NCBI GenBank assembly: GCA_963665235.2 | Contig: CAXXLX010000001.1 | Location: 4,128,001-4,192,000, forward strand | Length of the DNA: 64,000 nucleotides | Origin: Candidatus Poribacteria bacterium | GTDB taxonomy: Bacteria > Poribacteria > WGA-4E > WGA-3G | Direction: 5' to 3' | Shown: in pieces, positions 1 through 64,000 of the stretch | Numbering within the stretch: the stretch's first letter is position 1 | Layout of the letters: every line of letters begins with the position of its first letter | The notes under the pieces: model-generated | Database searches by the model: none | What the model saw: only the letters and a program-made list of their open reading frames with translations | What the model was told of the DNA's origin: nothing | Translations under genes and position numbers: made by a program

Positions 1-994
1 GCAGTATGTCGTAAACATCGCGTCCCTCTGCTTCCGCTTGTGCAATTTCCGCTTGGGCAAAGGTGTCCCTATACCATCGCAGGACTACACCGCCACTGGA
101 GACAAATCCTAACGTAACGTAAAGCCCCTCGACAACGTGCGGATAGCAAGCGAAGTTCCCATCTATCATCTGTTGATTGATGACAGGCTCTGTGAAGGCG
201 GGGGCAATACATTCAACAGTGCCTGTAGCGTCCATCACTTCGCCGCTGCGAATGATGCCTGCCCCTAACGCACCACACGGCTGGTCGTGCCCGCCGGTGA
301 CGCATACTACGCCTCGCGGAAGCCCAAGTTCATCAGCAACGGCTGTGCTCACTTCGCCTATAACAGTCCCAGAGCTTGCGGTGTCGGGTAAATGTGAGGC
401 ATCCAGATTTGCTAAACCGAGCATCTTTTCTGACCAAGATTTGTCGATAATGTCGAACGCCATGGTGCGCGCTGCGAGCGAATAGTCAACTACAGGCGAA
501 ATGCCGAGTTTGAAATAGACGAAATCCTCAAAACCGAGAAATTTCCACACCTGCCGATAGATATCCGGTTGATTCCGTTGTATCCATACCAGCTTGGGAA
601 GCGTGTGAATATCACTGGGGGGCATGCCTGTGATTTGCATTACCTCCAATGGACTTATATCTTGCAGTAGCTCATCACAGATTCCGGAGGTACGGGAATC
701 AAATGTAGTAATTGCGTTTGCTAAGATGTCGCCGTTTGCCGAAATCGGTGTAACCGCTTCACCTTGTGAGGCAACGCTAATGGCTTCAATCGGCTCTGTT
801 TTTGTTTGTGCAGCAACCTGCCGGATGCCGGACGCTATATTGTCCCAGACAACACGTGAATCCAATTCTGACCAGCCGGGTTGCGGGTGCACTAACGGAT
901 ACTCGCCGTATGCCTGTGCAAGAATTTCGCCATCCTCACGAAAAGCGATAACTTTACATCCCGTTGTGCCGACATCAATACCCAAAAGACTCAT
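1..994 (-). CDS. FGGY-family carbohydrate kinase (xylulokinase-like), runs off the window start
   Basis: Manual translation from ATG at 994 gives MSLLGIDVGTTGCKVIAF, later TGGHDQPCGALGAG; AGGAG RBS at about 1006-1010. Confidence 0.85.
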   Translation of the reverse strand, partial: MSLLGIDVGTTGCKVIAFREDGEILAQAYGEYPLVHPQPGWSELDSRVVWDNIASGIRQVAAQTKTEPIEAISVASQGEAVTPISANGDILANAITTFDSRTSGICDELLQDISPLEVMQITGMPPSDIHTLPKLVWIQRNQPDIYRQVWKFLGFEDFVYFKLGISPVVDYSLAARTMAFDIIDKSWSEKMLGLANLDASHLPDTASSGTVIGEVSTAVADELGLPRGVVCVTGGHDQPCGALGAGIIRSGEVMDATGTVECIAPAFTEPVINQQMIDGNFACYPHVVEGLYVTLGFVSSGGVVLRWYRDTFAQAEIAQAEAEGRDVYDIL

Positions 995-1104
995 AACGTT
1001 TTTTTCTCCTTGATACGGTATGTGTATATCGTATCATAAATTGTTTTTTAATGCAAAGATTTGTTTTTAAGGGGGGAGGTGTAAAGTTTTTGTACTATGA
1101 TAGA

Positions 1105-1233
1105 GGGAAGGGGGGAAGAATGGAAGGGGGGAAGAATGGAAGATTGGAAGGGTGGAAGGAGGGAAGGGTGGAAGATTGGAAGATTGGAAGGAGGGAAGGG
1201 TGGAAGATTGGAAGGGTGGAAGATTGGAAGATT
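1105..1233 (+). repeat. Purine-rich GGAAG(ATT/GGT/AAT) tandem tract
   Basis: Repeating ~8-nt GGAAGNNT units; same motif at ~43776-43820 and ~62993-63025. Confidence 0.85.
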
Positions 1234-1383
1234 GGATTTCGCAGGTGTGTTGTCTGAATCGCAGAGGACACGGAAGACGCGGAAAAAGAGGTTTGTTGCT
1301 AACATCTACGGATTTTTTTGTCTGAATCGCGGATGACACAGAGGACACGGAGAACGCGGAATTAAGACGGGGTTGGGTAAAAT

Positions 1384-1460
1384 CTATAAACATATCGCCC
1401 CGCTGGGGCTAGTTTGTGAGATGGTTGGGTTTTCTATAAAGATACCGCCCCGCTGGGGCT
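1384..1460 (+). repeat. Pair of CTATAAA-N6-GCCCCGCTGGGGC REP-like hairpins
   Basis: Two copies 50 bp apart; family recurs near 4236, 4286, 24472, 24547, 35496, 43894, 57891, 63113. Confidence 0.8.
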
Positions 1461-1493
1461 GCGCTTTCGCACATCGGTGTCTATTTTTCTACT

Positions 1494-2180
1494 TTATTTC
1501 TGCCTCAGCCTATCTGCTTTCCAATAGGCCCAAAATTTGAAGGCACTTGCGCGAACACGGATGCTGCCAGGAGGGTCAGGGAGTTTGAAGTTAGAAAACT
1601 TCTCCCTCACATCATCAATGTCGATGTCGTCAGTGTGTGCTATATCTATGAACGCCCATCTGTACCTGAATGGACTATTTATGACATCAACTTCTGAGTG
1701 CCCATCTTTGATGAGTTCGAAGTTCAACATCCTAGTTTTTCCATCCTCAACGTAGAACAAATAGGTCAGGTAACGACCATACTTGCCTTGCTGTATGAAT
1801 GGAAAGTGATTATCATTGTCAAAAAGCAGGAATATATCCTTGTCCTCTAACTTGTCGGCCACATATTTCTTGGCCTGTTCGGCCGCTTCTTTTTCTTTTT
1901 CATCTCTGCTGCTCAGTTCCGGCGTGTTCACGCCATACAGCCTCACTTCAATGACACCTCGGTCATGAAACTGAAACGATAACGTGTCACCATCCGTGAC
2001 CTTGACTAACGGATAATATCCGGCGTGGTTCGAGCTGAAGTCGATGGATGTATCAGCACCATGGCAGTGGTAACTTTCACCTTCTCGGTGGCAGTTGTCT
2101 GCCGCCAGCTGTCGATTGTGGGCATCTGCATGAGCTAAGACTAACGCCAGAACTAAAACAACTACTAATTTTCTACCCAT
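1494..2180 (-). CDS. Secreted thermonuclease (SNase-like) with N-terminal YHYH-like motif
   Basis: Signal peptide, CH..YHCH, then VTDGDT, VRLYGVNTPE, KYGRYL SNase motifs. Confidence 0.85.
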   Translation of the reverse strand: MGRKLVVVLVLALVLAHADAHNRQLAADNCHREGESYHCHGADTSIDFSSNHAGYYPLVKVTDGDTLSFQFHDRGVIEVRLYGVNTPELSSRDEKEKEAAEQAKKYVADKLEDKDIFLLFDNDNHFPFIQQGKYGRYLTYLFYVEDGKTRMLNFELIKDGHSEVDVINSPFRYRWAFIDIAHTDDIDIDDVREKFSNFKLPDPPGSIRVRASAFKFWAYWKADRLRQK

Positions 2181-2256
2181 GTTTTATTCCTTGCAATCGT
2201 CTGTTATTGGCTATTGGCTCTTAGCATTTAGCATTTGGCAAGAGGAGATGTTCTAA

Positions 2257-2524
2257 TACCATTTTTATTAATTATCCTATCATTACCGGTCGTTAGAAAT
2301 GAAACGGAGAACGGAAGACACAAACTGGAAGTTTATGCTACAAGAACGCACAAACTGGAAGTTTATGCTACAAGAACGCACAAACTGGAAGTTTATGCTA
2401 CAAGAACGCACAAACTACAAGAACGCACAAAAGTTTATGCTACAAGAACGCACAAACTGGAACAAGAACGCACAAACTGGAAGTTTATGCTACAATAAAG
2501 AGACATTTCCAATTAGAAATGGTA
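2257..2524. mobile_element. MITE family A copy 1 (TACCATTT/AAATGGTA TIR, TAA target duplication) carrying 30-bp REP tandem repeats
   Basis: TAA at 2254-2256 and 2525-2527; homologous to 34507-34686. Confidence 0.8.
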
Positions 2525-2607
2525 TAACAATCTAACCGTTCTTATCCAGAACGGACGCAGCGCGTTGATAAGGTCCATAGATAATGGGATTTAAAGGGAG
2601 ACCTGGC

Positions 2608-2630
2608 GGGCGAGGAAACCTCGCCCCTAC
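2608..2630 (-). repeat. GTAG-type REP (GTAGGGGCGAGGTTTCCTCGCCC)
   Basis: GTAG plus GGGCGAGG/CCTCGCCC stem; same family at 16513 and 48456. Confidence 0.8.
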
Positions 2631-2929
2631 GACGTTATGTCCTAAATTTGCGTCCGTCCCATCACATTATTAAGTATACCACAGAGTTGCACATAAGTCA
2701 ATTTTTTTACAATTTTTCATTTTTGGACGATTCAACTTACATCACACAACATACATGCAAACAGGAAATGTTTGATGCATTTCAGATATCTGACTAACAT
2801 CACAACGTCTTGCCAATTGCCAATCGCCATTCGCTAATCGCCAATGAGCTAATTGCTAATTGCCAACAGCCAATCGCTAATTATGCTATAATAGGTTACA
2901 GAAAACTACGTTAGGGGAGAAAGTACAGA

Positions 2930-3703
2930 ATGCGTTTTGAAAATCGGGTGGCGTTTGTAACAGGTGGTGGCGGGCCGCTAGGTATTGGACGCGCAGCATG
3001 TTTGGCATTTGCGCGTGAGGGAGCAGCTGTAGTTGTCGCTGGGGGTAGAAGCGCGGAGGCTGTCGCTGCGGAAGTTCGCGCCGAAGGCGGTCAAGCAATT
3101 GCGGTGCCGCTGGATGTGACCGTACCAGCACAAGTGCAAGCAGCCGTGGATACGACAGTGGAAAGGTTCAAACGAATTGATATTTTATTCAACAATGCTG
3201 GCATTCTCGGTCGGCAAACGTTGTTTGAACTCACCCCGGACGAATTCGATCGGGTGATGGCAGTGAATGTCAAAGGGTGTCTGCTGTGCGCGCAGGCAGT
3301 CGCAAAGGTGATGATAGCACACGGAATAAAAGGGAGGATTATCAATAACTCCTCTATCTTCGCGGAGGAGTCGCATGTCGGGGTCTTAAGCTACTGTGTG
3401 AGCAAGGCAGCAGTGAATAGACTCACACGTAGCCTCGCGTTGGAACTCCGACCGCACGGCATTACTGTGAACGCGGTGGCACCGGGCGGCGGCGCGCCGA
3501 CAGGCATGAATGCCGCACAAAAACTCCCTGAAGACGACAGTTTACCTGAATTACCCCCCGCTTCACCGGATGTACCGCCGCTTGAACGCGGCGCGACAGT
3601 ATGGGATTACATCGGGGCGGTGCTGTTCCTCGCCTCTGATGAAGCTGCTTATATCAGTGGAGATATTATGACGATTGATGGCGGAGCCGTGGCACGCCGA
3701 TAA
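2930..3703 (+). CDS. SDR family oxidoreductase
   Basis: TGGGGPLGIG, NNAG, YCVSK catalytic motif. Confidence 0.92.
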   Translation: MRFENRVAFVTGGGGPLGIGRAACLAFAREGAAVVVAGGRSAEAVAAEVRAEGGQAIAVPLDVTVPAQVQAAVDTTVERFKRIDILFNNAGILGRQTLFELTPDEFDRVMAVNVKGCLLCAQAVAKVMIAHGIKGRIINNSSIFAEESHVGVLSYCVSKAAVNRLTRSLALELRPHGITVNAVAPGGGAPTGMNAAQKLPEDDSLPELPPASPDVPPLERGATVWDYIGAVLFLASDEAAYISGDIMTIDGGAVARR

Positions 3704-3728
3704 AAAGTTAGGAGAAAATTGCTTATTT

Positions 3729-4172
3729 ATGATTAATACCCTTAAAACCCACTTGCAAGTTCTGATTGACTGGTCTAAAGCTCACCCGGTTTTGCTTGTC
3801 GTTTTTTTTGTAGCAAGCATTATCGCAAGCCTGATTGTGTGTGCCGTGTTGATTACACTGCTGCCACCAGACTATTTCACCGAGAAAAGACAGGTGCACC
3901 GTGTCAAAAATCCGGTGCTGCGTATCTTTCTCTCTATTGTCAAAAACCTCATAGGTGCCATTTTAATCGTTATGGGAATTCTGCTGTCGCTGCCGGGGGT
4001 ACCGGGGCAGGGTATTTTAACGATTTTAGTGGGGTTGATTATTAGCGATTTTCCGGGGAAGCGCCGGTTGGAGATGCGCATTATTAACATTAAAGCGGTC
4101 TTCTCAGGTGCGAATAAGATTCGTACCCGTTTCAATCGCGAGCCGCTTGTGTTGGAGGAAAAAGAGGAATAA
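3729..4172 (+). CDS. Membrane protein, PGPGW-like
   Basis: Hydrophobic helices, LPPDYF and LPGVPGQG motifs; ATG 3729 preferred over 3675. Confidence 0.7.
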   Translation: MINTLKTHLQVLIDWSKAHPVLLVVFFVASIIASLIVCAVLITLLPPDYFTEKRQVHRVKNPVLRIFLSIVKNLIGAILIVMGILLSLPGVPGQGILTILVGLIISDFPGKRRLEMRIINIKAVFSGANKIRTRFNREPLVLEEKEE

Positions 4173-4348
4173 AAATTTGCTCATTATTTTTACTAAATTT
4201 TGGACAATTTTATGAATTTGCATTTGCGGTGTTTTCTATAAACATATCGCCCCGCTGGGGCTAGTTTGTGTCTAAGTTGGGTTTTCTATAAACATATCGT
4301 CCCTACAGGACTGAGAAGCGGGGGCAGAAACCCTCGCGCTTTGCGTTG

Positions 4349-4643
4349 CTACTGTCCGTTTTCTACCAAGGTTTGCAGGAATGCGGCGAAACTATCTGTT
4401 TGGACAGCTGTCTCATACAGCACGTTGAGGCGTTGTATGTCTTCTATCTGCTCGAGTGCTATCTGCAAGGTTTCATCCGTGCCGATGCCGAATCGAGCGT
4501 CAAGGAAACTCAAGATGTTTTCAACAGCAATTTCTTGTTGCCTTGTTCGAAGATATATCGATAAGTTGATGATTCAAACATGGGAACCTCCATAAGATGT
4601 TTGATTTCTTCGGGGTCAACGATTAACTCGCTTCAGAATCCAT
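4349..4643 (-). pseudogene. Duplicated 3-prime cassette of the Rpn gene with a divergent last 25 codons and a 1-bp deletion
   Basis: 4426-4643 near-identical to 4820-5038; tail NVLYETAVQTDSFAAFLQTLVENGQ versus KALVRTAAQVDTLEAFRQKLTENGK. Confidence 0.85.
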
Positions 4644-4742
4644 TTTTTTGTCAGAATTGCGGATTACGGAGATTGCGCGGGTTTTAAGCTATCGTCTGAT
4701 ACCTATAACCCGCGCGAAATCGATTTGCGGAGCTGACCCCGG

Positions 4743-5669
4743 CTATTTTCCGTTTTCAGTCAATTTTTGCCTGAATGCCTCGAGGGTGTCTACCTGTGCG
4801 GCTGTTCGGACGAGTGCTTTGAGGCGTTGTATGTCTTCTATCTGCTCGAGTGCTATCTGCAAGGTTTCATCTGTGCCGATGCCGAATCGAGCGTCAAGGA
4901 AACTCAAGATGTTTTCAACAGCAATTTCTTGTTGTCCTTGTTCGAAGATATATCGATAAGTTGATGATTCAAACATGGGAACCTCCATAAGATGTTTGAT
5001 TTCTTCGGGGTCAACGATTAACCCGCTCAGGATCCATTGCCAAAGTAGTAGGTTATTTTGAACATCAGGGTCAAGGTCCAGCGTGCGTACCTGTTCGTGG
5101 CACCGTTCGACCCATTCCACTGCGGATACATCGTCCGGTCGCTTCATTAGGGGCGTGAATGCTATGAGGCTGGGTTCACGCGTTTCCAAAACGGCTTGTC
5201 CATCAAATTTGCTGAGATGGATAACCTGATATTCGATGTCTATATTGTAGCCATTAAACTCTTGCGTATACTTTCCGGGGTCGTTATCGCCGGCCCCTTC
5301 AATCATGTAAACGGTGTGGGATAAAATGGGCAGTCCGTATTTTTCGTAACATCGCCCGATGTATCCAACTTTTCGTTTGACTATTTCTGTTTCGGGTTGG
5401 CTGCTGACTTGGAACTCTATATGCACTAAGACCTCTTTACCATTAATTCGGACCTTCGCCAAAATATCCATGCGTCGGATTTCGACGGTTGGTAGTTCTG
5501 TATCGAGGTGTTCAATGAACTCGAGGTTTCGGATGTTTGTAAAATGTCTCAACAATGCTTCGGCGAACACTGCGAATATGCCTTTGCTGACAATATCGTA
5601 TCGTTGATACGGTAAGGCTTCAAGTAGCTGTTTAAAAAATTCTTCTATCCTATCTGTCCTATCTTTCAT
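4743..5669 (-). CDS. Rpn family recombination-promoting nuclease / putative transposase (PD-(D/E)XK)
   Basis: RRMDIL..LVHIEFQ, C-terminal ESSTYRYIFEQG..LDARFG tail. Confidence 0.85.
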   Translation of the reverse strand: MKDRTDRIEEFFKQLLEALPYQRYDIVSKGIFAVFAEALLRHFTNIRNLEFIEHLDTELPTVEIRRMDILAKVRINGKEVLVHIEFQVSSQPETEIVKRKVGYIGRCYEKYGLPILSHTVYMIEGAGDNDPGKYTQEFNGYNIDIEYQVIHLSKFDGQAVLETREPSLIAFTPLMKRPDDVSAVEWVERCHEQVRTLDLDPDVQNNLLLWQWILSGLIVDPEEIKHLMEVPMFESSTYRYIFEQGQQEIAVENILSFLDARFGIGTDETLQIALEQIEDIQRLKALVRTAAQVDTLEAFRQKLTENGK

Positions 5670-5798
5670 GATGGGATGTTATCCTTCAAAACTGGGATAA
5701 TTACAAATGCATGTTAATATTATACACTTACTTGTGACGTTTGTCAATCGTTATTAGCGATTGAAACGGTTGGGGCCGGACTAAAATAGGGTATACGC

Positions 5799-6440
5799 CT
5801 ACCGGGGAAAGAATTTCTTGTGGATTTGCAGGAGACGTTGTAGTTCTTCAATTGGCTCCTCCGCGTCGTCGACGCGCAGGTCTATGTAGCGGTCATTGAA
5901 ACCGCTATACCCGCCGTTTTTCCGGACGACGAGCAGTGCAGCAGACTGCTGTCCGCGTGTATCTCCGCCCTTTTCCTGTCCTGCGAAAAGGGCTGCCACT
6001 AACTTATCAGCTAACTCGCCCTCCGTTGTCTCAAATGCTTTTCCCATTGCTTTAACAACAGCTTCTCCAGCGAGGATGTTGCCTTGTGCTGTGTAATTTT
6101 TCCCTGAGACCGCCCCTGCCCACTCGTGGCAGTCCTCGCCTGTATAGTTGGCAGCGTTGCCACTTGCATCTATAATGCCGACCTGTCGTGTTTTCCTTCC
6201 GTTATCATCTCTGATGAGGTGGTCCAAGGTTTGTTGTACGGAAAGCCCGACTTTAAGCAGTTCTAATCCTCTGGGCCCGTATGTTGTATTTGCCCAGGAT
6301 TGGGTTGCAATTGCGCCAACCCCCGCTTCTGCCCAAGGCACGACAGCCCCAACAGCAAAAAACTTTGATTGCACGGCAATCCCTAAATCGCCGTTGTTTG
6401 GGTCGTATCCAACAATTGAAAATGTGTTGACTGGTAACAT
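5799..6440 (-). CDS. DUF1028 family (Ntn-hydrolase-like) protein
   Basis: TFSIVG..GIAVQS..GAIATQ..GGDTRGQQSAAL..DLRVDD. Confidence 0.9.
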   Translation of the reverse strand: MLPVNTFSIVGYDPNNGDLGIAVQSKFFAVGAVVPWAEAGVGAIATQSWANTTYGPRGLELLKVGLSVQQTLDHLIRDDNGRKTRQVGIIDASGNAANYTGEDCHEWAGAVSGKNYTAQGNILAGEAVVKAMGKAFETTEGELADKLVAALFAGQEKGGDTRGQQSAALLVVRKNGGYSGFNDRYIDLRVDDAEEPIEELQRLLQIHKKFFPR

Positions 6441-6458
6441 ATACGTTTACCCTCTCTG

Positions 6459-7766
6459 TTAAATTGGCAGTTTATCTTCAAATCGGATTTTCATGGCTGC
6501 GGCATGGCCCTCTAATCCCTCCACCTCGGCGAGCTTAACAGCAGCAGGCGTGACCTTCTCCAAAGCGGTTTTGGTGTAGGAGATGAGGCTTGTCTTTTTC
6601 AGGAAATCGTCAACGCTGAGCGGTGAAGCGTAACGTGCTGCTGTGCCTGTCGGGAGGATATGGTTCGGTCCAGCGATATAATCCCCGACAGGTTCGGGGG
6701 AATAAGGTCCGATGAGGATAGCCCCCGCATTTCGGATGTCTCCGATGTAGTCAAACGGGTTTTCGATGTGCAATTCAACGTGTTCCGGTGCGATTTCGTT
6801 TGTCAAGGCAATCGCTTCTGTCAAATCGTTGACAACAAGAGCAGCCCCATAGTTTTCAAAAGCCTGTACAATTTCAGCACTGCGCGGCAGCTGTTCCGCT
6901 TGAACCTCAATAGCAGCTTTAACCTGTTCCGCCAAACCGCGTGAGGGTGTTACAAGAATTGCGGAGCAATCAGGACTATGCTCGGCTTGTGAAATCAGAT
7001 CGGCGGCGACATAATCTGGGTCTGCTGTAACATCAGCGATAACCAGAATTTCGCTTGGCCCTGCCAACTTATCAATGTCCACATGACCGTAGACCTCTTT
7101 CTTGGCAAGTTGGACATATAGGTTGCCAGGACCGATAATTTTATCAACAGGGTTAACGGTTTCCGTACCGTAAGCCAGCGCAGCGACGGCTTGTGCCCCG
7201 CCAAATTTGCAAATTTCATTCACGCCGCATTCGGCAGCTGCGACTAACATGTACGGGTTAATCTGCCGATTTCGCATTGGGCCCATACAAACGACGAGCT
7301 CTTCCACACCGGCGACTTTGGCTGGTATCACATTCATCAACAACGATGAGACGAGGAGCTGACTAACAGAGGGTACACAGACCCCGACACGTTTTAAGGG
7401 ACGTATAAGGTGTCCCAGCAGCACGCCATCAGGCTCGGTTGTCATCCAAGAGGTCCGCAGCTGCTGTTGGTGAAACCGTTCTATGTTCGTGTAGGCGTGT
7501 TTAATAGCCTCAACAAACTCAGATTCCACTTCTTGGTAAGCACTTTCAAAATCGTCAGGTGTGGTTTTCAGCTCTTTGGCAGTTATGCGCGGTGCATCGA
7601 GTTTACGCGTATATCGGACAACAGCTTTATCGCCCTCGGTTCGCACATCGTGCAGGGTACGTTTGACCGTTTTTAAGATGTTTTCATCTGTCAACCCCCC
7701 TCGCGTCTTAAGTTTTGCAAGGAAAGCGTCCGCCTCAGAGGTATGCAGGTCAATAATTTGCAACAT
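6459..7766 (-). CDS. hisD: Histidinol dehydrogenase
   Basis: GGAQAVAALAYG, GPGN, AGPSE, QAEH, APEH, GDY..GPNH. Confidence 0.96.
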   Translation of the reverse strand: MLQIIDLHTSEADAFLAKLKTRGGLTDENILKTVKRTLHDVRTEGDKAVVRYTRKLDAPRITAKELKTTPDDFESAYQEVESEFVEAIKHAYTNIERFHQQQLRTSWMTTEPDGVLLGHLIRPLKRVGVCVPSVSQLLVSSLLMNVIPAKVAGVEELVVCMGPMRNRQINPYMLVAAAECGVNEICKFGGAQAVAALAYGTETVNPVDKIIGPGNLYVQLAKKEVYGHVDIDKLAGPSEILVIADVTADPDYVAADLISQAEHSPDCSAILVTPSRGLAEQVKAAIEVQAEQLPRSAEIVQAFENYGAALVVNDLTEAIALTNEIAPEHVELHIENPFDYIGDIRNAGAILIGPYSPEPVGDYIAGPNHILPTGTAARYASPLSVDDFLKKTSLISYTKTALEKVTPAAVKLAEVEGLEGHAAAMKIRFEDKLPI

Positions 7767-7804
7767 CGTTGGAAAACAGCTCCTTTGTGTATGGGGGGTT
7801 GTGC

Positions 7805-9091
7805 TTATGCGGAGACAGGTTCGTCGTTTTCGTTAACTCTAATAATATCTGCGCCGAGGTTGTTCAGTTTTTTCTCCAGTGATTCGTAGCCTCGGTCAAT
7901 ATGATAGACCCGTGAGACGACGGTTTCGCCTGCGGCTGCCATGCCCGCTGCGACGAGTACGGCACCGGCGCGTAAATCGGAAGCCATGACAGGGGCCCCG
8001 CTTAATCCTGAAACGCCATTAATAATAGCCCGTCGACCGTCCAGTCTGATATCCGCGCCCATTCGGTTGAGTTCCGCGGCGTGAATAAACCGGTCGGTGT
8101 GGACATTTTCGGTGATAATGCTTGTTCCGGTGGCAAAGCAGAGCAATCCCATCATTTGTGCCTGCATATCTGTCGGGAACCCTGGAAACGGCACAGTTGT
8201 GACATCGACCGGTTTAAGTTCGTCCGGCACTGTGACGTGGACCCCTTTGTCATCCCAATCCAATTCCACGCCAGCCTCCAGGAGCTTCTCAGAAACGGCG
8301 GGGAGTTGCTGCGGCGTGATACCCTCAACGTAAACATCACCTTTCGTGATAGCACCCGCTACCATGAAGGTGCCCGCCTCAATATCATCGGAAATGACGA
8401 CGTGTTCGGTTCCACGTAATTGTTTGACCCCGTGAATCGTCAAAATAGATGTGCCGATTCCCTCTATATCCGCGCCCATGGCGTTGAGAAAGCGCGCGAG
8501 GTCAATGATATGCGGTTCACGGGCAGCACCACGGATAACGGTTGTGCCTTCCGCCAAAGTCGCCGCCATCATGACGTTCGCTGTTGCACCAACGCTCGGA
8601 CCGTGGTTCCCTATTAAATCCATTTCCGCACCAATCAAACGTTCTGCTTGCGCGAAGATATAACCCTTTTGAACCTTTACCTGCGCCCCTAAACGTTCTA
8701 ACCCTCGGATGTGCAAGTCAACAGGACGCGGGCCGATAGCACACCCGCCCGGGAAGGAGACCTTCGCTCGTCCTAACTTTGCAACAAGCGGGCCCAAAAC
8801 ATAAATAGATGCTCGCATCTTTCGTACTAATTCATAAGGGGCTTCATACTCCATGTGGTTTATTGGTTCAATATAAAGCGTGGAATTTTTTATTTTTGTC
8901 GACGCACCAAGTCCCTCTAATACGGCGCGTAATGTCGTGACATCTGTTAAGTTCGGAACGTTGTGGAGTGCACTTGCACTATCACTAAGGATTGCTGCAG
9001 CAACTGCAATAGGAAGTACCGCATTTTTTGACCCACTTACCGGCACCGTGCCTTCAAGTCTCGTCCCCCCGTTAACAATTAATTTCTCCAT
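7805..9091 (-). CDS. murA: UDP-N-acetylglucosamine 1-carboxyvinyltransferase
   Basis: GSKNA, RKMRAS, PGGCAIG, GFPTDMQ, DLRAG, HIDRGY. Confidence 0.98.
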   Translation of the reverse strand: MEKLIVNGGTRLEGTVPVSGSKNAVLPIAVAAAILSDSASALHNVPNLTDVTTLRAVLEGLGASTKIKNSTLYIEPINHMEYEAPYELVRKMRASIYVLGPLVAKLGRAKVSFPGGCAIGPRPVDLHIRGLERLGAQVKVQKGYIFAQAERLIGAEMDLIGNHGPSVGATANVMMAATLAEGTTVIRGAAREPHIIDLARFLNAMGADIEGIGTSILTIHGVKQLRGTEHVVISDDIEAGTFMVAGAITKGDVYVEGITPQQLPAVSEKLLEAGVELDWDDKGVHVTVPDELKPVDVTTVPFPGFPTDMQAQMMGLLCFATGTSIITENVHTDRFIHAAELNRMGADIRLDGRRAIINGVSGLSGAPVMASDLRAGAVLVAAGMAAAGETVVSRVYHIDRGYESLEKKLNNLGADIIRVNENDEPVSA

Positions 9092-9285
9092 TTCTATGCT
9101 CCTTTATTAAGAAATTTAAGGTTTTACGTCTCTCTTGCATAAACGATGCCAACAGGTTACGTGTTACAAAAATAGTTGTACAGCGGATGTCTGCCTCAGG
9201 TCAATTGTGTAAAAAAAGACACATGTAGGTTGTAAAGTTCTTTTAGGTTGTAAAGTTCTTTTGTAGGTAACAAGCTCCCTCTTAT

Positions 9286-9309
9286 GTAGGAGCGAGCTGT
9301 GCTCGCGAC
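9286..9309 (+). repeat. GTAG-type REP (GTAGGAGCGAGCTGTGCTCGCGA)
   Basis: Stem GCGAGC/GCTCGC, covariant with the GCGTGC/GCACGC copies at 41350 and 61896. Confidence 0.7.
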
Positions 9310-9367
9310 TATATTCCGAATTTGCGTCCGTCCTATGTACGATATTCCTATTTTGTGAAATTGTTTC

Positions 9368-9465
9368 TTGCATTCCTAACGAAAATGTGGTATAATTTAA
9401 AAATGCAAATGCCCCTTTGCGAAACCCACAATTTTTCTTGCACGCTCAACAGATTGTGCTACAAT
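9368..9465 (+). promoter_or_regulatory. Two tandem sigma70-type promoters upstream of the MNT-HEPN operon
   Basis: TTGCAT-17-TATAAT (9368-9396) and TTGCAC-16-TACAAT (9438-9465), both with extended -10 TG. Confidence 0.6.
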
Positions 9466-9512
9466 TAACACCACGTAAGAACAGTGAGCGACTGGACAAA
9501 AGGAGAGACAGC

Positions 9513-10262
9513 ATGGTTAGCCGTCAAGACATTCAAGCAACATGTGATGACATCGTGCGCGAATTCGCACCGTTGCAGGTTATCCTATTCGGCTCCTATG
9601 CCTATGGCACCCCTACCGAACACTCCGATGTCGACCTGTTAGTTGTCATGCAGGTGCCGAAGGCGGAAACAAGAAACCAAGCCTCGGAAATAGAACAACG
9701 GATACCGCACCGGTTCAAAATTGACCTGCTCGTCCGTTCACCGGAAGAACTCGCCTATCGTATCTCATACAACGATTGGTTTCTACGAGAAATTACGGAG
9801 AGAGGTGAAGTCCTTTATGAAGCGGATGGATTTTATCCGAAACCCTATAAGAAAGAGAATACGCACATGAACCCACTAACACTGGAATGGATACAAAAAG
9901 CTGAGGCTGATTATGCTACAGCCCGATTAATTCAACGAGAAGGAGAACCCTCAATGCATGATGCTATATGCTTTCATGCACAGCAGTGTGTTGAAAAATA
10001 CCTAAAGGCGTGGCTTCAAGAGGAAAACACTTCTTTTTCCAGAACGCACAACTTGGCGGAACTCCTGAAGCTTATATTGCCATCAATACCTTTATGGGCA
10101 TCGTGGACAGCTGACCTCTCAACATTATCAAAACATGCAGTCGATACCCGGTATCCAGGCACTTCAGCAACTGATAGCGATGTAGAAGACGCAATGAAAA
10201 CCTGCGAAAAGGTCCGACAAGCTGTCCGAAAACAACTAAAACTTGCAGATAACAAACCCTGA
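9513..10262 (+). CDS. Fused minimal nucleotidyltransferase (MNT)-HEPN protein
   Basis: LFGSYAYG..SDVDL then ICFHAQQCVEKYLKA..THNL..TRYP; ATG 9513 follows AAGGAG. Confidence 0.9.
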   Translation: MVSRQDIQATCDDIVREFAPLQVILFGSYAYGTPTEHSDVDLLVVMQVPKAETRNQASEIEQRIPHRFKIDLLVRSPEELAYRISYNDWFLREITERGEVLYEADGFYPKPYKKENTHMNPLTLEWIQKAEADYATARLIQREGEPSMHDAICFHAQQCVEKYLKAWLQEENTSFSRTHNLAELLKLILPSIPLWASWTADLSTLSKHAVDTRYPGTSATDSDVEDAMKTCEKVRQAVRKQLKLADNKP

Positions 10263-10283
10263 CGCTGCTGAAGGAGAGACAGC

Positions 10284-10640
10284 ATGGTTAGCCGTCAAGA
10301 CATTCAAGCCACATGTGATGATATTGTGCGCGAGTTCGCACCGCTACAGGTTATCCTATTCGGCTCCTACGCCTATGGCACCCCTACGGAACATTCCGAT
10401 GTCGACCTGTTAGTTGTCATGCAGGTGCCGAAAGCGGAAACAAGAAATCAAGCCTCGGAAATACAAGAACGGATACCGCACCGGTTCAAAATTGACCTGC
10501 TCGTCCGTTCACCAGAAGAACTCGCCTATCGTATCTCATACAACGATTGGTTTCTACGAGAAATTACGGAGAGAGGTGAAGTCCTTTACGAAGCGGATGG
10601 ATTTTATCCGAAACCCATAAAAAAGAGAATACGCACATGA
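10284..10640 (+). CDS. Minimal nucleotidyltransferase (MNT), second copy
   Basis: LFGSYAYG..SDVDL; near-identical to the 5-prime half of 9513-10262. Confidence 0.9.
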   Translation: MVSRQDIQATCDDIVREFAPLQVILFGSYAYGTPTEHSDVDLLVVMQVPKAETRNQASEIQERIPHRFKIDLLVRSPEELAYRISYNDWFLREITERGEVLYEADGFYPKPIKKRIRT

Positions 10641-11023
10641 ACCCACTAACACTGGAATGGATACAAAAAGCTGAAGGCGATTACGATTCAGCACAGCAAC
10701 TGCTACACGGGCAAAATCCGGTGCCTCATGTTATCTGCTTCCTTGCACAGCAGTGTGTTGAAAAATATCTAAAGGCGTGGCTTCAAGAGGCAAAAATCCT
10801 CTTTTTGAGAACGCACAACCTACAGCAACTCCTAAGTCTGATACTGCCATCAATACCTTCATGGGCATCGTGGACAGCTGACCTCTCAACATTATCAAAA
10901 CATGCAGTCGATACCCGGTATCCAGGAGCTGCGGCAACTGTCAGCGATATGGAACATGCAATGAAAACCTGTGAAAAGGTCCGACAAGCGGTTCGAAAAC
11001 AACTAAAACTCCCCGCTAAATAG
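10637..11023 (+). CDS. HEPN domain protein, second copy
   Basis: WIQKAEGD..CFLAQQCVEKYLKA..THNL..TRYP; ATGA overlap with MNT. Confidence 0.9.
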   Translation: MNPLTLEWIQKAEGDYDSAQQLLHGQNPVPHVICFLAQQCVEKYLKAWLQEAKILFLRTHNLQQLLSLILPSIPSWASWTADLSTLSKHAVDTRYPGAAATVSDMEHAMKTCEKVRQAVRKQLKLPAK

Positions 11024-11035
11024 GAGGAAACGATT

Positions 11036-12919
11036 ATGAAATCTCAAGACATCGTCGAAAAACAGTACTATGAAGCTGTCGATGCACTTGTTGAAAAGGT
11101 AAAGAAAGACCCGTATATCCTCGCTGCTATCGTTGCGGGGAGCTTTTCTTATGCACAAGTGTGGGAACGCTCGGATTTGGACGTTGAACTTATCGGTAGA
11201 GATGACATTCGCCCGACAAAATCGTTTTTCTCACTTGTGGAAAATGGCGTGAATATACATGCCTGTTTGTCCCCACGTAATTCCTTTAAGAAGGAAATAG
11301 AGAGCGCGCAACAGGGCTCCTTCATGCATTCATATTTCTCTCATAGCACGCTTCTATTTTCACGCGACGCATCTATCGAAGAGTGGTACGATAAAAACGC
11401 AAGTCGCGACAGCATCGGCGAACGAGATAAGCAGCTGCAACTGCTGAATGTCATTGCCGAGACCTTGCCCAACCTTATCTACGCAGAAAAGCAGTTCTAC
11501 GTTAACGGCGATGTGATAACCTGTTTCTTGTCACTCCTGAATGTTGTGCAAGGATTAGCACAGATAGAGCTGCTGCTGAACAATCAAATTCCAGCACGCG
11601 AAGTTATCCAACCGGCACTTAAGTTCAACCCCGAATTCTTTGAGCATGTCTATACCGACCTGATTAATTGTGAGAAAAACGAGTCGGTCATCCAAGACAC
11701 GCTTGATGCTGTTAATTCATACATCGACGAGCGTCAATTTATCTTCCAACCGATTATAGATTATCTCGCTGAGCAAAAAGGGGCACGGACAAACTCTGAG
11801 CTGAACATTCATTTTCGGACAAAATTTCGCGATGCCTCCGTAGATGTGATATGTCAATGGTTAACTTGGAAAGGGATTATCGAGCAGGTATCCACGCCAA
11901 TGAAAATCAGTGTCAAAAGTCAAATTGCGGTAGAAGAACCGGCGTACTATTACGATGATAGTACAGAACAAAAAGTGCTAACACCGCGTCTGAAAGCGGA
12001 CATCTCACCACAGATTCACGACGCGCTGGACAGCTTTATCGGGACAATTGAACAGGACCGCTACATCCTCGCCGCAGTTCTCACTAGCAACCTCGCGGAA
12101 GACAACGTGTGGGAGAAAACAATCGTTCAGATTACGCTTATTATGAGAGATGGCACAAAGTTGTCACAAAAAGCGTGTCAATTAATCGAAGCGGGGGTAC
12201 CGATTCGAGTGAGACTCTACACCCGTGGCGAGTATAGAAAGATGATAGAAAAGGCACTACAGGGGAGCCGCATCCATAGCATCCTTGCCGACAGTGAAAT
12301 CCTCTATTCCAAAGACCCAACGCTTGCCGAGCTACATAAAGACCTCAATGCCATCGGAGAACGCGATAAACAATCGCAACTCTTTAGTGCTGCAGGCGGT
12401 TTAACAGCAATACTCGACAAAACAGAAAAGTGGTTTCACGTCAAACAGGATTATGACTATACGTTTTACTATTTAATGTTTGCGGTCCGAGAATTAGCAC
12501 GGATTGAAACCCTCATGCAGGGGGAAGTCCCGAAACGGAAGGTCATCTATCAAGGTATTAAGCATAATCCGAAGCTGTTTAATGCCCTTTTCACCGATAT
12601 TATTGATGTACCGAAAGATGAGATGCTCCTCCGAAACGTTTTAAAGCAGATTGACGTATACCTACTAGACAACGTCCAGACACTTTTCAAACCGTTACTC
12701 GATTTTTTAGAGCACACGGGGGGCGAATCCGCACTGTCCGATATATATGACCACTTCGGAAATCGAGACTTGTGGTCCGCAATCGTCATGGCGTGTGAGT
12801 GGCTTTCCCATAAGGGTATCCTTGAGCAGTTTTCTGCCCCACTCCGTTTAACCATGGACAGTAAGGTCTCGGTTGAAGAGCCTGCCTACTATTACGACGC
12901 TGACAATCCGTTTCTGTAG
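11036..12919 (+). CDS. Internally duplicated YgxA/NTF-like nucleotidyltransferase-fold protein
   Basis: Two ~310-aa repeats each ending VEEPAYYYD; first has GSFSYAQVWERSDLDV; AGGAGG RBS. Confidence 0.75.
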   Translation: MKSQDIVEKQYYEAVDALVEKVKKDPYILAAIVAGSFSYAQVWERSDLDVELIGRDDIRPTKSFFSLVENGVNIHACLSPRNSFKKEIESAQQGSFMHSYFSHSTLLFSRDASIEEWYDKNASRDSIGERDKQLQLLNVIAETLPNLIYAEKQFYVNGDVITCFLSLLNVVQGLAQIELLLNNQIPAREVIQPALKFNPEFFEHVYTDLINCEKNESVIQDTLDAVNSYIDERQFIFQPIIDYLAEQKGARTNSELNIHFRTKFRDASVDVICQWLTWKGIIEQVSTPMKISVKSQIAVEEPAYYYDDSTEQKVLTPRLKADISPQIHDALDSFIGTIEQDRYILAAVLTSNLAEDNVWEKTIVQITLIMRDGTKLSQKACQLIEAGVPIRVRLYTRGEYRKMIEKALQGSRIHSILADSEILYSKDPTLAELHKDLNAIGERDKQSQLFSAAGGLTAILDKTEKWFHVKQDYDYTFYYLMFAVRELARIETLMQGEVPKRKVIYQGIKHNPKLFNALFTDIIDVPKDEMLLRNVLKQIDVYLLDNVQTLFKPLLDFLEHTGGESALSDIYDHFGNRDLWSAIVMACEWLSHKGILEQFSAPLRLTMDSKVSVEEPAYYYDADNPFL

Positions 12920-12985
12920 TTTGGCAATTGCCATAAGCCATAAGCCAGCGAAGCCAATTAATCAATAGCTAGAAAGGAGAATTTT

Positions 12986-15856
12986 ATGAGACAATCTATC
13001 GCTGTCAAAGGGGCACGAGAAAATAATCTACAAAACATAGAACTTGAAATTCCACGCGACCAGCTCGTCGTCGTTACAGGCATCAGCGGGTCCGGCAAAT
13101 CTTCATTGGCATTTGACACCGTCTATGCTGAAGGACAACGCCGATTCCTTGAATCCATGTCCACGTATGCCAAACGGTTCATCACACAGTTGAAAAAACC
13201 GGATGTGGATTTTATTGATGGGTTATCGCCGGTGGTTTCCATTGAACAGAAAACGGTGACGATGAATCCACGTTCCACTGTCGGCACGATGACCGATTTG
13301 CAAGACTATCTACGCATGCTCTTTGCAACTATCGGCGTTTCGCACTGCCCTTACTGTGAAAAGGAAATCCCAATACGGTCTCACCATCAGATTTTGGAAC
13401 GGCTGCTCTCGTTTCCAGAGGATACCGAAGTAGAAATTCATGCACCTGTCTTCAAAATCTACGGCGAAGATTACGAATACCTCTTTGACGATGTCCGAAC
13501 CAAAGGATGCCGACACGTCCGAATTGATGGCGTTGAACACGACATAAGCGAAGAAATTGAATTGGATGAGGATAAGGTATACGACATTCAGGTCATCGTT
13601 GATAAATTCTTTGTCGCCAAGGATATTGACAAACAGGTTTTAGCCTCACTTGAACACGCAATGCTGGTCGGAGAAGGCTTCATGCGGTTTGACGCAGTTG
13701 TTCCTGACGATGAAGACACCGACCCGAACGAATTCCTCGCTGATTTCGGATGCCATGAACACGGGGTGTTGATGTGCGACTTAGGGCCACACCACTTTAC
13801 CTTTAATGAACCGACTGGGGCTTGTGTAACCTGCTCCGGGCTCGGCACCTATCTCCAGGTCCATCCAAATCTACTCGTCCCCGACAAAACACGGAGCATT
13901 GCAGAAGGAGCCTTCGTCCACCAAGCCTTTAACTACGACCCCGATAGATGGGATGGACGCATGATGTACAGCCTTGCCCAACATTATAAATTCGACCTGG
14001 ATATGCCTTTTTGTGACCTTTCTGACGAAGTTGTGGATATTGTGTTCTACGGCACACGCGGCGAGGAATTTCCGCTCTGCCAAGCGGAAGGCGCAAAACC
14101 GATGCAGGAACGACATATCGGCATGCCGGTCCGATTTGATGGTATCATCACACGCATTGATAGGCGGTACCGAAACTACCGAAAACAGGGGGAAGCACAC
14201 TCTGGGATGGAGGAATATCTCCGAAAAGTGATGGTAGAACATACATGTCCCGATTGCCACGGTGCCAAACTTAAAAGGCAACGCCTTCTCGTTACCGTTG
14301 ACGATAAGACTATCCACGAAGTAGGCGAATTGCACTTTGAGCAGTTACGGGATTTCTTATCCGCAATTCAGCACATTCCCGAAAAACAGCGCGAAGCCGG
14401 CGAACGGGTTATCAAAGAACTCGTCGGTCGAATTACCCTACTACTCGGCATCGGACTGGATTACCTGAACCTTAATCGACGCTCCGCAACGCTTTCCGGT
14501 GGGGAATCCCAGCGGATTCGGCTCTCCACCCAAATCGGCTCGGGGTTAATGGGAATGCTCTACGTCCTTGACGAACCAAGCATCGGTTTGCACCCGAAAG
14601 ACAACGTCAAGATGATTGAAACCCTACACAAACTGCGCGACATCGGGAACACTGTCATTGTTGTCGAACACGACGAAAGCACTATTCGCGCAGCAGACCA
14701 TATCATTGAGATGGGGCCAGGCCCAGGTGTCCACGGCGGGCATGTTGTCATCCAGGGGACGTTCGAAAAGATTATTAAAAGCGATGATTCCTTAACGGGG
14801 CTCTATATGAGCGGAAAACGGGAGATTCCCATGCCTGAAGCGCGGCGGACCTCCAACGGCAACCTCCTGAAAATTACAGGGGCAAGAGAGAACAATCTGA
14901 AGGATATCAATGTCGAACTTCCGTTAGGTATGTTTATCTGCATTACCGGCGCGTCCGGCTCCGGCAAAAGCACGCTTGTCAACGAGATTATCTACAAACG
15001 GCTCTATTCTCTCTATCATGACAGCCGTACGCTTTACGGGGACCACGATTCCCTTGAAGGACACGAAAATATCAGCGATGTGATTAACATAGACCAATCC
15101 CCGATTGGACGTTCCCCGCGTTCTAACCCCGCCACGTATATCGGTTTTTACGATAACATTCGTAAACTCTTTGCAAGCACTCGCCTAGCAGTCGCCCGAG
15201 AGTATACCGCCTCGCGATTCAGTTTTAACGTCAAAGGCGGACGCTGCGAAGAGTGTCACGGTGAAGGCACAATTACGACACAACTCCATTTCATGCCGGA
15301 CGTTGAGGTGGTCTGTCCAACCTGTAAAAGTGCACGTTACAATCAGGACACGCTGGATGTAACCTACAACGACAAGAATATCTCCGAAATTTTGGATATG
15401 TCTATTGAGGAAGGGGTTGAATTTTTTGCCGACCAGCGGTTAATTCATCACAAATTGAACGTTCTCAACCAGCTCGGTCTGGGATACCTCCAAATAGGGC
15501 ATCCCGCTCCTATTCTTTCGGGCGGCGAAGCGCAGCGGATTAAACTCGCAAGCGAACTCGGCAAAATTAAACGGGGCAAACACAACCTCTATATCCTTGA
15601 TGAACCGACGACCGGATTGCATCTTGCGGATATCCAGAAACTCTTAGATAGCCTCAGCCGCCTCGTAGATAGTGGACACACGGTTATCGTGATTGAACAC
15701 CATCTGGACGTAATTAAGACTGCCGATTATGTGATTGACCTCGGACCAGAGGGGGGGCATAAAGGCGGTGAGGTATTGGCACGAGGTGCCCCCGAGGAAA
15801 TAGCGAAGGTGCGGAAATCATTCACAGGACAATTTTTAAAGGAGCATCTTGTTTAG
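12986..15856 (+). CDS. uvrA: Excinuclease ABC subunit A (divergent UvrA homologue)
   Basis: Two ABC cassettes ([21 protein letters not shown] twice), CxxC zinc motifs, RSNPATY. Confidence 0.92.
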
Positions 15857-15917
15857 ACCAATACCTACAACGGGTGATAAATCACCGGACTACGAACGCC
15901 CAGTTTATGGCTCTTTG

Positions 15918-16472
15918 TCATTTTGAGAAGGGAAATTGCTCTGCAACCACAAACCGGTTATCTGTTTCAGGGGCTCTGTAGATGAGACTAAGTGCTGTGA
16001 TTTCACACTGTATCGGCTGCCATTCGGTTTGAAGACGTTGCTGCTCAGCACGGAGCGAACGATGCTGGAATTGCCCGACTGAAAGGTGCGGGTGGAATCC
16101 ACCAGCATATCGTCCAGTGTCGTCGTAGTCCGGCAGATGTTGGACGAGAACGGTGTGGAGCTGCACAATCTCGTTCATCGGTTCGGGAACAAGGAAAAGG
16201 GTCGCCGATTTTCGGTGTCGGAAAGCGTTAAAACGTGCTAGTTCAATAGAAAAGGCGGTCTTTTGTTGCGCCGTTTTCGCAAGTGCGGGAATTACGTCTG
16301 CGAAATGCTCTCGCGCGGCGAATGGATAGAGCAACGTTATGTGCGGCATCCAACGTTCAAAGTTCCGGTCGTGGATTCGGCGGACCGCTTGAATGGATGG
16401 TTGTACGGACATCGGCGGAATGAGCACAACAGCCGTAGTGTGCGTTTTGCTAAGCATATCATCAAGTGGCAC
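15918..16472 (-). CDS. 2H phosphoesterase (2-5 RNA ligase superfamily)
   Basis: Paired HITL and HLSV motifs. Confidence 0.85.
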   Translation of the reverse strand: MPLDDMLSKTHTTAVVLIPPMSVQPSIQAVRRIHDRNFERWMPHITLLYPFAAREHFADVIPALAKTAQQKTAFSIELARFNAFRHRKSATLFLVPEPMNEIVQLHTVLVQHLPDYDDTGRYAGGFHPHLSVGQFQHRSLRAEQQRLQTEWQPIQCEITALSLIYRAPETDNRFVVAEQFPFSK

Positions 16473-16512
16473 AAACTAACAGTTTATGAGAATCGGATTT
16501 AGATGGGCTAAC

Positions 16513-16535
16513 GGGCGAGGTGACCTCGCCCCTAC
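16513..16535 (-). repeat. GTAG-type REP hairpin, possibly terminator-like
   Basis: GGGCGAGG-TGA-CCTCGCCC-CTAC. Confidence 0.75.
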
Positions 16536-16549
16536 GATGTTATCGTTAG

Positions 16550-17725
16550 TTAGGGTTTAAAAATTTTGTAGAGTTCTATCTGTCCATCCCGAATTATGTG
16601 GATTGCACTGCTTTTGAGAGGGTGGCGCTCAGCGTCATAACCCGCGATAGCAGAGGCACCTTGGTAGTCGGTGATATTTGCTAACGCGTCTCGGACCGCA
16701 GTGGGTTCTAACGTTCCAGCATTCTCCATAGCAGTCGCTAATAAAGACATGGCATCGTAGCCCCAGGCTGCGGTGCCATCTGGCGGTACCCCAAACATTG
16801 CAGTGTAGGCTTGGACAAAGGGTGCGGCGTTGGGAGCTTCCGCGCTGAAATCTCTGAAAAAGTAAGCACCCTCTAGAGGGGCATTGTCGGTTAGGGTGCC
16901 GAGAAGTCTTTCCGCTTCATCCCAACCGTTGCCTCCGATGAAGGTTGCTTCGATGTCCATGCTTCTCGCTTGCGCTATCAATAGGGGAACTTCTGGGTTA
17001 AAACTGGCTGCGAAGATGACTTCTGCGTCCGCCGCTTTAATTTTCATCAGCTGGGTGTCAAAGGTTTTATCACCGAGTTGATAGACTTCGGTAGCGACAA
17101 TTTTGCCGCCGAGTTTCTGAAAATTCTCCGCAAAAGCGGTAGCAACACTCTCGGAGTATGCGTCGTTGGTTTGACGAATAGTTGCTGCAGTTTTTGCCCC
17201 AACCTCAGTCTCATCGAATGCCAAACGTGCAAGCACCCGCCCTTGGACAGAAGAGGGTGTTGCGACAAGGAAAACAAACTCCCCCCCAACGCTAGTCACG
17301 GTGTGTCCGGATGAACAGGGAATCATCGGGCGTTGCAGCTGCGTGACGACGGGCCCAACCTTGAGAGAATTAGAGGAGAAAATAGGACCGAGCATTGCAA
17401 CAACCCCCTCCTGCTCAATGAGTTCCCTTGCAAGCCGGACACTCTCCGCCGCATCTGGACGCGGGAGGTCGCCTTGGTTATCCCGAACGAGAAATTCAAC
17501 TTTCATCCCAAGTATGCCGCTGCTCTCGTTGCGTTGCGCTTTCGCGAGTTGGGCACCCTTGCTAAAACTGATAGCGACTCCCGATGGCTGAATTACACCA
17601 ATTTTCACAGTAGATGGACCATCTGGTGGGGTTACGGTCTGCTTAACGCGTTCACACCCTGAAAAGGGGATAACTAATATTGAGATTAAGATGAGCAAAG
17701 TTAGTGGAAAAATTTTTGTGTTCAC
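16550..17725 (-). CDS. Branched-chain amino acid-type ABC substrate-binding lipoprotein
   Basis: Lipobox FSGC, LGPIFS, WGYDA; GTG 17725 follows AAGGAG. Confidence 0.85.
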   Translation of the reverse strand: MNTKIFPLTLLILISILVIPFSGCERVKQTVTPPDGPSTVKIGVIQPSGVAISFSKGAQLAKAQRNESSGILGMKVEFLVRDNQGDLPRPDAAESVRLARELIEQEGVVAMLGPIFSSNSLKVGPVVTQLQRPMIPCSSGHTVTSVGGEFVFLVATPSSVQGRVLARLAFDETEVGAKTAATIRQTNDAYSESVATAFAENFQKLGGKIVATEVYQLGDKTFDTQLMKIKAADAEVIFAASFNPEVPLLIAQARSMDIEATFIGGNGWDEAERLLGTLTDNAPLEGAYFFRDFSAEAPNAAPFVQAYTAMFGVPPDGTAAWGYDAMSLLATAMENAGTLEPTAVRDALANITDYQGASAIAGYDAERHPLKSSAIHIIRDGQIELYKIFKP

Positions 17726-17774
17726 TATTGACTCCTTACTAAGATAAACGGTACACGGCGTGTACCTACTACCA

Positions 17775-18551
17775 TTAAGCCTTTGCGGCGGTCCCGCCAT
17801 CGACTATGAGGGCGGTACCGGTAATCCATTCGGCATCATCGGATGCAAAGAAGACGGCTGCGCGGCCGATGTCTCTTGGTAATCCTAAACGGGCAAGTGG
17901 GGTCTTTTCCAACGCTTGTTCAACCTGTTCCGGTGTGAGGTAGTCTTGAATAGCTGTCTCAATATAACCGGGGCAGATAGCGTTGACAGTTATGCCGAAT
18001 TGACCGACCTCTAATGCGGTGTCTCTGGTCATATTGACGACCGCGGCTTTTGCTGGCGCGTAAGCGGGCCCCGCACCGCCACCGTAGGCATGAACAGAGG
18101 CAATTTGAATAATCCGACCAAATTTTGAGTGTTTCAGGTACGGAATGGCGAGTTTCGTTGCGACAAAAACGCCACGCAGATTAACACTAACAACCTTGTC
18201 CCAATCAGCGATAGAGATGTCTTGTGAGCTGCCGGGAATATGGATGCCAGCGTTGTTGACTATAACATCCAGCCCGCCAAAATGTTCGACGGTTTGCAGA
18301 ATTAACCGTTGGATTTGCGCTTCGTCGGACACGTCGGTTTGGCAAAATATTCCGGTCGCTCCTAATTTCTCAATTTCTGCGACAGTTGAGATTGTGACAT
18401 TCCGCTGGTGATATTTGCCGCGAAGGGGTGTTTCCTGCTTATCTGCAATAACGATGTGTGCTCCCTCGCGCGCGAACTCAAGTGCGATGCCGCGGCCGAT
18501 GCCCGAGCTTCCGCCGGTTACGATGCAGATACGCCCTTTAAGTACCATCAA
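17775..18551 (-). CDS. SDR family oxidoreductase (FabG-like)
   Basis: TGGSSGIG, NNAG, YAPAK. Confidence 0.92.
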   Translation of the reverse strand: MMVLKGRICIVTGGSSGIGRGIALEFAREGAHIVIADKQETPLRGKYHQRNVTISTVAEIEKLGATGIFCQTDVSDEAQIQRLILQTVEHFGGLDVIVNNAGIHIPGSSQDISIADWDKVVSVNLRGVFVATKLAIPYLKHSKFGRIIQIASVHAYGGGAGPAYAPAKAAVVNMTRDTALEVGQFGITVNAICPGYIETAIQDYLTPEQVEQALEKTPLARLGLPRDIGRAAVFFASDDAEWITGTALIVDGGTAAKA

Positions 18552-19048
18552 AGTTCTCCTTAGTTCTGGTGGATTACCGGTAGTGTTATTTGCCTACGTA
18601 TACCCAAGTTGCTACTTATAAGTTTTTAGACCTGGAAACACCGTCTTTAATGAAAATATGCTGAGAATTAGCTAATATTTGTCCCGTTCACTTCCAATTT
18701 GCACACAAATATGCACAATCTGGAAGATTATGCTACTAAATATTATATCCTATTTTCCAAAATTTCTGCAACACTCTCCGCGATACGGAGGGGTGTGTCC
18801 ACTTTTCGGAGGATCAAAGGATAGGGGCAGGAATGGAGGCGTGGAAACACAAAATGACGTGTATGTTTTTTGGAGATATGCCACCGTTATAGGCCCCGCC
18901 TACGCTCAGCCCCCAAATAACCCATCGTCATTTACAAACGGTGGAGGACTACACGGGAGATTGATACATAAGTACAAAATATTTACCACCCGCGATACGC
19001 TCCTCTATTAGCAGCGTGCCACAGTTTTTAAGGTTTGGCCGCATTGCG

Positions 19049-22000
19049 TTAGAAGAAAGAGCGTCCAAGTGAACTGCCTGCCCCGAATGCATTGTAAGGA
19101 ACACCGGCCGGTAAGGTTTGGAAACCCCATGTTTCGGTAGTTGCGTCATAACCGAGTCCCATAGAAACAGCTGACTCGTCGATGAGTGTGACTTGGAAGG
19201 TAAAATCTTGTCGGACGTTATCAAATGGCGGTTCGCGTTTAATGCCAACCCGTCTCCAGGAAAGGCGAAGATTCCAGTCGTGCAAATTCCTGTTGATACT
19301 GACGCTTTGCGAATAAAATTGTCCATCAATTGGATAGTAGATAAGACTGGCATCAAATTCGAGGTTTTTACTGTGGCGGTAGCGTCCATTTGCCGTGATA
19401 GAACGCGATGCCTGAATTGAGGTGTGCCTTTTACTGAAAGAGCTTCCGAGGCTCACGTTCCACCTTTCGCGGGTGTATCGGAGGTTCGAGCGGAGCCCGA
19501 CGACTTTGAATTGTTTGCCATCGACTGGGTGTGGGTTTGGGTCATGTGTGAAGCGCACGGTCATATTTAGGTTTCGGCTTGGGAACGGGATGAGTGTGAA
19601 ATCACTCTCAATCGGTTCGTATTTGCGTCTATATAACGGATCGAATTCGGTGAAATCGGCGGTAAGGCGGGTATCAAAATAGAAGATGCGATGTGCTTCT
19701 TGACTCCGCCGCGTCTTAATCTCAAAACTTGTGCTAAAATCGTAGCTCAACCTTTTCCGTTCATAGAAATATGTACTCGGTCCAAAGGGATAGAGCGTGT
19801 CCTCTGAGTCAACAGCGGGTTGATAATTAAAGGTAAGGGTAGATTGTATTTCGTGTCGGAGCTTTCGTGCCCCGGGGATATAACTAATATTGTAGATACG
19901 GAAAAGCGTATTGGTAGCAGAGGCTCTGATACCGTACGCCCCCCCTAAAATGTTTCTATTTTTTTCTTGGTCTTTACTGTGCCAGATAAGGTTTGTATTC
20001 AAATTCAGGTTAAGTTTCAGTTCCCGCAAAGAGGTGATAAGGAGCGTTGACTGTTTACGTAGGTCGAAACCGAGGTCAAGCGTTTGGAGGAGTACATCTC
20101 TTTCCTCACGATAAACCTGCCTAAAGAAATTTCCGAATTCAATATCCATGTCAAAGCTTGTGTCTTCAAGTGTAGGGACCCTGAGCAGTGAGAGAAAAGG
20201 TTTATCGGATTTGAGTTTTTCGGAGGCGGTTAACATTCCGGTATTAATAGTTTTAAAGAGGGGGAGTGCGCTAAAACGCATCCGTGAGAAGTTGACTGTC
20301 AATTGCGGGAGTTTTTGTAGCGAAGTCGTTCCTTCGCCGGTGAAATCGTAAACGTGTCGGATTTCCAATCTGCTGGTAATATCTCCGATAGTCTGTTGAG
20401 AATAGCGCAAGTTATCATTTTCATCAACATCTTCTATGTCAAGTGCGGAGAGTGCAGAGCCGTAGGTGAGGATACCAAAGGAGTTGAGGGTAGAGTCGCC
20501 TGGGATTTGAAGGTCTTCCTTGTAATTAAGAGCCCGCCATTCTACGCGTCCGAGAAAACTGAGCGGTTTTCTTCCCGCGCCGGGTTTACTACTGTCCCAA
20601 GGCGTATAGAAAGATTGTCCGTGTCCCCAGCGTGCATTCCACCGTCTACCGATACGGGTTGCATCTCGTCTGCTAAAGGAATATTCATCTTTAGCGTAAA
20701 AGTAGAAATCACCGGTATAGGTCCGCTTTCTATCGACTTTGATGAGGTGAAACGCCTCTTTTGTTGAAATGACTCTTCGACTCATTTCGCCGCCATATAA
20801 ACTTTGTGCTTCCGATGCAACTGGTCTCGGGTCTTCCCACTGTCCACGGAACCCGTGTTTTCGGTAGACTTCAAGCTCTTCTTCTGCTGCTTCCTCACCG
20901 TTATCTTCGCCCGGTTCAGCCGTCTCGGTGCCGTTTGTGGCAGCCGTTTCCCCTTTATCAGGTTCAGAAGGCATCGGCGTAGGCTTTGCCTCTTCAGTAG
21001 GCGGTATTACTGGCTCCGCTGGCGTTGTCGGCTTCGGCTTTTCTGGCGGCGTTGGTTTAGAGTCAGGTAGGGTGTCGGTTTCCGGCTTTTCTGTTTTTTC
21101 TTCATCAGATGCAGCCATAGCCTCTGTTGAAAAAGTTTCCCATTCCGCTTCAAATTCTTCAGCGATAGCCTCAAAAGTCGGCGTTTCCTCTTTCTTAATT
21201 AATTGAAAAATGTAAAGCCCTTCAGGGGCATAGACGGGTCGGCCTTGGGTTATGTCATTAGGTTTTTCTAGGCGTCGGACCGAATACTGCCATCCGCTCT
21301 CCATTTCATTTAGGGGTAAACCTTTGCCTTCATTGATTTCAGAGAGCGTAGCTTCAGGAAATTCAGCGGCAAGTTGTTCAAAGGTTTCCTCAGCGAGAGC
21401 GCGTTCGTGAATTTTTTCTGCTACCTCGCGTAGTGTCTCTTGTGTTTCAGTGCTTGGACTAATCGCTATATCGATGCGTCGCAGTTTAATTTCGCGTTCT
21501 CCGTAAACATCAAGGGTCCGTTCAACTTTGAGGATGTGAAAAGCGGATTCGGTTTTTAAGACGGTACTAATTTCGTCTTCTTGTAGTGCAAACGCTGTTT
21601 CTTCCAAAATGGTGTCAAGTTTCGGATTGCCCTGCTGGTCCTGTTCCCCGCGTACAAGGAATCCCATATCTCCGCCCTCGTATCGGGTGTCAGAGTGGTT
21701 AGATTCGCGCTGTGCAAGACTTGCGAAGTCAGCATTTTCTTCCGTGAGTTGTTTGAGGAGCTCATCTGCTTTCTCTTTTGCCCGGTTGACATCTTCATCA
21801 TTAATCTGATATTTTAGGAAGAGTTGCTTTAGCCAGTACCGGTCGTAATCTCCTTCAAGACGTGCTTGTAATTCTTTCGCCTTGTCCTCGAATTTTGTGC
21901 GCTGGGCGGGGGTCGCTCCTGTCGGGATGGGTATGTAGATTTCTTGAAATTGTGTATCCCTGAACCGATATTTTCCTTCAAATCCGAAGCCTTGTCCGCG

Positions 22001-22987
22001 CCGGGCACTTCTGTCGTAGAGCAGCGCGCCATCATATCTCATTTTGCGTGCTAACGGTTGGATGATGCTGAAATAGGGCCCCTGGTAGCTATCCGTTCCG
22101 ACTCTAACGATAATTTTAGCCACTTTATCTTTGCGAAGGTCCCGGCGGATAGCGGGAAAATAGAAGAGCGGAAACCCGCCAATCCGTAAGACGATGTTTT
22201 TTGCAATCATCTCCTCTTTGATTCGAACAATAACCTCGGAAACGCTAAAATGGTAATGCGGATATTTTAGCGAACAGGTAGTTAGGGAAGCCCCTCGGAC
22301 ATAAGATTTCTTATCCTCTATTTTGAAGAGTTCACTTCCCCCGAAATACCACGGGTCACTGTATGTGAATCCGTTGCGTGCGATTCCTTTTTTGGTTTCC
22401 AGGTTGAAGATAAGTTCATCAGAGTATGTCTCTTCGTCCCCGACTTTGAGGTGTACGTTGCCGGATGCGCGCATCAAATTATCGTCGAAGTCAGCCCAGA
22501 CGTGGTCGGCACGCAAAATGACATTCTCGTATTTGATAAGGGCATTTCCGTGAATTTGTACCAAATTATCCACCAAAATCACCTTGTCTCCATCCCCGAT
22601 GACCGTACCTTCGGCAGGTGTCATCTTTTCAGGGTCGAGCTGTTTTTTAGCAGGTTTCTCAGGTTTGGTATCGGGAGATTCTTCTGTCTCCTCCGAAGGT
22701 GTAGGTACCGTTTGCTCTTCAGCAGGTGCCTGCTCCTCTTGGGGCACCTGAGCACTGAGGGATACTAGTGGTAAAAACAGACAGACAATCGCTATAATTG
22801 CGAGGTGCCCAACACGATTCAACCCTATAGTATGGGATGAACACGTCACGGACGGTCCACTTGTGAACTCGCCCCGTTGCATAAACCTTATCGGGTGTGT
22901 CATTTTAGAACTAGAAAGGATATCTCCGTTTTTTTGCAAAGGTTTCTCTCTTTTGTAGACGTGCTCTCGCGAGCACAACTTGCACAA
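19049..22987 (-). CDS. lptD: LptD-like LPS assembly protein with inserted parvulin (PpiC) domains; true start may be 22903 or later
   Basis: OstA-like N-domain, LTTCS..PHY, PLFYFP, barrel strands; insert with FASLAQRES..GGDMG..AFHILKV. Confidence 0.8.
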   Translation of the reverse strand: MCKLCSREHVYKREKPLQKNGDILSSSKMTHPIRFMQRGEFTSGPSVTCSSHTIGLNRVGHLAIIAIVCLFLPLVSLSAQVPQEEQAPAEEQTVPTPSEETEESPDTKPEKPAKKQLDPEKMTPAEGTVIGDGDKVILVDNLVQIHGNALIKYENVILRADHVWADFDDNLMRASGNVHLKVGDEETYSDELIFNLETKKGIARNGFTYSDPWYFGGSELFKIEDKKSYVRGASLTTCSLKYPHYHFSVSEVIVRIKEEMIAKNIVLRIGGFPLFYFPAIRRDLRKDKVAKIIVRVGTDSYQGPYFSIIQPLARKMRYDGALLYDRSARRGQGFGFEGKYRFRDTQFQEIYIPIPTGATPAQRTKFEDKAKELQARLEGDYDRYWLKQLFLKYQINDEDVNRAKEKADELLKQLTEENADFASLAQRESNHSDTRYEGGDMGFLVRGEQDQQGNPKLDTILEETAFALQEDEISTVLKTESAFHILKVERTLDVYGEREIKLRRIDIAISPSTETQETLREVAEKIHERALAEETFEQLAAEFPEATLSEINEGKGLPLNEMESGWQYSVRRLEKPNDITQGRPVYAPEGLYIFQLIKKEETPTFEAIAEEFEAEWETFSTEAMAASDEEKTEKPETDTLPDSKPTPPEKPKPTTPAEPVIPPTEEAKPTPMPSEPDKGETAATNGTETAEPGEDNGEEAAEEELEVYRKHGFRGQWEDPRPVASEAQSLYGGEMSRRVISTKEAFHLIKVDRKRTYTGDFYFYAKDEYSFSRRDATRIGRRWNARWGHGQSFYTPWDSSKPGAGRKPLSFLGRVEWRALNYKEDLQIPGDSTLNSFGILTYGSALSALDIEDVDENDNLRYSQQTIGDITSRLEIRHVYDFTGEGTTSLQKLPQLTVNFSRMRFSALPLFKTINTGMLTASEKLKSDKPFLSLLRVPTLEDTSFDMDIEFGNFFRQVYREERDVLLQTLDLGFDLRKQSTLLITSLRELKLNLNLNTNLIWHSKDQEKNRNILGGAYGIRASATNTLFRIYNISYIPGARKLRHEIQSTLTFNYQPAVDSEDTLYPFGPSTYFYERKRLSYDFSTSFEIKTRRSQEAHRIFYFDTRLTADFTEFDPLYRRKYEPIESDFTLIPFPSRNLNMTVRFTHDPNPHPVDGKQFKVVGLRSNLRYTRERWNVSLGSSFSKRHTSIQASRSITANGRYRHSKNLEFDASLIYYPIDGQFYSQSVSINRNLHDWNLRLSWRRVGIKREPPFDNVRQDFTFQVTLIDESAVSMGLGYDATTETWGFQTLPAGVPYNAFGAGSSLGRSFF

Positions 22988-23037
22988 CGCGTCATAACTG
23001 CGCGGTAATGGCTAAGCGTTTTTGAAATTACAAATAA

Positions 23038-24360
23038 TCACTCCGGTGGTTTCTGTGATGGCACCGGTTTGATTTTGATGTATGCATTTTCAAGTAGTGA
23101 ATCTGTGTAGGCAGTCCATTCCTTTTCAAAGCGTCGTTGGCGCAAAATAGTGACAATTTGCTGTTTCTCTAGTTCGGTCAATTCCGGTATATTTCGTTCT
23201 TCAAGTTTGAAGATGTGAAGTCCGGTATCAGTTTCAACGGGTTCACTGTGCTTCCCAACTGCAAGCCCCTGGATGACTTTCCTAATTTTCGGTGGGAAGT
23301 CGGTTAGTGCGCGTACGCCGAGGTTTCCGCCTTTGGCTGCGGTTTCTTTATCATCGGAATGTTCAGTAGCCAGGGTATTGAATTCTTCACCGGCTTCCAA
23401 CTTTTTGAAGAGGTCAACGATGCGTTTTCGTGCCGCCTCTATCGCCTCCTCGCTTGGAGTGAGCGGGACAGTAAGATATCGGAACGCAAGGGTTTTATCT
23501 GTTCGGGTTTCCATCATAAAAACATAGAACCCTTCAGGAGTTTCAACCGGTTCACTGATTTCGGCTGTTTTGAGTTCAGCAAGGACAGCTTGGAACGTTT
23601 TCGGAAATTTATGCATCTCTGTGAGGGAGGCTTCTATGAGTTTTCCTGCTTGCGAATTCGGATTTCGCGTTGCCTTGATATTCTGTGCAACCGTCTCAAA
23701 CTGTGTTTTATCTGTGTGAATTTGCGCCAAAGCCTTGTCGATTTTAACACGTCCAGCTTTCCGGTCAGCCTCACTCGGTTTGAATCCGACGACGATATGG
23801 CGTAAGCGGACTTTGTCGGTTTTTGTCGGAAGTTGGTCGCGGTTTTCTTCAAAAAACTTCTGGACTTCGCTGTCTCGTACCTGGAGGCGCGGCATAATAC
23901 GTCCCATGACCAATTTTTCGGTCATGAGGTTCCGTTGGCACTGCTCCCGAAATCCGATGAGGGTTGTCCCTTCCCGGTTGAGCAGCTTCTTGAATTCATC
24001 ATCGGTCTCAATTTGATACTGCTTCTTAACGTCCTGGATGTACTGTTCCACCTCTGAATCGGTGACCTCAATTTTCAGCGTCAAGGCGGCTTCAACGAGA
24101 AGCATTTGACGAATGTGCTTATCTAGTAGGGCAGCCCGTTGCTCCGCTGCCGCTTTAAGGGCTTCATCCTTGCTAAAACGGTAAGCATGTTGCAGTTCAA
24201 GGGCGCGTTGGTTGACGATAGTGTCAAGCTGCCGCTGGGTTATGATATCATCGTTGACATACGCGATGATTTTGTCAAAAATACGTGCAACCCCAGGGGT
24301 TACAAGGCTGCCGATGAGCAGTCCAATTAGTCCTATATATACAATTATTTTGGGTATCAT
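23038..24360 (-). CDS. surA: SurA-like chaperone with two parvulin domains
   Basis: FDKIIAYVNDDIIT, VRLRHIVV, HSDD..GGNLG..GLHIFKL. Confidence 0.8.
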   Translation of the reverse strand: MIPKIIVYIGLIGLLIGSLVTPGVARIFDKIIAYVNDDIITQRQLDTIVNQRALELQHAYRFSKDEALKAAAEQRAALLDKHIRQMLLVEAALTLKIEVTDSEVEQYIQDVKKQYQIETDDEFKKLLNREGTTLIGFREQCQRNLMTEKLVMGRIMPRLQVRDSEVQKFFEENRDQLPTKTDKVRLRHIVVGFKPSEADRKAGRVKIDKALAQIHTDKTQFETVAQNIKATRNPNSQAGKLIEASLTEMHKFPKTFQAVLAELKTAEISEPVETPEGFYVFMMETRTDKTLAFRYLTVPLTPSEEAIEAARKRIVDLFKKLEAGEEFNTLATEHSDDKETAAKGGNLGVRALTDFPPKIRKVIQGLAVGKHSEPVETDTGLHIFKLEERNIPELTELEKQQIVTILRQRRFEKEWTAYTDSLLENAYIKIKPVPSQKPPE

Positions 24361-24420
24361 GAGAATGCTTTCTCCACTATTCGTTTGCCTTGCCTATTTT
24401 CAGGCTAATAGATTGTCTTA

Positions 24421-24660
24421 TACCAAATTTATTTGGTTCATCGTCTTCACATACCGCCATAAACCAATATGCTATAAACATATCGTCCTTAAGAGCAGGC
24501 TGCTTGCCTGAATACTGGGACTAGCTTGTGGGGTCGTTGGGGGCTGCTATAAATATAACGCCCCTACTGGGCTAATACCAAACTTATTTGGTTCATCGTC
24601 TTCACATACCGCTCCGCTGGAGCGGAAGAGTGGAACAAGACGAATTGTGTTAATTTGGTA
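24421..24660. mobile_element. MITE with TACCAAATT/AATTTGGTA TIR and TTA target duplication; internal duplicated left end
   Basis: TTA at 24418-24420 and 24661-24663; 37-bp left end repeated at 24576; contains REP-like hairpins. Confidence 0.7.
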
Positions 24661-24746
24661 TTAGACGATAAAGTGGGGTAGGGCTGAGGTGGGACACCTT
24701 CGCCCTACGTCTCGGTTAATCGTGCGAAAACACTTTGGCTATAAAT

Positions 24747-25718
24747 CTATTCGGCCGGTTGTGTTTGCTCAGGCGGTGTTTCCTCTTCCGTTTCGGTGGG
24801 TTCATCCTCCGGAATGCGGTCAATGTATGTTTTGACTTCTGCCCGCTCGCGAAGGCGCGAGACCCACTCCTTCATGAGGGTATCGCGTGTTTGCCGTTTC
24901 ACCCGTTTCTCAACGTCCTTGCGGACATCCGCCTCATCAAAGGGTTGCTGATATTCCGCTCTGGCCTCCTCTTTACGAAAGATCATGTAGTATTTTTGTC
25001 CTTGGACTTCAACTGCAATGACACCATCATGGATAGTGTTAATTTCCGCGCTGAAAGCAGCTTCCATAAAGGGTTCAGTGCCGGGTGGATAGGAATTCCG
25101 GCTGATGTAATCGGTATCGCCTGGTGCGGCAGGATTCGCGCCGGGTCCGACCAATTCTCCTCTATCAGAGAGTTCCTGCACTGCGACTGCGATATCTTTT
25201 CCCGCTTTAATTTCAGCGAAGATTTCATCAGCTCGTTCCTTATTCTGTAGGGTGATACACAACAATCTGACCTGCTCAGGGCGGACGTAATCGGCTTTGT
25301 TTTCCTCATAGTAGCCTTTATAATCCGCTTCAGTCAAGACGAGTTTTGCGTCAACCTCCTGCGCGGTGAGTTTTTCAATCATAAGGTCGTGGAGGTAATT
25401 CTTAACCTTTTTGAGGATTTCGGTATCTTCATTCAACGCCATATCTTTTGCAAGACAGAGGATTAATCGGCTTTCGGCCATAAGCAGCATGTATTCTTCG
25501 AGCCCCGCCTTGTCTTGGTACTGACGTTGCTTATATTTGGGGAGTTCGCTAATCTCCTGCATCATCTCTTCAAGGGTGATTTGATGTTTGCCATCCCATT
25601 CGAATTCGGCAATGATAGTTTTGTCGGCACCGATTGCCTTTTCTCCACAACTGTAGAATAGGGGGTGTATGGCAAGAATCGCGATTAAAATTAGGGGTAT
25701 GCAGCTAAATTTTTTCAT
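24747..25718 (-). CDS. PpiC/PrsA-like peptidyl-prolyl isomerase-fold protein, probable lipoprotein
   Basis: Signal with YSC, YYEENKADY..EQVRL, degenerate parvulin, WVSRLRERAEVK. Confidence 0.8.
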   Translation of the reverse strand: MKKFSCIPLILIAILAIHPLFYSCGEKAIGADKTIIAEFEWDGKHQITLEEMMQEISELPKYKQRQYQDKAGLEEYMLLMAESRLILCLAKDMALNEDTEILKKVKNYLHDLMIEKLTAQEVDAKLVLTEADYKGYYEENKADYVRPEQVRLLCITLQNKERADEIFAEIKAGKDIAVAVQELSDRGELVGPGANPAAPGDTDYISRNSYPPGTEPFMEAAFSAEINTIHDGVIAVEVQGQKYYMIFRKEEARAEYQQPFDEADVRKDVEKRVKRQTRDTLMKEWVSRLRERAEVKTYIDRIPEDEPTETEEETPPEQTQPAE

Positions 25719-25753
25719 GAGTGCTATCTCCTTTCTATTAGAAGTTGCGTGAA

Positions 25754-26728
25754 CTACTTATCAGGCGTATCAGGTGCCTTCTCTGGTTCTTCTGGTTGTG
25801 CCGGGGCTGGAATGTTTTCAGGATAAGTTTTCAGTTTTCCTGCTTCAGAAATTTCGGCAATCCATGCGAGGATACGTTCGCGCTTTTTGGTGCGTTTCAC
25901 TTTTCGTTCAACCTCGGATTTGACTTCGTCAAACGCTTTCTGTCGTTCCGGTTGGTGTTCCTCCTTCCGGAAGATGAGGTAATAGGTTTCGTCTCGGACA
26001 TCCGTTTCGAAGACGACTTCGGTCATTTCGCCAATTTCTTGGGCGAAAACAGCCTCAATGAATTCGCTCCAATCAGGCGATGCGTTTATGTAAAAGAAAA
26101 ACGTGTTTCCGGGGTCGTCCTGGTTGGTGCCAGGTCCGTTTGCCAATTTGTTTTCGGCAGCGAGTGCTTTTGCGACCTCGATGATGTCTTTCCCGGCTTT
26201 AATCTCGTCCAAGGTTTGATTAGCGAAGTCCTCATCATCAAGCGTAATACAGGTTGCCCGTGCCTTTTCCGCCTCGACGTAGGTACTTTTGTGCTCCTCA
26301 TAATATGCAATAAGGTCCTCGTCTGTGTAAACGGTTTTTGCATCAACCTCCACTTCGGTGAGTTTCTCGACCATCAGTTGATAGGTGTAGTCTTCCATTT
26401 TTTCTAGATGGTCCGGCAGGGTGTCAAATTCTGCATCTTTGGCTTGAAGGAGTTTAAGTTTTTTGTCAATGAACTCCTCTAAAAATTCAGCCTTATCCGC
26501 TTTGGTAGCGAGGTTTCTCTGTCGGTACGGTGGCAATTCGGCAATGGCTGCGTTCAGGTTAGCGAGTGAAATCTGATGAGGCTCACCGTTCCAACTGAAC
26601 TCCGCTAAAATAATCGCGTTCTCATCAACTGTTTCCACAGCAGGTTCGTGGTTATCGGAACGTCCAAGAGACCAGGTGAGAAAACAGGCTGCGACAACTG
26701 CTACAACAACAATAATCGTTTTTTTCAC
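25754..26728 (-). CDS. PpiC/PrsA-like protein, paralogue of 24747-25718
   Basis: Shared IAEFxW, ELPxYxQR, CITL, GPG, YYxIFRKEE motifs. Confidence 0.8.
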   Translation of the reverse strand: MKKTIIVVVAVVAACFLTWSLGRSDNHEPAVETVDENAIILAEFSWNGEPHQISLANLNAAIAELPPYRQRNLATKADKAEFLEEFIDKKLKLLQAKDAEFDTLPDHLEKMEDYTYQLMVEKLTEVEVDAKTVYTDEDLIAYYEEHKSTYVEAEKARATCITLDDEDFANQTLDEIKAGKDIIEVAKALAAENKLANGPGTNQDDPGNTFFFYINASPDWSEFIEAVFAQEIGEMTEVVFETDVRDETYYLIFRKEEHQPERQKAFDEVKSEVERKVKRTKKRERILAWIAEISEAGKLKTYPENIPAPAQPEEPEKAPDTPDK

Positions 26729-26790
26729 TGGAGTATTCTCCTTTTAGGTATACGAGGCAACCGCTTTCGTGCTGCCCCTACGAAATATAA

Positions 26791-29700
26791 TCAGTCAGTT
26801 GCAACAAAAGGGGTTAGAATCTGTTGCAGTGCAATTAACAGGTTTTTTCCATCCAAACCTTCTATATCAATCATAAGCTGTGCGGGTGGGCGTAACTGGA
26901 GTTTTGGATTGTTATGAACCGTTTCGATAAATTGTGTCACATCAATTTTCGGTTTGCGTTCGTCAAAGGTTGCTTTGAGCTGCTTGCTTCCAGCAACGAG
27001 ACTGGTGATACCGAGCTGCTGGCTGAGTTGCTTGATGCTTGAGATTTCGAGTAGCATTTCAACCGGCTCTGGCATATCACCGTATCGGTCTTTTAGTTCG
27101 TTCTCCAATTCGCGCCTATCTGTCTCTGTCTTTAGAGCGGAGATTTTCTTGTAGATAGAAATTTTTTGTCGGCTGTCAGGGATATATGTATCCGGCAGAT
27201 ACGCTTCAATTGGCAAATTAATTCGGGTCTCAATTGCCTCCTCAACCTTTTCCCCTTTCAAACCGCGTACCGTTTCTTCAAGCAGTCTACAGTAGAGTTC
27301 GTACCCGATGGTGGCGATATGCCCGTGCTGTTCAGCGCCGAGTATGTTGCCTGCTCCGCGAATTTCTAAGTCACGAAGTGCAATTTTAAACCCGGAACCG
27401 AGGTCGGTAAATTCCTCAATGACGCGAAGTCGTTTTTCTGCGCCCTCGGTTATCGGCATATTTTCCGGATAGAAAAGGTACCCATACGCCTGCTCGTCAG
27501 CGCGCCCCACGCGTCCCCGGAGCTGGTAAAGCTGCGCTAAACCGAACGCATCCGCGCGATTAATCATGATAGTATTGACGTTCGGAATGTCGAGTCCGGA
27601 TTCAATAATCATGGTACAAACGAGAATATCGTGTTTGTGTCGGACAAATTCTAGCATGACCTGTTCCAATTCTCGTTCCGGCATCTGGCCATGGGCGATA
27701 GCGATGCGTGCTTGTGGGACCAGGTTCCGAAGAATCTCGGCAATACTTGCGATGCTCTGCACACGATTATGAACAAAGAAAACTTGCCCATCTCGTGCCA
27801 ATTCGGTGATAATCGCATTTCGTATAACCTCCGGATTATACGGCATGACATAGGTCTGAATAGGCAGCCGATTCGCTGGCGGCGTGTTGATAACGCTGAA
27901 ATCCCGAATGCCGACAAGCGACATGTGCAGGGTACGGGGAATCGGTGTTGCTGTCAACGTAAGCACGTCCACCGTCTCCTTGAACTGTTTAATCTTCTCC
28001 TTATGTTTAACACCGAATCGGTGTTCCTCGTCAACCACGAGGAGCCCGAGGTTGTCAAAGTTGACAGTGCTTGAGAGCAAACTATGCGTGCCGATGACGA
28101 TATCAACGGTCCCCTCAGCAAGCCCGCTCTTGACCGTTTGTATCTCCTTCCGGGTGCGAAACCGATTCAGCATTTCAACGTGTATCGGAAAAGGTTTGAA
28201 ACGTTTTTCAAAGGTGTCATAATGTTGGAGTGCCAGTATAGTTGTTGGTACAAGAACAGCTACCTGTCTTTCTGCCATAACGGCTTTAAAGGCAGCTCGC
28301 AAGGCGACCTCCGTTTTGCCATAACCGACATCACCGCAGATAAGCCTATCCATCGGCACCTCTGCCTCCATGTCCGCCTTAACGTCTTCGATTGCTTGAC
28401 GTTGGTCATCGGTTTCCTGATAAGGGAAAAGAGCTTCAAATTCAGTTTGCCATGGGATATCCACTGGAAAACTGTAACCTTTGCGTGCCTGCCGGGTTGC
28501 ATAGAGTTTTAGGAGGTCATCCGCCATTTCCTCTATTGCTGCCTTGGCACGTCCTTTTTTACGCTGCCAGGCTGTTCCGCCGAGCTGGTCAAGCCGTGGC
28601 GCGTAAGCCTCATCTTTGTTTCCTAAATACTTTTGCACTAACTCAACCTGATAGGTTGGCACATAGAGCCGGTCATCGTCTCTATATTTGAGGACAAGAA
28701 AGTCCTGCGCCTGTCCATCAATATCCATTCGACGGATGCCTTCATATAGTGCTATACCGTTGGAAACGTGCACAACATAGTCCCCAACCTTCAGGTCTAT
28801 CAGGCTGAGAATCGGTGCCCCGTTGTTATAACGTCTTTTCGGTCTTCCCCTGCGTTGCTGGCTTCCGAAGAGCTCGTTTTCTGAAATAACAGCAAATCGT
28901 AGTGATTCATTGAGAAATCCTTCAGAGATAAGCCCGACGCTAACTGAAACACTTTCCGGGGAAAGGTCCCGCTCCATTAACATCTCCAACACGCGCTTTG
29001 CCTGTTGTGGGGTTTCACAGTAAACTTTGATGAGATACGCCTCGGTTGTCCACGTTTTAATATGGTCAATCACCATTTGGTAATTGCCACGACCGAGCCC
29101 GAGCGGTTTCATGCCAAAGTAGAGTTCTGAAACAGATGGCGGCTGCTGGTTATCAGGTACCGGCTCATTATTTACATCGGAAACCAAGGAGATGCGGACA
29201 TTCGGATACCTCCCTAATTCGGTCTGCAGTGTGTTTGCGGGGACTAATAATGTTTCAGGTGCGGGCATCAATTTACCTTCGGTCAGTCTCCGTGAGTATA
29301 TTGTCTGCAGCTGTTCGTGCATCTGTTCAGCCTCCCTTGCCTGCCATCGGGGTTCTACGAGAACCAGAATTGTGTCATCAGGGAGATAATCCATGAGCGT
29401 CTCTGTCTCTGGGAACAGGAGCGGTAGGAAGGCTTCAATGCCATCAATTTCCGTGGGATGTTCCTCAGCTTCGGCCGTTGCCTTCACTAACCAATTTTCC
29501 AAGGATTGTGTCATATCGCGGACAGCATTTATGAGTTCAGGCGTGTTTTCGGACCCATGCATCAATCGCTTAGTTTGTGATTGCCAATGCGTGAGCGAAG
29601 CTTCTGCAAGACACACCTCGGACATTGGCGTGAGCACGACCGATGTATCGTGTTCCACAGAACGTTGCGATGTCGGTTCGAAGAGTCGAATGTCGTCAAG

Positions 29701-30405
29701 CTCATCGCCAAAAAAGTCAAGCCGGACAGGCATATCAGAGGTGAGCGGGTAGACATCTAGGATATCGCCTCGTAAGGCGAATTCTCCCTTCACTTCAACT
29801 AATTCAACCTGTCGGTATCCACCACGGATGAGAAAGGCTGTGAGTTCATCAAGTTCAATCTCATCGCCGATGCGAAGGGTTCGACACATTTTCGTTAAGG
29901 TCACGCGTAGCGGCAGTTTGTAGTATAAGGCCCGAACTGTGGTAAACACAATCTGCTGCTGATTAGGCGGTGAAGCGGTCCCTGCCTTCTCTTGATTTTT
30001 CAAGGTAAGCAGACTATGGAGGCAACACATGCGTGCAACAGTCGTGTTTTTCGCTGGCGAGATGCCATCGAAAAGGGTGTCTTGCCATGCTGGGAACAGC
30101 TGCAGTTCGGGCAGCAAGTCCCCCGGTTTGTTATTGTCCGGTTCAGCCCTCTCTCCCCCTGCCTGCGAGAGGGTTAGGGAGGAATTGTCACAGAATGCAT
30201 GGACCTCATCCAACGCCTGTTCGGCTTCACGTAGTGAAGGGTACACAATGAGAAAAGATTTATCCGGAAAATCAGATAGCAGCGTTGCCAAAAAATAATT
30301 TGTTGAGGCACCAGGTAACCCTCTAAGCCACGGCGGGTTCTCTGAATTCTCAAGGCATTTGAGGACTTTTTGATAATTTTCTGTTTTTCGTAAAATCTCT
30401 AACAC
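26791..30405 (-). CDS. mfd: Transcription-repair coupling factor
   Basis: RGDILD, GDYVVH, GDVGYGKT, DEEH, QLRGRVGR, TRCF domain. Confidence 0.97.
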   Translation of the reverse strand: MLEILRKTENYQKVLKCLENSENPPWLRGLPGASTNYFLATLLSDFPDKSFLIVYPSLREAEQALDEVHAFCDNSSLTLSQAGGERAEPDNNKPGDLLPELQLFPAWQDTLFDGISPAKNTTVARMCCLHSLLTLKNQEKAGTASPPNQQQIVFTTVRALYYKLPLRVTLTKMCRTLRIGDEIELDELTAFLIRGGYRQVELVEVKGEFALRGDILDVYPLTSDMPVRLDFFGDELDDIRLFEPTSQRSVEHDTSVVLTPMSEVCLAEASLTHWQSQTKRLMHGSENTPELINAVRDMTQSLENWLVKATAEAEEHPTEIDGIEAFLPLLFPETETLMDYLPDDTILVLVEPRWQAREAEQMHEQLQTIYSRRLTEGKLMPAPETLLVPANTLQTELGRYPNVRISLVSDVNNEPVPDNQQPPSVSELYFGMKPLGLGRGNYQMVIDHIKTWTTEAYLIKVYCETPQQAKRVLEMLMERDLSPESVSVSVGLISEGFLNESLRFAVISENELFGSQQRRGRPKRRYNNGAPILSLIDLKVGDYVVHVSNGIALYEGIRRMDIDGQAQDFLVLKYRDDDRLYVPTYQVELVQKYLGNKDEAYAPRLDQLGGTAWQRKKGRAKAAIEEMADDLLKLYATRQARKGYSFPVDIPWQTEFEALFPYQETDDQRQAIEDVKADMEAEVPMDRLICGDVGYGKTEVALRAAFKAVMAERQVAVLVPTTILALQHYDTFEKRFKPFPIHVEMLNRFRTRKEIQTVKSGLAEGTVDIVIGTHSLLSSTVNFDNLGLLVVDEEHRFGVKHKEKIKQFKETVDVLTLTATPIPRTLHMSLVGIRDFSVINTPPANRLPIQTYVMPYNPEVIRNAIITELARDGQVFFVHNRVQSIASIAEILRNLVPQARIAIAHGQMPERELEQVMLEFVRHKHDILVCTMIIESGLDIPNVNTIMINRADAFGLAQLYQLRGRVGRADEQAYGYLFYPENMPITEGAEKRLRVIEEFTDLGSGFKIALRDLEIRGAGNILGAEQHGHIATIGYELYCRLLEETVRGLKGEKVEEAIETRINLPIEAYLPDTYIPDSRQKISIYKKISALKTETDRRELENELKDRYGDMPEPVEMLLEISSIKQLSQQLGITSLVAGSKQLKATFDERKPKIDVTQFIETVHNNPKLQLRPPAQLMIDIEGLDGKNLLIALQQILTPFVATD

Positions 30406-30408
30406 GAA

Positions 30409-31257
30409 TTATTCCTTGCTATTTACGATTTCAATTTTTTCTAACGTTGCTGTCGTTTTTCCAATTTTGGTTTCCGCCTCAATTTTGATAGGGAGATGAC
30501 GCGCGTCATCGGTTAACCAGAGCTTACCCCCATCTGAGGTTCGGACCAAGAGTGTTTTGACTCTCATTTTGTTTTTACCTAAGGCTTTAGTTTCTAACAT
30601 CTCTCCTCGTTCAACCGTGAGTTCCATCTTGCGCAATTCACCTTTTATAATTAGCGGAAAGAGGTAGGTATTCCCGGGGGCTATCTGCTTAGTGCGCAAG
30701 AAGTATACCATAGATAGTTCGTCTTGCGTGCCAATTGGAATCTCTATGTCCTTTTTATCACGTTTTTCTGGCGATTTTGGATTGTTCTGCGACCGTTTCT
30801 CATATTCCGCCAGCCCTTCCCGAAAATTAATTTCAACGAAAGCTCTATACTTTTTATCTTGCACCTGATTTCTAAAACGGAGTGGATGGAATCCTACAAC
30901 GTTGAGAAAGGTAGACTGATGACTTCGAAAATGATACCATCTCGCCCACGCTCCGGTTTTTGCATCAGAACTGATGTGGTAAACTCGCTGCCCATTCCAC
31001 AACATCGTTTTCCGGATATAGTCCACCCGTTTGCCGGCTGAAATCCGTCTGACCTTGACATTGTAAGTCAACTTCTCACCCACTCGGAGGGGCTGTTCGG
31101 CAACGTTTTCAACATTAACAAGTGAAATCGCTTCCCCTTGCTGATTGCTGGATAATCCGTTTTTAGCGGCTAGGTCTGCCCGGATAACTTCGGAAATTAA
31201 CAGACTCATCCCTATTAACAGAATCAGCGTTAAGTACTTGGGATATTTCACATTCAT
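30409..31257 (-). CDS. DUF3108-like exported protein
   Basis: Signal peptide, GEKLTY, QDELSMVYFLR, WLTDDARHLPIKI. Confidence 0.75.
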   Translation of the reverse strand: MNVKYPKYLTLILLIGMSLLISEVIRADLAAKNGLSSNQQGEAISLVNVENVAEQPLRVGEKLTYNVKVRRISAGKRVDYIRKTMLWNGQRVYHISSDAKTGAWARWYHFRSHQSTFLNVVGFHPLRFRNQVQDKKYRAFVEINFREGLAEYEKRSQNNPKSPEKRDKKDIEIPIGTQDELSMVYFLRTKQIAPGNTYLFPLIIKGELRKMELTVERGEMLETKALGKNKMRVKTLLVRTSDGGKLWLTDDARHLPIKIEAETKIGKTTATLEKIEIVNSKE

Positions 31258-31301
31258 CCCTCCAGAAGATTACTCACTAATTTCAGGTTTCTGATTCGAT
31301 T

Positions 31302-31904
31302 TTAAAACCGGTGTGTAAACATCAGTGCATGTGTTCCGTTCAGAGTTTGTTGCATCTGGACAGAAATTCTTCGATGGTTATAGGCTTTAACCGTATGTGA
31401 GGCATCCAGAATATTCCAGACATGCAGTCCAATGCCCGTGATTAGAAAAAGCGCGCCCCGGAGACTACGATCCCTCATTCTCGCTTGAACCTGATTACTG
31501 TCTAAGAAGCTGTCTGTCCGTTCATCATAGAAGCCTGTTTGAAAAGCGTCGTGGTTTCTGTAGTGTAATGCACGTGCGATGTTGTATCCCGCCAGTGCAA
31601 AAACACCCAATTCAGCTGTGAGAAAAAGCGTGGCTTTCGTGTAATTGTCCGCATAAGCTTGCCCTAAACCGGGCATAGCTGCGGATAAAAGTGCCGCTTT
31701 TCGGGGACTCCGTTCCGGATAATATCGGGCTGCGTGTGCCCGAAAAAGTGGATACACCGTTGTTTCTGGCTCGGCGCGGGACATCTCCTGACGCGACACC
31801 GGTTTCTGCCCCTGCGGCGATGGCTCCTCAAGCGAGAATACCACGGTTGGTGTGTAAACTACGGTCAGTAGGACAATTAAGAAAAGCATGCGGTAATTTT
31901 TCAT
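31302..31904 (-). CDS. DUF5683-like membrane/exported protein
   Basis: SPRKAALLSAAMPGLGQAY, WNILDA; ATG 31904 preferred. Confidence 0.65.
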   Translation of the reverse strand: MKNYRMLFLIVLLTVVYTPTVVFSLEEPSPQGQKPVSRQEMSRAEPETTVYPLFRAHAARYYPERSPRKAALLSAAMPGLGQAYADNYTKATLFLTAELGVFALAGYNIARALHYRNHDAFQTGFYDERTDSFLDSNQVQARMRDRSLRGALFLITGIGLHVWNILDASHTVKAYNHRRISVQMQQTLNGTHALMFTHRF

Positions 31905-31989
31905 AAGCTCTCTTTTGAGTTGCACATTTTTAGGGCACCGCTCACTTGAATTTACAAGGTTATTTGACAGATAACGGGCCTCTGTTTTT

Positions 31990-32805
31990 TCAACGGGGCA
32001 GGGCTGGTGCCAATTGTACATTCTCCGATTCGGTCTGGTATGCCCAATCAAAAATGACAGCATCGTCAGAAACCTCATGCACATGAATCTTAGCGAAGTT
32101 GTCATCAGGCGTGTTGATAACGTAGATATGGCCCCGAATAAGCTCAATAAATCCATCTATATATCCATCTTCCGGTGCCAAATCGACCGCGGTGAATGTT
32201 TCGTGGTATCCCATATCTTGCATAAAGGTTTCGTTATCAGAATAGAGATAAAAAACGGTGATGTCATCATTCACAGTGCCAATACCGAAGTAAACATCAG
32301 TGGCAACACTGTCCCAAGGGATAGCCCCTTTATAGGGATGTGAGAAGTCAAATCCGCTTCGGCCTGGGTAGAGGTCGTATGCCTCTAATCTAACGTTTTG
32401 CCCTTCCGGTCGTGGCGTATCCCATACATTTTCAGGGCTGAGGCTGCTCTGATTACCATCGAAATCGTAAGCAGAAATAGCATAGTAATAAGTTTCGCCA
32501 TTCCGTACATCTTCATCTATATAGTGTGTGGCTCCTGCCGATAGTTCTGCTAAAAGTTCAAAATTTCTGGCATCTTCACTACGCCACACCGAGTACCCAG
32601 ATAAGTCGTACTCACTGTTTGGGTACCATTCAATCCGAACGTTCTCATCTCCTGTGATAGTTGTAAGCCCACGTGGCACAGCAGGCGGTTCAATATCGTC
32701 AGCACCGCTGGGGGCCCCAGTGTTATCAACATAACAACTCGTTAGCATTACGACTCCGATAACACACAGAAATTTCACCAAGCAGGCATTAATTTTTGAA
32801 AGCAT
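31990..32805 (-). CDS. Lipoprotein with fibronectin type III domain
   Basis: Lipobox LTSC, PPAVPRGL, W..DLSGYSVWR, YYYAISAYD..S. Confidence 0.8.
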   Translation of the reverse strand: MLSKINACLVKFLCVIGVVMLTSCYVDNTGAPSGADDIEPPAVPRGLTTITGDENVRIEWYPNSEYDLSGYSVWRSEDARNFELLAELSAGATHYIDEDVRNGETYYYAISAYDFDGNQSSLSPENVWDTPRPEGQNVRLEAYDLYPGRSGFDFSHPYKGAIPWDSVATDVYFGIGTVNDDITVFYLYSDNETFMQDMGYHETFTAVDLAPEDGYIDGFIELIRGHIYVINTPDDNFAKIHVHEVSDDAVIFDWAYQTESENVQLAPALPR

Positions 32806-32901
32806 TTCCTAATTCTTCCTTTACCATGATCAAATTTGCAACATTTAACGTTCGCCAGCCTTCAAACGTTGACATACGCATTTATTGACATACTCCCCCA
32901 G

Positions 32902-34104
32902 CTAAAGCAAGGGGGATTCTTTTGAAAGTGAATCCCATGCTCTCTGGTGCGGATTGTGGGGTATAGACTTCGGGTGAAGTCTGCGAGGGCTGCTCGCAAT
33001 AGCAAGGCTGACATCCTCTAATCCAAAGGTTGACACCCCAACCTTTAAAATATTTATGGCAGCGTTAACGTCCCGATGATGTTTCTGATGGCAAGTAGAA
33101 CAACACCATTGACGAACAGACAAGTCCAGCTGCTGTTTTCGCTGTCCACAGTGGCTACAAGTCTTAGAAGTCGGTTCAAAACGGTCAATATAGTGAACCT
33201 CTTTACCGTGTTTGACCGCTTGATGTTGCAACTTTTGATGAAACGAGTAGGGCGCAATATCAGAAACTTGACACCCCCACAACCGTTTCATTCCCTCAAA
33301 AGTCAACGTCTCAAAACAGAGGTGATCTTGTTCATGCACAAAACGCTTCGCGAGTTTCCAATGGTGGTCTTCACGTTGTCTCTTGATTTTACGGTGTTTG
33401 CGCGCCACATTTAAGCGGGAACGCTCACAGTTGTTGCTACCCTTTACTTTCTTAGCATGGGCACGTTGTGCCACAGACAAATCCGCCATAGAGGTTTTAT
33501 AGAACTCAGGAGACGCATAGGCTGTGCCATCGGAACAGGTGAACATCGTTTTGATACCGAAATCATACCCTGCAGCACTACCCGTCTTAGGTAGGATTTC
33601 AGATACCGTGTCATCTGTTACAACACACATATAGAAGTCACCAACGCTATCTGCTTTGATAGTGACTGTCTTAATATTACCTACTATCTCGCGGCTTAGA
33701 TTAAACCGATATTGTTTTTCCATTATACGGACCCTATCACCATAGAAACTATAGCCAGAGGGGGACATTGTGAATGAATACGGTTTGCGCCATGAACGAA
33801 ACTTAGGCGGACGCTTCGCAATACACTTAAAAAAACGCTGATACCCGGTGTCTAAACGCCGCAGTATATCACGCGCCGCCCAAGAGTCTAACTCACGCCA
33901 ATGCGAAAACACTTCAGGATGTGAGTTCCTAAGGACGGTAAAGGCACGCGACATCTCAGGAAGCGACATATACGCAAGACCAAGAGAATAGCGCGTCCGC
34001 TGCCAACCTAAAAAATAGTTCCAAACATCATGGGCCACCCACGTTAAACGCTTGAGATTACGATTACGCGGGGCACGAAAAAGTTTGTATTTTGTGGTAT
34101 ACAT
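32902..34104 (-). CDS. tnpB: RNA-guided endonuclease TnpB
   Basis: RuvC GYDFG, CFETL, HRDVNAA; zinc finger CSHC..CSTC. Confidence 0.93.
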   Translation of the reverse strand: MYTTKYKLFRAPRNRNLKRLTWVAHDVWNYFLGWQRTRYSLGLAYMSLPEMSRAFTVLRNSHPEVFSHWRELDSWAARDILRRLDTGYQRFFKCIAKRPPKFRSWRKPYSFTMSPSGYSFYGDRVRIMEKQYRFNLSREIVGNIKTVTIKADSVGDFYMCVVTDDTVSEILPKTGSAAGYDFGIKTMFTCSDGTAYASPEFYKTSMADLSVAQRAHAKKVKGSNNCERSRLNVARKHRKIKRQREDHHWKLAKRFVHEQDHLCFETLTFEGMKRLWGCQVSDIAPYSFHQKLQHQAVKHGKEVHYIDRFEPTSKTCSHCGQRKQQLDLSVRQWCCSTCHQKHHRDVNAAINILKVGVSTFGLEDVSLAIASSPRRLHPKSIPHNPHQRAWDSLSKESPLL

Positions 34105-34191
34105 CTAAGGGTATCCTGCCTTGAAAAGTTGCTACCTGCCTCTAAAAAGGGGCGGAGAAGTCTATAGATTCTCCGCTAAGGCATTAAATAG

Positions 34192-34220
34192 AGTATACCC
34201 CATTTTTCAGGAAAAGTCAA
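34192..34220 (-). promoter_or_regulatory. sigma70-type promoter for tnpB
   Basis: TTGACT-17-TATACT on the minus strand. Confidence 0.6.
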
Positions 34221-34400
34221 ATTAAAATTTCAACTCATGCGCCGCTACTACATCCCCCAGCTAAAGCATGGGGGTTTTGTAGCGGAAGATTTGATAATAT
34301 CACAAAAACCGCTCGGATGCAAGGAATTTTTGCTGTCAATAATATCTCGGTGAATACCCAATCCTCCTCAATTGTGATATAGAAGCTGGTTTTACCATGT

Positions 34401-34506
34401 TAGTTGCGAACCACCTCGTTTTTCTTCGAAAAAAGTTCCGATTTTATCATATTAGTTGCAAATTGCCCGGTTTTTCTTCGAAAAAAGTTCCGATTTTATC
34501 ATATTA
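34401..34506 (+). repeat. 52-bp tandem repeat (TAGTTGC..TTTTCTTCGAAAAAAGTTCCGATTTTATCATAT)
   Basis: Units at 34401 and 34453, third resumes at 34688 after the MITE; related units at 35362 and 35416. Confidence 0.8.
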
Positions 34507-34686
34507 TACCATTTTTATTAATTATTCTATCATTACCGGTTGTTAGAAATGAAACGGAGAACGGAAGACACAAACTGGAAGTTTATGCTACGATAAAACG
34601 CACAAACTGGAAGTTTATGCTACGATAAAACGCACAAACTGGAAGTTTATGCTACTACAAAGAGACATTTTCAATTAGAAATGGTA
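34507..34686. mobile_element. MITE family A copy 2 (TTA target duplication) with three 32-bp REP units
   Basis: TTA at 34504-34506 and 34687-34689; backbone near-identical to 2257-2524. Confidence 0.82.
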
Positions 34687-34879
34687 TTAGTTGCAAACCG
34701 CTTACGTAGTCATTGGTTTCCAATAGCTACTCGTCCTGCAATTTTATTTACTGTCCTCAATTTCTGACAGTCGGGTGCGTAAAGTTTTTGTACAACTGTC
34801 AGAATCGCGGAGGTCACAGAGAACGCAGAGAACACGGAAAAAGCGGTTTTTTGATAACATGTCTGCTTTTTGGTGCCAT

Positions 34880-35340
34880 CCGGGGGTAAATGTTACACTT
34901 TTCGACACAAAGTGTGACATCCGATTTTCAGTCCTGAACTCCTCTGAACGCACTCAACGTCTATGTTTTCAAGCGGTTTTGCCCTCTCTTTTTCAAAACA
35001 CATAAAAAACGAAGTGTGTCATTTCAACTGCCGATTTCACGTATCTGTCCTGACTACTTTTCTTACCGTTCTGCCTCCTACTTCTTGAGGCGGGGCCGGT
35101 GAAAATGTTACACTTTTTGACACAAAGTGTGACTTTCGGTTTTCGGTGTTGCAGTCGCACAAACGCATGCCACGCATAGCTTTGAAAGCGGTTTCGACAT
35201 ATATTTCTCGCAACACATAAAAAACGAAGTGTGTCATTTCAACTGCCGATTTCGGGTATCAGTTCTGCGGACTTTTTTAGCGTTCTGCCTCCTACTTTTG
35301 ATGCGGTTCCGGTGAAAATGTTACACTTTTTGACACAAAC
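34880..35340. repeat. ~214-bp tandem repeat, a little over two units, with internal hairpin
   Basis: TGTTACACTTT at 34891, 35106, 35319; shared CACATAAAAAACGAAGTGTGTCATTTCAACTGCCGATTTC block. Confidence 0.85.
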
Positions 35341-35575
35341 GCTATCGGTGTCTGGTCAGGTGAGTTGCAAACCGTGCCGCTTTCCTCCGAAAAATGTCTT
35401 GGTTTTCTGTTATATTAGTTGCGAACTGTCTAATTTTTCTTCAGAAAAAATATTATTGGCGCAGAGGTTTCCATAGGTTTCCAACAGCCAACATGCTATA
35501 AACATAATGCCCATACTGGGGTAATACTGAACAACCTGTACAAAAACTTTACACACCCCTTGCTACCGGAATATT

Positions 35576-35604
35576 TTGACAAAAACATGGCATTATGTTA
35601 TACT
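35576..35604 (+). promoter_or_regulatory. Near-consensus sigma70 promoter
   Basis: TTGACA-17-TATACT with extended -10 TG. Confidence 0.7.
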
Positions 35605-35640
35605 AAAAATATAGATGTATTTTGTAAGGAAAAAGGCGAG

Positions 35641-36189
35641 ATGTCTAAAAAAAATGTTATCGTGGTAACGCTGCTACAAATCGTTGCTGGCAGTGTAATT
35701 GGGGTCGCTGGTGGCTGGTTATGTCAACTTTTCTTTGAAAAATTTATTTTGGAAGTGCTTATCGGTTCACGAGCGACACACGGTTTTTGGGTTGGACTTT
35801 TTCTGTTAATATCAATAGGTATTACTTACGGTGGGGCGATAGTAGGTGCAAGCGAGGCAATCCGATTTGTAGGTAGAAAATTCGGAAGCACTATTGCGTT
35901 CAAACCGGTATGTTCAGGCGCATTTTTGGGACCGCCTGCAATTGTCGGTTTACTTGCCCTGCTTAATGTTCCTTGGGAAATTTTCGGTACCACCCCAAAC
36001 CTGCTTCTATCTATACTTCTGCCAGCGTTCAAGATTCTTGCATATCTGTTGTCATTCCCTATCCGGGTCTGGCTCCTGTTTGAATTCCCGGTAGAAATTT
36101 TGTATTGCCTCTCGATTCCGGTAGGTGCAATATTGGGGTATCGCCTCTCAACAACAGAACGTTTAGAAGTTAGCACACAGGAAACGTAA
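35641..36189 (+). CDS. Hypothetical multi-pass membrane protein
   Basis: Four to five hydrophobic segments; ATG 35641 downstream of the promoter. Confidence 0.7.
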   Translation: MSKKNVIVVTLLQIVAGSVIGVAGGWLCQLFFEKFILEVLIGSRATHGFWVGLFLLISIGITYGGAIVGASEAIRFVGRKFGSTIAFKPVCSGAFLGPPAIVGLLALLNVPWEIFGTTPNLLLSILLPAFKILAYLLSFPIRVWLLFEFPVEILYCLSIPVGAILGYRLSTTERLEVSTQET

Positions 36190-36316
36190 ACTGAGATGGC
36201 TATCGGTATCACAAAGACATTCAGTTCCCTAAGTCGTCAAGACATGCCCCTTCGATTAGGGTGGGGGCTTATGAATCGCGCGAATTTATTCGCGTGCTGG
36301 AGGTTTCACAAAACGT

Positions 36317-37726
36317 ATGCAATACGATGATAAACCGAGGGATGAGTGCGGCGTATTCGGGGTCTTTGGACATCCGAGAGCCGCGGAATTAACCTACTTG
36401 GGGTTACGTGCTCTTCAGCATCGCGGGCAAGAGAGCAGCGGCATTGTTGTCTCGGATGGTAAACAGTTTTCAGCACACCAGGGGATGGGTCTTGTTGATT
36501 CGGTGTTTGACGCGAAGGCTTTAGCAAGACTTACGGGGCATATTGCTATCGGCCACAACCGATATTCTACAGCAGGTGAAAGTACCCTTGGGAATGCCCA
36601 ACCTTTAGTGAGAAAGTACAAGCAGGGGCCCCTTGCCCTTGGTCACAACGGCAACTTGGTCAATGCGCCGCAGCTTCGGAACGAGCTGGAGGATGATGGG
36701 GCAATCTTTAGTACAAGTTTAGATACGGAGGTTGTTCTACATCTGATAGCGCGTTCGACCCAAAGCACGTTGGAGGATAGAATTTTTGACGCGCTCCGGC
36801 GGGTTGAAGGCGCGTATTCGTTCGTTATTTTGGACAAAACAACGCTGATGGGCGCGCGCGACGCGTACGGATTTCGCCCCTTGTGGCTCGGTAAACTCGG
36901 GGAAGCTTACGTGTTAGCGTCCGAGACATGCGCGCTCGATGTCATCGAAGCGGAGGCACTCCGCGAGGTGGAACCGGGCGAATTGGTAACGATGCGCTCA
37001 ATTCATCGCGGGGTCGAATCGTTCCGATTTCATCAACAAGAACCTGAATTGGCACAGTGCATTTTTGAGTATGTCTATCTCGCGCGTCCCGATGGTGCAA
37101 TGTTCGGACAGAGTGTGAACAGCACCCGCCGCGCATTCGGATGCCAACTTGCTCGGGAACACCCTGTCAAAGCAGATATCGTCATTCCGGTCCCCGATTC
37201 AGCGACAATTGCGGCGCGGGGTTATGCCGAAGAAGCTAAGATTCCGTTAGAGCAGGGTTTATACCGCAACGCTTTTGTAGGCCGCTCCTTCATGAATCCT
37301 GCCCAGGAAATCCGGGAACTCATGGTGAAGGTGAAGCTGAATCCAATTCGCGATGTCCTTAAGGGCAAACGGGTGATTATGGTAGATGATTCAATCATGC
37401 GTGGTACAAACAGCCGTAAACTTGTCAAAATCGTGCGGCAAGGCGGTGCAACTGCCGTGCATCTCCGTATCGCCTCCCCTCCGACTAAGTTCCCATGCTT
37501 TTACGGTGTTGATACGCCTACTCAAGCTGAGCTCATCGCGAGCCAACGGACGATTGAGGAAATCCGAAGATATATCCGCGCTGACAGCTTAGGATATCTC
37601 AGCATTGAGGGTATGCTGAAAGCTGTGCAAACACCGCAAGATTTTTGTACCGCATGCTTCGATGAAGCGTACCCCGTCACGCGAGCTGGAAAACCCCCAC
37701 GACAATTATCCTTAATCAAACATTAG
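36317..37726 (+). CDS. purF: Amidophosphoribosyltransferase
   Basis: ECGVFG, QHRGQES, GHNRYST, CIFEYVY, VDDSIMRGT, Fe-S cysteines. Confidence 0.97.
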   Translation: MQYDDKPRDECGVFGVFGHPRAAELTYLGLRALQHRGQESSGIVVSDGKQFSAHQGMGLVDSVFDAKALARLTGHIAIGHNRYSTAGESTLGNAQPLVRKYKQGPLALGHNGNLVNAPQLRNELEDDGAIFSTSLDTEVVLHLIARSTQSTLEDRIFDALRRVEGAYSFVILDKTTLMGARDAYGFRPLWLGKLGEAYVLASETCALDVIEAEALREVEPGELVTMRSIHRGVESFRFHQQEPELAQCIFEYVYLARPDGAMFGQSVNSTRRAFGCQLAREHPVKADIVIPVPDSATIAARGYAEEAKIPLEQGLYRNAFVGRSFMNPAQEIRELMVKVKLNPIRDVLKGKRVIMVDDSIMRGTNSRKLVKIVRQGGATAVHLRIASPPTKFPCFYGVDTPTQAELIASQRTIEEIRRYIRADSLGYLSIEGMLKAVQTPQDFCTACFDEAYPVTRAGKPPRQLSLIKH

Positions 37727-37751
37727 CGGGATGGTCAAGGAGGAATAGAAA

Positions 37752-38075
37752 ATGAAACATCGAACACAAAGACGCGAAATCAAAAAGAGCCTCGGAACAC
37801 CGCAAGGACGACGTACGTTGCTGGTCATCTTAATAGGCACTATATTCGCCATGGTTTTGAATTGGATTATCCCTATTATCATTCTAAAGATAGACCCCAA
37901 TACTCCACCAGCCGCGGCTGAGGAAATAGGTGTGTTTGCAGCATTTGGGCTCGCCTTCATCTATTTAATGGTAAGCCTACTGAAAGGACAGACTAACCAG
38001 CGGCGGCAGCCCCCAGAACAGGGTTCAGACACAGAAAATTCTGACTCTGAACACCCACCGCAACAAGGAGAATAG
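37752..38075 (+). CDS. Small two-helix membrane protein
   Basis: AGGAGG RBS, two hydrophobic helices, sits between purF and purM. Confidence 0.65.
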   Translation: MKHRTQRREIKKSLGTPQGRRTLLVILIGTIFAMVLNWIIPIIILKIDPNTPPAAAEEIGVFAAFGLAFIYLMVSLLKGQTNQRRQPPEQGSDTENSDSEHPPQQGE

Positions 38076-38076
38076 T

Positions 38077-39108
38077 GTGCAAGATAAAAAACCGTTGACA
38101 TACGCCGATGCTGGTGTCTCTTTTGAAGCGGAAGCTGCAGCCTTGAAACGGCTTAAAGCACTCGTCCAAACGACTTATCGTCCCGAAGTGATGAGTGACG
38201 TTGGCAGTTTCGGCGGGCTGTTTGCCCTCGGGACATACCAGCAACCGGTGCTTGTCTCCAGCACAGATAGCGTTGGGACAAAACTGAAGGTCGCTTTTAA
38301 AGCGGGAAAACACGATAGCGTTGGTTTTGATATCGTCGCTCACTGCGGCAACGACATTGTTGTACAGGGGGCTGAACCGCTTTTCTTTTTGGATTATATC
38401 GGCATCGGAAAGGTTGACCCGGCAGTTATTGAAGAGATTATAACCGGGCTTGCAGCGGGGTGTCGCGAGATTGGCTGTGCCCTAATCGGTGGGGAAACTG
38501 CGGAACTGCCCGGTTTTTACGCCCCAGGCGAATACGATTTGGTCGGCACCATCGTCGGCGTTGTTGAAAAGGATGCGCTCATTACCGGCAAGCAAATTGA
38601 GCCCGGGGACAAACTCATCGGTTTAGTGTCAACAGGGTTGCATACGAATGGGTTTTCGTTAGCAAGGCGAATTCTGTTCGACCGTTGTAAGTATAATGTA
38701 GACACACATCTTTTAGAGCTCGGGACAACCGTTGGCGAAGAACTGCTGAAACCGCACAAAAGCTACGTCAAATCTATTTTAAAACTCCGAGAAGTGTGTA
38801 ACGTTAAAGGAATTGCACATATCACAGGCGGCGGGTTGCCCGCGAACGTTGAACGTATCCTCCCGATGGGATGCCACGCTATAATTGAGAAGGACAGGTG
38901 GGAGGTTCCGCCTATCTTCGGCATTTTACAGCGGGAAGGTGATGTTGCTGAGGCAGAGATGTATCGGGTTTTCAATATGGGAGTCGGCCTTGTGTTGGCA
39001 CTTGCCCCGGATGCGGTATCAATTGCGTTGGAATTCCTTAAAACGTCTGAAGAATCGGCACACCTCATCGGGGAGGTAGTCGCAGGGGAGAAAGGGGTGA
39101 GGTTATGA
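38077..39108 (+). CDS. purM: Phosphoribosylformylglycinamidine cyclo-ligase
   Basis: TYADAGV, GGETAELPG, GLHTNGFS, HITGGG, FNMGVG. Confidence 0.97.
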   Translation: MQDKKPLTYADAGVSFEAEAAALKRLKALVQTTYRPEVMSDVGSFGGLFALGTYQQPVLVSSTDSVGTKLKVAFKAGKHDSVGFDIVAHCGNDIVVQGAEPLFFLDYIGIGKVDPAVIEEIITGLAAGCREIGCALIGGETAELPGFYAPGEYDLVGTIVGVVEKDALITGKQIEPGDKLIGLVSTGLHTNGFSLARRILFDRCKYNVDTHLLELGTTVGEELLKPHKSYVKSILKLREVCNVKGIAHITGGGLPANVERILPMGCHAIIEKDRWEVPPIFGILQREGDVAEAEMYRVFNMGVGLVLALAPDAVSIALEFLKTSEESAHLIGEVVAGEKGVRL

Positions 39109-39899
39109 ATGAAGGAGCACTTCAAGAAGTGAAAACCCTTTTTGAGAAGATGCCGCCGCAAGTGATTATGAAGGCATTTGACGATGTAGACAACACCGAC
39201 CTAGCTATCTTCCTGTTGATGCTTGATAGGACGACAGCCGCTGATGTTAACCAAGAGGAATCGAACGAGATACAGGAGATTCTGTCGCATTCCGCTGGGG
39301 ACACCTTGGCGAAGGAACACGCGAAAGACGCTCTATCCGTTCAGGCACAGCAGCTCTTTGCACAGTTTCCATTTGAGCGGCAGCTTCGCATTGCCGAAGA
39401 AATAGTCGCAACAGAAATGGTAGATAAACAGCAGGCTGCTCAGATTTGGAATGACATCGTTGAAAAGATGAAGGATGCCCTTGAAAATACGCTCTTCTTC
39501 GGAGACGGTGTTGCGAACCTCACTAAATTGCTCGAGCAAGTGGAAATTGCAGAACAGAATCGCCTTGTTGCTGCCTTAGGAAGAACGAAACCGGGGTTGG
39601 CAGACACTGTGTCTAAACAGCTTTTAGACTTTGATGACCTTGCCGAGCTGCCGGATGAAGCCATTCTGACGCTTTTGCAAGTCTTGGAAACAAACACCTT
39701 AGCCCTTGCGCTCCATAACGCCCCGGCCGCAATGCAGGATAGATTTTTCGAAAATATGTCCGAAGCGCAAATAGATGCGGTTGAGGCAGCAAGCGCACAA
39801 CTCACCTTTGAGGAGAAACAGATAGGTGAGACTGCCCGGGAATCTGTCGTGAATTTAGTCCGGAAGTTCGCTGAGAAAGGTCTCCTGAAAATTCAGTGA
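39105..39899 (+). CDS. FliG middle/C-terminal domain-like protein (orphan)
   Basis: LLDFDDLAELPDEAILTLL..LALAL..RFFENMS resembles the FliG_C consensus. Confidence 0.7.
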   Translation: MNEGALQEVKTLFEKMPPQVIMKAFDDVDNTDLAIFLLMLDRTTAADVNQEESNEIQEILSHSAGDTLAKEHAKDALSVQAQQLFAQFPFERQLRIAEEIVATEMVDKQQAAQIWNDIVEKMKDALENTLFFGDGVANLTKLLEQVEIAEQNRLVAALGRTKPGLADTVSKQLLDFDDLAELPDEAILTLLQVLETNTLALALHNAPAAMQDRFFENMSEAQIDAVEAASAQLTFEEKQIGETARESVVNLVRKFAEKGLLKIQ

Positions 39900-39973
39900 A
39901 GTCAGAAACGGGCCACTCCCCGGTTTATCCGCCAGTGGAAAGAGGTTCGATGGAAATGCAGCCCGCTCCCTTC

Positions 39974-40924
39974 CTAGTCTTCCAATTTGAATTCAAACGG
40001 AATACTGACTGTGACTGCGACAGCCTTCCCATTCTTCTTCGCTGGAACGTACCTTGTCTTTCGCAACGCCTCAATTGCTGCTTGCTCAAGCCCAAACCCG
40101 AGGGTCGTTAAGGGTGTAATGTTTTTAGGGACCCCGTTTTCATCAATAGTTGCCTGTAACCTTACAATCCCTTTCTTTTCCGCCTGTTTTGCCTGCTTTG
40201 GGTAATCCGGTTTGATTTGTACCTTCGGCCGGGGCGGTATTGTCCCCTTGTCGTTAGTCTGAATGTCAGGCACTCCGCTCAATCCGGGGCCCTCGCCTAA
40301 ATCCACCTTATCTAGGTTACCGCTAAAGGTCTCTGACGTGCGCGGTGCCTCAACTTTAGGGGTAAATACTTCTTGTGTGGGCTGCGTTGGGCGTGGGATT
40401 CTCTGTCCGATATCAACGACACTCGGTCCTTGCGTAGTCTGGGCCTCAGGTACATTAACATTGGAAAAATCTGAAGGTGGCAGTGTCGGTCCGTTATATG
40501 TGTTCGGAATCTGCGCAGCAGTGGTCACCGGTGCTTGTGGCACTGTGGACTTGATTTCTTGCTGCTGCGGTTTGAATATATCACGTTGTCGGGTATTGAG
40601 GGTAGGCCGCTTGTCCTGTCTCATGACGACAAGATCTGCGTCGAATGTTTCCGCCTCGTTTTCTATGTGCTGGGTGATATAAAAGGCAGTAACGAGAATA
40701 GCAAGCAGTGCGTGAAGTCCTATAGAAAACGTCAAGGCGAGCGAGTTGCGGCCTCCGGTTTTCTGGACGGTCATCGGGGGTGGTTTGTTGCCGCTGGCGG
40801 CAACTATCTCACGCTGCTGGCCCCGGTCAATACTGACCTTCTTCAGCATAGCATGAACTTTCGGTTTTTTTCGCTCAATGCGCCGTTGCTGCATTTGATA
40901 AGCGATATCAGCTCCTCTACTCAT
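39974..40924 (-). CDS. tonB: Energy transducer TonB family protein
   Basis: TM with SIGLHA, Pro-rich linker, PDYPKQA..GIVRL..IDENG..YVPA; ATG 40924 follows AGGAGG. Confidence 0.85.
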   Translation of the reverse strand: MSRGADIAYQMQQRRIERKKPKVHAMLKKVSIDRGQQREIVAASGNKPPPMTVQKTGGRNSLALTFSIGLHALLAILVTAFYITQHIENEAETFDADLVVMRQDKRPTLNTRQRDIFKPQQQEIKSTVPQAPVTTAAQIPNTYNGPTLPPSDFSNVNVPEAQTTQGPSVVDIGQRIPRPTQPTQEVFTPKVEAPRTSETFSGNLDKVDLGEGPGLSGVPDIQTNDKGTIPPRPKVQIKPDYPKQAKQAEKKGIVRLQATIDENGVPKNITPLTTLGFGLEQAAIEALRKTRYVPAKKNGKAVAVTVSIPFEFKLED

Positions 40925-41405
40925 CTCTTCTCCTCCTAATAGCATTCTCTAATAAGGTTACGAAAAACGTTTATGAAATTATCAGCTTTCGGCAAGGAGG
41001 GGTCGGATACCTCTTACCGACTGTTGACTGCTATTTCTACAAACACACCCATTTTTACGATGGGCAGACTAATAGTCATGAGTTAAAGTTTTGGTTGTCC
41101 TTAATCTTATTAACGAAATAATTGCAAGCCGGTTGACAACCTTGCATATCGAAGTGCCATTATTTAAAATTATAACATATATTTTATTGCATGTCAACTT
41201 TTTTTTCAGATTAGCAGCAGAGTTATTTAGTTTTCGGTTTTGGGGAGCAGGTGGATTGACCAAATACTGGACATTAACGGTTTTTCCGAATACCGTGTGC
41301 ACAGCACGCTCTTGAGGAGCGGGCTGCTTGCCCGAATACTATAAGAGGTCGCGTGCACAGCACGTTCCTACATAAGAGACCTGGGATTAGCAGGTACCCT
41401 AATAG

Positions 41406-43641
41406 TTAAGGGCTCCACCAATACGTCATTTTTGCTACCACAGTTGAATCCAACAAACGTCCTTTTGTTGTTTTGTCTGTCCGATATGTCTGATTGAAAA
41501 CGAAATAGAAATCGCTCCCTGGGCGATAGATATAATTGATGAGGAAGTTGGTAGAGACAACGTTGTCGTCTGTGTTCCATTGGGCAAAAAGTTTTGCGAA
41601 TAGGTTTGTAGAAAAAGAGTAGTTGAACCTGCCTGAGAAAAGATTTGCATCGAAACTGCCAGCAGGTAAGGTAACCCGATTAAACTCGTAGTCTCCATTC
41701 AGACTGATGCGGTCACTCGGTTTCAAGGTTCCACGCACAGAAAACTTGCGAATTTCGCCATCGTAGAAGTTGCCGAGCTCACAACCCACCGTGGTACTGA
41801 TGGGTCGGCTATCACTGGTGGATATCCTGCCGCCGAACGCGCTGAAGTGGTAGTCCGCAATGGGGATAATCACATCTTCGCGAATCTCAAAATCCTCGTC
41901 AAGTCGCTCGAACGTTCGTTTTGCTGACACCCTAATGGAGTCGCCTGTTGTGAATGAGGTCCAATGCGTATAGGAGATATTCCACCGTTCGACCTCATTA
42001 TCTTGGTTGAGAATGTAGTTGATTTCTGGTCCCGACCAAATTTCTCGGATGCCGTATTTTTGGGGTCTCGGTGCCAAGCGGAATTCGGTACGTGCTTGAC
42101 GGCTTCCGCCTGTTCTCTGAACATATCCTACCGCTGGGTCGAACTCTTCATCTAGGTCGGTGTAGGAGCTGGATACTCGAAAGATGTCGCTGCGCCACCG
42201 GGCCCCGATGTGCCAAGCGTTATTCTCGCCGGACATATCCGGTTTAAAGGTGCGTGCCCAGAGGCCGCGGACATCTAGTCTATCGCTCGGCCGGTATTCA
42301 AAATCAAAACCGGTGGCGCGCGCATAATCACTCCTTTCGTCTTTACTGACAGCAATCATCCCGACTCGTGACCCTGTAGCGATGTCCCTTGAAATCCGCA
42401 TGACAGAATAGTTGGTACGTTGAATATCAATCGGTTCATCCTCGCTGTCCGCGTCGTAAAATTTATCTGTAAGGACATTGAGCAACCCAACGCCGTAGGG
42501 GCCCATCTTTCCGCTTGCTTTTGCACCGAAGATAATGGGAATTGCTTTGCCCTCGGCTAACCCAATTTGTCGGCTATAGAAAAGGAGCATCGGGGGTGGT
42601 CGTCTGAAGCTTTGACGTGGCACGCCGAAATCGAAAAGGCCTGCTCCCTCCAAAAAGAAGGGCCGTTTCTCCGGAAAAAAAAGACTAAATTGCGTAAGAT
42701 TTACCTGCTCCTGATCGGCCTCTACTTGTGCGAAGTCGGTATTATAGGTAATATCAGCAGTTAGGTTTGAGGTGATGCCGTATTTCGCATCGAAACCGAC
42801 TTTGAATTCCCGCGTCGTTTGCAAACCCTTCTCATCATCATTCACTCGGGTAACGCCTGGCAGCACGTAAGGCAGAAATTCCATTGTCCGCGAGGGTGCA
42901 ATGCCCTCTAGACCGACGAGCGTACCGAGGTTCGTAGTCCGGTATTTCGCTAAACCCCCATAGGAGGCAGGCACAGGGGCCCATATCGTTTCCTCTTGAT
43001 GCCGAATGAGCTCCCGACCCACGTTGATACCCCATACTATCGGGTCACTTTTTTTGAAACGGAGTTGACTAAAGGGAATACTTAGCTCAGCTGTCCAGGA
43101 CGTATCGTTGATTTTCGCATTGCACGCGACGACAGCATCCCAGTCGTCGTTGAGTGTATCACCGTTATTCGTTATCGCTCTATCCTGTATTGCGCCTAGG
43201 GGGTTTACGCGAAAGAAAAAACCGCTCCGTTTGTCATTGTATGTATCCAACAACAGAAAAACGTTATCGTTTTCGTGCAAATCGCGTGTATCTCGGCGCA
43301 TTTCGTTAGCGACGAGCTTGGATATATCGGAGTCAAAACAGATAAAACCGAAGTAGATATTTTCATCGTCGTAGAGGATACGGACCTCCATCGGTTCCGT
43401 GCTGTTTTTTCCCGTCGTGCGGTTCAATTTGAACGAATTGGTCAATCGGTTCAGCTTCTTGCCACACTGTTTCAGTTAAATCGCCATCAATTTCAATAGC
43501 CTGATGGGTGCGATGTGCTTTTACCTGTTTATTAGGGGTTTCGGCATCAAGGTCGGCAACAACGATGAATGCTAGTGTTAATATGAATACGGTAATTCCG
43601 GTTTTTCGGAATTGCGGAATAGTAGATAGATAATGCTCCAA
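41406..43641 (-). pseudogene. CBM9-like/DUF5916 outer-membrane protein split by a one-base frameshift in an A6 run
   Basis: ORF 43363-43641 (signal, IDGDL..W..FVQIEP) continues in ORF 41406-43445 (EVRILYD, NTDFAQVEAD, FFPEKRPFFLEG). Confidence 0.8.
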
Positions 43642-43724
43642 AAACGTTGCCTCCTTTGCTTAAGAAAAATCGCAATTATTATAAAGACGAAAAAGGCAGC
43701 GAATTGGATTATATGAATTTCAAT

Positions 43725-44094
43725 ACTAAAGTTTGGACAATTTTAGGGGCATCCAGTTTTTGTCAAAGGGATAGGTGGAAGGGTGGAAGGGTGGAAGAAT
43801 GGAAGGGTGGAAGGGTGAAAGAGGGGGTTGACGCGCAGCAGAGATATGCTTAGCATCACAACCCTCTTGCTAACTGCTAATGGTTTCCATAATGCTATAA
43901 ACATAACGCCCCTCTGGGGCTGCATTTTCGCGTGAGAAGCGGGTTGTTGGTCTCCCAAATACTGTGTCTATTTTCTATAGGAGCGGGCTGCTTGCCCAAA
44001 TACTGAGTTGTCCTTGTGTGAGAAACTGTGAGAAAAATCAGAAAGGCTTTTTCAAATCGGGCATCAGGTTCATAGATAGTGTCCAAACCATAGG
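43725..44094. mobile_element. MITE family B copy 1 with 9-bp target duplication AATTTCAAT
   Basis: Ends ACTAAAGTTTGGACA and TGTCCAAACCATAGG; TSD at 43716-43724 and 44095-44103. Confidence 0.85.
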
Positions 44095-44113
44095 AATTTC
44101 AATAGGCTGGCAC

Positions 44114-46192
44114 TCAAAATTCTAAGGTCACTGCAAGAAAGGGGACGATGCGCAATTGAGAGACAGGAATGTGTTTTGTAAAATTCGCATCGTATCGAAC
44201 CTGGAGGAGGTTATTGCGGTTATAGACGTTCCAAAGTTCAGCAGTAATTCCGAACCGCCACCTATTCAGGCGGATTACGCGCCGATGGAACCGTAAATCT
44301 AAGCGGTGATAAGGCGTTGTGTGTCTCGGCTCCCCATAAATCCCTATCCACGTCTGATTTTTTGTAAACGGATTGGTATACCGCTCCCTTCCTATCAACG
44401 GTGAATAGAGTACCCCGCTTTTGTATTGCCAATTTGCTCCTAATTCCCACAAGGCTGAGGTGTAATTTAGATTAAGTGTGAGCGCATGTGGTGCACTATA
44501 CATATAAAGTCGTTCGTCATCTCTATCCGAATCGCGGCGTTTAGAGAGGGTGTAAGCATAAGCAAGCCACACCCGAAATTTTTCACCTATAGTGTGTTCC
44601 AATGAAAACTCAATACCTTTCACAGAGCCGGTCTGTTGGTTTTGATACCGTTTCTCTGAGAGGTTGAAGGTAATCATATTTTGGAGGTCTTTGTAATACC
44701 AAGCGAGTTCCATTTTCGTCTCAGGGGTTAGCTCCTTTTCCAACGTCATAATATAGTGTGTCGCCAGACTAGGTGCGATGTCAGGGTTCTCGTCTCCAAG
44801 CACAACTTGGTAAAACCGCGGGGTTTGTGCATATTTGCCATACATAAATCGGAGGTCCGCAAGTTTCGGACCGAGGGTTACGCCGAGGAGCGCGCGCGGC
44901 TGCATCAAAAAATTGTCTGTGAGCTCGGCGTAAGTCATCCGCACCCCCCCGGTAGCATAGAGGAACGAAGAGAAATCCTGCGTGGCTTGCAAATACCCTT
45001 CGAGACGGTGCAAATTTTTAGAAATAACGGTGTAGATTTTTTTCCCATCTCGCTTGAGTCTGAAGTCGTAATCCTGGTCGCCCTCTTCCACCGGACGCGC
45101 GCCGTTGCTAATAAGGGTGGACGGAACGTTTGAAAGGTCAAAACCGGTTTCTAACACCGTACGCGGATGCTTAACCCAATAAGCCACGTCGCCCCGGAGG
45201 GAATAGACACTTTGTGAGCTCCGATAGAAGTAGCCATCTCCAAATTCAAGCTCCTTGCGAGAAAAGGCGCGTGTCAAGGATAAGACAGATTTAAACGTCT
45301 TCTCTTTTTTAGAATAGAGATGAATGCCTTGTGAATCGAATGGGTTATCTGACCTCACGGGCCCGCGTAGGTCACCTTCATTCACCTCATTTTTCCCGAA
45401 GTTAAATCGGCCGGAATCGTCTGCCGCGATGGTGTTAATAACGAATTTATGGATAGTATGCAATTCGCTGTCCGGTCCCTCGCGCGAGGCATCAGGGATA
45501 GGTCCATTTAATTGGTAAACTATCTTTCCCTGATAACTCCAAAAAGTCGGTACCTCGGTGACTAAATCACTTTCGGTTTTTAGTAATTTGGGCAGCAATT
45601 CAAAGAGGGGGCCCATATAGCTTCGCCGTCCGAAGGCGTACCAATACCCGCGTTCGCCTAGATTTCCTTGGAGGAAGGCTTGGGAGTACACAGGGTTCAA
45701 GTTGACATTTCCGCCGAACCGGGTATCGGTTTCAGTGCGGGAGTGGATATCAATGACGGCTTGCGAATTAGCGCCGAACTCTGCTCCGTAACCACCGGGG
45801 TAAACATTTACGTTTTCAATGACTTCAGTGTTTACCGTCGAAATGATACCGAGCAGATGGTAGGGATAGCCTAACGGCAATCGGTCGAAGTAGTAAAGAT
45901 TATCTTCGGGCCCGCCGCCGCGCACGGACAGGACTCCGACGAAATCGTTCAGGACACCAGCACTCGGCAGCTGCGCTATTCCTCGAATCGGGTCGCCGGC
46001 ATTTCCGGTCCCACTTCGCAGTAAGAAACCGCTCAAGCTATGGCGCGGTTTGTTTTCTAATCGCTGGGCTTGGACAATGACAGGCGGCAGCTCTGTCATA
46101 TTATCGTCTGTTTCCGCGAATGCAAACAGCGGTGCCAGAAGCATTAAAAACGTCAATAGGTGTTTCAAACGGTAAGGATAATATACCATCAA
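44114..46192 (-). CDS. TonB-dependent receptor
   Basis: Plug VRGG..DNLYYFD, YPGGYGAEFG, RLDLRF, NVYNRNN, terminal Phe. Confidence 0.9.
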   Translation of the reverse strand: MMVYYPYRLKHLLTFLMLLAPLFAFAETDDNMTELPPVIVQAQRLENKPRHSLSGFLLRSGTGNAGDPIRGIAQLPSAGVLNDFVGVLSVRGGGPEDNLYYFDRLPLGYPYHLLGIISTVNTEVIENVNVYPGGYGAEFGANSQAVIDIHSRTETDTRFGGNVNLNPVYSQAFLQGNLGERGYWYAFGRRSYMGPLFELLPKLLKTESDLVTEVPTFWSYQGKIVYQLNGPIPDASREGPDSELHTIHKFVINTIAADDSGRFNFGKNEVNEGDLRGPVRSDNPFDSQGIHLYSKKEKTFKSVLSLTRAFSRKELEFGDGYFYRSSQSVYSLRGDVAYWVKHPRTVLETGFDLSNVPSTLISNGARPVEEGDQDYDFRLKRDGKKIYTVISKNLHRLEGYLQATQDFSSFLYATGGVRMTYAELTDNFLMQPRALLGVTLGPKLADLRFMYGKYAQTPRFYQVVLGDENPDIAPSLATHYIMTLEKELTPETKMELAWYYKDLQNMITFNLSEKRYQNQQTGSVKGIEFSLEHTIGEKFRVWLAYAYTLSKRRDSDRDDERLYMYSAPHALTLNLNYTSALWELGANWQYKSGVLYSPLIGRERYTNPFTKNQTWIGIYGEPRHTTPYHRLDLRFHRRVIRLNRWRFGITAELWNVYNRNNLLQVRYDANFTKHIPVSQLRIVPFLAVTLEF

Positions 46193-48414
46193 AATTCCGC
46201 CGTAATACCCAAATAAGGAATAATGGGAAATTGGTAAATCTCAGTCTTTTCTGTGTAATCGGTGTTGTAGCTGAAATCCAACAGATTTTTCCGGTTATAG
46301 GCGTTGAGAAGCTCTAAGAAGACACCGAGTTTCACACGTTTTAACTGAAATGTTTTGCTGACCCGCAGGTCTAACCGATGATATGGGCCCAATCGAGCGG
46401 AGTTTGTTTCAGCATAGACAGGCACGTAGATAAATTTTCCAGCTTCCCTTGGGTCCGGCAGGAATATCGCATCCTCAACAGGCGTGTAAGGGTTACCAGT
46501 GCGATATTGCCATTTCGCGCCTAGCTCCCAAGTCGGGGTGAGGTTATAACTTGCAGCGAGGGTTGCGACATGTGTCTGATCGAATGAATAGAAACGGTAA
46601 GGTTCATCAGTTCGGTCGCGGCGTTTTGAAAGCGCGTAGGCATAGGAGACCCATCCGAAAAATCTATCGCCACTTCGGTGCCGTAGGAAAATCTCTGTGC
46701 CTTGTGCATAACCTTCTCCTTGATTAAGAAACGTTTCCTCTTTGTCAGATGTCACTAAATTGACCAGATCTTTATAATAAGCCGCCATTTTAATTTCTGT
46801 ATCCTGTGAAATTTGACGTTTAAGTTCAAGGATGTAGTGGCTTGCCTCGCTTGACTTCAATTCAGGATTGCCAACGCTGGGCGAGAGTTGGGCAGGAATA
46901 GGTGTTTGGTTGTAAATACCGTAAGCAAATTGGAGCTCAGAACCGTTTGGAAGTTCTACCCGTAAGCTCCCACGCGGTTGAATTGAGAGTTCATCGATTC
47001 GATTAAAATAGTCAAACCGAAGGCCTAAGACAACTGACAAAAACGGTAGGAGCTCATATCTATCTTGTAAGTAGCCTTCAATCCGCTGCCCGCGCACTGT
47101 TTCATCTATACTAACCCTTTCCTGCAGGCGGATATCGTAGTCAACCTCGCCCTCATCCGGTATCCGGACGAATGTCCCGCTCACTTCCCCCGGTTCAACC
47201 CCGAGGATAAAGCCTGTCTCTAAGCGATGTTTCTCGTTCAATTCGTAGGTGAGGTCTTCACGCAGGGTGTAGTCCGGCGCGTCAATATAGAGTGAAAGCG
47301 TCGGTCCGAAATTGATATCAAATAGGAAATTGGAACGGGTTAGCGATAAAAAGGAGCTGAGCCGGTCGGTAATGGTGGAACGCAGATGAATGCCTAATCC
47401 CTCAAACCCGCTTTCGAAACTGGTGTTCCCTCTAAAATCGGCATCCACATCTTCGCCATCCAACTTCAAGGCAAACCGGTCGCCTGACGCGAAGAGATTG
47501 AAAAAAAGTTGATTTTTTTCGTTGAGGTCATAACCGGCTTTCAACTGATAATCCCAAAAGCGCGGAAATGCTGTAATCGCGCCTGTCTCAAATGAGAGCG
47601 AGCCGATGAACAGGTCGATGTAGCTTCTGCGTCCTGCTGCATACCAATACCCTTTTTCACCAATTTTTCCTTGAAGCAACCCTTCAGAATATAGCAGGTT
47701 GAGATTAAATTTTCCGCGCAGATTCGCCGGTCCACTGTTCTGTGAATAGATGTCAATTACCGCTTGAGAATCGACGCCATATTGCGCCCCGTATCCCCCC
47801 GCGTAAACATCAATTCTATCGATGATTTCGGAACTCAATGAGGAGACCAGTCCACCAAAGTGGTACGGATATCCAACGGGCACCCGGTCAAAATAGTAAA
47901 GATTATCTTCATCAGACCCTCCCCGAATATAAAGGGCACCGCTAAAATCGTTCGCCACGCCAATCCCCGGAATGACAGGCAACGCGCGAAGCACATCCCC
48001 CGCTGTGCCTGGCAGCCGAGTAATTTCCTGGGACTGAATGCTCTTTCTACTTACAGTTTTCGGAGTCCGTTTCGTTCTTACTTCTACCCCTTCAAGTTGA
48101 TACTGCGCCGCGTCGATATAAATTTTGGGTTTAAGGGTTTTGCCCGCCGCGACAAGGATAGTGGTTTTTTGTGTCAATTCAGAATCCGGCAAAACCGTAG
48201 ATAAAGTGTACCTGCCTTCAGGGATTTCCTTAAATATAAATACTCCATTTTCATCGGTTGTTTGACGTTTGTCAAGTGTAATGATGCGGACCTCAACACC
48301 TGCTAACGGTATCTCGGTGCCGGTGCTATAGATGATACCTTCAATTGTGCCCGTTTGCGAGAAAGCGGCAGTAGGGATTATTAACACCATTAGCAGGTAA
48401 AAAAAGTTCTTCAT
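46189..48414 (-). CDS. TonB-dependent receptor with N-terminal carboxypeptidase-regulatory-like domain
   Basis: TGTIEG..TTDENGVF, plug IRGG..DNLYYFD, RLDLRV, terminal Phe. Confidence 0.92.
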   Translation of the reverse strand: MKNFFYLLMVLIIPTAAFSQTGTIEGIIYSTGTEIPLAGVEVRIITLDKRQTTDENGVFIFKEIPEGRYTLSTVLPDSELTQKTTILVAAGKTLKPKIYIDAAQYQLEGVEVRTKRTPKTVSRKSIQSQEITRLPGTAGDVLRALPVIPGIGVANDFSGALYIRGGSDEDNLYYFDRVPVGYPYHFGGLVSSLSSEIIDRIDVYAGGYGAQYGVDSQAVIDIYSQNSGPANLRGKFNLNLLYSEGLLQGKIGEKGYWYAAGRRSYIDLFIGSLSFETGAITAFPRFWDYQLKAGYDLNEKNQLFFNLFASGDRFALKLDGEDVDADFRGNTSFESGFEGLGIHLRSTITDRLSSFLSLTRSNFLFDINFGPTLSLYIDAPDYTLREDLTYELNEKHRLETGFILGVEPGEVSGTFVRIPDEGEVDYDIRLQERVSIDETVRGQRIEGYLQDRYELLPFLSVVLGLRFDYFNRIDELSIQPRGSLRVELPNGSELQFAYGIYNQTPIPAQLSPSVGNPELKSSEASHYILELKRQISQDTEIKMAAYYKDLVNLVTSDKEETFLNQGEGYAQGTEIFLRHRSGDRFFGWVSYAYALSKRRDRTDEPYRFYSFDQTHVATLAASYNLTPTWELGAKWQYRTGNPYTPVEDAIFLPDPREAGKFIYVPVYAETNSARLGPYHRLDLRVSKTFQLKRVKLGVFLELLNAYNRKNLLDFSYNTDYTEKTEIYQFPIIPYLGITAEF

Positions 48415-48455
48415 GATTCGGGAGCTCCTCCAGAACGTGTTGAAATTAGTATAGC

Positions 48456-48700
48456 GGGCGAGGGGACCTCGCCCCTACGAGCCTATGTGATAAGTTTGTG
48501 GGCGAGGGGACCTCGCCCCTACGAGCCTATGTGACAAGTTTGTGGGCGAGGGGACCTCGCCCCTACGAGCCTATGTGATAAGTTTGTGGGCGAGGGGACC
48601 TCGCCCCTACGAGCCTATGTGATAAGTTTGTCGCCCCTACGAGCCTATGTAATAAGTTTGCGTACCTCGCCCCTACGAGCCTATGTGATAAGTTTGCGTA
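48456..48700 (-). repeat. Tandem array of 44-bp GTAG-REP units (four full, two partial)
   Basis: GGGCGAGGGGACCTCGCCCCTACGAGCCTATGTGATAAGTTTGT at 48456, 48500, 48544, 48588. Confidence 0.92.
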
Positions 48701-48771
48701 AGTCCTGTTAAATTATACATTTTGTTTCGTAGGATTGCCAGAGAAAATGTGTATTAAAGGTCCTGTCTATG

Positions 48772-51270
48772 TCAGAATTCGAGGGTTAAACCGAAATAGA
48801 GCAGTCGGGGCAGCTGTCCGCTTTCATCGATTTCCTGCTCTTCAATTTCGACCTCCTCACCCTGTATCTCAAATGTTCCCTCTTTAAGAATAAACTGGAT
48901 AGTATTTTTACGGTTGTAGATATTGAGAATTTCAATGAACCCGCCCATCTTCATCCCAAGAAGGTTCCACTTGCGACTTATTCGGAAATCTAATCTGTGA
49001 TACGGCGTAAGTTTCGCATCTAAAGCACGGTCAAAACTTGCGAAGAGCGGATTCAACCCACGGGTCACCGGGTCTTGAACGAGGACAATCGCACTAAAAG
49101 GGGCTTCAGAGGTACCGCTTAAGTATTGCCACTTTGCTCCTATTTCAAAATCGGAGCTGAAGTTATAGTTCCCGACGATGCTAACGATGTGTGTGTTATC
49201 AAAAAGATGGGGTTGGAAGGACACGTTCGGATTCTCACGGCGTTCCGCGTGTGTATAGCTGTATGAAATCCATCCGAAAAACTTATCCCGAACACGGTGC
49301 CGCAGAAACGCTTCTAGCCCACCAACAAAACCGGTACCTTGATTAAGAAAGTTGGATACCTCATCCTCGGTGACCAATTTCTGTGCGTCCTTGTAATACG
49401 TAGCAAACTTAAACTCGGTTTGAGATGAGAGTGCGTGTTCTATCTCCATGATATAATGGCGGGTGAGGCTAGATTTTAGTGCTGCATTGCCGTTCTCTCC
49501 GAGCAGCTCAGAAAGTTGTGGGCTCTGTTCATAGTGTCCGTAGGCGAAACGGAGTTTGGAGCCGACCGGTAGTTCAATGCTTACGCTGGCACGGGGTTGA
49601 ACAGAGACCTGCTTTATCAGGTCTAAGTAATCAAATCTAACGCCGAGCGCAACTGAAAGTCCAGGCATAGGGTCGTATCGCGTTTGTAGGTACCCCTCAG
49701 CGCGTTGCAAATCGTGTCCGAATTCGTAGTCTCTTATGTCTCTAGTACGCAGCCGTGGAAAACCATCATCGTCATATTCTACCTTGTTCGGATCGGTTTC
49801 TAGTAATTCGTCCAATGTTTCTCCAACCAGCACCTCTTCGCTAAGCGTTGGAAAATCGGAATGTTCCGTACTGTTGGCAGGACTGAAAGCAAACAGAAAG
49901 CCCGGTTCAAGTCGGAGCGAAGGTGTTAAATCATAAACCACGTCTTCACGGAGCGTGTAGACCGGAACGTGTACCTTTAACTTGTAGGCAAAACGTTCTG
50001 TGGATGTAGATGTGTCAGTATCAATAAGCTCGCCCTCTTCAGTCCACGTGTGAGTTCTTGTTTCTTCTGAAACAATTGCATCTAGGTCTATATCAAGCAA
50101 ATTGAATGAACGGGTAAGTGATAAATGGGATGTGAGTTTTTCGGTGAATTTTGAACGGAGATGGATGCCCTGCCCATTAAAACCGTTTTTGAAAAAGATA
50201 GAAGATTTCGTATCCTCAGAAACACTTGTTTCATAAGTGGATTTTATAGCAGAACCTTCAGAAACTTCTATTACTGAGCCTTTAGCAGTTTTTGTTTCCT
50301 GGGTTTCGTCCGATTTAAAGTGAAAATGGTCGGTTGCCGCGAACGCATTCAGTGTGAGGATGTGGTTTTCGGAGAACGGGTAGACGAATTTCAATTGATA
50401 GTCTGAAAAATAGGGGAACTGTTGTTCCTCACCTGTCTGTTGTTCATAAATCGGTCCAACGATGAGGTCTATATAACTTCTGCGTCCGGAGACAGAGAAA
50501 TATCCCTTACCTATTCCCCCCTCAATTAATCCTTCAGAATAAAAAATATTTAGGTTAAATTTTCCATCGAGCTGCGCTTCTATGCTGTCCCGGGCGTGGA
50601 TGTCAAGCACCGCTTGCGAGTCTAATCCGAACTCGGCTCCGTAACCCCCCGCGTAGATGTCAATAGTATCAATGGTTTCCGAACTGATGGTTGAAAGCAG
50701 CCCGCCCCAATGAAAAGGATAGCCGAGCGGGGTGCGGTCAAGATAGTAGAGGTTTGCCCCCGGTTCAGTGCCACGAATATAGAGCACACCGAAGTAATCA
50801 TTGGGAATGCCAATACTGGGAAGCGTTGTTAATCCTTTGAGTGCATCATTCATTGCCCCCGGAATGCGGAGGAGTTCACTTCCACGGATGTCCTTTCGGC
50901 TCACCGTCGGCGGTACGCGTTCCCCCTCGACGACGACTGTTTCCAATTCGAATACGTCACCGAGGTACATTTTCGCTTGTGTGGTATGTCCCGCTGTCAC
51001 CTCAACAGAAGTTGTCGTCGGGGCAGTGAAAGATGGATGTGTGATTATGAGGGTGTATGTGCCGGGGGGAATTTTTGTGAACCAGACTTTTCCATCGGCA
51101 TCACTTTTTTGACGTTCACCGGTTTCAAGGATACGAACTTCGGCACCTACAAGTAATTCGCCTGTGTTTTGGTTATAGACGGTGCCTTCAATAGTGCCCG
51201 TTTGCGCGAATGCAGAGAGCGGAAGCATCACGGCAAAAAACAGACAGATTAAAAATTTGCACAATTTCAT
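48772..51270 (-). CDS. TonB-dependent receptor with acidic loop insertions
   Basis: Paralogue of 46189-48414 with three long extra segments; terminal Phe. Confidence 0.92.
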   Translation of the reverse strand: MKLCKFLICLFFAVMLPLSAFAQTGTIEGTVYNQNTGELLVGAEVRILETGERQKSDADGKVWFTKIPPGTYTLIITHPSFTAPTTTSVEVTAGHTTQAKMYLGDVFELETVVVEGERVPPTVSRKDIRGSELLRIPGAMNDALKGLTTLPSIGIPNDYFGVLYIRGTEPGANLYYLDRTPLGYPFHWGGLLSTISSETIDTIDIYAGGYGAEFGLDSQAVLDIHARDSIEAQLDGKFNLNIFYSEGLIEGGIGKGYFSVSGRRSYIDLIVGPIYEQQTGEEQQFPYFSDYQLKFVYPFSENHILTLNAFAATDHFHFKSDETQETKTAKGSVIEVSEGSAIKSTYETSVSEDTKSSIFFKNGFNGQGIHLRSKFTEKLTSHLSLTRSFNLLDIDLDAIVSEETRTHTWTEEGELIDTDTSTSTERFAYKLKVHVPVYTLREDVVYDLTPSLRLEPGFLFAFSPANSTEHSDFPTLSEEVLVGETLDELLETDPNKVEYDDDGFPRLRTRDIRDYEFGHDLQRAEGYLQTRYDPMPGLSVALGVRFDYLDLIKQVSVQPRASVSIELPVGSKLRFAYGHYEQSPQLSELLGENGNAALKSSLTRHYIMEIEHALSSQTEFKFATYYKDAQKLVTEDEVSNFLNQGTGFVGGLEAFLRHRVRDKFFGWISYSYTHAERRENPNVSFQPHLFDNTHIVSIVGNYNFSSDFEIGAKWQYLSGTSEAPFSAIVLVQDPVTRGLNPLFASFDRALDAKLTPYHRLDFRISRKWNLLGMKMGGFIEILNIYNRKNTIQFILKEGTFEIQGEEVEIEEQEIDESGQLPRLLYFGLTLEF

Positions 51271-51502
51271 AACTCCTGTGGTATTTGCATAATTCGGCTA
51301 AATCTTCGCTGCATTCAACAACAGCGAATAGCAATCAGTAATAGGACTCAGCTAAAAAGCAGGAAAGAGGAGTCTCTCTGATTTGAAAGTATAGTCAATC
51401 AATTTACCTAATTCCTGCTTTATTAAAATTTTAGCAGAATTACGCGTTTTATGCAACGAAATAATTGCGTTCATTCTTGGGGGCTGATTTGGTCCCGATT
51501 GG

Positions 51503-52261
51503 TTATCGCGCCAACTCTTCCCATAATGCGCGATAAAAATTCATGACACGCACAGGGTCGGAGCTGCCTGCGATCTCTGCCAAGCAGTAGCCGGAATATC
51601 CGGACGTTTTCAGCGATGTAAACAGTTCCCGCCACGGATATTCACGGCGATGCAGCTCTGTGATATGTACCAGGCCGATTCTGCCCTTCACAAGGTCAAA
51701 GTTTTTCTTAATGGACCCATTTTCCACTTCGCCGAAGTTAGAATTCCAGCACACATAAACGTTGTCATGGTCAGCGACATCAATAATTGTGCGGATATGT
51801 CGGAGTTCGGAGGTGCCGCCGCCGTGTACTTCCAGGCGGATTTCCACGCCGAGGTCCGCTGCGAATTCACCGCATTCGCGAAGTGCGATGCCAATCTGTT
51901 CGAGGGTTTTTTCCACGGGGACCTCCGCGGGGAGGCCATTGGGGCGTACCTTCACGCCCGGGGCACCTACATCCGCTGCCAGCTGTGAGTATGTCTTCGT
52001 GCCCTCTATATTTCGTCTGACAGCATCCTGGTCGGGTGAATGATAGTCAAAAGCGGAGCCTAGACCGGCGAGTGCAATCGGTGAATCCTCAAACTGCTGC
52101 TTAACTGCTGCCCGTTCATTTGCGGAGAGGTTGACCTCAACGCCGTGGGCGTGCGTCGTCCGCAATTCTACTCCCGTAAATCCGGTTTCCGTACACCGCT
52201 GAATGATAGTCGGAATATCCCAATCTTTTGCCATATTATACGTAACTAAACCGAGTTTCAT
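51503..52261 (-). CDS. Sugar phosphate isomerase/epimerase (xylose isomerase-like TIM barrel)
   Basis: GFTGVELR, RLEVHG, VHI, YSGYCLAE. Confidence 0.85.
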   Translation of the reverse strand: MKLGLVTYNMAKDWDIPTIIQRCTETGFTGVELRTTHAHGVEVNLSANERAAVKQQFEDSPIALAGLGSAFDYHSPDQDAVRRNIEGTKTYSQLAADVGAPGVKVRPNGLPAEVPVEKTLEQIGIALRECGEFAADLGVEIRLEVHGGGTSELRHIRTIIDVADHDNVYVCWNSNFGEVENGSIKKNFDLVKGRIGLVHITELHRREYPWRELFTSLKTSGYSGYCLAEIAGSSDPVRVMNFYRALWEELAR

Positions 52262-52270
52262 AAATTCTCC

Positions 52271-52843
52271 TTATTGAAAAAGTTGTGCCACTGGACAGGA
52301 AAAACCTTCGACAACGTCTTCTCCTGTAAGTATATCTTTGCGTGTGAGTATCTCAATATCTGTTTCCGAACGGTACACCGTCACCGTTTTCACGACAGGT
52401 TCGATAATCCACACAAGACGTGTCCCCGCGTTCAGATAGGCGAGTGCTTTCTCGGCCACCTTATACTGTGAATCTGATGGCGAAACCACCTCAACGGCGA
52501 GCTCTGGCGGGACTGGTGATCCTTGTCGTCTGTTTTCAGGCAATTGTGCTGTTGAAACAAACGCGATATCCGGTTTTACCACCCGGTCACCGAGATTAAA
52601 TGTGGTATCCGCTGGATACAAGCGGCCTAACTGTTTTTCGCGAATGTATGCGCCTAGAGATAAAGTAAGGCTCATACTTATCTCGCCGTGCTCCAGTGTT
52701 GGCGGTGCCAGGGGTATTAATTCCCCGTTCACATATTCGTATCCCTCTATATCGCTCCGAAGGAATTCTTCCAGTGTCATATCCGTTTTTATCGGGGCAA
52801 GGGATATCAAAGCCTGTTCGTAACCGTCTTTTGGAACTTGCAT
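52271..52843 (-). CDS. Uma2 family endonuclease
   Basis: EYVNGEL, KPDIAFV, PELAVEVVSPS, YLNAGTRLVWIIEP. Confidence 0.93.
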   Translation of the reverse strand: MQVPKDGYEQALISLAPIKTDMTLEEFLRSDIEGYEYVNGELIPLAPPTLEHGEISMSLTLSLGAYIREKQLGRLYPADTTFNLGDRVVKPDIAFVSTAQLPENRRQGSPVPPELAVEVVSPSDSQYKVAEKALAYLNAGTRLVWIIEPVVKTVTVYRSETDIEILTRKDILTGEDVVEGFSCPVAQLFQ

Positions 52844-52930
52844 AATTTAAATCCACCTTTTTCACTTGCTTTATACTGCTTTTTTTTGATATAATTTGGC
52901 ATAACCAAGACAGTAAAGGAGTACACAACT

Positions 52931-53758
52931 ATGGCATACGCACTTGAAGACGAATTTGGTGACATCATCGGCAAAGCGCGCCGGGGACAACATTTGTCCC
53001 AAAGCGAAATCGCTGCGGCGGCTGGAATTACAGAGACACAGCTGGCTCACATGGAAAAGTATACCTTAAAACCGACAGAAACACAAGTTTATAAACTTGC
53101 AGAGGTACTTAATTTAGATGGTGCGAAGCTGCTTGACATTGCAATGGAACGTTGGGAGCCCGAGCCTATAGGACAAATCGATGATGGGAGTCTAGACGTT
53201 ATCACGGTCAGTGCGCCGGTTGGCGGGTGGCCGGTCAACGCCTACCTTTTAATCTGCAAGGCTACCGATGCCGCTGCGATTATTGACACCGCTGCGCATC
53301 CGAACCTTATTTTGGAACAACTAGACGCTCGTAAAGTCAATCCGACAGCGATTCTTTTGACGCACGCCCACAGCGACCACACCGATGGGTTGTCCGAACT
53401 TCAAGCCGCTACTGGCTGCGAAACTTACATTCATAAAAACGAACCGAAACCGCGAAGTGCTAAAGAACTTTGCGAATTAGAACACGCGGATGTTATCGCT
53501 ATCGGCGCGCTCATGGTCACGGTGGTGGATACGCCCGGTCACACCCCCGGCGGGTGCAGCTTCCTCACACAGACAGCCGCATTCGTGGGGGATGCTATCT
53601 TTGCTGGGTCTGTTGGTGGCCCGAACATCTCCTATCAAGATGAGATTGATAGTGTGCGCGATAACCTGCTCTCGCTCCCGAATGAAGTACGCCTTTTTCC
53701 CGGACACGGTCCTACGACAACGGTTGGAGAAGAGAAGCAACACAACCCGTTTTTCTAG
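52931..53758 (+). CDS. XRE-type HTH fused to MBL-fold metallo-hydrolase
   Basis: ARRGQHLSQSEIAAAAGI then THAHSDH, TPGHT, GDAIF, PGHG. Confidence 0.88.
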   Translation: MAYALEDEFGDIIGKARRGQHLSQSEIAAAAGITETQLAHMEKYTLKPTETQVYKLAEVLNLDGAKLLDIAMERWEPEPIGQIDDGSLDVITVSAPVGGWPVNAYLLICKATDAAAIIDTAAHPNLILEQLDARKVNPTAILLTHAHSDHTDGLSELQAATGCETYIHKNEPKPRSAKELCELEHADVIAIGALMVTVVDTPGHTPGGCSFLTQTAAFVGDAIFAGSVGGPNISYQDEIDSVRDNLLSLPNEVRLFPGHGPTTTVGEEKQHNPFF

Positions 53759-53792
53759 TTTATAAATTTAGCGTGCATGTGAGGTTTGAGTA

Positions 53793-54815
53793 TTGTTATC
53801 GTATCTTGTCCAGCGTCTGCTTTCGATCGGTTTATCGCTTATAGGGGTCTCGCTGCTCGTTTTCTTTATGGTGCATCTGATTCCGGGGGATGCAGCCCTC
53901 GCTATTTTGGGAGAACGTGCTTCTGAAGAGGCCCTAACACAACTCCGTGAGGAGATAGGGCTTGACAAACCGCTCTACTATCAGTACGGAAAATTTCTTT
54001 GGGATGCTGTGCATCTCGATTTCGGTCGCTCCTTTAAGACAAGACAGCCTATTGTAGACGAAATCAAACGTTATTTTCCTGCGACAGCTGAATTAACGCT
54101 CGCCGCGATGGCGTTTTCAATCCTATTCGGCATTATCGCTGGTATCATCGCTGCTGTCTATCGGGGCCGGTTCTGGGATTACTTTTCCATGTCCACCTCG
54201 CTTGCTGGCATCTCCATGCCAATCTTCTGGCTAGGGTTGATGCTTATTCTACTCTTTTCCTACTATCTCGGTCTATTTCCAAGCACAGGCCGGTTGGATG
54301 CGGTGTTAGATTTGGACATTCAGTCCCGCACTGGGTTTTATCTAATTGATACGCTTATAGCGGGAAATTTTGCGGCCTTTCGGAACGCTGTTTCACATCT
54401 CATTCTCCCTGCAATTACGCTTGGCACTATTCCGTTAGCGATTATCGCCCGGATGACCCGTTCCAGTCTGCTTGAAGTTCTCAATCAGCCTTATATTACG
54501 ACAGCGTACGCCAAAGGTTTGTCACAGTGGCAGGTTATCATTAAACACGCGATGAAAAATAGCATGGTGCCGGTGTTGACCGTCATCGGACTTGAATTTG
54601 GTTATCTCATGGGGGGTGCTATTTTAACTGAACATATTTTCTCTTGGCCCGGGCTGGGCTCGTGGTTACGGGATTCGGTTGAAGCGCGCGATGTCCGTGC
54701 GGTTCAAGGCGGGGTGCTTTTCGTTTCAGCTCTATTTATGTTTGTCAACCTCATCGTCGACCTATTATACGCCTACGTTGACCCGCGTATTCGAGTCGGA
54801 GAGGAGACGACATGA
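53793..54815 (+). CDS. dppB: Dipeptide/oligopeptide ABC permease (DppB-like)
   Basis: PGD, PATAEL, SMPIFWLG, AYAKGL, EHIFSWPGLG, DPRIR. Confidence 0.9.
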   Translation: MLSYLVQRLLSIGLSLIGVSLLVFFMVHLIPGDAALAILGERASEEALTQLREEIGLDKPLYYQYGKFLWDAVHLDFGRSFKTRQPIVDEIKRYFPATAELTLAAMAFSILFGIIAGIIAAVYRGRFWDYFSMSTSLAGISMPIFWLGLMLILLFSYYLGLFPSTGRLDAVLDLDIQSRTGFYLIDTLIAGNFAAFRNAVSHLILPAITLGTIPLAIIARMTRSSLLEVLNQPYITTAYAKGLSQWQVIIKHAMKNSMVPVLTVIGLEFGYLMGGAILTEHIFSWPGLGSWLRDSVEARDVRAVQGGVLFVSALFMFVNLIVDLLYAYVDPRIRVGEETT

Positions 54816-55672
54816 ACACTACGACACCAGCGACTACGCAACGTCATATTTTTCGGAAGCTTCTCCGCCATCGCTCCGCGACTATCGGTGCATCCATTAT
54901 CCTGTTTTTCGTCATCGTTGCCATTTTTGCCCCGCTTATTGCAACGCACGACCCACGGCAAGCTAATATCGTTGTGCGTTTACAAGGTTCATCAACAGCA
55001 CACCTGCTCGGTACAGATGGTGTCGGTCGTGACATCTTCAGTCGCATTGTTTACGGGTCTCGCATTTCGTTGAAGGTAGGTTTTATCGCGATGATTTTTT
55101 CGCTAGGCGTAGGTGCCGTATTCGGTGCGATTGCAGGCTACTACGGCGGTTGGCTTGACAATGTGATTATGCGTGTGATGGATATGATGCTCGCTATGCC
55201 GAGTATTCTGCTCGCCATGGTGATTGTGACGATTTTGGGACAAAGTCTGACGAATGCGATTATTGCTGTTTCTATCGTCTATATTCCGCAGTATGCAAGG
55301 ATTCTGCGCGCTTCTGTCCTCAAAGTTCGAGAATTAGACTACGTCACCGCTGCGAAGGTTATCGGGGCAAGCGACATGCGTATCCTGTTCACGACTGTTC
55401 TCCCGAATTGCCTTGCGCCGTTGATTGTTCAAGCCACTTTAGGCATTGGTGCTGCGATTTTAGATGCGGCAGGGCTCAGCTTTCTCGGGCTCGGTGCCGA
55501 AGTGGGTGAACCTGAATGGGGTGCAATGCTGAATGAAAATAGGAAATTCATCTTTGACCGCCGTGCAGCTTTAACGGTTATCGCTCCCGGCACCGCTATT
55601 TTCTTGGTGGTCTTAGGTTTTAACCTCCTCGGCGATGCCCTTCGAGATGCCCTTGACCCACAAATAGATTAA
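54812..55672 (+). CDS. dppC: Dipeptide/oligopeptide ABC permease (DppC-like)
   Basis: HLLGTDGVGRD, AAKVIGA, LSFLGLG, GDALRDALDP. Confidence 0.9.
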   Translation: MNTTTPATTQRHIFRKLLRHRSATIGASIILFFVIVAIFAPLIATHDPRQANIVVRLQGSSTAHLLGTDGVGRDIFSRIVYGSRISLKVGFIAMIFSLGVGAVFGAIAGYYGGWLDNVIMRVMDMMLAMPSILLAMVIVTILGQSLTNAIIAVSIVYIPQYARILRASVLKVRELDYVTAAKVIGASDMRILFTTVLPNCLAPLIVQATLGIGAAILDAAGLSFLGLGAEVGEPEWGAMLNENRKFIFDRRAALTVIAPGTAIFLVVLGFNLLGDALRDALDPQID

Positions 55673-55685
55673 GAGTGCCAAAATC

Positions 55686-57869
<2,184 letters not shown>

Positions 57870-58041
57870 CTAGAGGGGCGGGCCCTGCTTCTATAAACAT
57901 ATCGTCCATACTGGACTAAGAGGAAGAGCAGAAACACCCGCGCCTGGGCAGCCAGCCCGCTCCTCATACTAGGGGAAACTTTTTCCAAACTCAGGTTATC
58001 TACGAAACGACACGAACCGGCCGCTGATAAACCTATTTGCG

Positions 58042-59466
58042 TCACAACGTGTGTGCCGACAAATTATTGGCAAGGGTTAACCGTCGCTGCCGCGTAAACG
58101 TGCGTGGTCGGGTGAACCCTTCTCCTGTCGGTCCGGCGATAGTCATTGCTAAGAAACCTTCGCCTTCTAAACCACAAGAGGCATAAGAGGGCGCATTGAC
58201 AACCACGACGCTGCAATTCATCGCCTTTGTGTATTGTGTGATACGCGCGGTGTTATTGGTGTGGAGCATAGCGGTATGTCCACGGCCGCCATCTGCTGCG
58301 ACGGCACCGTTGACCGCCTCATCAAAATCACGACACCGAACGACCGGCAGAATGGGCATCAGATATTCGTTGATAACGAACTCGTGGTCGGCTGGCACTT
58401 CTACCACAATCGCGACCGTCTGCGGCGGTGCTGTAATGCCTGCCGCCTCCAAAATGACCTTTGCGGATTTACCGATGTATTGCTTGTTAGATTCCCCGTT
58501 TTCAGTGACAACCGCCTCAAGTGCCTCACGTTGGCTCGCGCCAAGCAGGTGTCCCCCGTTTTGCGTTAGTTCTCGGACCGTTTCATTTGCAACCGATTCA
58601 ATGACAAAAAGTGCTTTCTCGCCGATGCAAAGGAGGTTGTTATCAAAACTGGTCCCTGCAATAACGTGCTGTGCGGCTTTTGAAATATCGGCTGTCTCGT
58701 CAATAATAGCGGGTGGGTTTCCGGGACCCGCGGCGATTGCCTTTTTTCCACTCGATAACGCTGCTTTGACAACGCTGGCTCCGCCTGTTGCAACTAACAG
58801 TGCCACATCGGGATGTGCCATAATCTCTTTTGCTGTCCGCAGATTCGCATCTGCAACTGACGTTAATAGATTAGCGGGACCGCCTGCTTTCACAATCGCC
58901 TCGTTAATCACATGCATCGTCTCTTCTGTGCAGTCCCGTGCATTGGGATGCGGACTAAACACAACCGCATTGCCAGCCGCAAGCATAATAATTGCATGAT
59001 TAATCACTGTCGAGGTCGGATTGGTTGTCGGTGTAATTGAATTGATAACGCCGAACGGAACATACTCAATCAGCAGGGTACCGGTATCTCCGGACATCGC
59101 CTCGGAGAGGAGGTCTTCCATCCCGGGTGAAAGATGGACGGCTCCTTCATTTTTCATCACCTTGTGTTCTGAGTTGCCCATGTTCGTCTCTTGAACTGCC
59201 AGGTCCGCGAGCCGTTTGGCGTTATCAAGCGAAGTCTGTTTGATTGCCTCAATAATTTCGCCTCTTTTTGCAAACCCGAGTTTGACGAGGGCTTCCTGTG
59301 CTGTCTTTGCTGCGCCGATAGCCTCGTCTACAGTCGTGAAAACGCCTGACCGGGTAGAACTCGCCCCCGGTGTCACAGTCGGTGCACTAACTGTTCCGTC
59401 GCGTTGTAGTGTTGTTAGGACTTGTGAAACAATTTCTTCAATCTGTTTCTCATCAATTTGTGCCAT
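58042..59466 (-). CDS. BMC-associated CoA-acylating aldehyde dehydrogenase (EutE/PduP-like)
   Basis: N-terminal encapsulation peptide IEEIVSQVLTTL, PTTNP, ATGG, AGPGNPP, FDNNLLC, PTGEG. Confidence 0.92.
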   Translation of the reverse strand: MAQIDEKQIEEIVSQVLTTLQRDGTVSAPTVTPGASSTRSGVFTTVDEAIGAAKTAQEALVKLGFAKRGEIIEAIKQTSLDNAKRLADLAVQETNMGNSEHKVMKNEGAVHLSPGMEDLLSEAMSGDTGTLLIEYVPFGVINSITPTTNPTSTVINHAIIMLAAGNAVVFSPHPNARDCTEETMHVINEAIVKAGGPANLLTSVADANLRTAKEIMAHPDVALLVATGGASVVKAALSSGKKAIAAGPGNPPAIIDETADISKAAQHVIAGTSFDNNLLCIGEKALFVIESVANETVRELTQNGGHLLGASQREALEAVVTENGESNKQYIGKSAKVILEAAGITAPPQTVAIVVEVPADHEFVINEYLMPILPVVRCRDFDEAVNGAVAADGGRGHTAMLHTNNTARITQYTKAMNCSVVVVNAPSYASCGLEGEGFLAMTIAGPTGEGFTRPRTFTRQRRLTLANNLSAHTL

Positions 59467-59717
59467 TCAGCCCTCCAATATATGAAAGTAGGCATGCTGC
59501 GAAACCGGTGTCTCCGAGCGATGCCTTGCTGGCAATAAATTAAGCGCAGCCGCTCGAAGCATTGCTAAAACTTCCGCGTTGATTCGGCAATTTGTATTCA
59601 GCTATGATGCGGTTTCTGTTCAAGCCGGCTCCAAGCTGAAAATAGCTCAAAACCTTTTTCACTCTCTCCGTAAGGCGCGATGCCGATGTCGCGCCAGGTC
59701 CAGTGCAAAACGTGGAT

Positions 59718-60062
59718 TTACGACTTATCCGCGGCTTTGCTGGCAGCGGGTGCTGCGTCTTTTGTATCTTTGCTGGCAGCGGGTGCTGCGTTACCACCGA
59801 GAATGGATTCTACATCTGAATGCGGACGGGGTATAACGTGTACCGATACGAGTTCACCGACCGCTTTTGCAGCTTCAGCCCCGGCATCTGTTGCCGCCTG
59901 CACTGCGCCGACATCTCCGCGAACCATGACGGTCACAAAACCACCGCCTACCTGTTGTTTTCCGCTCAATTTGACGTTCGCGGCTTTGACCATGGTATCG
60001 GCAGCTTCAATCGCGCCGATTAATCCGCGTGTTTCAACCATTCCTAATGCTTCATTGTTCAT
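59718..60062 (-). CDS. Bacterial microcompartment hexamer shell protein (BMC-H, EutM/PduA-like)
   Basis: [35 protein letters not shown]. Confidence 0.96.
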
Positions 60063-60229
60063 GTGAGTTAGCTCCTTATCTGTTTAAAAAATAGAATGCT
60101 CCGCACCGTGCACCTCACTTGTGAAGTTGTCTTATGGACAAGCACAGTACTTTTTATCAAATATGTCTTTAAAAATGATACTACAAATTTCAATTTTCTG
60201 CAAATTATTTTTTCACTGTAACAAAAAGT

Positions 60230-60258
60230 TTGACACAATTCGGAATCTGTGATACACT
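60230..60258 (+). promoter_or_regulatory. sigma70-type promoter for gspG
   Basis: TTGACA-17-TACACT with extended -10 TG. Confidence 0.6.
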
Positions 60259-60337
60259 TTTTTTAGAAGTATTTATTGGACGCGAGACATCAATATAGCG
60301 AGCAAGTTCCCGCTAAGTAGTGTGCGGAGGCACGTAC

Positions 60338-60790
60338 GTGAAATCAATCGATTCTAAACAATCCGGCTTAACTCTCATACAGGTTTTAGTTATTATAGGG
60401 GTTCTCGGCGTTATTGCTGCAGTCCTTTTGGCACCCCGATTACTTGGACAGGCGGGCAGAGCTTTACAGGCAGAAGCGGCTAATCAAATAGAGTTGCTCG
60501 GCATTGCACTCGACAGATACGCCAAAGATAATGGCGATTATCCATCAACAGAACAAGGGGTGAAAGCACTTTGGGAGAAACCTGAAGAGCCCCCGCTTCC
60601 TATAAATTGGCTAGGCCCTTATATACAAATCCCAATTACGGTGGACCCCTGGGGTAATCCGTATATCTATATCCGCCCGGGAACGCACGACCGGTACGGG
60701 TACGACCTCATCTCCTTCGGAAGTGACGGTATTGAAGGCGGCACGGGGGAGGCAGAAGACGTAGTCAGCTGGATCCGACGTGACGAATAG
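60338..60790 (+). CDS. gspG: Type II secretion major pseudopilin GspG-like
   Basis: GLTLIQ, ALDRY..DNGDYPSTEQG, W.GPY, DPWGNPY, SFGSDG; GTG 60338 follows GGAGG. Confidence 0.85.
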   Translation: MKSIDSKQSGLTLIQVLVIIGVLGVIAAVLLAPRLLGQAGRALQAEAANQIELLGIALDRYAKDNGDYPSTEQGVKALWEKPEEPPLPINWLGPYIQIPITVDPWGNPYIYIRPGTHDRYGYDLISFGSDGIEGGTGEAEDVVSWIRRDE

Positions 60791-60877
60791 GTCCCCGTAG
60801 TATCTTGAATCATCTATTGACGAATGACTAACGGTTATAATCTATTGACTAACGGCTTCTGATAATGGAGGAACATT

Positions 60878-61882
60878 ATGAAAATCACACAAATTGAGGT
60901 TATCAAGGTCAGGGTACCGTATCACGACGGCATTTATGAACTGATGACACGGCGTAATCTTTACCAAATCGACTACGTCTACAAGGTGCACACTGATGCA
61001 GGACTCATCGGAATTGGGGATGGCCATTTCCAATCAGATGAGGTGGTTCAACGGTACATCGGTCGGAGCCCCTTTGAGTTCATGAACGGCTGGGCACCGA
61101 CACCGCTTCAGCAAGCTTTTTACGACATCATGGGCAAATCGCTCGGGGTCCCGGTTCATCAACTTTTAGGTGAAAAGGTTCACGATAAAACATCGTTTGG
61201 CTATTGGTCTATCGACATGACACCAGAGGAGTGGGCGGCAGAGGCGAAACATGCTTATTCGCTTGGGTATAGACTTCACAAAATCAAGGCGCGTCCCTGG
61301 TTCGAAGTGCTTGAGCAGGTAGAAGCAATTACGGCGGTTGTGCCAGATGATTTTCAACTTCGTGTTGATGCCAATGATTCGTTTGAGACCCCAGCAAACA
61401 CGCTTGAGGTTATCCGGCAACTTGAAGGTTACAACATAGAGTCGTTTGAGACCCCGATTCCGCAGCGGGATATCGCGGGTTATCAGGAAATCAAGCAGCA
61501 TACGGACATGCCGATAACAATTCATTTTGGCAATCCGGATCCGGTTGAAGCGATTCGTGCAAAGATGAACGATTCGTTTATTATCGCGTATCCAGATTCG
61601 CGTGCTGCTAACGCGAGACGGGAGGCGATTATTTCAGCGGCTGCGCATCTTCCGGTGTGGATACAAATCGTTGGGCTCGGCATTACCACCTGCTATGTCA
61701 TGCACCTTGCAGCGGTCATGCCGAATGCGACAATGCCAGCGATAACACTAAACGCCTTACGTGCGTTCGACATCGTCACCCCCTCAACGATACCGCTTGT
61801 TGATGGTTACGCAACTATACCGGACGAACCCGGATTAGGCGTTGAATTGGATGAGGACGCGCTTGATAACTGCCGCGTTTAA
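60878..61882 (+). CDS. Mandelate racemase/muconate-lactonizing enzyme family protein
   Basis: TDAGLIGIG, KIK, RVDAN, FETP, PDEPGLGVELD. Confidence 0.88.
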   Translation: MKITQIEVIKVRVPYHDGIYELMTRRNLYQIDYVYKVHTDAGLIGIGDGHFQSDEVVQRYIGRSPFEFMNGWAPTPLQQAFYDIMGKSLGVPVHQLLGEKVHDKTSFGYWSIDMTPEEWAAEAKHAYSLGYRLHKIKARPWFEVLEQVEAITAVVPDDFQLRVDANDSFETPANTLEVIRQLEGYNIESFETPIPQRDIAGYQEIKQHTDMPITIHFGNPDPVEAIRAKMNDSFIIAYPDSRAANARREAIISAAAHLPVWIQIVGLGITTCYVMHLAAVMPNATMPAITLNALRAFDIVTPSTIPLVDGYATIPDEPGLGVELDEDALDNCRV

Positions 61883-61895
61883 AACTGCTTATAGT

Positions 61896-62127
61896 CGCGT
61901 GCACAGCACGCTCCTACAGAGGAATATCGCGTGCACGCGCTCCTACAGAGGAATATGCACAGCACGCTCCTACAGAGGAATATCGCGTGCACAGCACGCT
62001 CCTACAGAGGAATATCGCGGGCACAGCACGCTCCTACAGAGGAATATCGCGTGCACAGCACGCTCCTACAGAGAAATATCGCGTGCACAGCACGCTCTTG
62101 AGGAGCGGGCTGTTTGCCCGAATACTA
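61896..62127 (-). repeat. Tandem array of 32-bp GTAG-REP units
   Basis: CGCGTGCACAGCACGCTCCTACAGAGGAATAT about seven times, two with internal deletions. Confidence 0.9.
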
Positions 62128-62170
62128 GAAGAAAACCAAGACAGACGCAAATAAGGGAGACATACACACA

Positions 62171-62938
62171 ATGAAAACAACTATTTTGTGTTTAACCATA
62201 CTAATTGCTGGTGCAGTATTTTCTGCACACGCAGCGAAACTCGGTTTAGCAAGCGCGTGGTTATTTGAAGAAAATGGTGGCAAGGTCGTCAAAGATGTTG
62301 TTAGTGGACACGATGGCGAGATTAAAGGTTCGCTGAAGTGGGTGGGTGACGGTAAATTTGGCAAAGCGTTGGAATTCCCGGGCAAGGGAGATAGTTATAT
62401 TCGCATTGACCACGCCGATGTTTTCAACGCCGACCCCTATACATTCGTCGCATGGGTTAAATTGGAAGCTACCACCTGGCAGTACATCGTCTGGCGAAAT
62501 GGCGAAATTTGGCCCGAACCACAGCTTGTACGGCATCTGGATATATGGATTCACGAAAAGCACTTTCCGGTGTTTATGTGGCACGTCAAAGGTGAAGTTG
62601 GGCGGCTTGAGAGTAAGACGGTCATCGCTGACGGTACGTGGCACCACATCGCTAAGGTCTACGATGGCAAAAATATTCAGATGTTCATTGATGGCAAATT
62701 GGATGGTGAAAAATCGAGTGGCGGAACATTGGATACCAGCAAATCCCCCATCTGGATAGGCGCGCGCCCTGGCAATATTGCTGCAACAGGGCTCTTTGAC
62801 GAGGTCGGTTTCTTCACAAAAGCCCTCTCTAAAGCACAACTCAACGGGGTCATGAATAACGGATTAGCAGATTATGCCGCTGTTGAGGCAGCAGGAAAAG
62901 CAACGACTACCTGGGGATTTCTGAAAACAAGCTACTAA
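62171..62938 (+). CDS. Secreted LamG-like jellyroll protein with C-terminal TTTWG..K motif
   Basis: Signal peptide, GKFGKALEF, WHHIA, FIDG, DEVGFF, AVEAAGKATTTWGFLK. Confidence 0.9.
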   Translation: MKTTILCLTILIAGAVFSAHAAKLGLASAWLFEENGGKVVKDVVSGHDGEIKGSLKWVGDGKFGKALEFPGKGDSYIRIDHADVFNADPYTFVAWVKLEATTWQYIVWRNGEIWPEPQLVRHLDIWIHEKHFPVFMWHVKGEVGRLESKTVIADGTWHHIAKVYDGKNIQMFIDGKLDGEKSSGGTLDTSKSPIWIGARPGNIAATGLFDEVGFFTKALSKAQLNGVMNNGLADYAAVEAAGKATTTWGFLKTSY

Positions 62939-62941
62939 ATT

Positions 62942-63270
62942 ACTAAACTTTGGACAATTTTAGGGAGGCACAACGTTCTTGTCAAACGGATAGGTGGAAG
63001 GGTGGAAGCATGGAAGGGTGGAAGCGGGGAAGAGGGGTTTGACGCGCGGCAGAGATATGCTTAGCATCACAACCTTCTTGCTAACTGCCAACTGCCAATG
63101 GTTTCCAACATTCTATAAACATTCCGCCCCGCTGGGGAAACCGCCCTTTGGAAAACCCATCGAAGGAAACCATTTTTCTCTTTTCTCCTCCTTGTGTGAG
63201 GCACTTAGAGAAAAATCAGAGATGCTTTGAAAGCGGGGATCACGCTCACGGATATTGTCCAAACTATAGG
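62942..63270. mobile_element. MITE family B copy 2 with 8-bp target duplication ACTAAATT
   Basis: Ends ACTAAACTTTGGACAAT and ATTGTCCAAACTATAGG; TSD at 62934-62941 and 63271-63278. Confidence 0.85.
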
Positions 63271-63323
63271 ACTAAATTAAGAGGCACGTTAGTGTGCCGA
63301 AATAGAAATGGAGAAAATGGACT

Positions 63324-64000
63324 ATGCAAATGCACGTAGGTGGAGAATGGATTGACAAATCCAATAAAATTGATGTCGTGAGCCCGTTCGACGGTTCGGT
63401 TATTGATACCGTGCCGAAGGGGGATGTCAACGACGTTGAAACGGCTATTCAGACAGCAGAACGCGGCGCGAAAATCATGGCGGGGTTGACCGGCTATGAA
63501 CGTTACGAAATCTTGCGGAAAGTCGCGGACCTGATGGTAGAACGTGCGGATGAGCTTGCTGAGGTTATCACCCGGGAAGAGGGGAAAATTTTAGCAGAGG
63601 CAACCGTTGAATCCACACGCGCTTCCGAAATTATTGCCCTCTCTGCTGAGGAGGCGAAACGACTAACAGGTGAAACTATTCCGCTTGAAGGCGCGCCCGG
63701 TGTTAAAAACAAAATAGGTTTTACGGTACGCGTACCGTGCGGTATCGTTGTGGGCATTAGTCCGTTCAACTTTCCGCTGCATCTCGTCTGTCACAAGGCT
63801 GGCCCTGCTATCGCGGGTGGAAATGCTATTATTATTAAACCTGCTACGGATACCCCCCTCTCGGCACTGAAATTGGTGGAGCTCTTTCTGGAAGCAGGCA
63901 CACCGCCTGAAGCGATTCAGTGTATTACGGGCCCCGGGAGTGAAGTCGGAGATATGCTCTGCGCGGACCGCCGCGTACGGAAAATTACCTTTACAGGCAG
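63324..64000 (+). CDS. Aldehyde dehydrogenase family protein, runs off the window end
   Basis: Manual translation MQMHVGGEW..SPFNFPLHL..KPA..ITFTG. Confidence 0.88.
   Translation, partial: MQMHVGGEWIDKSNKIDVVSPFDGSVIDTVPKGDVNDVETAIQTAERGAKIMAGLTGYERYEILRKVADLMVERADELAEVITREEGKILAEATVESTRASEIIALSAEEAKRLTGETIPLEGAPGVKNKIGFTVRVPCGIVVGISPFNFPLHLVCHKAGPAIAGGNAIIIKPATDTPLSALKLVELFLEAGTPPEAIQCITGPGSEVGDMLCADRRVRKITFTG

Follow-up and report, generated by a model that had tools for sequence, protein, structure and literature searches.

Two neighbouring genes of Candidatus Poribacteria, an uncultured marine lineage best known as sponge symbionts, raise the question of whether a doubled nucleotidyltransferase (NTase) and a divergent UvrA, hereafter UvrA*, act in one pathway or share a neighbourhood. 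The window analyzed here is a stretch of 64,000 nucleotides containing both genes. An original prediction, made from the letters alone, had described at 11036–15856 an NTase with one active and one inactive repeat, coupled to this UvrA and placed behind MNT-HEPN modules. Our analysis confirms that core observation.

Layout of the locus

The genes form a run on the plus strand, and a window gene scan added two genes on the minus strand that the original prediction had not mentioned.

9368–9396, plus strand: sigma70-type promoter-like element heading the gene run (TTGCA-type −35, 17-nt spacer, TATAAT −10), putatively active
9513–10262, plus strand: MNT-HEPN copy 1, fused; Pfam NTP_transf_2 and HEPN of the HEPN-T type (PF05168); start probably 9513, from a ribosome-binding site and ATG
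10284–10640 and 10637–11023, plus strand: MNT-HEPN copy 2, the split version of copy 1 (MNT and HEPN, respectively)
11036–12919, plus strand: tandem NTase, 627 aa (ORF call)
12986–15856, plus strand: UvrA*, 956 aa (ORF call); divergent full-length UvrA of class I architecture
26791–30405, minus strand: mfd
55686–57851, minus strand: ligA

The HEPN stop lies at 11023; the tandem NTase gene starts 12 bp beyond it and is separated from uvrA* by 66 bp, both as described before. Likewise, neither uvrB nor uvrC was found in the main window ORFs scanned (17 + 6 + 33 queries; overlapping shadow ORFs among the 88 listed were left out).

Conservation of the gene pair

Among the matches listed, 79 of 372 genome matches gave related loci, all from Poribacteria. 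The adjacency of NTase and uvrA* is conserved, as the two are neighbours in 62 of these 79 loci. The link spans both main clades and several differing flanking contexts, and the pair is inherited vertically and stably at housekeeping conservation. Gaps of up to 6.6 kb between the two genes are tolerated, and insertions lie between them in 31/63 pairs; type ISP restriction-modification, HigB and Phd/PIN genes are inserted at related loci. Nine loci having at least 5 kb of downstream sequence are without uvrA*. Since all 79 loci belong to one lineage, the linkage may be inherited gene order. Downstream of uvrA*, uvrD is present in 38 loci; it follows uvrA* in 37 of the 50 with enough sequence, a rate similar to that of the NTase link.

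A tblastn search for homologues returned none in 72,556 plasmid and 50,697 phage records, and viral fold matches were generic NTases with a TM score of the query of at most 0.23; a mobile-element origin was rejected on these searches. PADLOC assigned the window protein to no family, a HalB profile matched weakly in 8/49 relatives (E 6e-5 at best), and no known anti-phage partner genes were seen among 27 neighbour families scanned with Pfam. A downstream 2H-phosphoesterase, considered as an eraser, was found in 0/79 loci and was also rejected.

MNT-HEPN genes are optional inserts

The predicted upstream MNT-HEPN modules are present, but the first is one fused gene; the second matches it at 674 of 766 aligned bases and has lost 1 bp in the linker, which splits the gene in two. 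The MNT motif GS-x10-DxD occurs in 46/47 upstream ORFs, the exception being a stand-alone HEPN. The HEPN motif R-phi-xxx-H-x-Y is not conserved; RX4-6H matches are scattered, with no common position. HEPN-T may use an alternative His.

MNT-HEPN genes occur in 38/79 loci and are absent from 41/79. The promoter-like element precedes the NTase gene in 33 of the 41 loci without MNT-HEPN and in none of the 39 with it (window included); there it precedes MNT-HEPN instead in 28/39, against a background of 13/401 other genes. A generic promoter scan did not list the 9368–9396 element, and some uvrA* genes have a promoter-like sequence of their own. An operator search upstream of four gene types recovered the promoter-like element and ribosome sites and no convincing conserved palindrome. 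The idea that MNT-HEPN is a core component is therefore ruled out, and it is instead an optional insert behind a shared promoter-like element.

The tandem NTase appears to build one active site from two repeats

The 627-aa protein consists of two YgxA/3C18-like units, each with an NTase domain, a helical bundle and a winged helix. As predicted, the halves are homologous (36% identical over 303 aa, E 5e-70).

11036–11956, plus strand: repeat 1, residues 1–307; NTase with G35 S36 S46 D47 D49, helical bundle without the family lysine (Y149), winged helix
11993–12919, plus strand: repeat 2, residues 320–627; broken NTase motif, intact helix K462 K465 W466 K470 Y475, E588, winged helix

Its YgxA-like membership was borne out, as 3C18 is both the best sequence match (E 5e-8) and the best fold match (Foldseek 3e-12, Z 16.2), and the profile and fold matches span 280 of the 290 residues of 3C18 with the three-domain plan present. 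However, PF22339 scored 22.4 bits, below its curated cut-off of 27, and PF14540 matched 1/49 relatives. By these comparisons, the tandem NTase is a sister family of the YgxA-like proteins, not a curated PF22339/PF14540 member. The next fold matches are ANT(4′) (Z 13.1) and LinB (Z 10.8). Winged-helix matches at residues 547–627 reached Z of about 7.5–7.8, level with background.

The GS-x10-DxD motif of Pol-beta nucleotidyltransferases is present in repeat 1 and absent from repeat 2, where G35 S36 / D47 D49 are replaced by S351 N352 / I363 Q365; this is the asymmetry noticed originally. In 78/78 full-length copies (loci and window), the listed repeat 1 motif residues and Y149 are invariant, and K462, K465, W466, K470, Y475 and E588 of repeat 2 are each kept, whereas the positions of the former NTase motif in repeat 2 vary freely. 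By alignment only, the third catalytic carboxylate position, on the following strand, is His75 in 119/125 first repeats, so catalysis is not assured; in single-unit relatives it is mostly His or Asn.

The losses are reciprocal, with metal and phosphate residues held by repeat 1 and the conserved family helix by repeat 2. All 125 tandem homologues, mostly close kin, have exactly one intact GS-x10-DxD. In 122 of them the family lysine is lost from the intact repeat and kept by the broken one; three keep it in both, and the opposite pattern does not occur. Relatives with a single unit generally keep both features (intact motif 113/120, family lysine 112/120). A domain-level test of reciprocity is modest (Fisher p 0.039). 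Tandems originated at least four times independently, some with reversed repeat order. Four of 22 single-unit proteins scanned carry an ECF sigma factor or an AraC helix-turn-helix as a fusion partner.

In KNTase and LinB, the site joins one subunit's NTase domain to basic residues from the helical domain of the second subunit (PMC4631478). This analogy and the reciprocal losses make it likely that the tandem protein has one composite active site, made by the repeat 1 NTase domain and the repeat 2 helical bundle. An intramolecular pseudo-dimer, as first proposed, agrees with the structure model (pTM 0.85 over the whole 627-aa chain) and the conserved asymmetry. As for the suggested catalytic/regulatory pair, repeat 2 does not look purely regulatory; given its reciprocal conservation, it is probably the trans half of the catalytic site rather than a regulator.

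UvrA* is a full-length UvrA with a remodelled docking domain

UvrA* is divergent, as claimed: it is 46–49% identical to seven canonical UvrAs that are 56–78% identical to each other, with a stem of 1.56. The position of its clade among UvrAs is an open fork with a long-branch warning. Against four divergent references, of which three are class II-like, its identity is 37–43%; the Acetoanaerobium reference, a truncated sequence, was left out of the docking-domain comparison and the stem and tree analysis. The non-canonical segments quoted in the original prediction are there, and they do not vary among 42 aligned relatives.

The class I plan is complete, with a UvrB-binding domain, an insertion domain, three zinc modules and two intact ABC sites. 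Both Walker A/B and signature motifs and the three zinc sites are kept (61/61), with C121/C124/C256/H259 invariant, as are the R712/R724/R730 equivalents (61/61), three of four tested DNA-binding arginines. The insertion domain keeps 5 of 13 canonical-invariant columns. Across 29 loci, UvrA* matches GatA in conservation (90.5 vs 90.0%). A poor AlphaFold model of UvrA* (pLDDT 54.7) was set aside. The suggested comparison with DrrC/Ecm16 did not survive: UvrA* has both the UvrB-binding domain (PF17760 E 3.8e-20) and zinc module 1, and because the domain losses that define those proteins are absent, membership in their class was rejected.

13379–13690, plus strand: remodelled UvrB/Mfd-docking domain of UvrA*, residues 132–235

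The divergence is marked in this docking region, which is 27% identical between UvrA* and canonical UvrAs, 50% among canonical UvrAs and 82% within the UvrA* clade. Its net charge is −17 to −23, compared with −1 to −7 in canonical proteins. R176>H, R206>K and D/E219>A are fixed (61/61); these positions, whose conservation was computed here, are presumably UvrB/Mfd contacts. R216>Q is found in 59/61, position 185 is still acidic and the equivalent of E222 is retained; R216 and E222 are UvrB/Mfd-contact residues (PMC3025350). The window Mfd retains the R165/R181/F185 equivalents, the canonical UvrA-binding residues, of which R165 and R181 also act in Mfd autoinhibition.

No other uvrA was found in the window or related loci, and the best 120 of 552 matches in a UvrA homology search were UvrA* clade members only. 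Since the related loci are syntenic and a small share of each genome, the missing second uvrA says little. The supplements of PMC3909097 and PMC8546597 give no uvrA counts. On balance, we think it more likely than not that a separate second uvrA exists in the lineage.

Possible functions

From the folds, residue patterns, linkage and shared promoter-like element observed here, we tentatively propose an ancestral Poribacteria pair that would deal with chemical or DNA-directed stress by a route other than standard excision repair. As a full explanation we rate this somewhat below an even chance; that NTase and UvrA* work in a common pathway comes closer to even. The 627-aa protein would be a KNTase/LinB-type dimer condensed into one chain, its second site having decayed. 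The repeat 1 NTase domain would bind NTP and metal, the repeat 2 bundle would give the trans lysine and substrate-side residues, and NMP would be moved onto a small molecule or partner; our first guess at the substrate is a toxic natural product, DNA-binding or otherwise. The winged helices may keep the protein at DNA. UvrA* would still hydrolyse ATP and scan DNA for distortions, with a docking domain unfit for canonical UvrB/Mfd that may serve a different partner or none. Ordinary excision repair would fall to a separate uvrA, and MNT-HEPN and toxin-antitoxin genes would be passengers inserted in the run. In a bolder version that we consider unlikely, UvrA* has swapped UvrB for the tandem NTase and delivers distorted or drug-bound DNA for nucleotidylation of a ligand, lesion or bound protein.

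UvrA* could instead be the lineage's sole excision-repair UvrA, co-diverged with UvrB, beside an unrelated NTase kept there by inherited order like uvrD-gatC-gatA. UvrA* exceeds the cut-offs of the canonical equivalogs TIGR00630 and PRK00349, its homologues are named uvrA by NCBI, and its housekeeping-level conservation, the downstream uvrD and the failure to find another uvrA all agree with this. Still, we find it somewhat unlikely: the docking domain has diverged far beyond the core and turned strongly acidic, domain 2 of the window Mfd is canonical, and the uvrA search reached little of each genome. A distinctly unlikely reading keeps both proteins specialised but independent, sharing a neighbourhood or a general stress regulon, with the NTase inactivating a small molecule like KNTase/LinB. 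The ANT(4′) and LinB matches fit it, as do the frequent insertions between the genes and the sigma and AraC fusions, which suggest a self-contained inducible function, but the NTase-uvrA* link outlives the upstream context and MNT-HEPN across both clades.

An anti-phage or toxin-antitoxin system, in which the NTase, like Hailong HalB, would produce a nucleotide signal or else modify HEPN, with UvrA* sensing DNA, is very improbable. A weak resemblance to HalB and MntA in fold and profile, MNT-HEPN directly upstream and the restriction-modification and toxin-antitoxin inserts point toward it; against it stand the PADLOC result and weak profile matches of relatives, stable vertical inheritance, empty phage and plasmid searches, and a HEPN that is dispensable and has no conserved RNase motif. 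We give still less credence to a nucleotide- or ligand-sensing DNA-binding regulator whose NTase pocket binds without catalysis. Two winged-helix domains, the His at the third carboxylate position, the sigma and AraC fusions and the fact that 3C18 itself has no intact motif over its aligned part would suit such a protein, but repeat 1 never varies at GS, S46 or DxD, most single units keep the motif, and no convincing palindrome lies upstream.

The tandem is a natural experiment that separates cis from trans residues in the uncharacterised YgxA-like family, and because the one-site solution evolved repeatedly, the mechanism is open to test by a few point mutants. Should UvrA* prove to have a new partner, DNA scanning of the UvrA type would feed into non-excision pathways. 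The UvrB-swap version, if true, would give a UvrA-initiated marking or detoxifying pathway instead of excision, and a first function for the YgxA family. Together, these observations hint at an undescribed DNA-protection route.

Comparison with known systems

The three-domain unit is common to the tandem NTase and YgxA-like/NTF-like proteins (3C18; PF14540, PF22339). At ~15% identity to 3C18, the tandem family differs in retaining GS-x10-DxD, in being doubled in one chain and in having a single intact motif. With ANT(4′) and LinB it shares an NTase domain and helical bundle, with equally spaced phosphate serines and metal carboxylates; both of these enzymes complete their sites in trans, a scheme that the conservation pattern of the tandem protein would fit. 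Unlike them, it is one chain with a single site and an added winged helix, has His in place of the third carboxylate and is encoded by a chromosomal core gene. The upstream genes resemble type VII HepT/MntA and FhepTA in that their MNT has GS-x10-DxD and is either fused with HEPN or next to it, but this HEPN-T is without the R-phi-xxx-H-x-Y that FhepTA keeps and is optional at the locus.

UvrA* has all domains, ATPase motifs, zinc sites and most DNA-binding arginines of class I UvrA, but differs in its low identity, long stem, acidic rebuilt docking domain and altered insertion domain. With class II UvrA (Ecm16, DrrC, Deinococcus UvrA2) it would share being a paralogue that may work without UvrB; those proteins have neither zinc module 1 nor the UvrB-binding domain, whereas UvrA* has both. 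A full-length UvrA whose docking face is conserved yet rebuilt falls outside both the repair class and the Ecm16/DrrC class.

Structure of the tandem nucleotidyltransferase

Re-reading the sequence confirmed the coordinates, spacing and motifs originally described for the nucleotidyltransferase (NTase) gene and its UvrA neighbor.

9513–11023: MNT-HEPN gene copies
11036–12919, forward strand: NTase gene, encoding a 627-residue tandem of YgxA/3C18-like repeats
12986–15856, forward strand: uvrA*, encoding a divergent 956-residue UvrA

As first noted, the 627-residue protein consists of two homologous repeats (residues 1–307 and 320–627), with halves 36% identical (E 5e-70). A profile built from 49 units matched 3C18 at E 5e-8, and 3C18 also ranked first in a fold search (Z 16.2, rmsd 4.5, 280 aligned). 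Within each unit, the NTase domain is accompanied by a winged helix and by a helical bundle resembling HEPN. The AlphaFold model is confident across all 627 residues (pLDDT 85.2, pTM 0.85), which implies a fixed relative placement of the two repeats in the predicted structure. The family has 1113 representatives at E ≤0.001, and the best 150 are mostly single units of ~310 residues. Named homologs come from Candidatus Poribacteria; for single units, the named sources are Fimbriimonas and Ignavibacteria, the latter with a partial protein. Among related loci, the NTase gene is doubled as two whole tandem copies in L028 (10001–14181) and broken into two ORFs in L056 (10001–12159) and L046 (357–2352).

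One predicted active site from two repeats

The firmest new result of our analysis is a one-site pseudo-dimer. All 125 collected proteins with two full units carry exactly one GS/DxD motif, located in repeat 1 in 122 and in repeat 2 in 3. Single units retain this motif in 113/120 cases, and 112/120 have a conserved lysine-bearing helix. The lysine is lost from the motif-bearing repeat and present in the other in 122/125 tandems, and present in both repeats in 3/125; the reverse pattern was never seen (0/125). In Poribacteria, repeat 1 retains G35, S36, S46, D47, D49, H75, E189, and Y206, and repeat 2 retains K462, K465, W466, K470, Y475, and E588, each in 78/78 full-length copies. The 125 tandems are mostly close kin, and the tree supplies independent evidence. 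Tandem units form six groups (trees of 41 and 107 rows), with nine label changes, at least four of them forced by well-supported branches. One motif is broken in all six groups; reciprocal lysine loss occurs in three, and the other three show no loss. One of the three groups with reciprocal loss, that of P0259, has the repeat order reversed. From these sequence patterns, we infer that the tandem protein has a single composite active site. Two observations count against catalysis: His or Asn stands at the third carboxylate position, and no catalytic base was identified.

UvrA* has a rebuilt docking face

UvrA* scores above both UvrA equivalog cut-offs and carries the UvrB-interaction and insertion domains. 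The divergence first noticed was borne out, as UvrA* is 46–49% identical to seven reference UvrAs (one incomplete reference was left out) versus 56–78% among the references. In a 19-row tree, the stem of its clade measures 1.56 changes per column versus 0.14–0.62 for reference end branches. Across the 61 clade members, neither ATPase site is disrupted and all zinc ligands are present. Of the canonical-invariant columns, UvrA* keeps 14 of 30 in the docking region (the UvrB/Mfd-docking domain, residues 132–235), whereas the last ATP-binding segment retains 44 of 47. The net charge of the docking region is −17 to −23 in three members computed versus −1 to −7 in canonical proteins, with domain boundaries that we partly presumed. 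R176 is His, R206 is Lys, and D/E219 is Ala in 61/61 members, positions which we take to be UvrB/Mfd contacts. The UvrA interface residues named in PMC3025350 are R216, which is Gln in 59/61 members, and E222, which is kept. Among four DNA-binding arginines mutated in the same study, three are conserved (R712, R724, R730), the exception being R722. The comparison with Ecm16 is not supported: PMC10192343 and PMC3167621 describe Ecm16 and UvrA2 as missing zinc module 1 together with the UvrB-binding domain, a domain that UvrA* has, so UvrA* is not class II.

The window encodes Mfd and LigA. Neither uvrB nor uvrC was detected among its main ORFs scanned, in line with the original reading. Mfd (26791–30405, reverse strand) has a canonical UvrB-homology domain 2 and served as an internal control. 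It retains equivalents of R165, R181, and F185, a putative UvrA-interaction surface (PMC3025350); two of these residues also serve autoinhibition. The mismatch between the UvrA* docking face and a canonical Mfd suggests that a separate, canonical uvrA may exist in the lineage. The rebuilt face is solid as sequence and putative as a change of function.

Gene neighborhood

The best 80 of 372 matches in a genome scan gave 79 loci, 76 labeled Poribacteria and 3 uncultured bacterium. Among these, the predicted adjacency is conserved: uvrA* lies downstream of the NTase gene in 62/79 loci and within 1 kb in 51/79, with gaps up to 6.6 kb and inserted genes for Phd/PIN pairs and WD40 proteins. The linkage is found in each of the two main clades and with several kinds of upstream context. 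Of the 17 loci without uvrA*, 8 extend <5 kb downstream and the other 9 extend further; in most of the 17, the NTase gene is followed by genes for type ISP restriction-modification and HigB. Type ISP, HigB, or TPR genes occupy the uvrA* position in several separate branches (L030, L034, L046, L061, L065, L067, L069, L070, L071, L074, L076), suggesting an insertion hotspot.

MNT-HEPN lies upstream in 38 of the same 79 loci (best 80 of 372 matches), almost always as a fused gene, and ≤100 bp away in 13. A conserved promoter-like element sits before whichever gene comes first, MNT-HEPN or NTase; MNT-HEPN is therefore an optional insert. Its HEPN is of the HEPN-T type and shows no conserved RX4-6H. 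Fused HEPN-T domains of this kind are described as typically inactive, and some HEPN-T domains use an alternative His (PMC3710099). The gene is locally duplicated in the window, and a 1-bp deletion splits copy 2, with overlapping stop and start codons. This split could reflect either a sequence error or a natural switch from the fused to the split form. L002, L016, L017, and L019 also have local duplications.

Other genes observed in the window are as follows.

4743–5669, reverse strand: 308-residue ORF without a confident Pfam match, presumably resembling Rpn-type nuclease-fold proteins; relatives in L026 and L054
15918–16472, reverse strand: 2H-phosphoesterase, convergent with uvrA*; absent from the 79 related loci (best 80 of 372 matches)
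19049–26728, reverse strand: 1312-residue protein without an NCBIfam match at E 1e-10, adjoining three parvulin/SurA-like genes; our impression is of an LptD-type protein into which isomerase domains have been inserted
32902–34104, reverse strand: TnpB-family RNA-guided nuclease; weak relatives in five related loci
58042–60062, reverse strand: aldehyde dehydrogenase adjoining a microcompartment shell protein gene

Possible function

Coupling of the NTase and UvrA* is plausible but putative. We tentatively favor a reading in which the tandem protein, as a single-site NMP transferase, would serve one stress or detoxification route jointly with UvrA*, as a DNA-scanning ATPase that has abandoned the standard UvrB/Mfd hand-off. 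Four of 22 scanned single units are fused to ECF sigma factors or AraC, and these fusions point to a probable inducible protective role without naming a substrate. In P0171, P0227, P0230, and P0253, the YgxA-like unit follows an ECF sigma factor or AraC helix-turn-helix; the sigma-factor unit is possibly a sigma C-terminal extension. That the tandem protein is instead a non-catalytic regulator is the least probable reading.

It is less likely, given the docking face, that UvrA* is simply a divergent sole repair UvrA with the NTase gene as an incidental neighbor. Still, no second, canonical uvrA was located in the related loci, the best 120 of 552 UvrA search matches, or the available supplements of PMC3909097 and PMC8546597. 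Moreover, uvrD follows uvrA* in 37/50 loci with enough sequence, then usually gatC and gatA, so inherited gene order alone could account for much of the linkage. Across 29 shared loci, UvrA* (90.5% mean identity) and GatA (90.0%) exceed UvrD (81.9%) and the NTase (79.8%). That both proteins are specialized but act independently we consider rather improbable; a defense system is very improbable.

Comparison with known systems

We found nothing in the literature on the 627-residue protein, its UvrA pairing, or a Poribacteria UvrA paralog; subscription papers or bioRxiv supplements could hold Poribacteria uvrA counts. The available text of PMC12796330, PMC7835731, PMC2794190, and PMC11985968 has nothing bearing on the pairing, and the main text of PMC2794190, as available, does not mention 3C18. 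After 3C18, the closest folds to the tandem protein are ANT(4') (Z 13.1, rmsd 3.9, 236 aligned) and LinB (Z 10.8, rmsd 5.8, 228 aligned). FhepTA is described as retaining its RNase motif (PMC13000451), whereas the MNT-HEPN here has no conserved RX4-6H. The feature is real and well conserved, and is a variant assembled from known parts.

Follow-up and report, generated by a model that had tools for sequence, protein, structure and literature searches.

LptD is the outer-membrane beta-barrel that inserts lipopolysaccharide (LPS) into the outer leaflet. Among the outer-membrane proteins of E. coli it is the most dependent on SurA, whose chaperone activity lies in a core of N- and C-terminal domains and whose parvulin domains are largely dispensable (accessible part of PMC3747590). 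Accessory proteins can also stabilize the beta-taco of LptD, an example being LptY in E. coli (accessible part of PMC12644819). We describe here LptD proteins of the phylum Poribacteria in which an array of parvulin domains is predicted to be built into a turn of the barrel itself. The author of the earlier note on this DNA did not know such an architecture to have been described, and no paper on an LptD with a parvulin array in a barrel turn was found in the literature searched, supplementary files being outside its scope.

The window, that is, the whole 64,000-nucleotide stretch of Candidatus Poribacteria DNA that was analysed, carries this gene as one uninterrupted open frame (Table 1; stop codon at 19049-19051) encoding 1312 amino acids when counted from a TTG codon. 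Translation likely starts at M36, at window position 22882, because a 98%-identical homologue (P0002) is 1277 amino acids long. Public records name these proteins only 'peptidylprolyl isomerase' or 'hypothetical protein'. Profile and fold comparisons indicate that the gene is the organism's lptD, LPS translocation itself being a predicted function. The NCBIfam LptD model (PRK04423) matches residues 132-348 (E 3.8e-6) with 25 bits, where its cut-off is 944. Pfam LptD_2 (PF19838), whose cut-off is 22.5 bits, matches residues 940-1065 (E 3.8e-4); it scores only 19.7 bits against the protein, and 23.3 bits when adjacent hits in the open frame are added together. Pfam LptD (PF04453) has no match anywhere in the genome. 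Membership of the LptD family is assigned here by profile and fold, with scores beneath the curated thresholds of Pfam LptD and LptD_2 and of NCBIfam LptD.

Over the full length of the barrel, the family profile aligns with LptD chains of known structure; with 7omm, profile positions 16-701 cover chain residues 59-771 at E 5e-39. In the profile alignment, the two strands that flank the insert correspond to consecutive strands in the LptD structure 8h1r. A Foldseek search with the AlphaFold2 (AF2) model placed LptD structures on top (4q35, 8h1r, 5iv9 and 7omm), with E-values of 1e-15 to 6e-19 and target-normalised TM-scores of 0.49-0.59, and because these alignments cover about 1200 columns, both flanks belong to one barrel. 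The earlier note had matched the flanks by eye to two consecutive LptD strands, a reading borne out by the profile, the 8h1r pairing, strands b4 and b5 of the AF2 model and the Foldseek result. The HMM scan that it proposed puts PRK04423 and LptD_2 on the flanks, below family cut-offs, and Rotamase on two of the inserted domains (P-A and P-B), with the third (P-C) scoring under the threshold.

Much of the LPS pathway is encoded in the same genome, including LptE (E 7.5e-7), LpxC (1.2e-86), LptF/G and an LptA-like protein. Searches of this 5.3-Mb, 92.6% complete genome with the protein, PF04453 and PF19838 returned no second LptD-like gene, and we rejected the idea of an additional canonical LptD. 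We also rejected the idea that the insert replaces LptE, a homologue of which scores above the Pfam cut-off in the genome.

Table 1. Domain map of the Poribacteria LptD-parvulin protein and its upstream neighbour, in window coordinates
Feature	Residues	Window coordinates	Strand	Basis
Whole LptD-parvulin open frame	1-1312	19049..22987	-	ORF list, translation
Probable signal peptide, hydrophobic, ends SAQ	36-80	22748..22882	-	translation, by eye
Low-complexity Pro/Glu/Thr-rich N-terminal stretch of mature protein	81-125	22613..22747	-	translation
Periplasmic beta-jellyroll ('beta-taco', OstA/LptD_N-like)	126-290	22118..22612	-	profiles, AF2
Barrel strands b1-b4	291-342	21962..22117	-	AF2 DSSP; aligns to solved LptD
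Outer parvulin P-C, N-terminal part (strand 1 and helix 1)	343-385	21833..21961	-	AF2, hhalign
Parvulin P-A, complete	386-496	21500..21832	-	Pfam Rotamase, PDB match, AF2
Parvulin P-B, complete, degenerate (without GGxLG motif)	497-601	21185..21499	-	Pfam Rotamase, hhalign
P-C resumed, helix 2 (TPTFEAIAEEF...)	602-629	21101..21184	-	AF2 helix 605-631; homologues
Disordered Pro/Glu/Thr-rich linker splitting P-C, ~73 aa	630-702	20882..21100	-	pLDDT, identity
P-C completed (strand, helix, last strands)	703-756	20720..20881	-	Pfam Rotamase, hhalign, AF2
Barrel strands b5-b26	757-1270	19178..20719	-	AF2 DSSP, LptD_2, profile and fold matches
Conserved C-terminal tail after b26, ends GRSFF	1271-1312	19052..19177	-	translation, AF2
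Neighbouring surA gene, 440 aa, directly upstream		23038..24360	-	Pfam

The full AF2 model (pLDDT 80.3, pTM 0.66), from which residues 81-125 were omitted to keep the fold below 1200 amino acids, consists of a beta-taco and 26 barrel strands. The beta-taco has 12 strands at residues 130-283 and is also recognised by OstA_2 (E 0.0037); in the profile search it aligns with the N-domains of LptA and LptD structures. DSSP assigns b1 to residues 293-299, b2 to 303-314, b3 to 318-327 and b4 from 331. At the other end of the protein, the C-terminal tail is 28-83% identical to those of six homologues. The barrel closes with strands from both flanks of the insert, which was the continuity that the earlier note had wished to see in an AlphaFold model. 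All the motifs listed in that note were found, and the insert spans exactly residues 343-756 (window 20720-21960), amounting to 414 amino acids between b4 and b5. The aligned columns at this site hold 12-36 residues in 47 insert-free LptD representatives and 318-476 residues in 63 insert-bearing sequences.

The side of the membrane on which the insert probably lies can be read from strand parity. In the C-terminal half of the modelled barrel, even-to-odd turns have 2-6 residues and odd-to-even loops have 4-20, most of them 8-20, which is the usual pattern of short periplasmic turns and long extracellular loops. The b24-b25 connection of LptD, which has the same parity as b4-b5, has been termed a periplasmic turn (accessible part of PMC8983717). 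The 26-strand model thus places the insert in a periplasmic b4-b5 turn, as the earlier note had predicted. In this model the insertion site is on the periplasmic rim, three strands from the b1/b26 seam, close to this seam and to the predicted hinge between taco and barrel. Strand b4 continues into P-C as one strand (331-353) that is followed by a helix (360-377), and the last P-C strand continues into b5 (745-769). The modelled b4/b5 hairpin would accordingly lengthen into the periplasm, where it forms the first and last strands of the outer parvulin. A complex prediction for the beta-taco (126-290) and the insert (343-756) gave a score of 0.00 and a mark of 0.32, and speaks neither for nor against binding.

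Sequence profiles and models together indicate that the insert contains two complete parvulins, P-A and P-B, nested between helix 1 and helix 2 of a discontinuous third, P-C. P-A is matched by Pfam Rotamase at residues 386-499 (E 5.2e-18, 66.3 bits against a cut-off of 21.7) and by the PrsA parvulin 2jzv (E 5e-8), and is modelled with a pLDDT of about 90. The Rotamase match to P-B is weaker (residues 500-603, E 8.7e-5, 23.9 bits against 21.7), and P-A and P-B align to each other in hhalign at E 1.9e-11 (probability 97%); in the model they are joined by a hairpin (482-494/497-508). The end of P-C, at residues 718-752, matches only the C-terminal third of Rotamase (63-96/97; E 0.011, 17.1 bits, below 21.7), and the equivalent unbroken piece of a homologue (P0125) matches positions 35-97/97 at E 1.4e-11 with 45.6 bits. 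By hhalign, the N-terminal part of P-C lines up in register with the beginnings of both P-B (E 1.2e-4, probability 55%) and P-A (E 7e-4, probability 26%), and its completion aligns with the C-terminal part of P-A (E 1.8e-6, probability 90%). From this hhalign register and the DSSP order of its elements, we infer that P-C has a parvulin fold. Modelled by AF2 on its own, the insert has a pLDDT of 81.7, exceeding 90 in the folded parts, and its Foldseek matches include the SurA-like PPIase 8hm4 (6e-11) and SurA 1m5y (4e-6), as well as PpiD, PrsA and Pin1.

Residues 630-702 have a pLDDT below 50 in both the full and the insert models, and this linker is not present in the homologues P0125, P0127 and P0128. 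In other lineages, helix 2 of P-C leads straight into the YS...GGxxGY parvulin motif. The splitting of P-C by a disordered linker is therefore, by sequence comparison, a feature of the lineage to which the window belongs. The nested layout described in the earlier note (an outer parvulin begun, two complete ones, the outer one resumed, a linker, the outer one completed) is supported by Rotamase, hhalign, AF2 and homologue P0125. A look-up of the insert in the ESM Atlas reached generic parvulin clusters only (score 0.93), and no free-standing nested triple parvulin was found there.

Parvulin active sites have a dual-histidine motif, although catalysis is not known to depend strictly on it. The first histidine is missing from all three inserted domains, the corresponding residues being Q388 or L389 in P-A, R504 or I505 in P-B, and E349 or I350 in P-C. 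The second is kept in P-A alone (56/65 sequences), and is replaced by tyrosine in P-B (63/65) and by arginine in P-C (57/65). The inserted array is probably non-catalytic, as judged from these residues. Nevertheless, P-A retains most parvulin motif residues (S429, GGD(L/M)GF and H484), so isomerase activity of this domain is possible.

The locus includes three more parvulin genes, namely the complete surA directly upstream (SurA_N_3 at E 6e-16, SurA_N at E 2.5e-10 and Rotamase twice at E 6.5e-33 in Pfam) and two encoding further parvulin proteins (Rotamase_2). P-A and P-B are collinear with P1 and P2 of the SurA encoded upstream, to which they are 23% identical (E 7e-7). In 7/15 deep-lineage genomes, too, the LptD match has a SurA-like frame (E <= 1e-5) immediately on its upstream side. 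The LptD protein itself has no match to SurA_N, SurA_N_2 or SurA_N_3 at E <= 0.1. Between positions 18400 and 26900 there are 15 promoter-like sites, with 9.9 +/- 3.0 expected, and 11 terminator-like sites, with 10.8 +/- 3.1 expected; none helps to delimit an operon.

The architecture is evidently phylum-wide, as matches to the LptD-parvulin protein were detected in 174 of 176 Poribacteria genomes and in 133/133 high-quality ones; these are related genomes, not independent observations. In 15/15 genomes of deep lineages, a single unbroken match covers the taco, b1-b4, the N-terminal part of P-C, P-A and P-B. A partial protein labelled Gottesmanbacteria (P0133) groups with the Poribacteria sequences, and we take its label to be a binning label. 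The host organisms are uncultured. Outside the family, Rotamase was found in 0/19 long LptD representatives (815-1303 aa) among the best 150 of 3285 matches, and these 19 proteins have extra OstA-type N-domains instead.

In comparison with six homologues, identity is 26-81% in the folded parts of the insert (P-A, P-B and P-C) and 29-77% in the barrel, which suggests similar conservation of the two; in the linker it is only 0-30%. Several motif columns are nearly invariant, with E349, I350, G442, F605 and A609 present in 65/65 sequences. In the deep-branching lineage of P0128, a second, circularly permuted parvulin resides in another even-to-odd turn, b10-b11, which in the window protein is a helical stretch of 38 residues (905-942 by AF2 DSSP).

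Only one cysteine is present in the mature protein of the window, and aspartate takes the barrel position of the interdomain disulfide. Both members of the conserved cysteine pair are present in 45/47 insert-free LptDs, and the barrel cysteine in 45/47. Among insert-bearing sequences, the barrel position is aspartate in 55/63, and the pair is retained in 5/63, all of one lineage. In most of the phylum, the junction of taco and barrel is thus predicted to lack its usual interdomain disulfide. Because the lineage with the cysteine pair also carries the insert, the insert did not arise as a replacement for the disulfide.

A trivial explanation of these observations is that a parvulin gene was misjoined into lptD during assembly or gene calling, which we regard as practically negligible and for which no support was found. 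The frame is uninterrupted, both halves lie in one frame of 1120-1329 aa in 11/15 deep-lineage genomes, many single-contig genomes of 4-7 Mb have the same architecture, and the modelled barrel is closed by strands from both flanks. A contig from another study's RNA library (X8) also bridges the 20719/20720 junction, which is the downstream one, although contigs cannot prove transcription. Among the contigs listed in another search (X5), none spans either of the junctions by 31 letters, and record 6 extends 28 letters past 21960. A further search (X6) has no junction bridged among the pieces listed, and 18 more pieces exist. One more contig (X2) spans the region and may be the source of the window itself. 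With the 174/176 genomes and the RNA-library contig, the misassembly that the earlier note had named as a danger is ruled out. The insert could instead be a functionless passenger, tolerated as periplasmic turns accept insertions. Its variable length (318-476 residues) and its highly variable disordered linker are in keeping with this idea, but it is kept nearly throughout the phylum, its motif columns hardly vary, and its folded parts are conserved about like the barrel in lineages down to 32% overall identity, so that we consider a passenger very improbable.

The reading that we prefer, while giving it only about an even chance, is that the array is a non-catalytic, periplasmic protein-binding or scaffold module that serves the translocon. 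Fixed on a beta-hairpin stalk below the barrel rim, it might hold or receive the LptD chain as this slowly folds, provide a docking site for partners (SurA, BAM or LptE, for instance) while the protein is assembled, or steady the taco-barrel junction, which is disulfide-less in most of the phylum. Of the built-in chaperone or scaffold offered by the earlier note, a scaffold or binding module is better supported than a built-in SurA, because the insert is without SurA_N, a complete surA lies upstream, and the first histidine is missing three times. Nor do we think that the array acts like a free-standing prolyl isomerase. Because the parvulin domains of SurA add little to chaperoning (accessible part of PMC3747590), parvulins alone may be weak chaperones. 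The insert might also be a general folding factor tethered to the outer membrane, working in trans on other proteins of the outer membrane or periplasm, either by chaperoning them or by prolyl isomerisation, with LptD as its anchor only. Its collinearity with SurA P1 and P2, its nearest fold matches (SurA-like PPIases, PpiD and PrsA), the motif residues kept in P-A and a locus whose three further parvulin genes suggest a folding-factor neighbourhood would fit such a role. We think it unlikely, however, since the N/C core of SurA is missing, the first histidine is absent from each of the three domains, two of which (P-B and P-C) are degenerate, and SurA and two other parvulin proteins are already encoded next door; moreover, the rigid hairpin mounting at one defined turn and the second parvulin in another turn of the same protein both point to a role tied to LptD. 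Alternatively, the insert could be a mechanical part of LPS transport that braces or gates the taco-barrel hinge and the lateral gate, as disulfides and LptM/LptY do in Enterobacteria. Its place on the rim near the seam and the loss of the barrel cysteine in 55/63 insert-bearing versus 2/47 insert-free sequences agree with this view, and LptY and LptM of E. coli stabilize the beta-taco and modulate a contracted/extended hinge (accessible part of PMC12644819). Yet the insert is also present in the lineage with both cysteines. To our knowledge, moreover, parvulin folds do not serve as braces, and a mechanical part seems doubtful to us. We also offer, as a speculation with a rather low chance of being right, that parvulins were recruited into LptD periplasmic turns at no fewer than two sites (at least b4-b5 phylum-wide and b10-b11 in one deep lineage) to give a self-contained translocon, whose built-in parvulins would handle BAM assembly or the movements of hinge and lateral gate, replacing soluble SurA, the disulfide lock and LptM/LptY.

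Parvulin modules welded into LptD across a phylum offer a natural, testable system for studying how parvulins act on LptD as a client. A folded, three-domain insert of ~400 residues in a turn of a 26-strand barrel also constrains models of how BAM folds barrels. The barrel hairpin that extends into adjacent edge strands of a parvulin, together with the permuted parvulin at a second site, presents a clean case of domain insertion. Finally, a survey of pathways would mistakenly conclude that Poribacteria have no LptD, because Pfam LptD misses these proteins and their records read as peptidylprolyl isomerases or hypothetical proteins.

Compared with LptD of Proteobacteria (4q35, 4rhb, 5iv9, 7omm and 8h1r), the Poribacteria protein shares the N-terminal beta-jellyroll, the 26-strand barrel and the C-terminal tail, with homology from end to end; the genome also encodes LptE and the other parts of the Lpt pathway, and adjacency to surA is kept. 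It differs in its 414-residue three-parvulin insert at b4-b5, where insert-free LptDs have 12-36 residues, in the aspartate that takes the place of the disulfide's barrel cysteine, and in being invisible to PF04453 and only weakly seen by LptD_2. SurA (1m5y) and SurA-like PPIases (8hm4, Bacteroides) resemble the insert in having tandem parvulins and domains nested within another domain. Unlike SurA, which is soluble, the insert is covalently embedded in a membrane barrel, is without the N- and C-terminal chaperone core, and has a parvulin as the host of its nested pair. LptY (YedD) and LptM are periplasm-side elements that bind or stabilize the beta-taco or lateral gate of LptD (accessible part of PMC12644819), and are possible functional analogues. 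They are, however, separate lipoproteins with unrelated folds, that of LptY being lipocalin-like. Ushers of the chaperone-usher type have a folded plug domain between two consecutive barrel strands, which sits in the lumen and gates it, whereas the Poribacteria insert comprises three domains, all of them parvulins, and is predicted to hang in the periplasm.

An lptD gene of the window encodes a protein whose barrel is interrupted, between two consecutive strands, by an array of parvulin domains (Table). The gene is a single open frame, and its true start is probably M36 (window 22882), judging from homologue P0002, which is 98% identical and 1277 residues long. A hydrophobic signal-like stretch with SAQ at its end follows M36, and then a short Pro/Glu/Thr-rich segment. 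The motifs by which an earlier note had recognized the protein were all located in this translation, and the insert coordinates it proposed, between both flanking strands, are exact.

Curated models match this LptD weakly. NCBIfam LptD PRK04423 covers residues 132-348 (E 3.8e-6), Pfam LptD_2 covers 940-1065 (E 3.8e-4), OstA_2 is weak, and Pfam LptD (PF04453) has no match anywhere in the genome. Much stronger support comes from profile and fold comparisons. A profile built from 110 family and LptD sequences aligns end to end with the solved LptD chain 7omm (E 5e-39; profile 16-701, chain 59-771), and also matches 8h1r (E 4.5e-39) and 5iv9 (E 2.8e-32). An AlphaFold2 model of residues 126-1312, made with a 110-row alignment (mean pLDDT 80.3, pTM 0.66), contains a 12-strand jellyroll (the periplasmic "taco") and 26 barrel strands (b1-b26). 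Its best Foldseek matches in the PDB are LptD structures (4q35, 5.8e-19; 8h1r; 5iv9; 7omm) with ~1200 columns aligned, and the model therefore closes a single barrel out of strands that precede and strands that follow the insert. This barrel, and a profile alignment that pairs the flanking strands with two consecutive strands of 8h1r, uphold the earlier proposal that the flanks are neighbouring strands of one LptD. The gene is the sole LptD-like gene of the genome (5.3 Mb, 4 contigs, 92.6% complete), which also encodes LptE, LpxC, LptF, LptG and an LptA-like protein.

Features of the lptD region, with one feature of another Poribacteria genome (window positions; residues of the 1312-aa ORF)
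Feature	Position	Strand	Residues	Remarks
LptD-parvulin ORF	19049-22987	minus		single open frame, 1312 codons, begins TTG
Insert	20720-21960		343-756	
P-A			386-499	strong Pfam Rotamase, E 5e-18
P-B			500-603	weaker Pfam Rotamase, above cut-off, E 9e-5
P-C, last part			718-752	final third of Rotamase profile, E 0.011, below cut-off
C238	22274-22276			
D1237	19277-19279			
b10-b11 turn	20162-20275		905-942	38-residue helical segment
C-terminal tail past b26	19052-19177		1271-1312	final residues GRSFF
surA, full	23038-24360	minus		directly precedes lptD
Rotamase_2 protein, 323 aa	24747-25718	minus		paralogue of 324-aa neighbour
Rotamase_2 protein, 324 aa	25754-26728	minus		paralogue of 323-aa neighbour
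mfd	26791-30405	minus		
DUF3108 (282 aa) and DUF5683 (284 aa) proteins	30409-32156	minus		upstream of mfd
400-aa ORF	32902-34104	minus		OrfB_IS605 E 5e-20; Cas12f1-like TNB E 2e-20
Second insert in genome G001	C5:60583-60942			within L027

The insert holds two complete parvulin domains, P-A and P-B, enclosed by a discontinuous outer one, P-C. In distant lineages the segment past P-B is uninterrupted and carries classical helix-2 and glycine-loop motifs; in homologue P0125 it covers Rotamase profile positions 35-97 of 97 (E 1.4e-11), and this piece is a parvulin short of exactly its first strand and helix. Residues 343-385, which are modelled as a strand and long helix N-terminal to P-A, can be aligned in register with the opening segments of P-B (E 1.2e-4, probability 55%) and P-A (E 7e-4, probability 26%), and the C-terminal P-C piece aligns to the final segment of P-A (E 1.8e-6, probability 90%). 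Modelled alone, the insert reaches pLDDT >90 for both P-C halves, and its fold neighbours are the SurA-like two-parvulin PPIase 8hm4 (6e-11), SurA 1m5y (4e-6), PpiD, PrsA and Pin1. The nested layout read in the earlier note is borne out by the unbroken P0125 piece, the register of residues 343-385, the isolated model and the parvulin neighbours. Residues 630-702 are disordered (pLDDT <50 in both models), share 0-30% identity with six homologues, and are missing from P0125, P0127 and P0128.

In the full model, b4 and the first strand of P-C form one unbroken strand (331-353), the last strand of P-C and b5 form another (745-769), and P-A is connected to P-B by a long hairpin (482-494/497-508), so that the predicted mounting of the array is a beta-hairpin stalk, not a flexible tether. 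The barrel opens with b1 (293-299), b2 (303-314), b3 (318-327) and b4 (from 331), and continues past the insert from b5, which ends at 769, to b25 (1238-1247) and b26 (1259-1268); the insert therefore falls between b4 and b5. Even-to-odd connections should be periplasmic, because the periplasmic taco leads into b1. In keeping with this assignment, the C-terminal half of the model has even-to-odd turns of 2-6 residues and odd-to-even loops of 4-20 (mostly 8-20). A published passage on LptD likewise calls the b24-b25 turn, which has the same parity, periplasmic (PMC8983717). From this strand topology we infer that the insert is on the periplasmic side. At the insertion site, 47 insert-free LptD representatives have 12-36 residues in the alignment columns where 63 insert-bearing sequences have 318-476.

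Another even-to-odd turn, b10-b11, carries a second insert in the P0128 lineage (P0128/P0285) and in genomes of the other class, such as G001. In this insert the match to Rotamase positions 33-96 precedes the N-terminal part (strand 1/helix 1), an order that makes this parvulin a circular permutation. In 45 of 47 insert-free LptDs a cysteine pair is conserved, one member in a TTC motif of the taco and the other in an LHCW motif at the b24-b25 turn. This pair is broken in the window protein, where the barrel position is Asp (D1237), as in 55 of 63 insert-bearing sequences. Since the mature window protein has a single cysteine, the usual taco-barrel disulfide cannot form. The deep P0128 lineage of Poribacteria retains both LptD cysteines. 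The C-terminal tail includes two short strands of lower model confidence; its identity to six homologues is 28-83%. In four of them it is better conserved than the barrel (58-83%), and in the two remotest, at 28%, tail and barrel are conserved about equally.

On the same strand, mfd, two Rotamase_2 genes, surA and lptD follow one another, with four consecutive parvulin-containing genes. Farther upstream, the 400-aa ORF is a putative TnpB-type transposon-associated nuclease gene, an assignment based on its OrfB_IS605 and Cas12f1-like TNB domains.

The architecture extends across the phylum. A word-indexed search that scored 8000 candidates gave 369 matches. The 120 of these that were listed have lengths of 1229-1417 aa and all contain Rotamase, and the six with NCBI names are all Candidatus Poribacteria. 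In an exhaustive search of 1.84 billion representatives, among the best 150 of 3285 matches, the LptD N-terminal part and parvulins occurred together only in the top clusters (P0123-P0130 and P0133). Typical insert-free LptD matches (~630-840 aa) cover only query residues ~15-220, and Rotamase was found in none of 19 longer LptD representatives scanned. Matches are present in 174 of 176 genomes of the phylum, including all 133 high-quality ones; the other two are drafts (81% and 90% complete). In the deepest families, one contiguous match spans the taco, b1-b4, the N-terminal part of P-C, P-A and P-B in 15 of 15 genomes. Eleven of these have both LptD halves in one frame of 1120-1329 aa, and four, drafts 64-88% complete, have the halves split over frames or contigs. 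An artefact is exceedingly improbable as an account of this architecture. Conservation of the insert's folded parts is close to that of the barrel, and we give little credence to the insert as a passenger. In the main text of articles in open journals we found no description of an LptD with parvulin domains, in keeping with the earlier impression of an undescribed architecture, nor anything on Poribacteria together with LptD or on LptD together with rotamase. The sequences are already public, annotated as PPIase or hypothetical protein. With PF04453 blind to them and such names in public records, automated surveys would call LptD missing from the phylum.

The parvulin motif includes a first and a second histidine. 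The first is missing from P-A, P-B and P-C, and the second is kept in P-A only. The favoured reading, to which we give an even chance, is that the array is a non-catalytic binding or scaffold module that serves assembly of the translocon itself or the taco-barrel junction. A purely mechanical brace or gate seems unlikely; in E. coli, accessory lipoproteins are described as stabilizing the taco and modulating its hinge (PMC12644819). Similarly doubtful is a tethered general chaperone; no SurA core domain was found in the insert. In E. coli SurA, chaperone activity resides in this core, and the parvulin domains can largely be dispensed with or have regulatory or peptide-binding roles (PMC3747590).
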